This document shows, piece after piece, positions 1-43,350 of a stretch of 43,350 bases of DNA. A program made the translations under genes and the position numbers. The notes beneath the pieces are model-generated. The model made no database searches. It had not been told where the DNA came from and was given only the letters and a program-made list of their open reading frames with translations. Source of the DNA: a virus. Its lineage: Duplodnaviria > Caudoviricetes. Where the stretch lies: positions 1 through 43,350 of the IMG/VR virus record IMGVR_UViG_3300044210_000067. One strand, given 5' to 3'. Each line of letters opens with the position of its first letter. Within the stretch, counting starts at the first letter, position 1.

Positions 1-4
1 ATCT

Positions 5-889
5 TTGTCAGTGAATGTGACTGACAAAGGTTTGCAGATTAAAGCTGAGGAGGAGGGACAACGTCGGCAAGCTTTGGTGAAAAGGCGTCCTGATAATTCG
101 CGTCGACCGAAGGTGCTACGGCGAGAGCTTCCATCGGGTGGAACACAAATTCAGACAACACTGTTTGAAGAACTGCTGCGTCATGTATCCTGTTCAGCTT
201 TGATCAAGGAGACAAAGACCGAGCAGGACATGCGTGTGAATCAGGTCCACTTTTACCCGGAGCGGGGTTGTATCATAGCAAATGCACGTACATATGCGTC
301 AGCTGCTTTTTTACCTGGTCTTGAACTTGATTTGTCTATTGTTTCGGCAGACCTACCGTTGATACGATCCTTCTGTGCAAAGTGCACGGCAAATAATGTG
401 CTTGTAGGACAGAGTTTAGTTCATTTATTTTTGGCGGATGCAGCTACTGGCTCATATGTACTATTAAGTCGCGTGGCTTCTGCTAAGCCACCATTATCAC
501 TTGTATCTGAAGATGACTATGCCGTTGAGATACAAGTTAATAGGGACAAATTAGTCGGAGCCTTATCTTGGGCAAGGACGGCTATTGAGGGAACATCTAG
601 GCTGAGTTTTTTGGCGATTCGGGCTTCTGAGGATGGTCTTGGTGTGCTCAACCTGATGGCAGGGAATCAGGATCTTGCTGTAATTCCAGCGACCTTTAAG
701 AAAGGTCGCGAGTTGCGGTCAGATTTCCATGTGGCTATCATAGCAACAGTTGCGCCGAGTGTGACAGGCACGGATGTCATAATGCGCTATGCACATCCAG
801 CCATACCGACTTTACTCGAACTTACTGCAATGGAAGCGGGTCAAGTCACCGCGCGACATTTTGTGCAGTCAATGAGGACAAGGTCATGA
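5..889 (+). CDS. Putative DNA polymerase III beta (sliding clamp)-like protein, probably 5'-truncated by the window
   Basis: The frame is open to the window edge. Repeating beta/alpha pattern resembling clamp domains (e.g. EIQVNRDKLVGALSWARTA; IQTTLFEELLRHVSCS). Sits near dnaX and primase. Similarity is weak and judged by eye only. Confidence 0.45.
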   Translation: MSVNVTDKGLQIKAEEEGQRRQALVKRRPDNSRRPKVLRRELPSGGTQIQTTLFEELLRHVSCSALIKETKTEQDMRVNQVHFYPERGCIIANARTYASAAFLPGLELDLSIVSADLPLIRSFCAKCTANNVLVGQSLVHLFLADAATGSYVLLSRVASAKPPLSLVSEDDYAVEIQVNRDKLVGALSWARTAIEGTSRLSFLAIRASEDGLGVLNLMAGNQDLAVIPATFKKGRELRSDFHVAIIATVAPSVTGTDVIMRYAHPAIPTLLELTAMEAGQVTARHFVQSMRTRS

Positions 890-1539
890 AGTCTGCGGAA
901 CTTGAAGCTAAATACGCTCAATTTCGTAATGGACACATACGAGTATCCACATATAAAGATGTATTATCTGCAGAGGCTCAAAGGCTTCAAGAGGAACTTG
1001 AGCAGGCGAGGTACCAGACGGAATTGCATCAAAAATGTCTTGAGATTTTCAAGGCATGGTTGGAAGAGTCATTGAAGAAGAATGTAGACTCAATGGCGGA
1101 ATTAGCTACGCTCGCGCTTCGGCAAGTCATTCCTGGTCAGGAACTTACCTTTGAGGTGAGGCAGGACATGAAACATAACCGTGTATCTATACGGTTTGTC
1201 TTGTTGGAGAATGGGCCTTACGGTATAGTAGAAGGTGATCCCATACATTCTTATGGTGGCGGGGCTGCGGTTGTAATTTCTCTTGTGTTACGTTTGGCTG
1301 TAATGGCCCGAATGCACATGGGAAATTTGCTTATGCTTGATGAATCGATGTTCGCACTGTCGAATGTTTACGTCCCAAATGCCATCTCGTTTTTTCGTCA
1401 ACTCTCCGAGAGAACAGGTGTGAACATTCTTATGGTGACTCATAATCCTGAATATGCTATGAATGCTCATACTGCATATGAGGGTTCCAAAAATGACGGG
1501 CAGTTCAAGCTTCGAAAGCTTAAGACGGATGGACTATGA
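886..1539 (+). CDS. SbcC/Rad50-like ABC ATPase, C-terminal half only
   Basis: N-terminal coiled coil, signature-like SYGGG, Walker B/D-loop LLMLDESMFALS, H-loop ILMVTHN. No Walker A. ATGA overlap with the upstream ORF. Confidence 0.75.
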   Translation: MKSAELEAKYAQFRNGHIRVSTYKDVLSAEAQRLQEELEQARYQTELHQKCLEIFKAWLEESLKKNVDSMAELATLALRQVIPGQELTFEVRQDMKHNRVSIRFVLLENGPYGIVEGDPIHSYGGGAAVVISLVLRLAVMARMHMGNLLMLDESMFALSNVYVPNAISFFRQLSERTGVNILMVTHNPEYAMNAHTAYEGSKNDGQFKLRKLKTDGL

Positions 1540-2117
1540 AGTCAACAGCGGATATTGAGCATCGACTCGAGAAATTACGTGTCAGGTATCTGCGCCAATG
1601 GATAGACAAGGTGCGTGGTAGGCGATTTACTAATTGTATTTACAATCATGAATTTTATCAGTCTCCCATACCGAATCCACGCCAGGAGCGTCAGGAACTT
1701 CTAGTGCCACGCAGACAAGTCACCATGGTGATGTTTAGTAAGGACGACGAATTAAATAAGACAATTCGTCTATGTACATACGGCACAAAATCGAATGAAT
1801 GGAATGGAGATATATGTGATAATGATAAGTGTTCGGCAACATGCCGTCATTTTTCACCAAGAGTAACTGAAGAGGAAGCTATAAACAGTTTTAATCAGTT
1901 ACTCGCTGACGACAAATTCGTTTTGAAGCACATGCCAGATGTGGCGGCTTTACAATGGGTATTGGATACACGTGTTTATTCATGGCCATGTCCATGGTGG
2001 TTACGATTTGGTTTCTGGTTGTCACGGTTGATGTGGCGTCAGCCAAAGCCAGTAATCATATTGCCACCAGTAGATTTGCCGAAAGATTTATGGGATGATC
2101 CTACTACAGATTCTTGA
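1536..2117 (+). CDS. Hypothetical protein (Cys-containing, Trp-rich hydrophobic C-terminal segment)
   Basis: 193-aa ORF overlapping both neighbours. No recognised motif. Confidence 0.7.
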   Translation: MKSTADIEHRLEKLRVRYLRQWIDKVRGRRFTNCIYNHEFYQSPIPNPRQERQELLVPRRQVTMVMFSKDDELNKTIRLCTYGTKSNEWNGDICDNDKCSATCRHFSPRVTEEEAINSFNQLLADDKFVLKHMPDVAALQWVLDTRVYSWPCPWWLRFGFWLSRLMWRQPKPVIILPPVDLPKDLWDDPTTDS

Positions 2118-2751
2118 GCATGATTTGCATCGTCAACGGATTGCTCGTCCCGAGGCAAAGGTATTTTGGATTGAGACACCTGCTAAGTCTCAATTTTTAC
2201 CTGCTGTAGTAAGTTCTGTTCGGCCAGACAAATTTTTGGTTACAAAGAAGCTTGTAAATGGGACTCATTTACGATCTGGTGTATTTAAATACGATTCTGA
2301 TCGTCTTGATGAAACAATCGGACCTCTTTTCGAGGCTGCCTACGAGTTATCTGTAAATCAGAAATGGAATAATATTTTATCATCTCCTCAAGAAGCGTTC
2401 GTATATGTACAGAAGGCTAGTGGTACTACATCACAGCCACATGCACTTCTAGTGCCGAATTCATGGACTCAATCCGAGCTTTCTAGATGGGCCGGAAAAA
2501 CGCAGTTGTCCCAGGCTGCAATACTGGCTGAGGGTGGGAAAGTACAATTACCTAAAGCCGGAAAGGAGACGACAGCTACCTTATATAAAGGTATCTGCAA
2601 GGTACATCGGTGTAATGTTGTGGTACCTACTTTTTTATCGCGTCCGGACTTCGTAGGAATGTATACTCAGATTGTTGGCGGGCAGACTAGCCTCGTGCTT
2701 CATAATGTAAGGCACGGTATTGCTTTTTGCCCGCGTCGAGGCAAAAACTGA
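2095..2751 (+). CDS. Hypothetical protein
   Basis: 218-aa ORF packed between neighbours, ending immediately before the primase ATG. Confidence 0.7.
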   Translation: MILLQILEHDLHRQRIARPEAKVFWIETPAKSQFLPAVVSSVRPDKFLVTKKLVNGTHLRSGVFKYDSDRLDETIGPLFEAAYELSVNQKWNNILSSPQEAFVYVQKASGTTSQPHALLVPNSWTQSELSRWAGKTQLSQAAILAEGGKVQLPKAGKETTATLYKGICKVHRCNVVVPTFLSRPDFVGMYTQIVGGQTSLVLHNVRHGIAFCPRRGKN

Positions 2752-3540
2752 ATGCATTTTTTAGATCGTTTCGTTGAATGGGCCCATGAGTCTCTTGCTG
2801 ACAGCGAAGAGGCCCAGCAATATCTTGCTTCGCGCGGGTCATCTAAAGCACAATGGGATCGGCATAAGATCGGGTTTGTACCAGAAGCGTTCGATATAGA
2901 GTCTTCCTCTAGCGAAGGTCATTCGGATGTGTGTCAAGATCGAGAGAAAAAACATCTTTGGTGTGATGCATGTCGATACCGTCGTTGGTCTTCTACCTGG
3001 GAAGGTCCTGATGGAGCTAAGGAGCAGCACATTGGACGCCGGATTGTAGGTTGCATTGTATTACCACTTACAAGTTATTCTGGAGTAACTGTTGGATTCC
3101 AAGTTAGGTCCATCTTGGATCGGTCTTATGATACTTATGTAATCAAACGTCGTCCCGAGGGATACTTTTTTGGTGTTGCAGCTAATGTGGCTGAAATTTG
3201 GCGTCGACGCGAGGCAATACTGGTAGAAGGAGCTTTTGATCAACAATTGATAGAACGACTGGTTTCACCAGTCGTTGTAGCTCTTACAACCAGTGCTGTA
3301 GGTGCGGTCCAACTGAGATTTCTACGTCGGTTTGTGCGACGTGTTTATCTGTGTTTCGACACAGATAAAGCAGGCCGGGAAGCTAAGAATTCATGGATGG
3401 AGCTTAGATCTCGGGAATTTGACTTGATTGCTGTACGTTATCCTATCCTTCGAGAAGGAGAGAAGGACGTTGGAGATTACTGGAAGCGTGCCGGTGACGG
3501 TGCCTTTCGCAGGCATTTTTGTATAGAGATTCCATCCTAG
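2752..3540 (+). CDS. dnaG: DnaG-type DNA primase catalytic core (TOPRIM), lacking the N-terminal CHC2 zinc finger
   Basis: AQQYLASRG, ILVEGAFD (TOPRIM Glu), LCFDTDKAGREA (DxD), KDVGDY. Confidence 0.85.
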   Translation: MHFLDRFVEWAHESLADSEEAQQYLASRGSSKAQWDRHKIGFVPEAFDIESSSSEGHSDVCQDREKKHLWCDACRYRRWSSTWEGPDGAKEQHIGRRIVGCIVLPLTSYSGVTVGFQVRSILDRSYDTYVIKRRPEGYFFGVAANVAEIWRRREAILVEGAFDQQLIERLVSPVVVALTTSAVGAVQLRFLRRFVRRVYLCFDTDKAGREAKNSWMELRSREFDLIAVRYPILREGEKDVGDYWKRAGDGAFRRHFCIEIPS

Positions 3541-3549
3541 GAGACATCA

Positions 3550-4035
3550 ATGACACAAGCGGTTACGTCTAAACAGCAGCGACCAGCACCCGAACCACTA
3601 CTTATGGGAGGTTTTGATGCAATCAAAGATTTGGCAGAGAAATTGATCCCAAAGCATCATCCACATTTGGCTAATGCGATCTTTGAATATGTATCACGTA
3701 GTAAGGCTAGTAAACAGGCAGGAAAGCCTGTTGCCGGCACTGTGAAGAAGGCTTCGCCGCTTGAGCGGCGTTTGGCGTCAAAAGATAGTGGTGAAGAGCC
3801 GAATTTTATTATGATTGTGGCTCTTGATGTATGGAATAACCTGCAGTCCAGCCAACGTACGGCTCTTATAGACCACTTGTTAACGCGATGCACGGCGGAC
3901 GAAGACGATAGTGGTGGTGAAATAAAATATGGTGTTCGGCCTCCAGAGGTTCAGGAATTTCCTGAAGTTGCTGGACGGCATGGTAGATGGAACGAGTCTC
4001 TGTCGCATCTGGCGACGGAGCTTGGCACCCGATAA
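3550..4035 (+). CDS. Phage metallopeptidase-like protein with a degenerate active site
   Basis: Pattern W..L...QR.ALIDHLLTRC...EVQEFPEVAGRHG resembles the putative phage metallopeptidase family (DHELxH...HDVEEF..IV.RHG). SD AGGAG upstream. Confidence 0.6.
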   Translation: MTQAVTSKQQRPAPEPLLMGGFDAIKDLAEKLIPKHHPHLANAIFEYVSRSKASKQAGKPVAGTVKKASPLERRLASKDSGEEPNFIMIVALDVWNNLQSSQRTALIDHLLTRCTADEDDSGGEIKYGVRPPEVQEFPEVAGRHGRWNESLSHLATELGTR

Positions 4036-5465
4036 TGCCCTGGGATTTGAAATACCGTCCGCGTCGTTTTTGTGAGATAGTTGGGAACACTGGGATTGTG
4101 CGCGTTCTCATGAAACGATCCTGTGATGGGACACTCGCGGATCGATCTATGATGTTTGGTGGTCCTAAGGGATGCGGTAAAACTTCGCTGTCTAGGATTG
4201 TGGCTAAAGCTATAGCCTGTATCAAGTTGAACGATGGGGAGCCGTGTTGCGAATGCGTTTCCTGTCGTGCAGTTGATGGAGGAACATCTGATAGTTTTGA
4301 AGAACTTGATGCGGCTACTCAAGGTACGATTGAGCGAATACGCGGAATCGTGCAAGATTTAGAATATGGCACCATGGACGGGCGTCCTCGTGTGCTGGTG
4401 ATTGATGAAGCTCAACGGCTTACCAAACATTCGCAGGATGCGCTGCTTCGATCAATGGAGGATCGAAGAATAACAGTGGTGCTATGTACTACTGAACCAC
4501 ATATGATCAAGGGCCCTGTCCGAGATCGTGTAACTGAATATCCTGTAGCGCCAGCGTCATCAGAGTTGATAGCACAGCGTCTTTTACAAATTTGTGAAGC
4601 TGAGCAAATATCTGTTGAACCCACTGCTGTTGATTTGATTGTGAAATTTAATCGGCGCAATCCACGTACTAGTATCACATGTCTAGAGGATGTAGCTGCG
4701 TTTGGAGCTATAACTGAGGTAGCTGTTCGTGAGGCATGTCGGTATACGAGTTTTGAGGATGTGGTGCGTGTTTTGTGTCTTATTGATCAAGATCCAGTCG
4801 GGGCTTTAACTGTGCTGGATCGTTTGTTCTCCCAAGAGAGTCCGACTTGGGTGAGAGATAATTTGGTAGCAGCCATATCCAGTGCTATGCGGGAGGCAGT
4901 AGGTGCGAAGCCAACATACCTAATACCAGCTCAGTTTTTCAGTACACGTGGGAAGAGCTGGATTTCGTGTGCTATGACGCTTAGCCGATTGGATAGACCT
5001 GATGATGCAGCTATTCAGGCCGTTCTTCTTGGTGACGTGAAATTACCTATTAATGTTCAGCCCTCTGCACTAGTTCCAATCCCTGCATCAGTTCCGATTG
5101 CATATACTCCTGCATGTGCACCTGCACCTACCCATGAACCAGTTTCGACCCATACATCAGTTTCGATCGCACTGACCCCTGCACCAGTTTCACCCCCTGC
5201 ACCAGTTCCACCCCCTGCACCAGTTCCACCCCCTGCACCAGTTCCACCCCCTGCACCAGTTCCACCGTGTGCGGTTGAACATGATGGAGTAAAATTTACT
5301 CCAGATGAAACTCTCACTTCTCTTGATCAACAGGTTGTCCGGACTTCAAAACCGGTACAGAATACTCCTATAATTAATGTGTCGGTACCGTTTGATCAAC
5401 GGTTGGTTCCGATATCAAACAAGGAGTTTGCCCGTGCCTTTGAAGAAGGGAAAGAACGATACTAA
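4035..5465 (+). CDS. dnaX: DNA polymerase III gamma/tau clamp-loader subunit
   Basis: Start moved to ATG 4035 (TAATG overlap). LKYRP..F.EIVG, Walker A GPKGCGKTS, Zn module C..PCCECVSC, ELDAA, Walker B VLVIDEAQRL, Pro/Ala-rich linker. Confidence 0.92.
   Translation: MPWDLKYRPRRFCEIVGNTGIVRVLMKRSCDGTLADRSMMFGGPKGCGKTSLSRIVAKAIACIKLNDGEPCCECVSCRAVDGGTSDSFEELDAATQGTIERIRGIVQDLEYGTMDGRPRVLVIDEAQRLTKHSQDALLRSMEDRRITVVLCTTEPHMIKGPVRDRVTEYPVAPASSELIAQRLLQICEAEQISVEPTAVDLIVKFNRRNPRTSITCLEDVAAFGAITEVAVREACRYTSFEDVVRVLCLIDQDPVGALTVLDRLFSQESPTWVRDNLVAAISSAMREAVGAKPTYLIPAQFFSTRGKSWISCAMTLSRLDRPDDAAIQAVLLGDVKLPINVQPSALVPIPASVPIAYTPACAPAPTHEPVSTHTSVSIALTPAPVSPPAPVPPPAPVPPPAPVPPPAPVPPCAVEHDGVKFTPDETLTSLDQQVVRTSKPVQNTPIINVSVPFDQRLVPISNKEFARAFEEGKERY
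5175..5264 (+). repeat. 18-bp tandem repeat (CCCCCTGCACCAGTTCCA) encoding PPAPVP in the DnaX linker
   Basis: Four perfect copies at 5193-5264 plus one degenerate copy at 5175-5192. Confidence 0.95.
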
Positions 5466-5976
5466 GTGGGTATGTGTGCAACTTTCTCCGATGGGGGAAC
5501 GAGAGAATAAACCGGAAGCAATAAGCAGAGCGGTGCAACATATTCTGGGACAGCTTGATGTATTCATCCCTGCAGTGTCGGAGAAAAGGCAGGCTGAAGA
5601 ACATACGGTTTATTTCATGGAGGGGTATGTCTTTGTGGAGTATCGGCCGAATATCCAATATTTAAAACTCCTTGAAATTCCTTTTTTTAAATCAGTCATG
5701 TGTCACCGAGGTGAGCGTTCTGGCGGGGAACCGTCATATAGCTTGCTTGATGACAAAGTTTTGGATCCCATACGCACCGGGATGCAAGAGATGAAGTGCA
5801 GAGCTTTAAAAGTGCATGATCATGTACGAGTGAATAGAGGTACATATAAAAACATGCACGGTGTAGTGGATATGATTGGTCCTGATGGTGTCCTTGTTAA
5901 TGCAAAGCTAACATCAAAACCATTGAAGATTGAGTTTCCAGCATCTTGGTTGGATCTTGAAGCAAAGGCAACATGA
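5434..5976 (+). CDS. NusG/RfaH-family transcription elongation (antitermination) factor
   Basis: NGN-like KWVCVQL...VFIP...FMEGYVFVE and KOW-like LKVHDHVRVNRGTYKNMHGVV. Start placed at GTG 5434 behind SD AAGGAG (5421-5426). Confidence 0.8.
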   Translation: MPLKKGKNDTKWVCVQLSPMGERENKPEAISRAVQHILGQLDVFIPAVSEKRQAEEHTVYFMEGYVFVEYRPNIQYLKLLEIPFFKSVMCHRGERSGGEPSYSLLDDKVLDPIRTGMQEMKCRALKVHDHVRVNRGTYKNMHGVVDMIGPDGVLVNAKLTSKPLKIEFPASWLDLEAKAT

Positions 5977-6974
5977 GAAGAATCGGGGGCCCAGAAACAG
6001 TTCGTCATGTGCTTGTGGATGGTAATAACCTGCTTCGTCGGGCTTACTATGTGTTTGTAGAAGACCGAAAGAAGCAGGGTGAGCAGCCTATCATGTCCAA
6101 GTCCGGGGCGCCACTTGGTTTATTCTATGGTGTACTCAATCTTTTGAATGGGTGGCTTTATGATCTCACTGATCCAACCCGTATATCGGTTTTCTTTGAC
6201 GGTATACCGAAACACCGTTTGGCAATAGATCCCAAATATAAGGAGCGAGATGATCGGAGTCCGCTTGATTTCGGAAGCTCTGTAAAGGTACGGGGCGTTG
6301 ATTATCCAAATCAGTATGAGCTATTGACTACTGTGTTACGCGGGCTTGGATGTGACTTATATTGGCATGCTGATGAGGAAGCTGATGATCTTATAGCTAG
6401 TTTCGTGAAGGCTCATCTAGGAGAGGTCAACATCATTCTATCATCGGATAAAGATTTTTTTCAATTGGTGGGAGACCGTGTGGTGATTTATCGTCCCGGA
6501 ATTCCTCCACCTCGTTTATTCGATGCAGAGCGTGTTGGTGATTATTATGAGAAGAAATGGAAATTTCGGCTGCGTCCAGATCAGATTCGTATGTTCAAGA
6601 CGTTGACTGGGGATCCGTCGGATAATATTTGTGGAGTGCCACGTATTCGAAAAAAGGTTGCATCGACTTTATGCGACGCGCCGAATATAGAAGCAGTTTT
6701 GTTGATGGAAATGCAGGCATTATCTACTACTGAACGATCTAACCTGTTGGCAATGCGTGAACGTTTGGAGCTCAACTGGCAACTTGTTGGGTTGAGAGAT
6801 AATATAGATCTTGAGCCTTGTTTATCGCCTGCTGATCCTGATTTTTCTGGGATACGTGAATTGTGCAATGAACTCAATATGAATCTTGACTTGCTTGCAT
6901 TTCGTGTTGGACCGTATTCGCTCTCACGAACGGCGCTACCGCTTCCTGACATACTGTCAGAACTTTGCCGGTAG
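5973..6974 (+). CDS. 5'-3' exonuclease / flap endonuclease (PolA N-terminal domain family)
   Basis: VLVDGNNLLRRAYY, VFFDG, EADDLIAS, SSDKDFFQLV, LTGDPSDNICGVP (helix-3-turn-helix). Confidence 0.92.
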   Translation: MRRIGGPETVRHVLVDGNNLLRRAYYVFVEDRKKQGEQPIMSKSGAPLGLFYGVLNLLNGWLYDLTDPTRISVFFDGIPKHRLAIDPKYKERDDRSPLDFGSSVKVRGVDYPNQYELLTTVLRGLGCDLYWHADEEADDLIASFVKAHLGEVNIILSSDKDFFQLVGDRVVIYRPGIPPPRLFDAERVGDYYEKKWKFRLRPDQIRMFKTLTGDPSDNICGVPRIRKKVASTLCDAPNIEAVLLMEMQALSTTERSNLLAMRERLELNWQLVGLRDNIDLEPCLSPADPDFSGIRELCNELNMNLDLLAFRVGPYSLSRTALPLPDILSELCR

Positions 6975-7078
6975 GGTATGAAAACCTGGCTCCAGCCAGT
7001 ATACATATACAACATATCGTTTGTCCTATACGCATACACAATATCGGACGTTGTGGTACGAACGCTGGACTGGAGCAA

Positions 7079-7861
7079 ATGTATAGTAATCACGTTGTTA
7101 TTCAAGACCCTGCCGCAATTTCAGCACGCTTTTCCACAATGGATAGGCTTGGGTATGATGGTACTGGTGATGTGGATGCTGATCTTGAGCAGATTATTGA
7201 TCATAGTCTTGCACTAGATGACGGTCCTGACCTAAAACTGAGTCGGCCGACCTTCAGTGTCATAGAGCCATACCTTATCCGCATTCCGCCGCGAGAGGCG
7301 GACTTAATTCGTCTGTATTACCGTGATCAGATGAAACAGGAACAAATCGCTCGCATGTTTGGCATAACCCAAGCAGCTGTGAGTTATCGTCTGGCTCGTG
7401 GACGTCGACGAATTCAATTTCTCTTCACCATCCCAGAACTAGATTTCGACTTGTTTGAGATGGAGCTTGGTCCGAAATTCACTGACCAGGATCGTGAAAT
7501 ACTCTGGCGTATGTATGAGACCACCTGTCAATCGAAGGTGGCAAAGCAAATGAATCTGACTCAGGGTAAAGTACGACACCGGTTCTTTAGTTCTCTTTCT
7601 CGTATCAAAGATATCATTCGAGAAGAATTGCGCGAGCGCAAGATTCACCTGGATATGGTGAAGAAGCGCTGGGCCGGAGTTGATTCGGCTGAGGTTGAAG
7701 AAGCTGAACACGATTTGCAAAATGCCATCAAAAATTCGTGTTACAGCAAATACTGGAAAGTGTTTTTTGCAATCAGTGATAAGCACTTCAATATATTACA
7801 TGAGGTATCGCTTCCACAGTTTACAGACCGTGGAGATGCGCAGATACTTGCAGTGTCATAA
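7079..7861 (+). CDS. Sigma-70 region-4-like protein with two tandem HTH domains (putative transcription regulator)
   Basis: IPPREADLIRLYYRDQMKQEQIARMFGITQAAVSYRLARG and FTDQDREILWRMYETTCQSKVAKQMNLTQGKVRHRF. Start uncertain; ATG 7079 preferred over TTG 6965. Confidence 0.72.
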   Translation: MYSNHVVIQDPAAISARFSTMDRLGYDGTGDVDADLEQIIDHSLALDDGPDLKLSRPTFSVIEPYLIRIPPREADLIRLYYRDQMKQEQIARMFGITQAAVSYRLARGRRRIQFLFTIPELDFDLFEMELGPKFTDQDREILWRMYETTCQSKVAKQMNLTQGKVRHRFFSSLSRIKDIIREELRERKIHLDMVKKRWAGVDSAEVEEAEHDLQNAIKNSCYSKYWKVFFAISDKHFNILHEVSLPQFTDRGDAQILAVS

Positions 7862-7900
7862 CTGTGTGACCGTGTCTTTGTGAGACACTAGGGGTATTTA

Positions 7901-7928
7901 GACAAGACTTTGGGTTGAAAGTCTTGTT
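7901..7928. promoter_or_regulatory. Inverted repeat (terminator or operator) overlapping the -35 of the downstream promoter
   Basis: ACAAGACTTT-gggttg-AAAGTCTTGT, a perfect 10-bp stem. Confidence 0.6.
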
Positions 7929-7943
7929 GCTACTGTGTATACT
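7915..7943 (+). promoter_or_regulatory. Sigma70-like promoter, probably giving a leaderless mRNA
   Basis: TTGAAA (7915-7920), 17-nt spacer, TATACT (7938-7943), with ATG 5 nt later and no SD. Confidence 0.65.
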
Positions 7944-7948
7944 GCAGT

Positions 7949-9796
7949 ATGAGTGTAGCAACAGAGCTGGCTAAACATGGAGTCGTAATATCCTGCGCAG
8001 TAACAGGTAGCTCAGTAATCGAAGTTTCTTGTGCATGTGGTAAACGCCAGCAACTGAAAGCGTCTTCTGTCCTCCGAACAATGAGGAGAGTCGGGAGTTA
8101 CCGGTGCTTGTCGTGTGGTATGATTTCCAAGCATGTTGATCCTGTTTATAGGGAGAGGCATCGATCAGGCATCAAGGAGTCTTGGACTGCAGAAAAACGG
8201 AAGAAGCAGTCTTGTATTTCTAGAGAGCTGTGGGCGGATCCGAAGTTCGCTGCTAAAATTACCCAAGCATCTAAAGATGCTTGGAGTGATCCGGATAAAA
8301 GAAGTGCAGCTTCACGAATGGTTCAGGGATTATGGCAGGACCCTGAGTATAGAGCTGTATTTGAGATAATCTGGGACTCGCCTGTTGAACATAAAGCTCG
8401 TTCTGAACGGGCCATGAAGATGTGGCAAGATCTTGAATATAGGCAGAGGCAGGAAACTGTTAAAATTACCCCGGAGCACAGGGCTCTACAGGCAGAGTTG
8501 GCAATTAAACGATGGCAAGATCCTAACTATCGTAATATAATCATTGAGTCTCAGAAGGAACTGTGGCTGGATCCAGCTATTCGGGAGGCAATGTCAGAGC
8601 GGGTGAAGGAACTATGGCAAGATCCTAAATATCAGAAAAAGCAATTTCATGTTGCAGTAGATCCTGGGCTTTGCAGGCAGAAATCAGAGAATGCTCGCCA
8701 TCAATGGCAGGATCCAAATGTGCGCACACTGCTTATCCAGAAGATTAAGGAGGCATGGGCTAATCCGAGTCTAAGGGAACAAGCATCGCTTACTAGTAAG
8801 CAACATTGGCAAGATCCTGAGTTTCAAAAGAAACAAGCTAAAGCTCGTGCTGCTATTCTTTTGAATGGTAAGGACTCTATTTTGGAACGGACGGCTCAAA
8901 TTGTGCTTGATGCACTTCATGTTCCATATGAGAGGCATTTTGTCATAGGATATTTTGAGTTTGATTTATTTATACCATCGCACAAATTACTGATTGAGTG
9001 TCAAGGTGAATACTGGCATTCATTACGCAAAGACAGGGATGCAGCCAAATTCACTTATATTGATACTTATTTCCCTGAGTATCGTATTATGTACTTATGG
9101 GAGCGTGATTTTATAGATCCTCGTCTCATTAAGCAGAAATTCATTCGGGAGCTTATGGGCGAGGATTCTCCACTTCATCAGGTAAATTTTTCTTTTGATG
9201 ATATTAGAATCAAGCAGCTTGATGTACATCAATGTCAGCCGAATTCATTCTACTCAGCTCCCGAAGAGTTTCTGCAGTCATTTCATTACGCCGGTTATGG
9301 ACGATCGGCTAAGGTGGTGTACGGGGCTTTTCTTGATGATATCCTGATCGGAGTTTGCAAATTTGCTTCGCCTATTCGGAACGAAGCAGCTACTTCTATG
9401 GGATTTTCCCAGGCACATGTACTGGAGCTTGATCGGTTCTGCTTACATCCGTGCTACCAAAAGAAGAACTTCGCATCTTGGTTAATATCTCGGTGCACTC
9501 GAATGGCTTTTACTAATTATTCGGGTGTTGAATCTATTTATGGGTATGCAGACGCAACGTTCGGTCATTCTGGAACGATTTATAGAGCTGCGAACTGGCG
9601 AACAGTACATACAGTTCGGCCTGATTATTACTATGTAAATCAGGACGGTTTTGTTATTCACAAGAAGACGCTTTACGATCATGCTAAGCGTAATGGGCGT
9701 TCCGAGACAGAATATGCCGCGGAGCATGGATACCTAAAGGTTCGCGGGCGCGAGAAAACGAAATTTGCTTTTGCACGTCCGAAATGTATTGTTTAG
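7949..9796 (+). CDS. Fusion protein: Zn ribbon + 17-aa W-x-D-P repeats + Vsr/DUF559-like endonuclease + Mom-like GNAT DNA-modification domain
   Basis: CACG...CLSC; about 11 W-x-D/N-P units; FEFDLFIPSHKLLIECQGEYWH; FLQSFHY...LELDRFCLHP...KNFASWLIS...YADATFGHSGTIYRAANW. Confidence 0.8.
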   Translation: MSVATELAKHGVVISCAVTGSSVIEVSCACGKRQQLKASSVLRTMRRVGSYRCLSCGMISKHVDPVYRERHRSGIKESWTAEKRKKQSCISRELWADPKFAAKITQASKDAWSDPDKRSAASRMVQGLWQDPEYRAVFEIIWDSPVEHKARSERAMKMWQDLEYRQRQETVKITPEHRALQAELAIKRWQDPNYRNIIIESQKELWLDPAIREAMSERVKELWQDPKYQKKQFHVAVDPGLCRQKSENARHQWQDPNVRTLLIQKIKEAWANPSLREQASLTSKQHWQDPEFQKKQAKARAAILLNGKDSILERTAQIVLDALHVPYERHFVIGYFEFDLFIPSHKLLIECQGEYWHSLRKDRDAAKFTYIDTYFPEYRIMYLWERDFIDPRLIKQKFIRELMGEDSPLHQVNFSFDDIRIKQLDVHQCQPNSFYSAPEEFLQSFHYAGYGRSAKVVYGAFLDDILIGVCKFASPIRNEAATSMGFSQAHVLELDRFCLHPCYQKKNFASWLISRCTRMAFTNYSGVESIYGYADATFGHSGTIYRAANWRTVHTVRPDYYYVNQDGFVIHKKTLYDHAKRNGRSETEYAAEHGYLKVRGREKTKFAFARPKCIV

Positions 9797-9799
9797 TTC

Positions 9800-10354
9800 A
9801 TGGAATCTCGAAAACGTTTGGCTGAGCTACTTACTGAATTATCGTTCATGCGTAAGCGAGTTATTCTTGCAAGCGGAAAGGAAAGTGATTTTTTCATCGA
9901 TTGCAAGCAAACAGTGCTAACTGCTGAAGGTCATTATTTAGTCGGAGAGCTCATGTATGAGGCTTTATCCAAGCTTCCGATTATGGCACAAGCTGTTGCT
10001 GGTGTGCAGCTTGGTGGATGCCCGTTGGCGAGCGCAGTCTCTCTTATTAGTTATCAGAAGGGGCATCCGCTACCGGCTTTCTACGTCCGCAAGGAGCAGA
10101 AGGACCACGGTTCGCAGAAGCTTGTGGAAGGCGATAAATCTTTGGTGCCCGGTATGAACGTTGTTCTTCTTGAGGATGTAATCACAACGGGTGGCTCGTC
10201 CCTCAAGTCTGCCGCCAATCTTACTATGGCCGGGGTGCATGTGGTGGGTATTGTGGCGTTGGTGGACCGTCTCGAGGGAGGTGCCGAGGCGATTAGGCAG
10301 GCCGAAATACCACTGATCAGTCTATATACACGTAATGACTTTATCCCTAGATAA
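9800..10354 (+). CDS. pyrE: Orotate phosphoribosyltransferase
   Basis: ILASGKESDFFIDCK, YVRKEQKDHG, PRPP-binding VVLLEDVITTGGS, LVDRLEGG. Confidence 0.95.
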   Translation: MESRKRLAELLTELSFMRKRVILASGKESDFFIDCKQTVLTAEGHYLVGELMYEALSKLPIMAQAVAGVQLGGCPLASAVSLISYQKGHPLPAFYVRKEQKDHGSQKLVEGDKSLVPGMNVVLLEDVITTGGSSLKSAANLTMAGVHVVGIVALVDRLEGGAEAIRQAEIPLISLYTRNDFIPR

Positions 10355-10592
10355 ACGTGCGCTGATAAAGCAGGCCCTCATGGAACACGAGGGCTGCAGT
10401 AAATTGGCAGCAGCCATGGTCAATCCGGTCCGGCGTCGGATTGACTATCAGTCGGTTGCTCGATCCATGTTTACAGTCATCAACATCACCATCCCATGTC
10501 CGGTGTGTGGTAAACATGTAGAGGATCTAATCCAGCATTGTAACGAGATTGGTGATGTAGTACACGCCGTAGTACTTGTCCATGAGACCTAG
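10335..10592 (+). CDS. Small protein: major-capsid N-terminus homolog fused to a putative Zn finger
   Basis: Residues 7-51 align without gaps to the capsid protein at 35413 (19/45 identical), followed by CPVC...HC...H. Confidence 0.75.
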   Translation: MTLSLDKRALIKQALMEHEGCSKLAAAMVNPVRRRIDYQSVARSMFTVINITIPCPVCGKHVEDLIQHCNEIGDVVHAVVLVHET

Positions 10593-10622
10593 GTAGTAAG
10601 CTTCTTTTTCCGGCCTTGGGGT

Positions 10623-11516
10623 ATGATTGTTGCTGGTGGCAATTTCCGTTTCAGTACTCCTTCGGTTGGCGGAGACTGGTTTTGGAGCGTTGATGCTAGT
10701 AATATCATCAACGATGGTCAATTGATTCAGGTTAAGGATATACAGACCCCATTCGGTCCGTTGTCCGTTTCCAATATACCTATTCCGAGTTCAGTTATAC
10801 TGGCGATGGCTGACTCGCTTACGCAATTTCAGCAGCAACTAGCACCAGTACTTCGGCTGCTTACGCCAGCAACCTACAGCTTCACCGTTACAGAAAGTGC
10901 TGCGGCCATGGATGCAGCAGCAATGCAATTCCAGAACGTTGGAGCGTTTGGGTCTTTCATGTCTGTTTCAGCAACGCCAGACGCGTCTTGGCTTACTGCA
11001 AGTCCGCCTAGTGTTGGTGGACTTGGTAAAAATCAGACTGGGCAATCCGAGGCTCGTATTTTACCTGCAAGTATGCTCGCGTCATCATCTCCGTACACTG
11101 GGCATATTACGCTGCAGGATAGTGCCAATCCGCCAAATTCGGTTGCCATCACTTTCAATGTCATAGTCTTACCGAGACCGACTATTGGTCTATCGATACC
11201 GAGTATTGGTCTCACCTATCATTTACTGACTTCGGTTGGTACATCTGCGATAGAAGTAATAACTAATGTCGGGCCGGCATTATCTTCTATGAGCTTCAGT
11301 CTTGCAAAGGTACAGAACCAGAGCCAATGGCTCAGTATAGTTCCGATTTCTGGCGGCCCTCTTGGTTCTGGTAACTCGGTGAGCGTTCTGTTCTCTATCG
11401 TGGGTATACATGCTCCGACTATTACTGGCAATTATTCCGAGACCATTCGTTTGACAGCACCTAGTGCAACGAATTCGCCTATCGATATACCAGTTACTTT
11501 GAGCGTCGTCCCCTGA
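10623..11516 (+). CDS. Putative virion protein with two Ig-like (BACON-type) domains
   Basis: Ser/Thr/Pro-rich beta-strand sequence with a duplicated pattern: NVG...SWLTASP...YTGHITL and NVG...QWLSIVP...YSETIRL. Confidence 0.6.
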   Translation: MIVAGGNFRFSTPSVGGDWFWSVDASNIINDGQLIQVKDIQTPFGPLSVSNIPIPSSVILAMADSLTQFQQQLAPVLRLLTPATYSFTVTESAAAMDAAAMQFQNVGAFGSFMSVSATPDASWLTASPPSVGGLGKNQTGQSEARILPASMLASSSPYTGHITLQDSANPPNSVAITFNVIVLPRPTIGLSIPSIGLTYHLLTSVGTSAIEVITNVGPALSSMSFSLAKVQNQSQWLSIVPISGGPLGSGNSVSVLFSIVGIHAPTITGNYSETIRLTAPSATNSPIDIPVTLSVVP

Positions 11517-11566
11517 TATTCTGAGCTCTAGGCCGTTCATTGGACCTTTGATCCGGAGGCTGTAGC

Positions 11567-11830
11567 ATGCCCTTCAATATCGAGGATTTTCGGTTTTCGT
11601 CTAGTTCCGTTGATGCATTCTTTACTCCAAATACCCCAAAAGTTCCAAGAACTGCCTCCCATGGCAAGATTCGTGTTGCCACACCTCAGGACCTACAAGG
11701 GTTTGTACATGTCGGAAAAGATACGCTTGTACGGCTATCCCAACAAGATTTTTGGCAGTTTGGGCAGGATCAGGATGGATATTATATTGAGCGGATTGTA
11801 GACGATTCTAGGGGTCCGGTGGAAGGCTGA
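11567..11830 (+). CDS. Hypothetical protein
   Basis: 87-aa ORF with SD GGAGG upstream. Confidence 0.7.
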   Translation: MPFNIEDFRFSSSSVDAFFTPNTPKVPRTASHGKIRVATPQDLQGFVHVGKDTLVRLSQQDFWQFGQDQDGYYIERIVDDSRGPVEG

Positions 11831-11833
11831 CCA

Positions 11834-13168
11834 ATGAATGACGTGCAACTCAATCGTATTGCAGCCATGATAGCTGGCAAAATTAAGACTGCCGGTAAGA
11901 TTGAATTCGTCAAGGATACTGGTCCACTGCGCCGTGACGTCCGGGCCCCCGGGTTTCAGTGGTCGTCAGATGCGATGCGGAATCTGGCCAAGGTCCTGTG
12001 GGCTGTACAGCGTGCACATAGTTATACTATGACGGCATACCGCACTTTCTCAAAGATGAATTCATCTCAATTCAGTCCGGATGGACTGCTAGGCGGGAGA
12101 GGTTACATCCAGGCCGTCAAGGATATGCGCAGGGATGTTGCCTCAGCAGCAGAAGTGCTCTCTGCATTTGCTGATACCATCCAGGATGAGTTGGATGCTG
12201 ATCATTGGAAGGGGATAAAGGCCGGCGTAGAAGAGATAGTGGAAGACGCTGAGCAGATCAGAGAAGATCCAGAGCGGTTTGTGGAGGGAGAATTTGATCA
12301 AGTTCGTCCGGAGGATGAGAGTGAATATGGTCCCATTGTAAACCCGGAGGCAGATGACTATAATCCAGATTATGTTTCTCCGGAAGGAGATGGGGACGAT
12401 GGGGATGGGGATGGGGATGAGGACGATGGGGATGGGGATGGGGACGATGAGAATGGGCAGTCTCAGTTCGCTTCTGCTTCTTTGTATGAAAAGATGCCAC
12501 AGCTCTTACGGGATCGTCCAGATTATGGGCGCGGACAGCACAATAAGAAACTAAGGAAACAGGATAAGGTCGATTCAGCTGGTTCGATGCTGCCAACAGA
12601 CAATGCAGATCAGATGCAAAGTAAGTGGTCTGAATCGGAGATGATAATGCATACGACCACACCGGACCATGGGTCGTATTCAAGTATTACACAAGAGGTA
12701 CTGCGCAGAACAGCTGCAATGAGGCTTGCTGACTCGGCGCTCCCTGTAGACACACTTCCCGGACCCAGAGTGGATCATATCGGTCCTGGCGAGGGTAACG
12801 AGGCTGGGCATTATAACGATGATGAAGTATGGCCGTCTGATGATCCCGCAGGCGAGGGACTTGGGTCAGGTGTTAATGAATCCAAGTCATTACTTGAAGA
12901 CTGGGTTATGGATGGGAATACGCCATATTATGATCCGACTCAAGGCGATGAGAGTGTATTAGTTGTCTCTAGTAGAATTGCAAGAGAAAACTATTCATGG
13001 TTGCCAGGAAGCCGTAATGAGAAGAATCTTGACTATTATCGGCTCGGACTTTCTGATGAGGATGTGAACTGGATGCGAGATCACAGTGATCCTGATCCAC
13101 CTGAAGGTCCTCTAAACAAAGAAACCGAGAAGAGTTTTCGCGAACACTTATGGGGAGTTCAGATCTAA
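11834..13168 (+). CDS. Acidic, partly disordered hypothetical protein (possible head/internal protein)
   Basis: 444-aa ORF, Asp/Gly-rich with a GDGD tract. Confidence 0.75.
   Translation: MNDVQLNRIAAMIAGKIKTAGKIEFVKDTGPLRRDVRAPGFQWSSDAMRNLAKVLWAVQRAHSYTMTAYRTFSKMNSSQFSPDGLLGGRGYIQAVKDMRRDVASAAEVLSAFADTIQDELDADHWKGIKAGVEEIVEDAEQIREDPERFVEGEFDQVRPEDESEYGPIVNPEADDYNPDYVSPEGDGDDGDGDGDEDDGDGDGDDENGQSQFASASLYEKMPQLLRDRPDYGRGQHNKKLRKQDKVDSAGSMLPTDNADQMQSKWSESEMIMHTTTPDHGSYSSITQEVLRRTAAMRLADSALPVDTLPGPRVDHIGPGEGNEAGHYNDDEVWPSDDPAGEGLGSGVNESKSLLEDWVMDGNTPYYDPTQGDESVLVVSSRIARENYSWLPGSRNEKNLDYYRLGLSDEDVNWMRDHSDPDPPEGPLNKETEKSFREHLWGVQI
12389..12451 (+). repeat. GATGGG microsatellite encoding a Gly-Asp tract
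   Basis: Imperfect tandem GATGGG/GACGAT units containing seven GGGG runs. Confidence 0.85.
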
Positions 13169-14406
13169 TGTCTGCCTCAAGCCTTCCTACCGAAAGCGCC
13201 CTTGATAAGGCAGTTCAGGAGTTCGGCATTGGTACGTATGATTTTCCAATGACTGAATTTGACCATGGAGAAGATTCCGAGGACCTGCCAAGTGATAGAT
13301 ACTTGTGTAGACGAGCTCTTCCGGATGGAGGTGGACCAGTTGATCCTGCGGGGCCGGATAGATTGCTAAGTTATCCGGAAACATTTGCTTCGCTGCCAGG
13401 GGACCTGGATAGACCGCCAGGAGCGCCACGGTCACAAGATGATACACTGCAGCGTGTTGTCCCCTCTACGTCACAGGCAAAATTGCCGAGCGATGAGAGA
13501 AATCCATCTGCTAGGTCTGACTATTTCGATACGACCGTGACCGGACAGCTTCGTGACGACCCGTGGGCAGATGAGGATAGTGGGGCTTGGGCTTCCGAAA
13601 GCAAAGAAGCAGTTAGTGAGCTTCCTGGAATCATCAAAAATAACGTGCAGATGAATAATCATTTACAGGCACTTGGTAACTATTGGTCGGGTTATGAAGT
13701 AGAGGATGTTACAGGTCCTCATGGATTCCCATCAACAGATTTTTCAGAGAATGCTGATTTTTCTCGCAGCGATACGAATGATGGTGGCCGACTTATGGCA
13801 TCCAGAGGTGTGAAAATGAATAGGACAGCGACTAACTTCGAACTCGTGAGAGAATTAACAGACAAATTCCTGAAGGAATTTGGGAAAAAGGGTCTGACTC
13901 GCAGGTGCGTGATGGCCTATTTGCATAAGCAGAATCAGCCACAATATCTTGCTTCAGATATCATTCGTTGTTTGAATCTTGAGCACTCGATGGTGGTTAA
14001 GGATGTGCTTGATGAATTTCCTGTAAAGACGGCGTCTTCACAGGAAACCGGCCTAGACGTAATAACCGATAAGTTTGTAGACGCCATGGTTTTGTGTCGC
14101 GATAATCCGAAGGCAGTCCATGTTTTGGGTCTATGTATGGCTGCTGTGTCGCGTACAGCTGGTATCTGCAGCCGTTTAATGGCAATCAAACATGTAGCTG
14201 CCGAGGTTATTAACCTGGACAGTATGTTTCCAAGTGACTTGCGACAGTTTGCTGAGAGTACTAATAACTCTCAGCTGGCGTCTTACGCACGCAATAAGGC
14301 AAACGCGATGGACGCACGAGATGTTGGTGATATCTCTCAAGCAATGAAGCTTGAGGCTATTTGCGATTCAATCTACGATAAACTTCCGCCGAATCTAAAG
14401 TGGTGA
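13168..14406 (+). CDS. Hypothetical protein (acidic disordered N-half, helical C-half)
   Basis: Start placed at ATG 13168 (TAATG overlap, GGGGAG SD), in frame with the listed 13150 ORF. Confidence 0.75.
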   Translation: MSASSLPTESALDKAVQEFGIGTYDFPMTEFDHGEDSEDLPSDRYLCRRALPDGGGPVDPAGPDRLLSYPETFASLPGDLDRPPGAPRSQDDTLQRVVPSTSQAKLPSDERNPSARSDYFDTTVTGQLRDDPWADEDSGAWASESKEAVSELPGIIKNNVQMNNHLQALGNYWSGYEVEDVTGPHGFPSTDFSENADFSRSDTNDGGRLMASRGVKMNRTATNFELVRELTDKFLKEFGKKGLTRRCVMAYLHKQNQPQYLASDIIRCLNLEHSMVVKDVLDEFPVKTASSQETGLDVITDKFVDAMVLCRDNPKAVHVLGLCMAAVSRTAGICSRLMAIKHVAAEVINLDSMFPSDLRQFAESTNNSQLASYARNKANAMDARDVGDISQAMKLEAICDSIYDKLPPNLKW

Positions 14407-14413
14407 GTGGACT

Positions 14414-16393
14414 ATGGCTAAGAACATGCTGAGTTTGGATGCTGGATTGGGCGATATCACCTCGGTGCTGCACAATCAGGGCGTCGCCGACCTGTCTTGG
14501 CTAAATGTGGATGAAGAGGAGTATAGAAAATTCGAGGCATTACCAAAGCAAAATCTCGACATGATCCCAGAACTCCAAAAGGCACTGACTGTGGAGAATG
14601 GCGATGGAGTTCCGTCGATCACCCCGGTGAGGCCACATGTTATTGTTAATCGCAATCCATTTCCGTTGGATACTATCGCTGTAAAGACTGATACGACAGT
14701 GCCAATTCGTAATCGAGTGGCACATCTTGTCATGACAGGATTACCATCAGAGACTATTCTTACACGCTTGGCACTTGAGTTTGGGGCGTCGGATATTAAA
14801 CGTGCGGAGCCAGTGATTAACGAAGTGTTGGGTGAATCCGGAGTTCTTGGCAACGTATATATTGATGCTAAACATTTTCCGCGATGCATGACTGGCTCTA
14901 ATCAGCAAAAATTTGCTCGTGCCACCAGTGCTTGTTATATACTGGCTAAGGAAGAGTGCGCCGATTGTATATGTAATCAGAATGGTTTTTGTCATGTGAT
15001 GGGTGGTAAAGAAATCGTTGATGAGGTACCATATGGACCAAAGCTCGCGCTTCAGCATGCTGAACGCTTGATGGCAGAAGGGCGCCCATTAGATCTTACT
15101 GTCCGAAAGGCCGATAAGTCATTCGTTAGCGAAAATGAATGGAAAGAACGTTTGCGTACGGCGTTCAATAGGCCCCCAGTAGCGCCGCGACCAGATGGTG
15201 TACAAACTATTCATACACCTCAGAGAGTGACAGCAGTTGTTACTACAGCCGCTGATCTTGAGGCGTTCTGGGCACGTCGGCGCGCGGTTACAGAGTCAGA
15301 ACCCATTCCATCACCAGCATATATGAAATATGCTCGGCGTATGATGACGGGGTATGATGATATAGCTTTGTTAGCGGGGTCTGAAGATCCTTATCTTCAG
15401 GCGTTGGTATCTGAGTATGGATTGCTTGGGCATACCTGGCTTGATATGGATGCACTTGGTGGATGCCGCAATACATTGTCCTTCATTCAAAGTCGCAACA
15501 ACGAGCTAATAGCGTCACGTAATGAAGGGATCGGGGTCGTGCCAGATTATGTCGTGCGTCGGTTATCGACATGTTCTGTATGCAAGGGACAACCTGATGG
15601 CGCGTGTGTCGAAATCTCCAGAATTTCTTTCATTGTACAGAGCCGACCTGCGGCTGATAAGCGCACTTTCGTTCGTGCTCTAATCCGGGCCGTCGGGACT
15701 GGGCGAATTTCCCGGCTTGACGCTCGTATGGCTGCTAAGAACGTTGGGGATAAGGCGGATTGGACTTTGCTGACTGCACAAGCCAATTTATACTATTCAC
15801 CGCAGGTTGAATCTACCGCAGTACGAGCTGCAGTGGCGATGCATGCGTGTGCTCCCAGTTCGGGCGAGACGAGTACTAAAGTAGACGCTGAAGAGGTACG
15901 TCGTACTCTATCACACATGATGAATAGGGGTCTCACAGGTCGGGCACTTCAAGATACACTATTGCAGAGGTACTCCCGCGAAGATCTCTGTCAGGTGCCA
16001 GAGATTGGGATTCATGCAGCTACAGTTGATGGTATTCAAGGAAGTTATTTTATTGATCCCACGGCATATCGTGACTATGGTATTGGATGTGATGAGGGTG
16101 CTAGATACTTTCGTAAGCGTGGAGCTATGAATGTCATGGCTAGTGATCGGTGTGCAGGGTGCATGTTGATGACCCATCCAGGATGGTGTTCCAAGTATGC
16201 TAAGGATCTAATTACACAAATTCCTCCTGCTGTGTGGCACGCTGCTGAAGCTGCGCGTCGATCTTTGCCAATAGTGAGGCCAACGGTCGAGAATCCGGTG
16301 GAAAAGTACGAACTTATTGCTGAATTACCAGTGGAAATTGGGCAAAAGCCCATGCCTGGTCCTGAAATTAATATCAGCAGTCCGAGGATCTAA
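14414..16393 (+). CDS. Hypothetical protein with three internal 4-Cys repeats
   Basis: GVLGNVYID..C / GLLGHTWLD..C / GIQGSYFID..C, each followed by CxxC...C. Confidence 0.8.
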   Translation: MAKNMLSLDAGLGDITSVLHNQGVADLSWLNVDEEEYRKFEALPKQNLDMIPELQKALTVENGDGVPSITPVRPHVIVNRNPFPLDTIAVKTDTTVPIRNRVAHLVMTGLPSETILTRLALEFGASDIKRAEPVINEVLGESGVLGNVYIDAKHFPRCMTGSNQQKFARATSACYILAKEECADCICNQNGFCHVMGGKEIVDEVPYGPKLALQHAERLMAEGRPLDLTVRKADKSFVSENEWKERLRTAFNRPPVAPRPDGVQTIHTPQRVTAVVTTAADLEAFWARRRAVTESEPIPSPAYMKYARRMMTGYDDIALLAGSEDPYLQALVSEYGLLGHTWLDMDALGGCRNTLSFIQSRNNELIASRNEGIGVVPDYVVRRLSTCSVCKGQPDGACVEISRISFIVQSRPAADKRTFVRALIRAVGTGRISRLDARMAAKNVGDKADWTLLTAQANLYYSPQVESTAVRAAVAMHACAPSSGETSTKVDAEEVRRTLSHMMNRGLTGRALQDTLLQRYSREDLCQVPEIGIHAATVDGIQGSYFIDPTAYRDYGIGCDEGARYFRKRGAMNVMASDRCAGCMLMTHPGWCSKYAKDLITQIPPAVWHAAEAARRSLPIVRPTVENPVEKYELIAELPVEIGQKPMPGPEINISSPRI

Positions 16394-16414
16394 CCAGACG
16401 GTAAGATCGTCCGT

Positions 16415-17008
16415 ATGGACGATAAGATCAGTGACAATGAAGACGACACGCGGAAGGGGAAGATAATTACCTTTCCTAGTGGGCAGATGATTACTACAAA
16501 TGAACTCGGGACACCATATGTTATAGGTCAGGGTACTCAAAATAGAGTACGTGAAGTGCCAGACCTTAGTGAGGAGGCGAAGGAATATCGCGCGCGAGAA
16601 GCCTTCATCGCAGGCCAGGAACTTGTGCAGGTGATTGAGCAGGGTTCAGACCTTAGCGCAATGATGCACAGTGTTATAAAAGAGATTGGTGAAGAGCTTG
16701 CCAATCTGAAATGGGATCGCCAACGTGCGGCTAAGAAGGGTAAAGATGCTTCTAGTTTCACCATGGGGCGCATCAATGGACTTCATCGTTTAGCAGATGT
16801 GTTATTGAAGCGGGCAGAAAGTATGCGAGCTGAACAGCTCGATTTTAAGTCTGAACGATTTCGGACTGCACTATCACTATGGATGGAATTTGTTTATGAC
16901 GCTATGGTAAAATGTGGTTTAGGACAGCAAGAAGTTGATCTTGTGTTCAATACTATGAAAGCTGACATGGTGGACTGGGAAAAGAAAGTAATGGAGGCTA
17001 CTGGCTGA
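16415..17008 (+). CDS. Helical hypothetical protein, candidate terminase small subunit
   Basis: Lies immediately upstream of the terminase large subunit and has a suitable size. Function is inferred from position only. Confidence 0.4.
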   Translation: MDDKISDNEDDTRKGKIITFPSGQMITTNELGTPYVIGQGTQNRVREVPDLSEEAKEYRAREAFIAGQELVQVIEQGSDLSAMMHSVIKEIGEELANLKWDRQRAAKKGKDASSFTMGRINGLHRLADVLLKRAESMRAEQLDFKSERFRTALSLWMEFVYDAMVKCGLGQQEVDLVFNTMKADMVDWEKKVMEATG

Positions 17009-17009
17009 T

Positions 17010-20000
17010 ATGTCCGGGAAGGAGCCGGTTTACAAGAGTCAGCTTACTGGAACTGTTGATTCGTTCTTAGCGGGAAAGCGTCGCAAGCAAACCAAAGAGG
17101 CCGGCAAAGGCGATGGTGATGTTGATTTTCTCAACATTCTTGACTTCATCGACCGTTTCAAGCTGTTGCCGAATGGTTTGCATCCGGTGCAGAGGTTCAT
17201 AGTTAAGTTATACTATGGGATACCGTTAGATAGTACTGACCCTATTATTTCGGTCACAGACCGTTTTGGTAGCGAAGTACTGCATCTGTTTACTGAGGTT
17301 GAATACCTCAGGTATCTATATGATCATGGGCGATGCAACATTCGTGAGCAAGATGATAAGGTTCGGCATGAACTTATTCTAGTGCTTGGACGCAGAAGCG
17401 GTAAGAGTACTTTGGCAGCTGTTTTCTCTGCATATGAGATTTACAAGTTGCTCTGCCGAGGATACCCTCAAGCATATTACGGCATGCCGGCAGGATCCGA
17501 GATTCGCTTGCTTTGCGTGGCGAATGATAAAGAGCAAGCGGAAATTGTTTATGGGGATGTGCAAGCATACGCTGAGGCTATTGACTACTTCAAGAGCTCC
17601 ATCGCACATAGTACACGTCAGTACATGCGGTTCCGTACTGAGAGTGATCGTAAAAAGTTTGGAGCCACTGCTAAAGGAACTGTTGTCACATCTTTTCGTA
17701 GTTCCATCGCAAAAGGTATTCGCGGCCGTGGTGTTATTTGTGCAGTTTTGGATGAAATCGCTTTCTTCGTAGATAACGGCAAATGCCAAAATATCTCCGG
17801 AAAGGTACTTACTTCGCGTGGTTTGATCTCCCTTGATACTATTCTTACTATGGCAAGGGCAGATAGATCTCGCCATGGGTGGACCAACATTGATCCAATA
17901 GAAATTATCCAAGCTGGTGGACGTAGAGCCTACACTACTAGAGTTTATTATGGCGGGCTTCAGAAGACGCGATTGATAGTCACAGCTAGCCGTTATCGTA
18001 TTGAGCCTACTCCGGATCATCGGGTGAAGGTGATGTCAGATGACGGAGATATTGTTTGGAAATACGCTCGAGATATAAAGCCAGGTGACTATATTGGAAT
18101 TGCTCGTGGCACTTGCTTTTGGCCAGAGCTTCGATATGACTGTAGGGACCTTATTCCATTACATGGTCGATTCCAATGTCATATCCCAGCAGTTGTTGAT
18201 GAAAGACTGGGGGAGTTTCTTGGTATTCTGGTTGGGGATGGGACATGGACCTCCGGCAATTGCAAGAGTCACATACAAGTAACGGGTGGGTGTGAACAAT
18301 TCCTGCCATTTGTCCAGTCGCATTTTGCTCGGTATTTTAATCGATTCGGAACATCCCGAAAGTCTAAACACGTACGGAATACCTGCGAGGTTTCTCCATG
18401 GTGTGTTACCAAGACATCTGGTTCATTTCGGATGTTCTTGGATAAGCTTGGGTACCGCCTGGATGTAACGAAAACTACCAAGTCGGTTCCTTGGGTAATC
18501 TTTGCTAGTCCAAAGTCTGTAGTTGCTGCATTTTTGCGCGGTTTGTTCGAAACAGACGGAGGAGTAGAGCACGGCGGAACCACTGTTTCCTTTGCAACCG
18601 CTAGTCAGAGCTTGGCTGAAGAGGTTCAGGCTCTACTATTGAATTTTGGGATTACAGCAAGTATACATGAGAAATATAATAGAAAATATGCCAGAAATTA
18701 TTTTTATCTATGTTTGACTGGGGCTGAATCTCGTCGTATCTTCTGGCAAGAAATCGGTTTTATTACGCGTCGAAAGAATTTAGCCCTATCTCGGGGTCTT
18801 TCTCGAGGGAGAGACGCATCTAATATTGTGCCAACACAAGTTAATAGGGTTCGGCGCATTATTACGTCAATTCCTCGATCACGTAAGAATGAAAAAGGAG
18901 ACAACTTACGATCTTGCGCTTCACGGATAATGTCAAGCTCATTGCGATTGCGGGCGCCTGGTTATCCATCGTATAGCTCATTGCGTCGATTCGTGACCCT
19001 GATGCAAACAAATGGAATTCATGGGTCTGATGTTGATGCGTTGAATGAAATCTGTAGGCTTGATTATTATTGGGATTTGGTAGTCTCGGTTGATAAAACT
19101 GAATGTGAGACTGCTGATCTGTGGGTACCAGATGGGAATGAATATGTAGCCCAGGGGATGGTAAATCATAATTCGTCTGCCGAGAAGATCTACCGCGCCA
19201 TGAACCCTTCTTTGGCGCAGTTCTCGCCCAAAGATCCAAATAATCGTCGCATACCGACAGGACCATCAGATGGCCGAATGATACTGATCTCATCTCCAGA
19301 TGCACGGGATGGTTTTTTCTACCGTCAATATCAGATGGCTATGTCCAAAGATCGTGGATCAATGGACATGTTGGTGATTCAAGCGCCAACCTGGGAGGTG
19401 AATCCGACGTTGGATCAGAGTTACTATGAGAAGGAATACTACAAGGATCCCCGTGTATTTATGACTGAACACGGGTCGGAATTTTCTGATCGTGTGAGTG
19501 GTTGGATTGAGGACGCTAAGGATCTAATGGATTGTATTGATTCAGAGGCACGTCCGAAGGAACGTGGTAACACAAGGGAGGTACATTTTGCTGGTTTAGA
19601 CTTTGGAATTTCGAATGATGGGACTGCCATAGCTATCACGCGGATTAATGAAGCAAAGATCGATCTTGCATATCATGAAATTTGGTATCCGAAAAGGTCG
19701 TGGCGAGAAGTAAATCCACATTTATCGTCTTCAGTTTCGGATTATGTGTCGCAGCTCGAGCATGTAACGAGGCTAGATATCGACGAAATCGCCAATTGGC
19801 TTCTGGCACTCTCGAAGAGGTTTTATATTCATAAGGGTATATTTGATCAATGGGCCGGTCCATTGTTTGAACAGGTGTTACATAAACGTGGATTGCGACA
19901 GTTTGAAATGCGTAATTTTCACGTGGTAGACACTTCAAATATGTGGCAAACATTTAAGATGTTCATGCTCCATCGTCAGTTCCGCATGTATGACTGGCCA

Positions 20001-20333
20001 CTCCCAACGGGATCTGAGGCTGGAATGCGGCATTCTCCTCTAGTGGATGAACTGCTCGAACTGCAGGCAACAAGTGCCGGCAAGAACTTAATCACGGTTG
20101 AAGCTCCGAAGATTGCTGGGAAGCATGATGATCAATCTGATGCTCTAGCTCGGTCGGTCATGCTGGCGTCTGAATATATTCGACAGAATCCGGGGGTTCT
20201 CACGGTTGGGGGTCGTTTGCATGAGTTGCCCCGTTTTGATAATAAACTCGGTTATCGGCATTATCATCGGGTGAGGACAAGGATGCACGGGGTAATCAAA
20301 GAGCGCATGGTGCCACGGATTGCCCGATTCTGA
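17010..20333 (+). CDS. Terminase large subunit with one intein
   Basis: Walker A LGRRSGKS, VANDKEQA, Walker B CAVLDEIAFF, coupling motif ILISSP, nuclease FAGLDFG and HDDQSDA. Confidence 0.93.
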   Translation: MSGKEPVYKSQLTGTVDSFLAGKRRKQTKEAGKGDGDVDFLNILDFIDRFKLLPNGLHPVQRFIVKLYYGIPLDSTDPIISVTDRFGSEVLHLFTEVEYLRYLYDHGRCNIREQDDKVRHELILVLGRRSGKSTLAAVFSAYEIYKLLCRGYPQAYYGMPAGSEIRLLCVANDKEQAEIVYGDVQAYAEAIDYFKSSIAHSTRQYMRFRTESDRKKFGATAKGTVVTSFRSSIAKGIRGRGVICAVLDEIAFFVDNGKCQNISGKVLTSRGLISLDTILTMARADRSRHGWTNIDPIEIIQAGGRRAYTTRVYYGGLQKTRLIVTASRYRIEPTPDHRVKVMSDDGDIVWKYARDIKPGDYIGIARGTCFWPELRYDCRDLIPLHGRFQCHIPAVVDERLGEFLGILVGDGTWTSGNCKSHIQVTGGCEQFLPFVQSHFARYFNRFGTSRKSKHVRNTCEVSPWCVTKTSGSFRMFLDKLGYRLDVTKTTKSVPWVIFASPKSVVAAFLRGLFETDGGVEHGGTTVSFATASQSLAEEVQALLLNFGITASIHEKYNRKYARNYFYLCLTGAESRRIFWQEIGFITRRKNLALSRGLSRGRDASNIVPTQVNRVRRIITSIPRSRKNEKGDNLRSCASRIMSSSLRLRAPGYPSYSSLRRFVTLMQTNGIHGSDVDALNEICRLDYYWDLVVSVDKTECETADLWVPDGNEYVAQGMVNHNSSAEKIYRAMNPSLAQFSPKDPNNRRIPTGPSDGRMILISSPDARDGFFYRQYQMAMSKDRGSMDMLVIQAPTWEVNPTLDQSYYEKEYYKDPRVFMTEHGSEFSDRVSGWIEDAKDLMDCIDSEARPKERGNTREVHFAGLDFGISNDGTAIAITRINEAKIDLAYHEIWYPKRSWREVNPHLSSSVSDYVSQLEHVTRLDIDEIANWLLALSKRFYIHKGIFDQWAGPLFEQVLHKRGLRQFEMRNFHVVDTSNMWQTFKMFMLHRQFRMYDWPLPTGSEAGMRHSPLVDELLELQATSAGKNLITVEAPKIAGKHDDQSDALARSVMLASEYIRQNPGVLTVGGRLHELPRFDNKLGYRHYHRVRTRMHGVIKERMVPRIARF
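17784..19172 (+). mobile_element. Intein with LAGLIDADG homing endonuclease in the terminase (463 aa)
   Basis: Starts CQNISG, block B PTPDHRV, LGILVGDG and LRGLFETDG, ends MVNHN before Ser(+1). Confidence 0.92.
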
Positions 20334-20604
20334 GCTTTCTTTGGAACATACCGGTGTGACTGATAGCGGTATCAGAGATACAACAGCATATAAAATTACG
20401 CGTTTGATTATGGATCATGTCTATGGTGAAGATGAGCCATTGTCTGATGCGGAATTTGTTGCGTTATACCGAATATATTTAGATCGCGGGGGGACCTGGC
20501 GCGGTATTCAGAATGGTGATATGAGCAGTGTGAAAGTAATTGAGGATTTACTGGATGGATTTGTGAATTATCGTAGGGCCCGGGATTGTGTGAACAGTCG
20601 GTAG
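20320..20604 (+). CDS. Hypothetical protein
   Basis: 94-aa ORF between terminase and portal; start uncertain. Confidence 0.6.
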   Translation: MPDSELSLEHTGVTDSGIRDTTAYKITRLIMDHVYGEDEPLSDAEFVALYRIYLDRGGTWRGIQNGDMSSVKVIEDLLDGFVNYRRARDCVNSR

Positions 20605-20612
20605 GGTTGTCC

Positions 20613-20960
20613 ATGTCGCTCAATCATGAGTGCTCTTTGTCGCCGGAAGAAATCCGCAACAGAGAGACAGACCTGCAACAAGTGATTATTCTCAGCGAGA
20701 AAGCTATCGAGAAAACGCGCGCAGGTGCAGCTGCCTTGGGTGAAGCAGCATCTATGCTGATGGATGCATTGCGTAAATGTGATTCATCACTGTCGAATCA
20801 CTATGCACAAATATCTAGACAACTTCGACTGCGTGAAATTTTGAACGATATTATGGTTGCAAGAACTAAAATGGATGCAGTAGTTCGTACCATAACAACT
20901 CGGGTCAAAAATCCGGATGCTATCCGGGCTTCGGTTTTGAATCCGGAGTTATTCAAATGA
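20613..20960 (+). CDS. Hypothetical coiled-coil protein
   Basis: In frame with the listed 20586 ORF; ATG 20613 chosen to avoid the overlap. Confidence 0.6.
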   Translation: MSLNHECSLSPEEIRNRETDLQQVIILSEKAIEKTRAGAAALGEAASMLMDALRKCDSSLSNHYAQISRQLRLREILNDIMVARTKMDAVVRTITTRVKNPDAIRASVLNPELFK

Positions 20961-20987
20961 TACACCTTTTGCGAAAGTGGATCCAAG

Positions 20988-23900
20988 ATGCCTAGCAACA
21001 AAAAGGTTGGAGTGCGTCCGGATCCCCGTGTAAATATGCCGGTGGTGAAGGTCGATGATCAGGTACATGCTCGCCCTAAACTGACTAAGCTTGAGAAACT
21101 GGCTCGTAAAGAGGCATCCCAGTCCATACGTATTGCGGCTATCAGCGGGGACTTCGGAAACGCAGGAGATCTATCTATCAGGACTGCAGATGCTAATTTT
21201 TACAGTCCTCAGTTATCAACAGATTTCTTGGAGTTGCCGCAATCCGAACGTGAAAAGCGTGAGCTTTTTCGGTTTTGGTATAACTGTTTTCCACCAAGTG
21301 CACCGGTAACTATAGCAAATGGAACTACTATCCCGATTGAGGAGGTCCGGGTAGGGGATCGTGTTCCGAATGGAATGGGTGAGCCTACACAGGTGACTCG
21401 GCTGTTTCGGAATCACATTGATGATGTGATAATTCAAATGCGAGTACGAGGGGTGCAGAGTGATGTCCAAGCTACTGGAAACCATCCGTTTTATGTGTTA
21501 CGGGCCAGCGCAGTGGACTGCCAACATTCACAGGCAACAGGGGCTTGTAAGAATGGAAATAATGATATTTGCCGTCGATTGAAATGTGACGGGACAGACT
21601 TTGGAACTCCAGAGTTTATATATGCTAAGGACCTGAAGGTGGGGGATTATATTATATCCCCGTGTCTAGCTGATATAAGGGATTGTGGACTAAAACGTGA
21701 AGAAATTCGACTGCTTGGATATTACGCTGCAGAAGGATCAATAGCATATAGGGCTGCAGGTGTGGTTCGGGGAGTTGAGTTTTCTCTATCTTTAGATGAA
21801 GCTACAACCATAGCTGTAGAAATATCTGAGCTCTTTGAGCGGCTGTTCGGGAAGAAGGCCCGTATTTATTTGGACAATAATCGGCACACTACTAAGGTGG
21901 TTTGTGACGGTATTGAATTTGCTAGGTTCTGTGAGGAGTGGGTCGGCCGCGGTTCACACAAGAAACAGCTTCGTGAGGATCTGGTTAAGTCACATCCTGA
22001 GCAAGTCTTGGAATTTCTTGGAGCCTACTGGAATGGAGACGGCTGCTTCACTGATAATTCGTATACGGCCGACACGATGAGCAGAAATCTTGCTGCTCAG
22101 GTTTTCCGGATGCTGCGGGGTCTTGGTATACCGGCTTATCATTCACAATATGATAGACCATTGCGGATTATTAATGAGAGAAAGTATCCACCCGGGATAG
22201 TTCATTATATTTCTTTTCCAGGCCGATACTATGATACATTTTCCAAGTATGCCAATTGGGTTAATGGAGAATACTCAGCTTCTTCAACTCGTGTTTATAT
22301 TATTCAATCAAAGTATGGGTTTCTGCATCGTATTGAATCGATAGAGGCTGTGCCATACCAAGGATATGTGTATAACATTGAAGTTGACGGGGAGGGAGAC
22401 CGTAAGAGCTACATAGCTTATAACCTGGCTACACATAATACACATCCAATTGTTGGCGCTGCGATTGACTTCCACTGCTTCCCACCCGGAGCCCCGGTGA
22501 TGATGAGGGATGGGACGGCAAGTCCAATAGAGCTGCTGCAGATTGGAGACGAAGTTATAAACGGGATGGGTGAATCAACAAAAGTCCGACAGACATTCAA
22601 GCATCATGTGCAAGGTCCTGTAACTCGCTTGAAAGTCCGTGGCATACAAGAAGATATTGTTTGTACTGAGAATCACCCATTTCTTGTATACCGTGCGAAG
22701 CAGATTGACTGCAAGTTTTCGGCGAATGGTATGGGGGCTTGCAAGGTTGGTACGAAGTTCCTCTGCAGGCAAAAGCAATGTGCTGGAAATGTTTTTGGGC
22801 GGCCACAATTTGTGTTTGCACAGGATTTGGAAGAAGGAGACTACATCTGTTCACCTGCTATGGTGACTGTTAGATCCACTTTCAGCAGAGCCCAGTTGCG
22901 CTTGCTTGGATATTATGCTGCTGAGGGGTCACTGTGTCGGACCAAATACGGGAAGTTTGATAGGGTAGTATTTACTCTTGGTGCTAGTGAATTTAATACT
23001 ATTGCCAATGAGGTGATGGAAGCCTTTCATTCTGAATATGACCATCTTGCACACAAACGTATGCGGATGGATTCCAATGCATGCGATGTTAAATGTTACA
23101 AGAAGGACTTTGCCGAGTTCTGCGAGAGGCACGTTGGTAGTGGATCCCATAACAAGAGGCTGAGTCTTGACCTGATGGATTCCCCTCGAGAGGATATACT
23201 GGAATTTTTGGGTGCGTATTGGAATGGTGACGGTAGTCTTACTAAGAACGGGTTTGTCGCCACAACTGTTTCGGTACAACTAGCCCATCAAATTTATGCT
23301 CTAGCTTTGAAGGTTGGGTACACCCCGACGCTACATACAATTAAGCCTAAAAGTCGGGCCTCAGGTTTCAGATCCAGAGGAAATACATATCGAATTATTA
23401 TTCCGTACCGCGTCCATTCAGAGTTCTTAATGTATGCCAATTTTGTACAAAATGGATATGATGCTAAGACAACGCGTGAATATCATATTCAAGTTGGTTC
23501 CTATGCACTAAGGCGGATTGAAAAGATTGATACCATTCAGTATGATGGTTTGGTATATAACATTGAAGTTGATGGGGAGGGGGACCGTAAGAGTTATGTT
23601 GCTTACGGATTAGCGACTCATAATACTGATGTGCCAATGTCGAAGATCCGATTATCTTTACCTAAGGGTAAAGATGTTAAGCGGAACAGACAGATATTAC
23701 ACTTCTACACACAAATGTGTAATAGGATTCGACTTTTTCAGGCGTTATATGACGCTACACATGAGTATTGGCTTCATGGCAATTGTATACCTGAAAAGTC
23801 CAGAGTTCGTATGCCAGGAGGATATAAAAACGCCGGTATGATTGAGGTTGGTGATTTGGTTCTGACCCATCATGGTAGATGGAGACCTGTCACGACCGTG

Positions 23901-26900
23901 TTCACCCGGGAAGTTAATGAACTTCTTTCTTTCTCCTTTTGGAAGACATATCGCCAATTACAGACAACCGATGATCATCCTGTGGAGGTCCTGTGTGGGA
24001 ATGAATTTAAGTTCCTACCAGCGAAGGATATAACTTCTGGTGATTATGTTCGTATAACATGGCCTAGTGAAAATCACGACGTCGACATTGTTGATTTTCG
24101 GTCTGATGTGGTGAAGGATACAGGTAATGGATACACAGTGATGCGATCGTATTCGCACACTCGAAATCCAGACGCCGCTCGGGCAAGGGCAGGCATGTTG
24201 GCTTGGCTATCAACTATCACAAAGCCAACAGTCAGAACGCGCGGTGACCTGGCACGTGAATTTCATGTATCAGAGTCAACACTGAATAATGTAATTACTA
24301 AGTTGCGCTCTGAACTACCGGTATTTCATCGACGAGTCGGTAGGCATGAAGGATCAAGGGTAGAATGGCTCCCGATAGGCCCTATGGAGGACGATCCTAG
24401 TCGTTATGAATGGACCCAGCCCTATACATACGAATCACCTTTATCGTTGCCGGTGTGTGATAATTTCTTGTATGTCGTTGGGTACTGGCTCGGTGATGGA
24501 ACGCTAGGTAGAGACTCCAACCGAGATACCTGGGGGCGTGGTTTATGGCAAATTGTCTTTTCATCTAAGTCTGGTGGATCCCGGGAGCGGATATATAATT
24601 ATCTGTTGACAGCATTCGGCTCCAAATGTGTTCGATCGTGGAACTCCAACGGGATGGATCATGTTAGAATTATATCCAGTCCTGCCTTCATTGAATGGTG
24701 GTCCAGCACGTTCGGTGATTCTTCTTTTGGCAAAAATCCAAAGAAGGTTCCAGAGTGGATATTGAACTTGCCGCCGGATCGGCTGCGCCACGTCGTGGCC
24801 GGCCTAATTGACTCTGACGGATGTGTAGGGCAGACACGCAGGGGTCATGTCACTTTTGCCGTGTGCTCACAGGCTTTGGCTGACTTTTTGCGCGACGCAG
24901 CCATGAAACTGGGTGCCGTGGTGAACGAAAACACACGTTCCACTCGAAAAGTACGCCTTCCAAACGGGAAGCCTGCTAAAAGCAGGCCCCAATATATCAT
25001 ACAAGCGCTGGATAGAGAATCATGTGAAAGAATGACCTCTGTCGGCCTTAAACGACCTCTTCCTGATCAAACGTATTCACGTCCGACACATTTTATTCGT
25101 ATTGATGATTCCGTTGCACTTCAAGTGCGCGATCGGGTAAGGATCCCTGGATGCCGTGTAGTCAACTTTGAGGTGGATGAAGATCACACTTATCAGGTGG
25201 ATGGATTTAGCACACACAATTGTTTCCTATTTGCCGAAGATCACGACATGACTGATGACATTCCTAGTGAATTGTTATCTGATGAAGTTGAAGAAGAGGT
25301 AAACGAGACTGATTATGCTGGTCGTGTCCAGACCAGAAAAGAGAGTAAGAAGCAGCAAAAACCGGATAGCGAACGTGCCAAGAACATCCGGGAGTATGTA
25401 GCACAAAATTATCGCGGGTGGGAGCGATTGCAGATTTTACCGCCTGAACAAGTTAAGCTCGAAGTTTTTCAGTATACGAATCGGGTTCGGATGGAGCTTA
25501 TTCCATCCGAAAAGGACCGACAGGTTGTAATGAAGGCGGTGGAACAGGGTGATCCTGAAGCAGCACGCATTGCCGATGATATTCCAGAGCAGATCCGACG
25601 GGACCTGCTTGACGGTCAGCCGATTCCGTTGAACACATCACCATTTGATGATTTCTTGTGTTCGTCATTCTGTTATCATCTATCACACAAGAAATCAGCT
25701 TATGACGACCGAGGAATTTCATTACTTGAACGGTGTCACCTCCCTGGGACCGAGGTTACGGCATTGAGGGATGGGCAAGTACTTCAGGTTCCGATCGAGG
25801 AGCTTGATCCAGAGACTGACAAAGTACTGGGAGGCTCAGGGAAGTGGAGAGGGTTCCAGTGGGGAACCAGGCCATATAATGGATCAGTAGTTGAAATCGA
25901 GTTCGAAAAACTATCAAAATCGATTGTTTCTACTCCAGATCACAAAATACACATTCTCCGCGACGGAATTGAATTGGAGACGACAGCGGACAAAGTCATG
26001 GTCAAGGACTATATCAGGGCAGCTGTCGTGAAGGCTCCCCACATCATCGATAAGGTCAGTCTCCACGATTTCTTTTTGAAAGAGAAATGGACCTATAAGC
26101 ACAGAGACACGAAAGAACAGCGCCTAGTGTCTATTACTCCGGAGAGGATTAGGGACGGGCTAATTCTCCACCACTCATGGATTGACGAGAACCCGCAGAG
26201 GGCCGGCCGTGCTAGTCTTTTGAAACGGGTGTCCGAATGGATATCTGGATTAAAGGAAGAGACTGTTTTATTGTCGGAAGACTTTCGCAGTATATTCGGC
26301 GGGATGGGGGACTCTGTTTACAGGGCTCTCATGGCGGATCTCGCGGTGGCCGGCTACGAGGCGCCGATCGTGACCGTGACCGGGTCGAGATTCAAGAGTA
26401 AAGGGCGGCTTTTCAGACCAGCGGTTGTTGACGCTTCTAGTCTTTATGAAAAGACCTCGACCCAAGAATGTCCATCTGAGCTGAAATTGACCAGGGAGCT
26501 CGGGTACTTGATTGGATACTTCCTGGGAGACGGATGTATTTCGAGCAGAAAATCTGCCATTACATATGGATTACTTGATATATGTTATGATGCAGAAACA
26601 CCTAATAGTTCTAAATCAATTGATCTGATCAAGGAATACTGTTCACAGTTTAAAGTTCGCTCTGTTCATCGAACTAACAGAGTAGACAGTATACAATTTC
26701 ATGATGACTGGTTCAATCGTTGGCTTGGAAGAAATTTCGGACACAATAAGCAGGACAAACATCTTCCGGAGTGGATTGATTCCACTCCTGAGGAATTTAG
26801 GTTTGGGCTTTTGAATGGACTGTTCGATTCGGACGGATGGGTCAGTTTATATAAAAATCAACCTGGATACGTTGACGCTACGATTTGCATGACAACCAAA

Positions 26901-28052
26901 GGGCTTGTTGATCAGCTTCAAATTATGGCTTATGGGCTTGGGATGGCACCATCTCGGCGTCTGAAATTGGAGCGAAAGGTACGTCAGGCAAACGGGATAG
27001 TTTCTGATGCTAAGGCACAGCATTCTCTCGTGTTTGGATGCTCGAATGACTTAGTTCGTCTTAGGGGAGGCGGATCTGTGAAGTTATCTGGAGTCGAATT
27101 GAAAGACAAGACCGAATCAGGGCGAAAACATATCGTTGTCGATAATCATATTTATATCAAAGTGAGAAAAACGTGCAACTGGATCCATTCAGGCCCAGTT
27201 TATAGCCTGAATGTGGATGAGGATCACAGTTATTTTGCCGGATTTGTGTATACGGATAACTGTTTGAGAACATTACTATACCAAGACAAATTGCGACAGG
27301 CACAGACATCGATAGCCTCTCGTGCCATGACACCCAAGCGCGTCGTTTGGGCAGACAAAATGTCTGATCCGGATACGGAGGCCTTACGCGATCAAATTGA
27401 ACAGGCAATTATTGATCCAGATTTCACTGTTGTCACCAACTTTGAGATCCACTGGGATGAGGTTGGGGCTCGGGACCGGCTTCTTGATCTCGGGACTGAA
27501 TATGAAATTACTAATAAACTTCTGTTTATTGGTTTGCGCATTACTGAGTCAATGCTTACCGGAGAGTCTACGTACTCGGGTGAACGAATCCATCTTGATG
27601 TAATGAATACGATGTATTTGCTCTACCGTGAAACTGTCTCAGAGTTTGTAGAGCAATTCTTATTTGCCCCGGTGGCCGAAAAGAAGGGATTTGTCGAGGA
27701 GGATGAAAACGGGAATCGAATACTACTTTATCCAAAGCTACAATTCACCCGTTTAGCCCTTCGTGATAATTCAGAACTTCAAGATTTCATGTTCAATCTC
27801 TACCAAAAGGGATCTTTACCGATTGCCTTTATTTTGGATTTGTTGAACATTGATGCTGATGAGGCTTTAGACTTATTGAAACGTGATATGTGGACTCCGA
27901 ACGATTCAACGTTCAATGAGTTCGTACGGTCTGTTTTGCAGAAGATTGGTGATGATGCCGGAAGCTACACCGATGTACTCGAAAAAGTAGCTACCAATGC
28001 CGGGCTTAAGATGACAGGTCAGAAGGGTGACCGGTTTGGTAAGAGTGAATAA
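20988..28052 (+). CDS. Portal protein with four inteins (2354-aa precursor, 598 aa spliced)
   Basis: Joined exteins read FWYN-THPIVGAAIDFH-TDVPMSK...EYWLHGN-CFLF...RGISLLER-CLRTLLYQDKLRQAQ..., a portal-like pattern. Position between terminase and protease. Confidence 0.85.
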   Translation: MPSNKKVGVRPDPRVNMPVVKVDDQVHARPKLTKLEKLARKEASQSIRIAAISGDFGNAGDLSIRTADANFYSPQLSTDFLELPQSEREKRELFRFWYNCFPPSAPVTIANGTTIPIEEVRVGDRVPNGMGEPTQVTRLFRNHIDDVIIQMRVRGVQSDVQATGNHPFYVLRASAVDCQHSQATGACKNGNNDICRRLKCDGTDFGTPEFIYAKDLKVGDYIISPCLADIRDCGLKREEIRLLGYYAAEGSIAYRAAGVVRGVEFSLSLDEATTIAVEISELFERLFGKKARIYLDNNRHTTKVVCDGIEFARFCEEWVGRGSHKKQLREDLVKSHPEQVLEFLGAYWNGDGCFTDNSYTADTMSRNLAAQVFRMLRGLGIPAYHSQYDRPLRIINERKYPPGIVHYISFPGRYYDTFSKYANWVNGEYSASSTRVYIIQSKYGFLHRIESIEAVPYQGYVYNIEVDGEGDRKSYIAYNLATHNTHPIVGAAIDFHCFPPGAPVMMRDGTASPIELLQIGDEVINGMGESTKVRQTFKHHVQGPVTRLKVRGIQEDIVCTENHPFLVYRAKQIDCKFSANGMGACKVGTKFLCRQKQCAGNVFGRPQFVFAQDLEEGDYICSPAMVTVRSTFSRAQLRLLGYYAAEGSLCRTKYGKFDRVVFTLGASEFNTIANEVMEAFHSEYDHLAHKRMRMDSNACDVKCYKKDFAEFCERHVGSGSHNKRLSLDLMDSPREDILEFLGAYWNGDGSLTKNGFVATTVSVQLAHQIYALALKVGYTPTLHTIKPKSRASGFRSRGNTYRIIIPYRVHSEFLMYANFVQNGYDAKTTREYHIQVGSYALRRIEKIDTIQYDGLVYNIEVDGEGDRKSYVAYGLATHNTDVPMSKIRLSLPKGKDVKRNRQILHFYTQMCNRIRLFQALYDATHEYWLHGNCIPEKSRVRMPGGYKNAGMIEVGDLVLTHHGRWRPVTTVFTREVNELLSFSFWKTYRQLQTTDDHPVEVLCGNEFKFLPAKDITSGDYVRITWPSENHDVDIVDFRSDVVKDTGNGYTVMRSYSHTRNPDAARARAGMLAWLSTITKPTVRTRGDLAREFHVSESTLNNVITKLRSELPVFHRRVGRHEGSRVEWLPIGPMEDDPSRYEWTQPYTYESPLSLPVCDNFLYVVGYWLGDGTLGRDSNRDTWGRGLWQIVFSSKSGGSRERIYNYLLTAFGSKCVRSWNSNGMDHVRIISSPAFIEWWSSTFGDSSFGKNPKKVPEWILNLPPDRLRHVVAGLIDSDGCVGQTRRGHVTFAVCSQALADFLRDAAMKLGAVVNENTRSTRKVRLPNGKPAKSRPQYIIQALDRESCERMTSVGLKRPLPDQTYSRPTHFIRIDDSVALQVRDRVRIPGCRVVNFEVDEDHTYQVDGFSTHNCFLFAEDHDMTDDIPSELLSDEVEEEVNETDYAGRVQTRKESKKQQKPDSERAKNIREYVAQNYRGWERLQILPPEQVKLEVFQYTNRVRMELIPSEKDRQVVMKAVEQGDPEAARIADDIPEQIRRDLLDGQPIPLNTSPFDDFLCSSFCYHLSHKKSAYDDRGISLLERCHLPGTEVTALRDGQVLQVPIEELDPETDKVLGGSGKWRGFQWGTRPYNGSVVEIEFEKLSKSIVSTPDHKIHILRDGIELETTADKVMVKDYIRAAVVKAPHIIDKVSLHDFFLKEKWTYKHRDTKEQRLVSITPERIRDGLILHHSWIDENPQRAGRASLLKRVSEWISGLKEETVLLSEDFRSIFGGMGDSVYRALMADLAVAGYEAPIVTVTGSRFKSKGRLFRPAVVDASSLYEKTSTQECPSELKLTRELGYLIGYFLGDGCISSRKSAITYGLLDICYDAETPNSSKSIDLIKEYCSQFKVRSVHRTNRVDSIQFHDDWFNRWLGRNFGHNKQDKHLPEWIDSTPEEFRFGLLNGLFDSDGWVSLYKNQPGYVDATICMTTKGLVDQLQIMAYGLGMAPSRRLKLERKVRQANGIVSDAKAQHSLVFGCSNDLVRLRGGGSVKLSGVELKDKTESGRKHIVVDNHIYIKVRKTCNWIHSGPVYSLNVDEDHSYFAGFVYTDNCLRTLLYQDKLRQAQTSIASRAMTPKRVVWADKMSDPDTEALRDQIEQAIIDPDFTVVTNFEIHWDEVGARDRLLDLGTEYEITNKLLFIGLRITESMLTGESTYSGERIHLDVMNTMYLLYRETVSEFVEQFLFAPVAEKKGFVEEDENGNRILLYPKLQFTRLALRDNSELQDFMFNLYQKGSLPIAFILDLLNIDADEALDLLKRDMWTPNDSTFNEFVRSVLQKIGDDAGSYTDVLEKVATNAGLKMTGQKGDRFGKSE
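21285..22439 (+). mobile_element. Portal intein 1 (385 aa, LAGLIDADG)
   Basis: CFPPSAPV...ATGNHPF...LLGYYAAEGS...FLGAYWNGDG...LATHN then Thr(+1). Confidence 0.93.
22476..23624 (+). mobile_element. Portal intein 2 (383 aa, LAGLIDADG), paralog of intein 1
   Basis: CFPPGAPV...CTENHPF...LLGYYAAEGS...FLGAYWNGDG...LATHN then Thr(+1). Confidence 0.93.
23784..25220 (+). mobile_element. Portal intein 3 (479 aa, LAGLIDADG plus HTH-like insertion)
   Basis: CIPEKSRV...TTDDHPV...VGYWLGDG...VAGLIDSDG...FSTHN then Cys(+1). Confidence 0.93.
25734..27260 (+). mobile_element. Portal intein 4 (509 aa, LAGLIDADG, atypical DN terminus)
   Basis: CHLPGTEV...STPDHKI...IGYFLGDG...LNGLFDSDG...VYSLNVDEDHSYFAGFVYTDN then Cys(+1). 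Confidence 0.9.
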
Positions 28053-28081
28053 TCAGGCTTTTTTAGGCCGTACAGTCAGAC

Positions 28082-29533
28082 ATGCTGCACCACGCTGATA
28101 GTTCGCTTCCTCAAGCAGAGCGAGAAGAGCGTGAGGTTCAGCGTCTTAGACCACTAAAGAAGCCTCGTAGTCGTAAATATAAGCCACGTCGGGAACCTCG
28201 ACGTGATTTACGACGTCGTCGTATGAAGGTTCAGGATTCAGATTTAGGTGGAAGGGATAAGGACCTTTCACTGAATCGCAAAGATGTAGGTAGTTATTTG
28301 GCTGACATAGCGTTGGTAGTGGCAGTTGATGCAGCAGCTTCTAATGGCGCGGGGGTGACCGAGACCATGCTTTTAAAGACTGCCACATATCATGGTGTGA
28401 TTCATCAGGGCCATCCATCAGGTCCGACGAATACGGGATATCAGTCTATCGATAAGCGCTACTTCAATAAGGATCACCATGAATCAATCCTTATAGCAGC
28501 TAAAGAATATCTAGCCATGGATTGGTTGAAATATAACTGGGATCAGGTCGATACAGATGCACAGAGCCGAGCGGCTCTCGACCTTGCGATTCAGACTGCT
28601 AATGATGGTCTTTTTCAATCTAAGATTGATGCTGGTACTTATGAGATGCTTTTAGCACGCCTCACAGGTACGGACGAAGGTTTGTTTTCAAATACGTATA
28701 TTGGTAAGGTGAAGAAGGCTGCGGCTATGAACTCATACGTTCAAAACATCGTCCAAGTTGCCAATGACCTAAGACAAAAGGAGCCGCTGGCTTCTTTCAG
28801 ATTGCTTTGTAATGTGACTAAGTTGGCACAGAATCAGCATCACGGTCAGCAACAAAACCAGGCTATAGGTCCTAAATTCAATCCCAAGGAGGTTAAGCGC
28901 CAACTTGGTGAATTGATGAAAGTACGTGATCAAGAGGATCTAGTAGAGGCTATAGGTAAATTGCAGGAGACTTTTCATTCTGCATCACGAGTTGCTGCTG
29001 AGGCAGATTTGTCGGTGTTGGAGGTGCTGACTGACACCGAAGTTAAAGAGTTGATTCGGTCTGTAGAACCTGACGTGCGAAAATTTGAGCGGGGTTTAGA
29101 CGATGTGCTTGGCTCTGAGGAGTATGCTACGCGTTCGCTAAACCCGGACGAATTGCAGCAACTGCTTCAGGGTTTTGATGCTATGATTGATGAATTTGTC
29201 CAAGCTGCTAAGCAAAAAAAGACAGCCTGCGTGCAAGTGAATATTGCGGCGCTAGTGCGTCTGGCGGCTAATGTTCCTGAATCTCAACAGTATATCAGAG
29301 AAGCTTTAATTCTGGCAAAGAAGAAGGTAGATCGTACCCGCCAGAAAAAGGTTTCTCAGCAGGACGACGACCAAGAAAAAGTCACTAAGAAGCCATCTGG
29401 AGGTAAGAAGACTCCTTCGTTCCTTAAGGGTAAGGGGAAGAAGAACGACCAGGAGAAAGGCAAGAGTAAGTCACCGAAGGGTAAAGGAAAAAAAGCTTCG
29501 GTACACATTGCCATGGCAGACGTGACCTGGTAG
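28082..29533 (+). CDS. Hypothetical head-region protein with basic N- and C-terminal tails
   Basis: 483-aa ORF with an Arg/Lys-rich N-terminus and a Lys-rich C-terminus. Confidence 0.75.
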   Translation: MLHHADSSLPQAEREEREVQRLRPLKKPRSRKYKPRREPRRDLRRRRMKVQDSDLGGRDKDLSLNRKDVGSYLADIALVVAVDAAASNGAGVTETMLLKTATYHGVIHQGHPSGPTNTGYQSIDKRYFNKDHHESILIAAKEYLAMDWLKYNWDQVDTDAQSRAALDLAIQTANDGLFQSKIDAGTYEMLLARLTGTDEGLFSNTYIGKVKKAAAMNSYVQNIVQVANDLRQKEPLASFRLLCNVTKLAQNQHHGQQQNQAIGPKFNPKEVKRQLGELMKVRDQEDLVEAIGKLQETFHSASRVAAEADLSVLEVLTDTEVKELIRSVEPDVRKFERGLDDVLGSEEYATRSLNPDELQQLLQGFDAMIDEFVQAAKQKKTACVQVNIAALVRLAANVPESQQYIREALILAKKKVDRTRQKKVSQQDDDQEKVTKKPSGGKKTPSFLKGKGKKNDQEKGKSKSPKGKGKKASVHIAMADVTW

Positions 29534-29590
29534 TCAATACGACGATACAGCTTCTATGAACACTAACCAGCGGAGATCCCGGAGATTATC

Positions 29591-30109
29591 ATGATTAACA
29601 AGGAAACTGCGAACCAGATCCTGAGTACACTTGACAGGACTGCGAACAAGCTCGAGGCAGCCGTTAAGGCCGGGATACTCGATTCGAGACTTGCGATGTC
29701 ACTTGTGCATGAAATCGATTCTTATGCAGATCGGTTCCAAATTGCTGCATTTGGTGAAGGGTCATTTCGGCGGCATCAGACCATGATGAAACAGGCCAGA
29801 GTCATAAAGAGAGACTCTGATGAGCAATATATGGATACCTTCAATAATCCAAATAAGGTAATCCAGAGTGATCAGGATGAGCCGTACATGCACCAGACGC
29901 CATCATCGTTCAATGCTAAGGCAATTGATAATTACGATCAAGATCGGACAACGACTGTGTCCGATCGTGATGAATACGCAGTGCGTGATTTGAGCGATTT
30001 ATCAGAGCCTACTAAGAAACAACCTAGTTGGTCTAGAGGACCCGCTGGGAAGAGCACTCGCCAAGGTGCAACTCAACCGCAGCCGCGGTCGAAGAAGCAG
30101 TGGGCCTGA
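29591..30109 (+). CDS. Hypothetical protein
   Basis: 172-aa ORF, SD GGAG. Internal duplication VIKRDSDEQYM / VIQSDQDEPYM. Confidence 0.75.
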   Translation: MINKETANQILSTLDRTANKLEAAVKAGILDSRLAMSLVHEIDSYADRFQIAAFGEGSFRRHQTMMKQARVIKRDSDEQYMDTFNNPNKVIQSDQDEPYMHQTPSSFNAKAIDNYDQDRTTTVSDRDEYAVRDLSDLSEPTKKQPSWSRGPAGKSTRQGATQPQPRSKKQWA

Positions 30110-30138
30110 GGCGTTCTTTCCCCTCTACGGAGAGGACG

Positions 30139-30906
30139 ATGATTAGAACAGCCTTTATAGATGATCAGCTCGCTGCCCGTGACTTTAATACGGGTGATAT
30201 GGTACGTAAGCCCGGGTTCAGAGGGCTTTTGCTTTCACCATATGTGGGCAGGGTTCTCTTCTCAAATGTTGACACTGGCATGGTGTCGGTTCAGTGGCCA
30301 TGGGGAGAAGAACAAGAAAGAGCTGTAGAGCTAATTCGAGATATGTCTGGGGATTTCTTGCCCGCCACCTATGATCAGGCATATTCGAGTTGGGAGCGCA
30401 CACGTTATGAAGGGTCGACTGAGACGGTAAAAGTCGATAAAAAATGGCGGGAGTCATTAGCAGCTAGGATTGTGAGGCAGTACGAGGCGAAGACTATGCC
30501 TCTATATCGTACTGCCTGCAAGGCTATGCACCGCGGTATGAGTGAGATGGAGGCCTTTGCTACAATTTCGGCAGCTCTGGCTTCTATATATGGAGATGAT
30601 GCTGTACGACGTACTGTGAGTAATCTCTATGGAACCGCTGTGCGTCTTGCAATTTACTGGCATGACCCGAAGCGTCGCTATCGGGTTACTCAGAAAGAGA
30701 AAAATTCAGGCGTTCTGTCTTGTCCACGCTGTCGCAGGCCGTTAAAGCTGCGTACATATCGTCAAGGTCAGAAGGCTTTACAATGCCGCAACTGTGGGTT
30801 TACTATTCATCCGCGTGATCTCATATACCCTAAGAGGCAACAAGTATCGCCAGGGGTAGTTCCAGTTGCGCAGGATGATATTCATTGCCAGGATCGTAGA
30901 CGCTAA
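30139..30906 (+). CDS. Hypothetical protein with C-terminal Zn ribbon
   Basis: ATG 30139 behind GGAGAGG; CPRC-x16-CRNC near the C-terminus. Confidence 0.75.
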   Translation: MIRTAFIDDQLAARDFNTGDMVRKPGFRGLLLSPYVGRVLFSNVDTGMVSVQWPWGEEQERAVELIRDMSGDFLPATYDQAYSSWERTRYEGSTETVKVDKKWRESLAARIVRQYEAKTMPLYRTACKAMHRGMSEMEAFATISAALASIYGDDAVRRTVSNLYGTAVRLAIYWHDPKRRYRVTQKEKNSGVLSCPRCRRPLKLRTYRQGQKALQCRNCGFTIHPRDLIYPKRQQVSPGVVPVAQDDIHCQDRRR

Positions 30907-31008
30907 TCATCCGCAGCGGTCTGAGCACGGAAATACTGATTTCTAGTGGCAGGGATTGCCTATATAGATATCAGTTATAAGTGGTTATTTGAATCTTTTG
31001 CAAATAAA

Positions 31009-31587
31009 CTAAGATTCATGCACGTCGCGCACGATACTGTTTATAGTTACTTGTTCCCAGAGCAAGGCTACATCCTTTGCCGAAACTTCTCCGTGCTTTA
31101 CATCTAGACAGTGAATGATCTCCTTAAATTCATGCTCGATTGATATGAGTATATCGGTTTGGCGACGGATGACTTGAGCGCGGTCCACACGTTTTTCTTT
31201 GACGGTTTTTCGCATCACCTGACGAATCTTGTTTCGGATCAGTCGTACTGCGTTGCAAATGGCATGCTGTTGGCGGATAGGTAGTTTGGATCCAGGGTGC
31301 CAATAATATGGTTCAGCCTGAATTCCGGATATTTGCATTATAGCTTTACCCATCTCAAGATAGTCTTGCTGGGCTGCAATTTTCCCATTACGAGATGTTA
31401 CAGTTCCAATTTCGGCCCAATAAGTGAACGGAAAGGTTCGTTCGACAGAATCGAGCTTTAGTGTCACTCGGGGCCAAAGCCCTGATTTTGGATCTCCGAA
31501 TTGGACTTTTTTATGGGCAAGGACTATTTGCACTTTTTTTACATGAATTCGGCCAATGCGTTTAACAATGTAGTCGGGTGGAGTCAT
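31009..31587 (-). CDS. Hypothetical protein (accessory gene on the opposite strand)
   Basis: 192-aa ORF filling the gap in the + strand gene series; ends VHES. Confidence 0.7.
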   Translation of the reverse strand: MTPPDYIVKRIGRIHVKKVQIVLAHKKVQFGDPKSGLWPRVTLKLDSVERTFPFTYWAEIGTVTSRNGKIAAQQDYLEMGKAIMQISGIQAEPYYWHPGSKLPIRQQHAICNAVRLIRNKIRQVMRKTVKEKRVDRAQVIRRQTDILISIEHEFKEIIHCLDVKHGEVSAKDVALLWEQVTINSIVRDVHES

Positions 31588-31658
31588 TATTTATTGATAC
31601 GTCGGTGGATCACAGATTTTCATTTGGTTGATAGCTCTTCATTGACACTGATATTATA

Positions 31659-33194
31659 ATGGCGACTAGAAGATACGCAAGAGCCATCGTGTGTAACCCA
31701 TCTGTTCAATTTGACGAATGGATGGAGACACTGCGCAAGCAGCACGAGGGGGCTATTCCGAAAGATCAACTGGCACGAACTGCTAGTGTTGTTCTCCGTA
31801 AGTGCAATCCGAATCAATATCTGTTGTCACATGCTACAATCGTAGCATCAGTGGATTGTTATGCGCCTCGATCGGCTAAGACTGGGCGTCAGATGGTATA
31901 CGGGGCTCAGATCGATGTGCGATGGCCTGATTACCGTATTAGACCTGAATGCCACGAGCTTATTAATAATAATGGAGATGCTTGGGAACGGTCTTTATTG
32001 CTTCAGACCTACCGTACATTTATTGGAGCAGCAAACTATTTAGAGCATATCCAGTTACCAGCCCTTTCTAAGGGATTCATAGTTGATGCAATAGCCCGTG
32101 ATCTCGGAAAAACCTGTTATGTTGATATTCTAGTTGCTACTGAGCGTAAGCATCAGCAACTTGTTACGGACATATTATCAGGTGTGATTATCGGGTTGTC
32201 CATGGGGTGCATCTCGTTATTCACTATTTGCACTAAATGTGGAAACGTCGCTAGTGATGATTCTCAATCATGCCCATGCATTATGTATGAGGGCAAGGGT
32301 CGTAAGTTCTCGGATGAAGACGGAATTGAGCACCCAATTTCGGAGCTCATTGGACATTCGTCGGTTCCGAATTCGAACCAATTTATTGAGGCTAGTTGGG
32401 TTCGTAACCCAGCGTTCAGTGGCGCTATACGGCGTGGCTTTCTGAACCTGGGGCAAGAGACTATTGAACAGATTGGCCAGGCCAAAACTGCATATGAAAT
32501 GCGACAGGCAGAGCCACAACTTGAAGGACTGCGGCATGCAGCATCGGTTAGGCGAGGTCAGGCGCTCGACGATACTGAATCTCAGTTTCAGACTGAAATG
32601 GATGCGGCACAGGGTGGGCAGACACAAGCACCAGTGGATGGGACTGATCAAACAGGAACTGACCAAGGCCAGGTGTCACCTACTGATGACCCTATTTCGA
32701 ATCTAGTGCAGAAGGCTCAAGAGCAGTTACTTGAGCTTTTGGTGAAAGGTCTTGGAGAAAAGCTAACCCCTAAACCTGAGGATGTTGGATCAGTTGCTCC
32801 GGTATCTTTGCCAGTTACCATGCATTCAAATGATAACCTTGTTAGAGCTTTTGATCAGGGTTTAGCTCGTGTTTTTACAGGTCAAAATGAACTGGTGAAA
32901 TGGGCTTCTAAAGTATGGCGTATCGCCCATTTGGGCGGGCGACATGCTATTAAAAATGCTCATCTTTCGCCACGTGACATGGTAGTCCTTTCATGGATCG
33001 AGGATCGTATCAATGGCTGGGAATTACCAGCCGAGATTTATCAGATCGCGATGAATATTGGACCCATTACCGCTTTTCCGAGCGAGACTTCTTTCCTGGC
33101 TGCATGTAGAACCAGGATGGGTCGCAATCCCACTCCGGGCGAGTGCACAGCTTTGATCCGCAAGGGTCGAGTTGCGTCGATCGCAAATTTCTAA
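31659..33194 (+). CDS. Putative prohead (capsid maturation) protease with Zn-finger insertion
   Basis: INNNGDAW, YLEH, GLSMGC (candidate catalytic Ser), CTKC...CPC, FIEASWVRNPAF, resembling HK97/U35-type protease motifs. Upstream of scaffold and capsid genes. Confidence 0.72.
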   Translation: MATRRYARAIVCNPSVQFDEWMETLRKQHEGAIPKDQLARTASVVLRKCNPNQYLLSHATIVASVDCYAPRSAKTGRQMVYGAQIDVRWPDYRIRPECHELINNNGDAWERSLLLQTYRTFIGAANYLEHIQLPALSKGFIVDAIARDLGKTCYVDILVATERKHQQLVTDILSGVIIGLSMGCISLFTICTKCGNVASDDSQSCPCIMYEGKGRKFSDEDGIEHPISELIGHSSVPNSNQFIEASWVRNPAFSGAIRRGFLNLGQETIEQIGQAKTAYEMRQAEPQLEGLRHAASVRRGQALDDTESQFQTEMDAAQGGQTQAPVDGTDQTGTDQGQVSPTDDPISNLVQKAQEQLLELLVKGLGEKLTPKPEDVGSVAPVSLPVTMHSNDNLVRAFDQGLARVFTGQNELVKWASKVWRIAHLGGRHAIKNAHLSPRDMVVLSWIEDRINGWELPAEIYQIAMNIGPITAFPSETSFLAACRTRMGRNPTPGECTALIRKGRVASIANF

Positions 33195-33232
33195 ACCCTT
33201 GATAAAAGCTAGTCCATCAGGAGACACCCAAA

Positions 33233-34543
33233 ATGCGCGCACGAACCACGTGGCAATCCAAAGGCACTGCGGCTCCACGTCAAGCGGCAACTAATCGCCG
33301 CGCCGATATCTACACCATGAATCAGGAGCATCCGCAGCCGTCAGCGGTCGACTACGAAAAGGGCGATCCTGATGCATGGGCGGAAACTCCTGTTCCTGGC
33401 GATAAAATGACGGTGGAGGACGAATATGAGGGTGGCGCTGTTAAGCGAAATGAAATCGGCCTCCCCGATATGCGGGATGATACATTTAAGCATAAGGATT
33501 CCCACGTATGGGGTGGACCCGGAAAGTATGATAATGCTAGGGTCTCTTCTGAGCGTAAGGCTGTAGCTGCTGAGCGCATGGCTCGGGTGCTTTTGCGTGG
33601 AACTGGTAATGAACAGTTAATTGAACAAATGGCATGTGATCTGATGGCGCTACCAGATCGTTGCATGATTGCTACGATTAAGCGTATGGACGCAGCAAGC
33701 CCTGCAGCTCTACCATCAGATGCTAGACATCGCCGTGCTTTGCTTTGTACCAAGCTTGCCTACCGTCTTCTTGGCGATCATGCTGATGAAGAGGCCACAC
33801 AGATTGTGGCTACGGAGTTCATGAAGACCGAGGATTCTGTCCTACGTACTATTGCTCGTACTGTGGCTAGAATGGCCCAAGATGAGCAGCAGGAAGAGGA
33901 AGACGAGGAAGACGAGCATACTAGCCAGCAGCAACAGCAAGGCCAGCAACAGCAACAGCAGGGCCAGCAACAGCAAGGCCAGCAACAGCAACAGCAGGGC
34001 CAGCAACAGCAACAGGGCCAGCAACAGCAGCAACAACAAGGCCAGCAGCAACAACAACAAGGCCAGCAGCAGCAGCAGGATCAGGCGAAGTGCAGTCAGC
34101 AGCAAGATGCCTGTGGACTTTCTCCTGCTGAGTTAGTTGTGCTTGATCAGGTCATATCTCCTCAGGCTGTTCCGGCCGATCAGTTACAAGCGTTGTTTCA
34201 GCCATCCCCGATAGCTCCGGTCGAAGCTCTTCCAGTTTTGGCTACAGGGCAATCGGATCAACCGGATATATCGTTTGATGATGACGACGATGACGATGGT
34301 GGTGGTGAGCCTGAGGCAGCTGTGACAGCAGTGGCTTCGCTCGACGAGTTATTTGATGATGATCCTGAGGTTCAGGCTCAACGTCAGATCCAGGCTGCTC
34401 AGGATCAACAATTTCGTCGAGAGCTTGGTTATCAAGGCACTGAGCGGATTGCTTCTACTAGGGGCGTGAAAAAGCTCGGACAGGTTTCTCGTGTGCGGGA
34501 GTCTGTGATAGACCAGCTTGGAGCTATCTGGGAGCACCAATAA
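33233..34543 (+). CDS. Putative scaffolding protein with poly-Gln and acidic tracts
   Basis: Between protease and capsid genes; low-complexity, helical/disordered; SD AGGAG. Confidence 0.6.
   Translation: MRARTTWQSKGTAAPRQAATNRRADIYTMNQEHPQPSAVDYEKGDPDAWAETPVPGDKMTVEDEYEGGAVKRNEIGLPDMRDDTFKHKDSHVWGGPGKYDNARVSSERKAVAAERMARVLLRGTGNEQLIEQMACDLMALPDRCMIATIKRMDAASPAALPSDARHRRALLCTKLAYRLLGDHADEEATQIVATEFMKTEDSVLRTIARTVARMAQDEQQEEEDEEDEHTSQQQQQGQQQQQQGQQQQGQQQQQQGQQQQQGQQQQQQQGQQQQQQGQQQQQDQAKCSQQQDACGLSPAELVVLDQVISPQAVPADQLQALFQPSPIAPVEALPVLATGQSDQPDISFDDDDDDDGGGEPEAAVTAVASLDELFDDDPEVQAQRQIQAAQDQQFRRELGYQGTERIASTRGVKKLGQVSRVRESVIDQLGAIWEHQ
33926..34079 (+). repeat. CAG/CAA/GGC repeat encoding (Q4-7 G)n
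   Basis: QQQQQGQQQQQQGQQQQG..., a tract of about 50 codons. Confidence 0.95.
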
Positions 34544-34550
34544 TATAACT

Positions 34551-34587
34551 CATGGCCTTCCAGTACCTTGCGGACTGGAAGGCCATG
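34551..34587. promoter_or_regulatory. Perfect 14-bp hairpin after the scaffold gene (no U-tract)
   Basis: CATGGCCTTCCAGT, 9-nt loop, ACTGGAAGGCCATG. Confidence 0.75.
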
Positions 34588-34742
34588 CTGATACAAATAC
34601 ATATACAGGCATTTAGTACCTACGAGGTCTGCTCTGGATGATTCTGCAGGACCGAAAAGGACGGGCTCGCGGTTTAGATCGGACTGAACCCATTTTTTGG
34701 TAAGGCTGGATCAGATCAGAATCGGACTCACGGAGAGATACA

Positions 34743-35390
34743 ATGAGTATTGGCGGCCAAGCATCTGGCGACTTTCGTCTCGGCCAAGGTGCTCTGCGCA
34801 TTCTTTATTCGCTAATCAAGGACACAATTCCTGTTCTTGCGGCGGATGGATTCACGCAGAGCAATCCAAACGTTGTGGTGACAGTTGCGAATGTATCAAG
34901 CACCCTTCCTGCGAACGTAAAAAGAGGCGTTCTCGGTGGATCGGTGGCTTTTACCCGTCCCGATATAGGGGCGAACACAGTTGGTGGTGCACTGCTGGTC
35001 GGTGGCATCTATGTGCCGAGGATGCGTCCTCTCGGACTATTCCTGAATGACGCAGTTGGCAATGCATATGAGAACACTCCAGGTACGGCATCAGGCAAGG
35101 GTCCGTTCCTGCGTGGTGGTGCATGCGGGGTCAAGATCTACGAGACCAATCGGCAACTTGGTGGTAGTACCGATTTGGTCTACTACACAGGTGACCTCCT
35201 TTATGCATCAGTAAACGGTTATCTTACTAACCGGTGGCAAGACTCGCTCGAGTCTGCATGGCTAACACAAACCAGTGGCGGCTCTGGCGGCGCTGGTGCA
35301 CCAATTGAACCGGACGTGACCCGCATGGGTGTCGTCCTTTCGCCCCCAGATTCAATCAACGGAGAGCTCTTCGTAGAGCTCTACTTCTAA
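34743..35390 (+). CDS. Putative capsid decoration/cement protein
   Basis: Gly-rich beta-type sequence (PLGLFLND...GDLLYASVNGYLT...MGVVLSPP) directly upstream of the capsid gene; SD GGAG. Confidence 0.6.
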   Translation: MSIGGQASGDFRLGQGALRILYSLIKDTIPVLAADGFTQSNPNVVVTVANVSSTLPANVKRGVLGGSVAFTRPDIGANTVGGALLVGGIYVPRMRPLGLFLNDAVGNAYENTPGTASGKGPFLRGGACGVKIYETNRQLGGSTDLVYYTGDLLYASVNGYLTNRWQDSLESAWLTQTSGGSGGAGAPIEPDVTRMGVVLSPPDSINGELFVELYF

Positions 35391-35412
35391 GGATAAGGGA
35401 GGTAAAAGGACC

Positions 35413-36303
35413 ATGAACCCCTTCGGTATACAGGTAGTTGATAACGCCCTTAAGGAAAGACTGGTGGACCAGCACATTGGGAGCGGCGCAGGTCGTAAGC
35501 GCATTGCCGCCTCGATGGTCCAACCTCTACGTGATCGTAGAGATTACTCTTCCGTTGGTCGGAAGACATTTCTTGTTGAGCAGATACCGGACGGTGCCAT
35601 GCCGGTGTACGACAAGGACCCGGAAGTGGTGGCGTATGTCATCGGTGAAGAGGGCGAAAGCATTACTGCAATTGCCAAGCCTCGCCGTGTGATTTTCCCA
35701 CTGTTCGAGATTGCAGCTCTACCCAAAGCTCCACTGACTCAGGTCAAGGAACGCCGGTACGACCTCCTGAAGCGTATGCAGGATCTTGGCAAGGCTCAGA
35801 TCCAGGCTGCAGAAGATGATCGAGTCTTCTCGATCATGGATGCAGTTGCTGTTAACGGGTTCGATTCACTTCCGGGTGGAACGAATCCAGATATTCCGGT
35901 TGTTGCTCCTATATCGCCGGATATCCTTGCAGATGCATATGCTGAAATAGAAGGTCACGACCTTCGTGTTGCTCGTGTGTTCCTGAATGCACGTGATTAT
36001 GCGGATATCCGGAAGTTTGGACGCGATGTCTTGGACATTGAATCGCAGGCAACTCTGTGGAAGACGGGCATGATGGCAACTGGGTGGAATGCCCAGTTTA
36101 TTGTCAGCCGTCTTGTTCCTGCCGGCGTGGTTTATATTTGCTGCGAACCGGCGCAATTTGGACGAATCCCAGTTCGTACCGAATTGACTGTATTGTCTGC
36201 AGACAATTCTGAGGACAGGACGATTGGATTCTCGATGTTTGAGAATTTAGGCATCGGGGCTTACAACCCACGCGGTCTAGTTCGTCTTATCGTCCAGCGG
36301 TAA
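35413..36303 (+). CDS. Major capsid protein (HK97 fold, compact/encapsulin-like size)
   Basis: Strong SD AAGGGAGGT. Backbone-helix-like DLLKRMQDLGKAQIQAAEDDRVF, P/A-domain-like VFLNARDYADIR, C-terminal GIGAYNPRGLVRL. Followed by a terminator. Confidence 0.82.
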   Translation: MNPFGIQVVDNALKERLVDQHIGSGAGRKRIAASMVQPLRDRRDYSSVGRKTFLVEQIPDGAMPVYDKDPEVVAYVIGEEGESITAIAKPRRVIFPLFEIAALPKAPLTQVKERRYDLLKRMQDLGKAQIQAAEDDRVFSIMDAVAVNGFDSLPGGTNPDIPVVAPISPDILADAYAEIEGHDLRVARVFLNARDYADIRKFGRDVLDIESQATLWKTGMMATGWNAQFIVSRLVPAGVVYICCEPAQFGRIPVRTELTVLSADNSEDRTIGFSMFENLGIGAYNPRGLVRLIVQR

Positions 36304-36326
36304 CTATTAGTTACACTTAGAACGAG

Positions 36327-36371
36327 CGTCTAAGCCCTGATACCATATGGTGTCGGGGCTTAGATGTATTT
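36327..36371 (+). terminator. Probable rho-independent terminator after the capsid gene
   Basis: CGTCTAAGCCCTGATACC-ATAT-GGTGTCGGGGCTTAGATG, a long stem with G-U pairs, followed by TATTT. Confidence 0.7.
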
Positions 36372-36401
36372 GGCATAAATGATCATGGTGTACCATAAGT
36401 A

Positions 36402-37928
36402 ATGGGCTGCAAAAAATGCTCATCTGCCAATGATTCTTTTTTTGGATACTGCAATGCATGTTCGCAGCAGGCCAGCTATTTGGAGAAATATCCCGGCTTA
36501 CAGTCTTTTCTTTCTCTTGAGTCGATATCCCTTCTTGCAGGAAAGGTTTCAGCATCTGACAATTTGATTTTAGAGTGCAAGTGCCAGGTATGTCAAAGGC
36601 AATCTCAAGTGAAGCTGATCAGCGTGCTGAAGCAGTATAGGCGCCATACCAATGCTAAGCGCCCCATCTTCTATCGTTGTCTGCGCTGTTCTAAGGCCGG
36701 AGTAACGCATCTGACTGTTGACACTGTTCAGAGTGTGATCGATATAGAATCAACGATGATGCAGTTTGGAGGCCTTCCGAAGAATGTGAAGCACGGCAAA
36801 GTAGTAGCCATTTGTGAAGATTGTCATCAGTCCCAGACAGTTAAACTTAGCAGTCTCTTGCATCAAGCAAGAAGGCACCGTATGGCTGGAAGAACGTGCA
36901 TCTATAAGTGCTTCCGATGCGGTATAACACGTGAGGATGCTGTTGTTAGGTCTGCCGTTGCTAGAGCCAAGCAGCTGTCTAATGGGTTTCGATCATGTCT
37001 GGAGACAGCAATGACGAATCGACTTACGACCCTAGGTATTAGTTTTTGGTCGCAGCATGCCGTCGGCCTCTACACATGGGATTTCTTCCTGCCAGATTTC
37101 GGAATTCTCATTGACGTTGATGGGGAATATTGGCATTCAAGGCATGATAGAATTTGTAAGGACACGGCCAAGATGACCTATACACAGCGGTACTTTCCGG
37201 AATATCGTACCGTTCGAATTGAAGAGAAAAATTTTCTGAATCCGGCCATTGTGGATCGTCTATTACTAGCTCTACTAGGTCAGCTTCCGGCTCCAGTCAA
37301 GATTGACTTTGATTTTGCCAACGTGTCAGTGGATAAAGTTGGTGGTAAGGGGGATCCTGTAGATGTATATCGTTCTTTCCTTGATTCTTATCATTATGCC
37401 CAATGCGGCCGGCCCGGATTTGTGGTCTATGGTGCGGTCTTAGCTAGTGAATTAATTGCAGTGTGCAAATTCAACTCTGTCACCAGGCAGGGTACGCCTG
37501 CGGCTCGTGGCCTCAAATGTCACGAGGTTTTAGAGCTCGATCGCTTTTGTATTCACCCGTCTTATCAGAAAAAGAATTTTGCATCATGGTTCCTCTCTCG
37601 GTGCATATCTCGCGTTTTTTCTGACTATTCTGGTATAGCAGAACTTGTTAGCTTTGCCGACGAGACCTTCGGCCATTCAGGGACGATTTATGCCGCGTCG
37701 AACTGGGTATACATCGGGCATACTAGACCAAGTTATCACTATATGGATCCCTTAGGAGTAGCAATTAATAAGAAGAGGGTCTATGATATCGCATCCAAGC
37801 TCAAAATGACTGAGCGGGAATATGCTGATAAGCATGAATTGGCTCAGTTTGCTGAGAAGCCTAAGGCCAAGTATGTTTTTCCTCGTAGGAACCGGAGAAT
37901 AACTTCATCTATAACCAGACTCCAATGA
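36402..37928 (+). CDS. Fusion protein: multiple Zn ribbons + Vsr/DUF559-like endonuclease + Mom-like GNAT domain (paralog of 7949-9796)
   Basis: Three CxxC...CxxC modules; YTWDFFLPDFGILIDVDGEYWH; FLDSYHY...LELDRFCIHPSYQKKNFASWFLSRC...SFADETFGHSGTIYAASNW. Confidence 0.8.
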   Translation: MGCKKCSSANDSFFGYCNACSQQASYLEKYPGLQSFLSLESISLLAGKVSASDNLILECKCQVCQRQSQVKLISVLKQYRRHTNAKRPIFYRCLRCSKAGVTHLTVDTVQSVIDIESTMMQFGGLPKNVKHGKVVAICEDCHQSQTVKLSSLLHQARRHRMAGRTCIYKCFRCGITREDAVVRSAVARAKQLSNGFRSCLETAMTNRLTTLGISFWSQHAVGLYTWDFFLPDFGILIDVDGEYWHSRHDRICKDTAKMTYTQRYFPEYRTVRIEEKNFLNPAIVDRLLLALLGQLPAPVKIDFDFANVSVDKVGGKGDPVDVYRSFLDSYHYAQCGRPGFVVYGAVLASELIAVCKFNSVTRQGTPAARGLKCHEVLELDRFCIHPSYQKKNFASWFLSRCISRVFSDYSGIAELVSFADETFGHSGTIYAASNWVYIGHTRPSYHYMDPLGVAINKKRVYDIASKLKMTEREYADKHELAQFAEKPKAKYVFPRRNRRITSSITRLQ

Positions 37929-37970
37929 TGCCGATGCCACTAGCGTAGCCTTCTTTTTCGTCGTTTCGAT

Positions 37971-38708
37971 GTGAATTCCAGGACCCTAGTCCGTATCATG
38001 CTTCGTGTTGCTGGCACTATTCGTGTGTCGCAAGAAATTACGATATTTGAGCTGCCATATGCTAAGGGTTTGGATCCGTCCAAGCTTGACAAGAAAATGC
38101 CAGATAGGTCGAAAGAAGTGCTGAGCGACCTTATCAAGGATAATGGTGGCAGACAAATCAGGTTTGAAGATGATCATCTTCGATTCGAGGTACCGGAGGA
38201 AAGAGTTCATTTTCTTGAGGCTGATCTTAAGGATTGGTCAGAATTAGATAAGAGTTCCAAACTCTTCCAGATGCCCAGAATGCTTCAATACCCAAAGATG
38301 GAAGTGAAGAAACCATCAGATACCAAGCGTCGTCCGGGTGGAGATGACGTCACATCAGAATCTAATCGGAAAAAAGCTCCGAAATCCAAAGAACGTGGAG
38401 TACGAGACGAGCGGACTCAGACACCTGTTAAGTCATCGGGAGGTGGCACGGCGCCAACGGAGAAGACAGAGGGTAAGAGTTTCCGTGTTGAGATTCCGGT
38501 GAGTATGCGTGGTTTAGTGCGAAGACTCCAAGGAAACCCACATCTTAAGACGGTGCTTGAGGAATATGGTGGTAAGCCTGGTAAGGGTGAAGGTTTGGTT
38601 ATGGAGTTTCCGGATAGAAAGAAACGCTCGGAAATATTAGATGAAATTTCCGACGCAGTTCAAAGCTCTGGATTTTTGCGTGAGATCCTTGATCTGGCTG
38701 AAATTTAA
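37971..38708 (+). CDS. Hypothetical protein (charged, two small domains with a disordered linker)
   Basis: 245-aa ORF with a GTG start. Confidence 0.7.
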   Translation: MNSRTLVRIMLRVAGTIRVSQEITIFELPYAKGLDPSKLDKKMPDRSKEVLSDLIKDNGGRQIRFEDDHLRFEVPEERVHFLEADLKDWSELDKSSKLFQMPRMLQYPKMEVKKPSDTKRRPGGDDVTSESNRKKAPKSKERGVRDERTQTPVKSSGGGTAPTEKTEGKSFRVEIPVSMRGLVRRLQGNPHLKTVLEEYGGKPGKGEGLVMEFPDRKKRSEILDEISDAVQSSGFLREILDLAEI

Positions 38709-38747
38709 TCATTATTATATACTATAACTTTTTCGAATTGATGCATA

Positions 38748-39263
38748 ATGGCTTTCATCGGAATCCCGATACCCGCACAGGAAATTACGAAACTGGCAAT
38801 GACGGCAACAAAGCTGCCAGGTCAACTTGAACCGCCGTCTGAGTATCATACGACATTATTCTACCTTGGTAAGGGAACGTCATTCAGTGTGCTCATGCAA
38901 GCCTTGGTTGCGATTCAGCCAGTTGTAGCTTCATACTCCAAATTTCTTGTAGGTGCAGCTCGGATGATTGCATTTCCGAAGGGTGATGATGGGCACCCAC
39001 TTGTGGCGCGTGTCTTGAGTCCTGTGCTGCATAATTTACGGACCATGCTTGCGACGGTGTTGGACACCGCTGGTGTTTCATATTCTAAGAAATGGCCTAT
39101 ATGGATCCCGCATATATGTCTTTCGTACTCTCCTCATACGATGCTTGCCAATGACTTAGTAACGCCTATTGTTTGGCAGGTGGATAAAGTGCACGTATGG
39201 GGAGGAGATGACTGGAACACTCGTTTCCATGCAGAACTTGAACTCGGCACAGCCTGGCCGTAA
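38748..39263 (+). CDS. 2H phosphoesterase (2'-5' RNA ligase / Acb1-like)
   Basis: AFIGI at the N-terminus and two H-x-T-like motifs: YHTTLFYLG and PHICLSY. Confidence 0.82.
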   Translation: MAFIGIPIPAQEITKLAMTATKLPGQLEPPSEYHTTLFYLGKGTSFSVLMQALVAIQPVVASYSKFLVGAARMIAFPKGDDGHPLVARVLSPVLHNLRTMLATVLDTAGVSYSKKWPIWIPHICLSYSPHTMLANDLVTPIVWQVDKVHVWGGDDWNTRFHAELELGTAWP

Positions 39264-39292
39264 ATTCACATATCTCGTGCGTATGTTACGGA

Positions 39293-40432
39293 ATGCCAAC
39301 ATATACTATTGAAATGCTGTGGCAGTGTGGGACCTGTGGTCATCGTGATAATAAGGGTCTCTCGCCAAAGTGTGAAAGCTGTGGAAAACCAAAGGATGAC
39401 CGAGATCTCGAATACTTCCCAGAAGATGTATCCGAGACAGCAGAGTTGTCTGGTAAAAAACTCGAGCGAGCATTGTCCGGTCCTGACTGGATCTGCAAAT
39501 ATTGCGAGACACGCCAAAATAAGGCTGATCGAATATGTTATAATTGCGGATGTGATCAGAATACTGGAAATATTTATAAGACACGTGATCTCGAATTATC
39601 CGAGAAAGCTGATGAATCAAATAGACTTGAGTTTTCCAAAGAAGACGATAAAACCAACGAAACCAATAAACTAAAGTCAGTCGGCGCACCACTGCTTACC
39701 ACTCAGTTAAAACAGGCTCGCACAAGTGGAATCTCACGACGTTCTTGGATACTACCAGGATTGGTACTGATTGCTGCGTTGTCTGGGGTAGTGGCTTTAC
39801 TTTGGTGGTTATTTCTTCCGAGTTATGTTGAAGCACGAGTAACCGCAGTACATTGGTCCTGCACAGCTCGATATTGGGCTCAGCGTCCTGTAAGATATGA
39901 GGGTTGGCAGGTTCCGCCGGGTGCCTTCCAAGTGGAGAACCTTGGTCAGCGGGTGCAATCCTACAATGAACGCGACTGTGACTGTAGATCAGTGCCAAAG
40001 ACATGCACAAAAAGTGAACGTGTGTGCACAAAGACGAATCGGGAATGCAAAAGTAACAAGAATGGCTCGGCGACGTGTACCGGTGGCGATAATGTTTGTA
40101 CCGGTGGCGATAATATTTGTACCGGTGGGGGTATTAAATGCCGTACCTGTCGCGATCCTGTGCTCGCTCAGTGGTATTCATGGTTGCATACGGAGCGAGT
40201 ACTAACTAATACACTAACTCAATCAGGCGATACTTTCGTAGTGAAGATTCCTTCGGAATGGGATAAAGATCATCCCGAATATAATTGGTTGTGGGAAACT
40301 GTATTTACTGGGGATGATGGGCGGACTTATACATACCATCCGAAATCACCGGAGGAATGGAGAAGCATGCCGGTCGGCTATGGTCGTCAGTTGCGCGTCA
40401 ATAAAATAGGTTTCCAGTTAACGCCTGGCTAG
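39293..40432 (+). CDS. Membrane protein with two RanBP2-like Zn ribbons and a Cys-rich external domain
   Basis: WQCGTC...CESCG; GPDWICKYC...CYNCG; TM segment WILPGLVLIAALSGVVALLWWLFL; Cys-rich C-terminal region. Confidence 0.8.
   Translation: MPTYTIEMLWQCGTCGHRDNKGLSPKCESCGKPKDDRDLEYFPEDVSETAELSGKKLERALSGPDWICKYCETRQNKADRICYNCGCDQNTGNIYKTRDLELSEKADESNRLEFSKEDDKTNETNKLKSVGAPLLTTQLKQARTSGISRRSWILPGLVLIAALSGVVALLWWLFLPSYVEARVTAVHWSCTARYWAQRPVRYEGWQVPPGAFQVENLGQRVQSYNERDCDCRSVPKTCTKSERVCTKTNRECKSNKNGSATCTGGDNVCTGGDNICTGGGIKCRTCRDPVLAQWYSWLHTERVLTNTLTQSGDTFVVKIPSEWDKDHPEYNWLWETVFTGDDGRTYTYHPKSPEEWRSMPVGYGRQLRVNKIGFQLTPG
40076..40128 (+). repeat. 21-bp tandem repeat (CTGGDN[V/I]) x2.5
   Basis: TGTACCGGTGGCGATAATGTT / TGTACCGGTGGCGATAATATT / TGTACCGGTGG. 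Confidence 0.9.
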
Positions 40433-40989
40433 AATGGCACAGGACCGCTAGCACTTGTTGTCAATTCGGCGTTCAACCGCATCAGCTTCCCTTGTGCCTC
40501 TAGTGTGAGCACCTCGGTCTTCTGGAGCATAGGACTACTGCCGTCTATGCCTTTGCGTAATCTTACCCAGCGAAGAGCAGCATCAACTGCTGCATCCATA
40601 GCTTTATCAAATCGGACCTGTTCTTGCTGTTGGTGTGATTCCAGCCATGCATTAGCAGTCAGTCCGATTTCCCACATGCAACGTAATAAATCTGGTGGCA
40701 CCTCCACGCTGCCCCAGTCCTGATTTCCTGTAAGTATCTGGGTGAGAGTATCTGGGGTACGACCTTTTTTAGCCCTAGCATCAAGTTTTGTGGCCGCTGT
40801 CTCGAGAATTGCTAAAGCCTCGGACGGTTTCACACTTGTAGCCCATATATCTAACAGAAATACATCCGAGTTGGCCTCCATGGCCAAGGATTCGGCTGCC
40901 TTAGGCGATAATTGAAGCTCTTGCTTTCCCCACGTTTCGGCCGCTTCTCTTAGCTCCCGGGCTATTTCTTCATATGTTTGTTCTTTCAT
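40429..40989 (-). CDS. Hypothetical helical protein
   Basis: In frame with the listed 40429-41010 ORF. The second ATG (40989) is preferred because it carries the CGTA-N9-ATG motif. Confidence 0.7.
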   Translation of the reverse strand: MKEQTYEEIARELREAAETWGKQELQLSPKAAESLAMEANSDVFLLDIWATSVKPSEALAILETAATKLDARAKKGRTPDTLTQILTGNQDWGSVEVPPDLLRCMWEIGLTANAWLESHQQQEQVRFDKAMDAAVDAALRWVRLRKGIDGSSPMLQKTEVLTLEAQGKLMRLNAELTTSASGPVPF

Positions 40990-41025
40990 GGTGGAACGTA
41001 CGCTTTTCATGTTTTGTTCTTGTTG

Positions 41026-41853
41026 ATGGATCCACGTATTTTTGTTTCATGCCTTCGAAGAATATCCACCTACATCAGTTCGAATCCCGTTCCGGATAAG
41101 TATAAAGTGCGTTCGGCTGTATTACAGTTGCTTTTTGCGACTGATCGGACTTTATCGCTTACGGTTCGGGATGCCTTGCTCCGGGAGATCGCGAAGCTTG
41201 TTCCTGGGGAATTCGGGGGCGAGACATATGATACTAATCCAGGAGGCAAGGGCTTTCGTCCGGGATATGTGTCATTCGGACTGGACCCCAGCACTTGGGA
41301 AGAGGCCCAAATAATTGGCGGCATTCTTTTCCGATGCACTTATAACCCAGCAGAATTCAGATCTGAGGAACCAGATCCGAAAGCTCAGGAACGCGCCGGA
41401 TGGAAAGGGCACTCACAAGGTGGTGGTGTCGTTTCTCTTAAAATTGAATGCGGCTATTACAACAAGTTGGTGGATGGGTCCTACCAAAGCGAACGAAAGC
41501 TGGGTGAGGCTAGGGTACTTGTTGATGATCAAGAACAGACCATAGACGTCGAGATCCCAGATCCTGCAACTTTTGCTAGTGGTATCAAGGATCTTATTCA
41601 GGAGATCAAGGCTGAGCCACCTGCTATAGCGCAGTCTGCTGCACGTAAGCGTCAGTTGCAAGCGCCGACAACGAGTCCAACAGCACTCCTTACTTGGCTG
41701 GTGAAGACCAATCAGGATTCTGTTGGAAGGTCCGAGATTGAGGCTTTGGTGCGGGCTATGGCAGGGCGTACTGATCGGACTTATTCGAACGTATTGGAAG
41801 AGGTTACGGCCTTTTTCCGTAAAAGGCACTGGCCAATCGACCCTAATAAATAA
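41026..41853 (+). CDS. Hypothetical protein
   Basis: ATG 41026 (MDPRIF...) is in frame with the listed 40978 ORF and avoids overlap with the divergent gene. Confidence 0.72.
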   Translation: MDPRIFVSCLRRISTYISSNPVPDKYKVRSAVLQLLFATDRTLSLTVRDALLREIAKLVPGEFGGETYDTNPGGKGFRPGYVSFGLDPSTWEEAQIIGGILFRCTYNPAEFRSEEPDPKAQERAGWKGHSQGGGVVSLKIECGYYNKLVDGSYQSERKLGEARVLVDDQEQTIDVEIPDPATFASGIKDLIQEIKAEPPAIAQSAARKRQLQAPTTSPTALLTWLVKTNQDSVGRSEIEALVRAMAGRTDRTYSNVLEEVTAFFRKRHWPIDPNK

Positions 41854-42123
41854 TTAGTCAGCGTGTATCTGGTCGGCGGCAATAGCAGCTTTGAGGTCGT
41901 TGTTTTCCAGAGCTGTTTTGAGTCCATTAATATTGGCTGTCCACGGCGACAGCCATCGGATAATATTCCCATCATCTGTTAGTCTGCATGCAGGAACGTC
42001 CCATTCGCCGCGGAGACGGATTGTCACGGTATATTCGCGCCGTTCCCGATAGCCTGGCATGGGGAGGAGAGCCTTGGTTATGAAAGCTATGGCGTCGTCT
42101 GGGAGATCACATTGCCATATCAT
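41854..42123 (-). CDS. Hypothetical protein
   Basis: 89-aa ORF whose stop abuts the convergent neighbour; CGTA-N9-ATG upstream. Confidence 0.65.
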   Translation of the reverse strand: MIWQCDLPDDAIAFITKALLPMPGYRERREYTVTIRLRGEWDVPACRLTDDGNIIRWLSPWTANINGLKTALENNDLKAAIAADQIHAD

Positions 42124-42313
42124 GCTTACCTATACGTTTTAGGTTAACAGACTTACGATTTTGTGTCTCTCTGGTCGGATATGCTTATTAAAGTGGCTCT
42201 TTGAAATTAGAATCAACTAATAGGCAAATTTTGTTTTGAGAATGCGTCTATAGATTCTTTTTGGGCTGTATGGGACGTACGGCTCATGTCTACGGTGTGA
42301 AGCCGAGGGATTC

Positions 42314-42802
42314 ATGAAGATTTCCAACATTACTCACCTGCACGCTGATGGTCCACGGCGCCTTTATCTAAAGGATCTCAAGTTTTTGCCTGAAGCTCAG
42401 ACTGAGGGGCGCCGCAGTGACGATTTGTACTTGGACCCGGTAGGGCAGGCACCTCTGGTTAGGCAAGGAATCTATGTTCCGCCACGGACTTATATATATC
42501 TGCCAGACACATCTGAGGTGCTTCGTAGTGCTTCTTATGGTGACATTCATAAATGGGTCGCCATGGGGTATTTACAGACGCATGATCGATTGAGTCTGAC
42601 AGCTGTTGGTGGATTGCATGATACAGAGGTCCTGACACATAATCTTGGATATGCTCCGACGGTGGTTGCACTGAAGCAGGTTGGTATAACCTGGATAGAT
42701 GCAACTGGCACGGTTGATATCGTGCATAATGCAAACTTCACGACAGTAACGATTTCCAACCCGACAGGGGTCGCGCTTGTGCTCCTGATCAAGATTTCTT
42801 GA
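42314..42802 (+). CDS. Putative structural protein
   Basis: 162-aa ORF with SD GAGGG. C-terminal LTHNLGYAPTV...VTIS beta motif of a kind seen in phage fibre/structural proteins. Upstream of the collagen gene. Confidence 0.6.
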   Translation: MKISNITHLHADGPRRLYLKDLKFLPEAQTEGRRSDDLYLDPVGQAPLVRQGIYVPPRTYIYLPDTSEVLRSASYGDIHKWVAMGYLQTHDRLSLTAVGGLHDTEVLTHNLGYAPTVVALKQVGITWIDATGTVDIVHNANFTTVTISNPTGVALVLLIKIS

Positions 42803-42822
42803 GGAAGGGAGTGAAACGGTAA

Positions 42823-43350
42823 ATGGCAAATCCCGTAAGCATTCGCGATAAACCGTTTGGAACGCTTTGGACCTCTATCTTTGGCACAGGTCCTACCGGG
42901 CCATCCGTTATTGGCTTCACTGGCCCCCAAGGAGACACTGGTATACAAGGGGCAACCGGTGTACAAGGGGCAACCGGTGTACAAGGGGCCACTGGTATAC
43001 AAGGTCAGACGGGGCCTGCAGGTGGACCCCAGGGATCACCTGGTGGAACTGGTCCTCAGGGGGCCACTGGCTTACAGGGGGCCACTGGTGTCCAGGGGTT
43101 AACTGGTCCTCAGGGGGCCACTGGTGCTCAGGGGTCGACAGGTCCTCAAGGTGCTACCGGTGTACAAGGTATTCAAGGCACGCCTGGTGTGACAGGTCCT
43201 CAGGGGGCCACTGGTGTACAGGGTGCCACTGGTGTTCAAGGAGCCACCGGTGTACAAGGTCAGACAGGTCCTCAAGGGGCCACCGGTGTACAGGGAGCCA
43301 CTGGTGTTCAAGGAGCCACTGGGCCGCAAGGAGTTACAGGCGTACAGGGT
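42823..43350 (+). CDS. Collagen-like (Gly-X-Y) fibre protein, 3'-truncated by the window; absent from the supplied ORF track
   Basis: ATG 42823 behind GGAAGGGAG. Reads [26 protein letters not shown]...[22 protein letters not shown]... and stays open to the window end. Confidence 0.9.

Follow-up and report, generated by a model that had tools for sequence, protein, structure and literature searches.

The window analysed here is one contig of 43,350 nt (43 kb) from a large phage genome. Replication and transcription genes extend up to position 7861 and are followed by virion genes, with the major capsid gene at 35413-36303. The closest comparisons of the capsid protein are with an uncultured phage record of 485 kb (73% identity) and with Bacillus phage G (34%), and the contigs of relatives reach up to 436 kb. 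The carrier is an uncultured jumbo phage. The one sequencing run listed as containing DNA of the stretch is a sediment metagenome, and no RNA run is listed; neither a variant nor a joint was seen in the contigs of this run, which do not cover 7863-7895. The gene of interest encodes a nuclease fused to a Mom-family domain and lies between the replication/transcription and virion modules, at a spot whose content varies among relatives. The features are as follows.

7079..7861, + strand: conserved upstream gene with sigma-70 region 4, the anchor of the insertion site (profile searches, relatives' loci)
7902..7927, no strand: perfect 10-bp inverted repeat over the -35 hexamer (sequence)
7915..7943, + strand: candidate sigma-70-like promoter match, TTGAAA-17-TATACT, 10 of 12 (motif scan)
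7949..9796, + strand: nuclease-Mom fusion gene, copy 1, 615 aa (ORF call, Pfam, PHROG)
8030..8116, + strand: putative Zn ribbon, C28-x-C30...C53-x2-C56 (sequence)
8174..8836, + strand: W-x-D-P helical repeats, residues about 76-296, putatively DNA-binding (sequence, model)
8864..9157, + strand: Vsr-like / EDxHD nuclease, residues 306-403 (PDB sequence match, fold match, alignment)
9260..9772, + strand: Mom-family GNAT domain, residues 438-608 (Pfam, PHROG, PDB sequence, fold)
9800..10354, + strand: pyrE-like orotate phosphoribosyltransferase, a private neighbour (TIGR00336 above cut-off)
10623..11516, + strand: conserved downstream 297-aa gene, directly after the sigma-like gene in empty alleles
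36402..37928, + strand: copy 2 of the fusion gene, 508 aa, located behind the major capsid gene (41% identity to copy 1, residues 295-610)

An earlier note on this DNA had credited the fusion gene with its own promoter. The TTGAAA-17-TATACT match exists and is plausible and well placed, although promoter-like sites as good occur in the scanned region about as often as expected by chance (5 found versus 4.9 expected) and no common promoter position was seen upstream of 78 homologous ORFs. The match ends 5 nt 5' of the ATG and would therefore yield a leaderless message.

All the motifs named in that note, with a Cys-rich N-terminus, a nuclease and a C-terminal domain, are indeed present in the single ORF at 7949-9796, and the structure model of the 615-aa protein has a mean pLDDT of 91 and a pTM of 0.55. 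The start codon at 7949 is supported because the N-terminal Cys motif is conserved among homologues, CxxC/CxSC being the consensus of 58 of them at the N-terminus. The Cys pattern of the proposed Zn ribbon was thus found and conserved, and zinc binding is its putative function. Residues 79-287 contain 12 Trp, nine of them in W-x-[DN]-P; this region was modelled as a string of short helices and varies between homologues. It matches PHROG 22215, a family of unknown function (E 6e-14), and its best Atlas match, DUF7487 (0.89), is a lead only. The repeats that the note had described as of DNA-binding type are therefore present, with DNA binding as a presumed role. Pfam GerD/STI1 and NCBIfam GerD matches on the repeats fell below the cut-off and were rejected.

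A PD-(D/E)xK Vsr/DUF559-like nuclease had been called in the ORF, and the call holds for residues 306-403. There is no Pfam match over these residues, and the segment matches the homing endonuclease I-Bth0305I (PDB 3R3P) both by sequence (E 8e-4) and by fold (E 1.8e-4, target TM 0.78). The catalytic set E313, D339, E350, Q352, H357 and D364, together with the fold, places the domain in the EDxHD group; its counterpart in I-Bth0305I, as given in PMC3239194, is E170, D196, an extra acidic residue, N208, H213 and D222. I-Bth0305I differs in being intron-encoded, in having NUMOD motifs and in lacking a Mom domain. The EDxHD Vsr-like homing family is described in the same source as including Hef-type proteins. 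In an alignment of 121 proteins (the query, copy 2 and 119 matches), D339/E350/H357/D364 are intact in 119, and dN/dS indicates that the nuclease domain is under purifying selection. When residues 300-615 served as the query, 148 proteins were returned, and the Mom domain was found in all 120 matches listed. When the nuclease alone was used, 35 of 38 proteins had the Mom domain and three ended early: one stops inside the nuclease, one, labelled partial, has half a Mom domain, and one stops at the linker. No clear nuclease-only relative was seen among these 38 proteins.

The C-terminal domain had been likened to the Mom protein of phage Mu, and all the comparisons agree with this. It matches Pfam PF25680 (E 5.8e-23, 82 bits against a curated cut-off of 27.1) and PHROG 1384 (E 3.5e-29), and Mu Mom (PDB 8BV8) is the top match both among PDB sequences (E 1.6e-4) and in a Foldseek search with the model (E 1.8e-10), so that profile and fold together make the domain a member of the Mom-family GNATs. 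Using a Mu Mom reference sequence taken from the Mu genome, we found that H446, Y447, R496, S510, D535 and Y545 correspond to Mu H58, Y59, R111, S124, D149 and Y159; of the eight positions that matter in Mu Mom, six are thus retained. Neither of the other two is kept, Mu R151 being replaced by T537 and Mu W181 by V569. All six retained residues occur in 115 of the 121 homologues, the remainder being five with Thr for Ser and one cut short, and the position of R151 holds Thr in 116 of 121 and Arg in none (0/121). R477 and H540 are further residues invariant in the clade. Two helices modelled at 572-593 lie at the place aligned with the HTH-like insertion of Mu Mom (175-209) and differ from it in sequence; this insertion is required for Mu Mom activity.

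Mu Mom uses Gly-tRNA as donor, and its R151A variant is reported to have no detectable activity (PMC13219725). Because R151 and W181 are missing, we do not class the fusion protein as a functional equivalent of Mu Mom, and with R151 changed the chemistry of this clade may differ from that of Mu. The likeness lies in the GNAT fold, the six residue equivalents and, in the model, a possible helical insertion at the matching place; Mu Mom differs in that it stands alone and marks the genome broadly, and identity to it is about 24%. The broad modification by Mu Mom is described as protecting DNA from restriction enzymes (PMC7261163). The Mom domain of the fusion is under purifying selection: dN/dS is 0.025-0.078 in the four of seven pairs with an estimable dS, which exceeds 1.4 in two of these, and the other three pairs are saturated. 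A search for stand-alone Mom proteins (<338 aa) gave seven matches, one of them a distant stand-alone Mom (37%) and six that look like fragments of fusions; five of these six contain nuclease residues and the sixth, a 188-aa piece, allows no judgement.

A possible overlap with Hef-like homing nucleases had also been suggested, and both domains do align with annotated Hef-like endonucleases. Residues 301-615 matched 310 records of cultured phages, 126 of them over at least 80% of the query, at 22-26% identity, and many of the 310 are annotated as Hef-like homing endonucleases. The family includes PHROG 3339/559, proteins of Campylobacter phages CP8/CPX, Bacillus phage AR9 (g188), Dickeya phage LIMEstone1 (F-LimX) and Escherichia phage G8. 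Its members resemble the window protein in having a variable N-terminus, a Vsr-like nuclease and a Mom-like C-terminus, and in being free-standing and present in several copies; in Campylobacter phages, Hef-like genes occupy 8-11 places. Six cultured Hef-like proteins all match the nuclease and Mom profiles of the clade, with a Mom match (E 6e-13 to 1e-3) that is weak for some of them. Their Mom residues are more altered, with Y59 replaced by L/I in 6/6, D149 by N in 3/6 and S124 by G in 1/6. In contrast, the window clade retains HY and D where theirs are often HL and N, has Thr for R151, and carries W-x-D-P repeats where they have other N-termini. A long, fully supported branch separates the metagenomic clade from the six. 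Homology over the nuclease and C-terminal domain is therefore clear, if distant (22-26%). The window protein belongs to a separate clade within the Hef-type nuclease-Mom fusions and is well preserved; the proteins compared were annotated Hef-like endonucleases of phages other than U5.

The Hef-like gene of phage G8 (PHROG 3339, E 5e-152) lies between nrdA and nrdB, a position that we take to be that of U5 hef as well. In the original study, Hef reportedly cut both carrier and non-carrier DNA in vitro. Pseudomonas phage MIJ3 is presumably a relative of PA5oct. Five Hef-like places in MIJ3 parallel the five enzymes noted in PA5oct by PMC7824862, whose section 3.4.7 predicted in 2021 that Mom-nuclease fusions of jumbo phages shield the carrier's own DNA and cleave that of the host or of rivals. 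The Mom-REase fusions of that section share with the present protein the domain pairing, the genome class and the predicted protect-self/attack-other role. They are framed there as restriction-modification, and searches of the paper's text for 'homing' and 'Vsr' were negative. According to PMC2988022, U5 Hef cleaves nrdB, which adjoins its own locus, and PMC3296691 lists Hef-like genes as free-standing. According to a review passage that cites the Hef paper (PMC10448857), certain homing nucleases may cleave the sequence they themselves occupy, at a low rate. In the main text of PMC13219725, a word search for fusions, Vsr, Hef and homing was negative, and a literature search with subscription journals mostly outside it found no published test of the fused Mom domain. 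The architecture is therefore already known, as that of Hef-like homing endonucleases, and cut-and-protect has already been predicted in print.

We compared the insertion sites of the gene among relatives. Loci for the sigma site were fetched with the upstream gene alone to avoid bias, which gave 53 loci, 47 of them distinct. Thirty-six distinct loci had at least 50% identity, and four of these were dropped for too little downstream DNA, leaving 32. Another 11 distinct loci, of lower identity, did not enter the count; the gene was present in 0/11. Nine of the 32 carry the full nuclease-Mom gene, two carry N-terminal remnants and 21 are without it, four of the latter being cleanly empty with 36-91 bp to the next core gene. 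The capsid site, where the predicted second copy was confirmed at 36402-37928, was examined in 79 loci, of which 33 were dropped (9 for low identity, 4 cut, 20 too short) and 46 left; these represent 39 distinct alleles, nine with the nuclease-Mom gene and 30 without. The gene is therefore not syntenic core content, and its description as a cassette inserted at a module boundary agrees with the empty alleles in relatives and the varying content of the spot. Decayed or split copies were also seen, as N-terminal remnants and a capsid-site version in two ORFs (L105:5846-6298, L114:2693-2887, L156:2455-3957).

A quick tree of 85 nuclease-Mom proteins clustered the copies by insertion site and not by genome. 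Ten sigma-site copies fall within a clade of 12 members, and nine capsid-site copies make up a clade of ten together with a split capsid-site gene; the two copies of the window belong to different site-specific clades. Four nuclease-Mom loci, with diverged copies, were found on one 257-kb contig. The gene is thus optional and intergenic, with empty alleles and site-tied lineages, as is expected of a Hef-type element. On the tree of the neighbouring gene, its presence is scattered as if at random: it requires 9 changes, against a mean of 8.6-8.7 with shuffled labels, and at least 7 are forced by strong branches. Among 10 carriers, a 100/100 split of the element tree is rejected by two upstream genes (p-AU 0.032) and two other groupings are not (p 0.08), all groups having been named after the element tree was seen. 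Element-to-neighbour distance ratios are about tenfold apart, with 0.30 versus 0.06 for L104/L106 and 0.61 versus 1.33 for the window and L091. The AU tests and the distances favour horizontal spread without proving it.

No base or residue marking the carriers was seen in the upstream genes (family-wise p >0.3), and therefore sequence-based immunity was not seen in a scan of low power that covered 10 carriers per site, diverged alleles and upstream genes only. The capsid gene at the site of copy 2 likewise contained no carrier marker. One candidate target, picked post hoc at the 3' end of the sigma-like gene (GG at codon 248 in 0/10 carriers versus 12/21 non-carriers), failed correction, with a family-wise p of 0.77 for bases and 0.35 for residues; GC content is a further confounder.

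Other occupants of the two sites were scored with profiles built from proteins present there, so that only these families are visible, and some of the alleles counted are close relatives. Of the 32 loci at the sigma site, 9 have a Vsr-Mom gene, 2 have HNH/AP2 nuclease genes together with a separate methyltransferase-like gene, in 1 an HNH/AP2 pair stands alone, and 20 have none. At the capsid site (39 alleles), fusions comprise 9 Vsr-Mom, 6 HNH-like with methyltransferase-like and 2 LAGLIDADG with methyltransferase-like; the remainder are 3 HNH-like alone, 1 methyltransferase-like alone and 18 with none. Over both sites, 28 of 32 nuclease-bearing alleles have a modifier domain, either Mom or methyltransferase-like, and 4 are without. 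Methyltransferase-like calls were based on DPFxGxGGR and SPP[YF] motifs with weak Pfam/PHROG matches, and HNH-like calls on a motif recognised by eye.

Directly behind the major capsid gene, in the place of copy 2, eight loci join an HNH-like or LAGLIDADG nuclease to one methyltransferase-like family (L139:5032-6654, L158:4944-6608, L167:2761-4395, L172:4917-6560, L211:4947-6638, L136:5171-7486, L191:5093-7408, L200:5014-6975). The tandem HNH/AP2 genes of the sigma site (L100:5837-8199, L108:5816-8160, L084:5830-7475) are followed in two loci by a separate methyltransferase-like gene of the same family as in the capsid-site fusions. In two further loci (L150:4896-6161, L196:4989-6164) the N-terminus and methyltransferase-like domain are kept and the HNH-like nuclease is gone.

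The gene likely encodes a homing endonuclease of the free-standing Hef type. Mobility by homing has good support and fits the data better than a restriction-modification system, and cut-and-protect is plausible, with indirect support. According to the reading that we prefer, the nuclease would cut the DNA of a rival phage near the insertion site, repair of the cut would copy the gene into the rival genome, and the Mom domain would modify adenines in the carrier's own target so that the cut is blocked there. The N-terminal Cys motif and the repeats may bind DNA. Site-specific cutting and homing are expected from Hef and I-Bth0305I, glycyl transfer from a charged tRNA to adenine is suggested by Mu Mom, and the resulting mark is presumed to block the fused nuclease. 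We give this whole reading a probability of roughly 0.5. Its homing-endonuclease part is highly probable, and, given such an endonuclease, self-protection is slightly favoured. The direct basis is the conserved active-site residues, the patchy presence, the empty sites, the remnants, the site-tied lineages and the purifying selection on the Mom domain. That three nuclease folds occur at these spots in combination with one or other of two modifier types is the strongest indirect sign of a modifier in the service of the nuclease. Against self-protection, R151, essential in Mu Mom, and W181 are missing, and 4/32 nuclease-bearing alleles have no modifier. Moreover, a diffusible modifier would also mark a co-infecting rival genome, and protection would then require timing or a bias in cis. 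Against mobility, patchiness alone would also fit an old insertion followed by many losses.

Perhaps the gene is a Hef-type homing endonuclease whose Mom-like domain is no shield against the fused nuclease and instead provides specificity, by binding DNA or flipping bases, or is cargo that counters restriction and, by benefiting the phage, helps the selfish gene to persist. The two missing Mu residues would be consistent with this, as would the further decay of Mom residues in cultured Hef proteins, the nuclease-only genes at the same sites and the low-rate self-cutting mentioned in PMC10448857. However, conservation of H, Y, R, S, D and Y in 115/121 proteins seems to go beyond the needs of DNA binding alone, and unrelated nucleases have repeatedly been paired with modifiers at the same sites; we consider this alternative unlikely, though a serious one. 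The proposal in PMC7824862 would make the fusion a weapon of the whole phage, in which broad momylation shields the genome, the nuclease breaks down DNA of the host or of superinfecting phages at numerous short sites and homing is incidental. The intact and coupled domains speak for this, and Mu Mom offers a precedent for broad protective modification. A short, frequent target site is hard to square with lineages that keep to their insertion sites, however, and the presence of several diverged copies in one genome, the remnants, the other homing-type nucleases that replace the gene at these sites, absence from the sigma site in most close relatives and the cutting of nrdB by U5 Hef beside its own locus all speak against such a weapon, which we regard as quite improbable. 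An old immobile accessory gene, inherited vertically at the sigma site with many losses, would fit the site-specific clades, the remnants and the two of three AU tests that did not reject congruence, but is very improbable in view of the roughly tenfold spread of distance ratios, the one rejecting test and the purifying selection on the nuclease.

If, as we prefer, the Mom domain protects the target, it would give free-standing homing endonucleases a third route of self-avoidance, the other two being disruption of the site and change of its sequence. A site-directed, tRNA-fed DNA-marking enzyme would then be part of a very common phage gene family. Since both fusion and idea are published, the locus is no new system; what it contributes is comparative support and a test case in good preservation. 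Added here are the purifying selection on the Mom domain, the finding of no clear nuclease-only relative, and the unrelated nuclease and methyltransferase modules at the same two sites. We tentatively consider a broader reading, somewhat short of an even chance, in which Hef-type genes would act as gene drives and distinguish self and rival through a chemical mark, not through sequence. Mom would use charged tRNA to hypermodify the long target of the nuclease, with its chemistry or specificity altered in this clade (T for R151, R477, H540), and at these phage hot spots Mom and methyltransferase modules could replace each other in combination with three families of nuclease.

Some minor observations concern the surroundings of the two copies. 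The window encodes a NusG-like protein, a 5'-3' exonuclease and the conserved sigma-like protein at 5377-7861; the last has two stretches like sigma-70 region 4 and no match to region 2. The pyrE-like gene at 9800-10354 begins 3 nt past the nuclease-Mom gene, was unmatched in all 83 related loci and lies outside the element in relatives; it is possibly recent cargo. The genome in the window is rich in homing elements, as large genes at 17010-20333 and 20988-28052 contain LAGLIDADG inteins, one in the first and several in the second, of 2354 aa; from motif and position, these genes are likely terminase and portal. A small ORF at 10335-10592 has a stretch that resembles, by eye, the N-terminal motif of the capsid protein encoded at 35413-36303, and short capsid-like ORFs lie close to the capsid gene in three related loci (L030, L141, L180). 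The gap between the capsid gene and copy 2 contains an 18-bp near-perfect palindrome at 36329-36364.

Follow-up and report, generated by a model that had tools for sequence, protein, structure and literature searches.

The window, the whole 43,350-base stretch of a virus record that we analyzed, carries jumbo phage replication and head genes; the complete relatives of its phage are 362–441 kb long. Our subject is a short ORF downstream of a pyrE-like gene (Table 1). An earlier note on this DNA had described it as intact and overlapping pyrE, and so it is: 85 aa with a 20-nt overlap. Its frame has the best codon score of the six (0.04 versus −0.29 or lower). In the database the gene is called from ATG 10380 (70 aa), but we favor ATG 10335 because residues 5–15 are homologous to relatives and to the first helix in the major capsid protein (MCP). 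No clear ribosome-binding site was seen for the ORF, and a promoter scan was uninformative (10 sites versus 6.4±2.3 in shuffles). The pyrE-like gene is context only: it was not seen at this slot in ten relatives, which show no synteny with pyrE. The surrounding region (7862–10622), between a sigma-factor gene and a conserved gene at 10623–11516, varies in content across 11 genomes; in a few of them it again holds a long gene resembling the Mom-like gene of the window.

Table 1. Features of the window, with positions counted from its first base
Feature	Position	Strand	Basis or remark
Mini-protein, 85 aa: MCP piece, C2H2-like module and tail	10335..10592	+	Intact ORF; MCP homology; codon score
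MCP-derived piece, residues 7–51 (MCP 14–58)	10353..10487	+	Two predicted helices and a D-Y-x-S-V-x-R stretch
Predicted zinc module, C55-x2-C58-x9-H68-x8-H77	10497..10565	+	Four candidate ligands invariant in 6/6 aligned sequences; pLDDT 85–87
C-terminal tag helix of the mini-protein, V-x-x-V-H-E-T-stop	10554..10592	+	Weak variant of the VMES tail; five-position core matched
Major capsid protein (MCP)	35413..36303	+	HK97 fold, phage G gp27 family; phrog_2522 E 4e-44; PDB 6WKK E 2.8e-52
MCP residues 14–58, counterpart of the mini-protein's piece	35452..35586	+	Gapless alignment
pyrE-like phosphoribosyltransferase (Pribosyltran)	9800..10354	+	Upstream of the mini-protein ORF, 20-nt overlap; context only
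Second tagged ORF, 192 aa, ending VRDVHES	31009..31587	−	Matrix score 13.3; no MCP piece

Residues 7–51 of the mini-protein align without gaps to residues 14–58 of the window's own MCP (19/45 identical), with the two starts about 25.1 kb apart. The earlier note had pointed to this match, and it is confirmed: its alignment score of 88 is reached by none of 2,000 shuffles (maximum 54); when 100 shuffles were compared with all 797 six-frame segments in the window, the best score was 64, and the next best real segment of the window scores 44. BLASTP gives E 2e-9 (26/74 identical). Independent matches to the phrog_2522 major head protein (E 4.3e-6) and to phage G gp27 (6WKK; E 5.1e-5) place the piece, by sequence homology, in the HK97-fold MCPs of the phage G gp27 family. 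It covers profile positions 12–57 of about 295 only and falls short of the complete fold with its E-loop, spine helix, P-domain and A-domain. Helices predicted at residues 7–16, 18–29 and 38–45 match MCP helices at 11–22, 25–34 and 48–52. The mini-protein has no match in PADLOC and none at 0.9 or above in the ESM Atlas.

The piece is strongly diverged. Compared with the own MCP, codon positions 1 and 2 are identical in 24/45 and 28/45 codons, and position 3 agrees at chance level (11/45). MCPs of the own clade keep a median of 35 of the 45 residues, which puts the piece far beyond normal MCP variation. Among 221 MCP entries, a few of them partial, the best match is a phage-G-type MCP (22/45), and diverged MCP paralogues of 300–350 aa reach up to 25/45; the own MCP is no nearer than either. 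The piece retains eight of the nine residues that never vary among 28 MCPs (identities down to 32%), versus 11 of the other 36 (p 0.002). This retention fits selection on the protein, but it would be expected just as much if the piece had recently come from a distant MCP outside the sample. The protein collection contains 1,700 relatives of the window's MCP, the best 120 of which are 83–100% identical to it. The diverged paralogues, which occur in related jumbo phages and have N-terminal extensions (L001 4737–5636; P0123, P0124, P0129 and P0139; L283 1015–2004), are the best matches to the mini-protein's piece, at 53–60% for the top four. A third lineage of true MCPs with the mini-protein's signature was not found in IMG/VR, which gave a paralogue only. 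In G039, a phage-G-type MCP gene lies in four ordered pieces (L296 1514–4523, minus strand), with gaps of about 0.6–1 kb that are probably introns.

Behind the piece, the earlier note saw a switch to a zinc finger, CPVC-x9-HC-x7-H, and this motif is present as claimed (C55-P-V-C58-x9-H68-C69-x7-H77). The fused C2H2-like module stands, with zinc binding as a prediction; one refinement is that C69 is not conserved in the five closest module relatives. C55, C58, H68 and H77 are invariant in these relatives and are therefore the likely ligands. The structure model has pLDDT 85–87 at the module and an overall pTM of 0.36. The module may resemble classical C2H2 fingers, with C-x2-C...H...H after a predicted hairpin and helix, and the top rows of Foldseek, all weak (E≥2.1), are fingers of this class. 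It differs from them in its x9 and x8 spacing, in histidines that sit on two separate predicted helices and in being a single copy. The classical spacing (PF00096, C-x2-4-C-x12-H-x3-5-H) is absent, no Pfam family matches at E≤0.01, and fold searches gave nothing significant (Foldseek E≥2.1; VIA-align best Z 3.4, mostly over residues 1–45).

The VHET end was read correctly by the earlier note, which missed that it is a variant of a genome-wide C-terminal tag with consensus E-x-I-V-x-E-V-M-E-S-stop. We scanned for this tail in the window and ten relatives (five complete genomes and five fragments, two of them short of the last 2–5 kb), taking the relatives in 20-kb stretches with loss of ORFs that span stretch edges. 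An iterated 12-position matrix marks 675 of 20,183 ORFs, versus 1 of 20,183 internal windows, and complete genomes have 73–159 tagged ORFs each. In G013, 98 of 4,822 ORFs end in [VILM][MH][ED][ST], where 1.0 is expected. The spread is uneven, with no pattern matches in the fragment G006 and three in G001. The mini-protein's tail (V79..VHET85-stop) has the core [VI]-x-x-[VI]-[MHQ]-[ED]-[ST]-stop, which occurs internally in 276 of 1,724,308 windows (1.6e-4). It scores 4.5 on the matrix, below the threshold of 9, and we class it as a divergent variant; the tails of relatives that share the module score 11–17 and end VMES or VMET.

Hydrophobic peaks at −3/−4 and −7/−8 give the tail a helical pattern. 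Since all synonymous codons occur in it, both serine classes included, the tail is a protein motif. The same full codon use rules out a DNA-level recombination site. Only TCA is enriched, partly via stop/start overlap (212 ATGA and 76 GTGA of 697). A Pfam scan of the longest 150 of the 245 tagged ORFs of at least 130 aa named eight and left 142 without a family. The eight are an ankyrin protein, two LRV/HEAT, two DUF4116, a RecD2, a GIY-YIG and a DHHA1 protein, so that five are repeat proteins. The tail is carried by hundreds of unrelated accessory proteins, whose genes lie mainly in accessory blocks distant from the head genes. No host protein ending in the tail was found in GTDB, where the 18 matches were 13 internal ones, followed by Trp, and five in frames of at most 41 aa. 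For the G001 paralogues a shared tail is unsupported in the 20 kb examined (4/119 ORFs).

In some genomes the tail also ends a RecD2-like helicase (L150 1582–6171, minus strand) and a RuvC-like resolvase (L179 14718–15455, minus strand). Its presence on core enzymes may hint at docking rather than a destruction signal. The window's second tagged ORF sits among head-region genes, antisense to and between them, and no Pfam family was found for it. G017 has a second tail, [KR]KI[IF][TV][KRQ]-stop, on eight short ORFs (L180 12824–17653 and L183 15468–15662, both minus strand), three of which match MCP pieces at E≤1; the design recurs there with another tail.

Relatives of the mini-protein share its three-part layout. 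In 28 related records we found, besides MCP genes, short ORFs like it in G023, G017 and G013. An exhaustive search returned 19 non-self proteins: nine short ones with an MCP piece (eight N-terminal, one C-terminal), a CxxC module and a VMES-like end; five long diverged paralogues; and five with the N-terminal piece but without the module. A profile search gave 27 rows, of which nine have the mini-protein's layout, four of them new; the other 18 were set aside because they look like truncated or frameshifted ordinary MCP genes. The closest relatives are 43–48% identical. No close orthologue turned up in a word-index search, which returned the mini-protein alone, or in IMG/VR, which returned only a 299-aa MCP paralogue, and scans that used two siblings as queries gave no close copies. 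Sibling genes are under purifying selection (dN/dS 0.09–0.24). One pair has 0.24 over the whole gene, 0.12 over module and tail and 0.44 over the MCP part, the last from two synonymous and three non-synonymous changes in this one pair. Two other pairs have 0.20 and 0.09, and an adjacent tagged gene has 0.50. The earlier note's idea of a repurposed capsid fragment is supported by the significant alignment, the intact homologues of the same layout and the selection on siblings; the three grounds it had named for dropping the idea (no intact homologues, no purifying selection, a non-significant alignment) all failed.

The module travels between MCP pieces. Residues 55–85 match, at 43–48% identity, a module found with unrelated MCP pieces, and in different ORFs the same module carries MCP 8–58, 87–131 or 265–292. 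A DNA pattern for the module alone found 11 loci, which are nine distinct ORFs, six of them new. Four of the six have an MCP piece, two being close variants of known ORFs and two independent, with MCP 87–131 and 267–292; of the remaining two, one is a deletion fusion in which just the end of a piece is left, and the other encodes an unrelated, untagged protein. Of 18 tagged MCP-piece ORFs, 11 contain zinc-like motifs, versus 148 of 685 other tagged ORFs (p 4e-4). Module shuffling is seen at L289 902–1096, in a close relative of G017: there a deletion joins the zinc module of an MCP-piece gene to the beginning of a tagged gene upstream of it.

In calling the mini-protein a mimic of the capsid N-terminus, the earlier note was right about the N-arm origin of the piece and missed that many other parts of MCP are used in this way. 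With an MCP profile, 32 short ORFs are matched at E≤1 across 11 genomes (41 real rows versus none in reversed controls). At E≤0.1 there are 25 in 7 of the 11 genomes, of which 18 carry the tail, two the KKIIT tail of G017 and five neither. Tails are enriched on such ORFs (14/21, versus 522/3,481 of non-overlapped small ORFs; p 1e-7). The pieces jointly cover MCP profile positions 8–151 and 162–293, nearly the whole MCP, with coverage peaks at the N-terminus, the most used part, and at about 165–245, which, judging from the HK97 fold, we take to be the A-domain. Targeted stretches of more records yielded two related ORFs in G016 as well as tagged pieces in G040 and G010. Of the 33 partial MCP matches in a six-frame scan, 30 have no stop, two touch the natural end of an ORF and the last, a weak one (E 0.62), has three stops; all confident pieces are sense, in frame and in open ORFs. 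The pieces are highly diverged and at variable sites, and their breakpoints vary widely, buried strands included. An 86-aa ORF of G016 (L300 1025–1285, minus strand) has a tail-like stretch in the middle, flanked by MCP pieces 238–260 and 265–291.

We assessed the preference for MCP by comparing profiles of 134 core families (53,524 positions) with the bodies of 671 tagged ORFs. There were 23 matches at E≤0.01, with one in the reversed control. MCP, which contributes 296 of the 53,524 positions, accounts for 15 of the 23, in five genomes. The others are two RuvC-like matches (tagged enzymes, one cut at a stretch edge) and one match in each of six families. The 671 bodies contain no tagged piece of the portal, the terminase or the decoration-like gene adjoining MCP, so named by position. 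MCP is the most conserved core family (90% versus at most 74%), which favors its detection, but about twofold only: simulated pieces are detected at 0.9 for MCP versus a mean of 0.48 at 42% identity, and at 0.5 versus 0.22 at 33%. The decoration-like gene has detectabilities of 0.75 and 0.3 and yet gave no pieces. Among 2,494 untagged small ORFs, partial matches are mainly to a shared leader, to homing-endonuclease and DnaJ domains and again to MCP (8/81). An MCP piece is present in 18 of 703 tagged proteins, so most have none.

The reading that we tentatively favor, while giving it somewhat less than an even chance, is that the mini-protein is a bait with a docking tag, an adaptor against host proteins that bind MCP. 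The diverged MCP piece would bind host proteins that recognize capsid protein, either immune sensors or chaperones; the shared tail would pass what is captured to a common partner for sequestration or destruction; and the outcome would be anti-defense. That the protein is made, binds zinc, docks through its tail, holds MCP-recognizing host proteins and counters defense is what we infer. Host MCP-binders would be the simplest partners, by analogy with adaptors, because the bodies are MCP pieces on a constant terminal helix; the repeat proteins of the tagged set are as expected for adaptors with a variable binder and a constant dock. Besides the library of pieces, the preference for MCP, the module that carries different pieces, the open frames, the retained invariant residues and the protein-level nature of the tail, support comes from MCP being a common trigger of bacterial immunity, and from one coverage peak (about 165–245) lying in the presumed A-domain, the part bound by Avs7, Avs8 and Avs10.

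MCP triggers Avs7, Avs8, Avs10 and Dsr1 (10.64898/2026.01.04.697583), CmdTAC by competing for a chaperone (10.1101/2024.02.24.581662), and CapRel and Thoeris (PMC13728456; see also PMC9712102). What links these defenses to the mini-protein is the sensed molecule. Avs7, Avs8 and Avs10 are described as binding the folded A-domain via extended shape complementarity (10.64898/2026.01.04.697583), and since they read a folded shape, a 45-residue N-terminal piece cannot copy it. MCP pieces could also activate a system such as CmdTAC rather than block it, because it responds to chaperone competition. Portal, terminase and tail proteins are likewise sensed by defenses but gave no tagged pieces. Also against the bait are the weak tail of the mini-protein, an MCP-part dN/dS drawn from five changes and the 142 of 150 long tagged proteins with no Pfam family, as well as the tail's presence at the end of RecD2-, GIY-YIG- and RuvC-like enzymes, for which a degradation signal is a poor explanation.

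A wider version, which we consider doubtful, is a programmable adaptor system: hundreds of small proteins would share one docking helix and a common effector (a protease, an unfoldase or a sequestering hub), and a sub-library of overlapping baits from the own MCP would remove capsid-recognizing host proteins before capsid synthesis peaks.

The target could instead be the capsid. The piece would then replace the real segment on MCP subunits and poison or time assembly, either of a phage G-family competitor or of the own procapsid, with the tail routing trapped MCP to a partner. A self-associating target would fit the sampling of MCP but not of other sensed proteins; the mini-protein keeps invariant MCP residues and scores 36.1 bits on a phage-G-type profile versus 25.9 on the own-clade profile. 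We regard this as unlikely, because the diagnostic columns of the mini-protein are mixed (8 G-type and 5 own-type), other pieces are clearly own-type (up to 15 versus 2), and breakpoints are scattered, including within buried strands. Moreover, own-clade MCPs are 83–91% identical, so that an inhibitor of relatives would strike the phage itself. A role as capsid-homing handle, in which the piece binds scaffold, portal or neighboring subunits so that the tagged module is carried onto the virion or into it, would suit the heavy use of the N-terminal helices, as HK97 capsid N-arms make inter-subunit contacts. It is improbable given that most tagged proteins have no MCP piece, that tagged genes are chiefly away from the head genes and that pieces from the whole MCP would be needless.

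Two further readings give the piece no function of its own. It is quite unlikely that MCP pieces are by-products of gene capture, with abundant material fused to a cassette of zinc module and tail, selection acting on the cassette and the pieces tolerated as filler. The lower dN/dS of module and tail in one pair (0.12 versus 0.44), the shuffling seen at L289, the divergence and variable sites of the pieces and the absence of a close orthologue from the collections searched would all agree with it. Capture does not readily explain why every confident piece is sense and in frame in an open ORF, why pieces are still recognizable despite synonymous saturation, or why the decoration-like neighbor, expected to be equally abundant and nearly as detectable, gave no pieces versus 15; a reverse transcriptase was found in none of five complete genomes. 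A very improbable reading is that the ORF is decaying after duplication of the 5′ end of MCP and that its zinc-like part is drifted MCP sequence. BLASTP does run weakly into residues 52–79, adding seven identities, and the degenerate tail and unclear ribosome-binding site point the same way. But the frame is open despite saturated third positions, and the match of residues 55–85 to a module common to unrelated MCP pieces (43–48%) largely refutes this reading.

Poxvirus ankyrin/F-box and SOCS-box adaptors combine a variable binder with a constant C-terminal dock. The tagged set likewise has many unrelated bodies, some with ankyrin or HEAT-like repeats, on one shared C-terminal helix; there is no sequence relation, the virus here is bacterial and the bodies include pieces of its own capsid. 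Phage T4 internal proteins have an N-terminal capsid-targeting sequence that the prohead protease cuts. They too are unrelated small proteins with a common short terminal motif, whereas the tail here is C-terminal, with no evident cut site and with unrelated N-termini, so that the tagged proteins are not of the T4 type. Ccm of SaPIbov5 is an HK97-fold capsid-interference protein of a satellite, a capsid homologue turned against assembly. It would be a parallel if the mini-protein acts on capsid assembly, but in Ccm the satellite supplies a whole fold, and the pieces here are short and come from the lytic phage itself. To gp27 of Bacillus/Lysinibacillus phage G (6WKK), mini-protein residues 6–48 are 46.5% identical at the N-terminus; the mini-protein has about 45 of 280–296 residues, without E-loop, spine helix or A-domain, and adds the zinc module and tail.

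Mimicry is an accepted anti-defense mode of phages, with described mimics copying DNA or antitoxins, according to the EVADES study (10.1101/2025.06.06.658234), whose main text does not contain the word ‘capsid’. The accessible text of a 2026 jumbo-phage review (PMC13282480) has no tagged capsid pieces or such a tail. Across the literature searched, with subscription papers and bioRxiv supplements outside its scope, we found no description of tagged capsid pieces, an MCP-piece decoy or the VMES tail. The layout of the mini-protein is a real, recurrent and undescribed architecture, with a function that we can only propose.

Of all phage components, MCP is the one most often sensed by bacterial immunity and the hardest for phages to alter (83–91% conserved in this clade). 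If these genes do form a library of tailed capsid pieces that is maintained, they would be an undescribed way round this constraint. Each piece would mark a candidate epitope and could serve as a hook for capsid-binding host proteins, and identifying the partner of the tail would give a common mechanism to 70–160 genes per genome that have no annotation. On the rival readings, too, jumbo phages would have a new route of gene birth, in which small proteins selectively take up pieces of the capsid protein as modules.

Other genes of the window gave further observations. Each of those at 7949–9796 and 36402–37928 combines a Mom-like acetyltransferase domain with a nuclease-like one, in a family of 24 members in 7 of 11 genomes. 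The terminase and portal genes (17010–20333 and 20988–28052) contain inteins with LAGLIDADG domains, several of them in the portal gene. The gene at 38748–39263 encodes a 2H-phosphoesterase with a weak match, under the family cut-off, to the anti-CBASS protein Acb1 (E 0.009).

Follow-up and report, generated by a model that had tools for sequence, protein, structure and literature searches.

A Hef-like nuclease with a fused Mom-like domain behind a phage capsid gene: most likely a homing endonuclease, possibly immune through its own modifier

Hef-type homing endonucleases belong to the EDxHD family according to Taylor et al. (PMC3239194), and Hef of phage U5 is described as cleaving nrdB (PMC2988022). 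Mom of phage Mu uses Gly-tRNA to form 6-NcmdA in DNA, and its residue R151 is reported to be essential (PMC13219725). Shuffling of Zn fingers among homing endonucleases is already published (PMC10448857), as is the fusion of Mom to a nuclease (PMC7824862). In the literature searched we found no published test of the role of the Mom half in Hef-like nucleases, nor did we find the two published readings of such proteins, homing endonuclease and restriction-modification weapon, weighed against each other. Searches for papers joining Mom, Hef and homing endonuclease, or Hef-like, homing endonuclease and acetyltransferase, found none; on self-protection by a fused modifier they found nothing besides PMC7824862 and PMC4738411.

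The locus presented here lies in a stretch of 43,350 nucleotides (the window), a 43-kb piece of a large tailed phage whose relatives reach 360-440 kb. It contains two nuclease-Mom genes, copy 1 at the sigma site and copy 2 at the capsid site (Table 1). Reads of one DNA run cover positions 33000-43350 evenly, with no joint across the copy 2 gene. A terminase with one LAGLIDADG intein (17010-20333, +) and a 2354-aa portal ORF with several inteins (20988-28052, +) indicate a phage rich in homing elements.

Table 1. Positions of the genes, domains and sequence elements discussed in the text.
Feature	Positions	Strand	Description
Sigma-70 region-4 gene flanking copy 1	7082..7861 (start approximate)	+	PF04545 E 6.5e-12; 41 related loci
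Paralogue, copy 1	7949..9796	+	615 aa: one Zn ribbon, eight WxDP and the same core
Major capsid protein gene, predicted target	35413..36303	+	phrog_2522 E 4e-44
Predicted binding segment, capsid codons L-G-I-G-A-Y	36247..36264	+	mirrored upstream of relatives' nuclease gene
Carrier-associated CGCGGT (Arg-Gly codons)	36271..36276	+	30-25 bases before capsid stop
Terminator-like hairpin behind capsid gene	36326..36367	+	-34 kcal/mol, z -9.7
TG-TACCAT-N5-ATG	36389..36404	+	-10-like box, likely leaderless start
Hef-like gene, copy 2	36402..37928	+	508 aa: Zn module, EDxHD nuclease and Mom domain
Copy 2 N-terminal module	36408..36920	+	a pair of homologous Zn ribbons preceded by a 4-Cys site; predicted to bind DNA
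Copy 2 Vsr-like (EDxHD) nuclease domain	36990..37286	+	E201, D227, D238, H245, D254
Copy 2 Mom-like GNAT domain	37299..37886	+	H331, Y332, R381, S395, D420, Y430

Copy 2 is a real, intact member of a family that already bears the name Hef-like. Its core aligns with one annotated Hef-like protein over both the nuclease and the C-terminal domain (hhalign probability 96%, E 3e-9, 216 columns). The core of copy 1 has matches at 744 places in 351 phage records; many of the 40 matches listed for it are annotated Hef-like, and among the matches listed single Campylobacter phage records hold up to 11 places. The gene type is thus already known. A profile of 26 close relatives matches both I-Bth0305I (3R3P, E 8e-9) and Mu Mom (8BV8, E 2e-6), and the structure model of copy 2 (pLDDT 86) has Mom 8BV8 as its best PDB match by Foldseek (E 1.4e-9), with phage homing endonucleases among its best viral structural matches. 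D227, H245 and D254 align with D196, H213 and D222 of I-Bth0305I, and the EDxHD residues are kept in 50-52 of the 53 family rows. Both domains are under constraint (pN 0.12-0.26 vs pS 0.65-0.86 in five pairs). Distant nuclease-Mom members with 33-35% identity also occur on short contigs of Promethearchaeota bins (L432-L435), possibly binned viral DNA.

The C-terminal domain matches PF25680 with E 4.5e-19 and 69 bits against a family cut-off of 27.1, and six of the seven key residues of Mu Mom (equivalents of H58, Y59, R111, S124, D149 and Y159) are kept in 51-53 of the 53 rows. The seventh, R151, corresponds to Thr422 of copy 2; the position is Thr in both window copies and in 46/53 rows, and Arg in several other Mom subclades. 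Because R151 is not kept, we file the domain as Mom-like and not as proven Mom. A homing endonuclease whose Mom-like domain lacks acyl transfer, and acts only in DNA binding, dimerisation or the sensing of modified bases, would agree with this replacement and with the differences that annotated Hef-like proteins also show at Y59 and D149. The retention of the other six residues speaks against such an inactive domain, as does an unrelated methyltransferase with SAM-binding and catalytic motifs that occupies the same place in other cassettes, and we regard it as very improbable.

A previous sequence-only reading had described copy 2 as a paralogue of copy 1 with a swapped N-terminus, belonging to a family that spreads within the genome while keeping nuclease and modifier coupled. 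Its outline is right, and its claims of in-genome spread and of fixed coupling are wrong. The nuclease and Mom-like halves are indeed alike (41% identity over 319 aa, E 1e-77), the three motifs it quoted are present in both copies, and the eight WxDP repeats and single Zn ribbon of copy 1, as well as the absence of WxDP from copy 2, are as it described. Repeated ribbons do occur twice in copy 2 (aa 61-96 and 138-173), with a spacer before the Tyr of 8 and not the 6 given. Copy 2 has six CxxC motifs and a separate 4-Cys site at aa 3-20, and the ribbon cysteines are invariant across 26 relatives. Look-alikes of the module (CapR/DUF723/DUF4379) at 0.85-0.87 are a lead only, and a fold search over 48,161 chains gave no clear match (best Z 5.7), which is uninformative either way. 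The proposed swap of N-termini between the two copies does not follow from these data: the same Zn ribbon is found in both, the copies differ by ribbon number and loss of WxDP repeats, and gain or loss of repeats explains this equally well.

The pairwise alignment and domain-wise trees it had proposed as a check show homologous cores, at the identity given above, and two separate clades. Of the 53 rows, 48 went into the nuclease and Mom trees (5 were excluded as partial or of other fold), and in each tree copy 2 clusters with other genes of the capsid site and copy 1 with other genes of the sigma site. Spread within this genome is contradicted by these site-specific clades, and a recent in-genome duplication is ruled out by them; the copies are therefore old paralogues, each moving between phages at a fixed site. 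The N-terminal module also tracks the site, since a search with the Zn module only returned loci behind the capsid gene in 8/8 cases.

The suggestion of a mobile, modular family with presence/absence variation was borne out by the alleles at the two sites. Seventy-nine capsid loci were collected, in most of which the capsid gene is 85-91% identical, and 74 of them plus the window could be classed: 11 had a Hef-Mom gene, 9 an HNH-methyltransferase gene, 13 an HNH gene seen without methyltransferase (many cut off or decayed), 1 another HNH gene, 3 (and 2 partial) a LAGLIDADG-methyltransferase gene and 24 none, while 12 were too short. After removal of 7 divergent loci and merging of near-identical ones, 43 informative alleles remained, of which 8 carry the window's type, with 6 changes on the head-protein tree that are all forced by supported branches. 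Among 33 sigma-site alleles, 10 hold the WxDP type (9 changes), 2 hold remnants, 18 hold none and 2 hold an AP2-HNH gene followed by the same methyltransferase as in the capsid-site cassettes.

For lateral movement, the sigma site gives support, with congruence rejected by AU tests in both directions (p 0.007 and 0.017). The capsid site gives a mixed picture: p was 5e-6 for the cassette tree, 0.024 for capsid DNA and 0.135 for head proteins (not rejected). The groups tested were picked after the trees were seen. Four sister pairs are congruent. In 4/4 unsaturated sister pairs cassette pS exceeds flank pS (0.67 vs 0.25-0.35; 0.80 vs 0.53-0.55; 0.80 vs 0.48-0.67, where one poorly aligned flank gave 0.81; 0.65 vs 0.14-0.35), an excess that different codon bias could inflate, and three further pairs are saturated. 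The loci L010 and L024 have flanks 99% identical on both sides and differ from the capsid stop onward over 500-680 bases; the site is thus exchanged as a cassette that includes the terminator. Sliding windows showed no long co-conversion tract. TAG recoding as the cause of the break in L021 and L065 was unsupported (coding cover 0.79 vs 0.83).

Nor are nuclease and modifier always coupled, as had been supposed. All of the 21 Mom domains examined (from 25 matches, in five relatives) are fused to a nuclease, 15 to EDxHD and 6 to HNH, with none free-standing; the Mom tree needs at least two partner changes between the two nuclease types, and modifier-free nucleases exist. The HNH, LAGLIDADG and AP2-HNH cassettes carry one methyltransferase family with SAM-binding and SPP(F/Y)-type motifs, the latter being linked to N4-cytosine methylation. 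A search with this family gave 13 closest matches, all at capsid or sigma sites (10 of them built the query), and among seven more distant capsid loci with LAGLIDADG and/or methyltransferase genes 5 had both, and others had LAGLIDADG alone. With Mom on EDxHD and HNH, and the methyltransferase on several folds, nuclease and modifier are therefore exchangeable modules. Either part can occur without the other: L012 has an intact-looking HNH gene without methyltransferase at the capsid site, L015 and L063 have lost the HNH part and kept the methyltransferase, and L021 has a stop codon in the nuclease and an open Mom frame.

Some individual loci deserve separate mention. The amino-methyltransferase is fused to the nuclease or overlaps it in L004:7032-8654, L038:6917-8560, L058:7093-9408, L067:7014-8975 and L153:4337-6699. 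In L180:2300-4476 an in-frame fusion joins the N-terminal Zn finger of the HNH-methyltransferase cassette to a complete Hef-Mom protein of the capsid-site type (P0025), making the locus a chimera. At L275:2045-5208 a Mom-free EDxHD gene, whose relatives in L267 and L268 have Mom, lies directly 5' of an HNH-Mom gene, and this locus may record the capture of a Mom domain by an HNH module. Mom matches number 0, 8, 0, 5 and 1 in five complete relatives, and Mom-fused nuclease genes are likewise uneven over G001-G010, with five genomes having none, four having 5-8 and one having 1.

The start of copy 2 suggests how the gene is expressed. The hairpins noted upstream of both copies are real (z -5.7 and -2.9, 200 shuffles), the one before copy 1 not being a family trait, as relatives' ORFs may start 14 bases behind the sigma stop. 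The absence of an SD sequence from both gene starts was confirmed. The TGTA-N9-ATG pattern does stand before both copies and is weak alone, occurring at 7 places among 1006 plus-strand ATGs; the stricter TG-TAnnnT-N5/6-ATG occurs 3 times and, among 30 listed gene starts, before copies 1 and 2 only. With N5, it is present in 8/9 carriers of the Hef-Mom gene and also before other occupants of the capsid site. A -10-like box five bases before the start marks leaderless transcripts. The hairpin behind the capsid gene was absent from the terminator scan because its T-run is short. In the window (36326-36372) and in most capsid loci, carriers and non-carriers alike, a GTATT-like sequence and no long T-run comes after this hairpin, and in several loci that sequence also serves the following gene as its -10 box. 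In the window the 3' arm of the hairpin agrees with the capsid segment of the same phage at 13/18 bases, which may be chance.

A degenerate copy of the L-G-I-G-A-Y codons of the capsid gene sits 5' of the carriers' -10 box. When the upstream regions of 9 carriers were scanned against all 856 windows of the capsid gene, the best fit lay 52 bases before the stop, with a mean score of 6.3, whereas none of 40 shuffles exceeded 2.2 and the 13 empty loci scored -0.1 or lower there. In seven of the 9 carriers the match covers 9-13 of the 13 fixed bases and lies at a distance of 16-22 bases from the start; other loci reach at most 9 (9 in 2/35). At this usual distance the mimic is missing before the window's own gene (score -1.8) and in L047. 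HNH cassettes mimic the adjacent M-F-E codons instead (6.7 vs at most 4.8 in 30 shuffles). The position of the carriers' mimic by the promoter resembles the arrangement of the I-TevI operator.

These results bear on another reading, a single-chain restriction-modification weapon with a short site, in which Mom would mark the phage genome-wide and the nuclease would destroy host or rival DNA. Unrelated nuclease-modifier cassettes alternate at one site here, as bacterial restriction cassettes do, and this reading has been published for the Mom-REase fusions of jumbo phages (Iyer et al. 2021, PMC7824862). However, a short-site weapon fits poorly with the site fidelity and the mimic: the Zn-module lineage lies behind the capsid gene in all 8 loci, and the mimic matches one place in the adjacent gene. 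Moreover, the partners include LAGLIDADG, a long-site fold, and the relatives Hef and I-Bth0305I cut single genes. We find this reading improbable, though less so than an inactive Mom-like domain. Most likely the gene encodes a homing endonuclease that stands free and is directed at the 3' end of the capsid gene.

About 10 bases beyond the mimicked capsid segment, carriers tend to hold the hexamer CGCGGT, which in a post hoc comparison was present in 7/8 carriers vs 4/35 others. A whole-gene permutation gave p 0.014 for 6-mers, or about 0.04 over the three word sizes tried; 3-mers and 9-mers in the capsid gene were not significant. The difference was present in 6/6 hand-picked sister pairs, in which the next best column reaches 3, and random independent pairings gave a median p of 0.06. 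The only carrier without CGCGGT among the 8 is L021, with its interrupted nuclease; of two further carriers L178 has it and the chimera L180 does not. It occurs in 5/36 more distant non-carrier loci, and a pattern scan for new carriers returned 36 loci unlike the earlier ones and 0 carriers. Carriers of HNH-methyltransferase favour CGCGGC (6/7 vs 6/36). For this HNH group a similar p turned up 585 bases away, and there shared ancestry is a likely cause. At this one silent position, then, carriers of Mom retain an A on the minus strand and carriers of the methyltransferase a C. The minus-strand A opposite the T at 36276 is the predicted Mom substrate; in the window it lies in a G-A-C context, fitting the SAS of Mu Mom, and two carriers have A-A-C. 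No single-base carrier association went beyond permutation (capsid gene p 0.6, sigma gene 0.17, downstream gene 0.12), and in the downstream gene of the sigma site one 4-mer reached p 0.02 with 6 carriers among six scans. Neither operator mimic nor carrier haplotype was found at the sigma site, and both signals should be read as post hoc, from few alleles and unreplicated at that site.

The same mobility and target evidence applies to a capsid 3' homing endonuclease with sequence-based immunity, in which CGCGGT would itself be resistant and Mom would be cargo that modifies the genome broadly against host restriction and so pays its upkeep. Mu Mom is described as modifying 15-25% of adenines and protecting against restriction; modifier-only remnants persist (the methyltransferases of L015 and L063, the open Mom frame of L021), and the existence of modifier-free nucleases is in line with sequence immunity. 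On the other hand, sequence immunity should allow several variants, whereas carriers share a single two-base combination amid silent sites that are variable. As cargo, Mom domains that number up to 8 in one genome and sit on as many different nucleases exceed what broad protection needs; none of the 21 is free-standing, and 2/5 complete genomes do without Mom. We consider cargo with sequence immunity possible but rather unlikely, and the choice between sequence immunity with an anti-restriction Mom and chemical self-protection remains close. Chemical self-protection is favoured because carriers hold one exact two-base combination, because the base follows the modifier type and because unrelated nucleases at the site have each acquired a modifier. 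Hef reportedly cuts its own DNA in vitro (Sandegren and co-workers, in 2005), which would fit chemical self-protection.

The reading we prefer, with somewhat less than even confidence and from sequence comparisons, is that the gene homes by cutting unmodified capsid alleles and that its Mom domain protects the carrier's own site. It starts from the domain order, the conserved catalytic residues, the fixed site and the patchy presence. Behind the capsid terminator, the gene's own -10 box would drive a transcript without a leader. Its Zn ribbons would bind the L-G-I-G-A-Y codons at 36247-36264 and, in most relatives, also the promoter-overlapping mimic, which would cause autorepression as in I-TevI. 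The nuclease would then cut the DNA of a co-infecting phage slightly downstream, near 36271-36276, and repair would copy the cassette. Taken together, these four steps are probably correct. In the fifth and weakest step, to which we give slightly better than even chances if the first four hold, the tethered Mom domain would acylate the minus-strand A opposite 36276 and thereby block self-cleavage. According to this proposal carriers must keep CGCGGT because Mom would acylate that A.

More tentatively still, there could be a class of homing elements that are self-immune by chemistry and not by target mutation, each joining a long-site nuclease of any fold (EDxHD, HNH or LAGLIDADG) to an exchangeable modifier (Mom for adenine, likely an amino-methyltransferase for cytosine). 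Each cassette would fix one silent position as the base on which its modifier can act, and the cassettes would fight over the same bases at the capsid 3' end. Should modification confer self-immunity, an invariant coding sequence could serve as the target of a free-standing homing endonuclease and stay unaltered. One protein would then combine homing with restriction-modification, and it would provide a tool for site-directed, tRNA-dependent modification of adenine. The locus supplies a concrete substrate for such questions: a 30-base capsid stretch, a candidate operator and a single candidate base.

Other parts of the window and of related loci touch on the capsid gene. At 10335-10592 (+), far from the capsid gene, an 85-aa ORF shows homology to the N-terminal part of the major capsid protein (35% over 74 aa) and may act as a decoy or regulator of capsid assembly. 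Relatives have fragments of this kind too, near the sigma site in L158 and reversed behind the capsid gene in L083. In L064 the major capsid gene is immediately followed by another, diverged one at 6984-7997 (phrog_2522, E 4e-19). The window also encodes a 2H phosphoesterase at 38748-39263 (+), whose match to anti-CBASS Acb1 is weak (E 0.009, below the cut-off).

In comparison with known systems, Hef and the Hef-like proteins (of Campylobacter Fletchervirus, Dickeya LIMEstone1, Shigella vB_SdyM_006 and Pseudomonas PA5oct in our comparison set) have in common with the window genes an order of variable N-terminal repeats, Vsr-like nuclease and C-terminal Mom-like domain, and both stand free beside conserved genes in several copies per genome. 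Identity to the Hef-like proteins is only about 24%, and the window copies belong to a separate Mom subclade, which has retained the H-Y and D residues of Mu Mom and carries Thr in place of R151. Unlike Hef, copy 2 has a Zn-ribbon-only N-terminus, and its candidate target is the capsid gene and not nrdB. I-Bth0305I (3R3P), the EDxHD prototype, has the same nuclease fold, catalytic residues and DNA-binding repeats ahead of the nuclease, but is intron-encoded, with NUMOD repeats and without a Mom domain. Mu Mom (8BV8) shares the GNAT fold and the six equivalent residues; it stands alone and modifies many SAS sites, whereas the Mom-like domain of copy 2 is fused behind a nuclease and lacks R151.

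The Mom-REase fusions of jumbo phages (Iyer et al. 2021, PMC7824862) are the same fusion, again in multiple copies per genome, and are read there as restriction-modification; in the accessible text we found no homing, site fidelity or target link. Single-chain restriction-modification systems (Type IIG/IIL-like) couple a nuclease and a protective modifier around a shared recognition module; in copy 2 the fusion itself is seen, with protection as a predicted role and with a modifier that is not a SAM methyltransferase, and indirect evidence on recognition length favours one long site over a short repeated one. T5orf172 homing endonucleases with CapR-type Zn fingers show repeated Zn fingers, domain shuffling and enrichment near capsid genes, but differ from copy 2 in having another nuclease fold and no modifier domain. 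I-TevI has a target-like operator overlapping its promoter, as proposed here, with a GIY-YIG fold and without a modifier domain. Set beside these systems, two things are new: a candidate target within the capsid gene, and a single site at which nuclease-modifier cassettes of unrelated kinds alternate.
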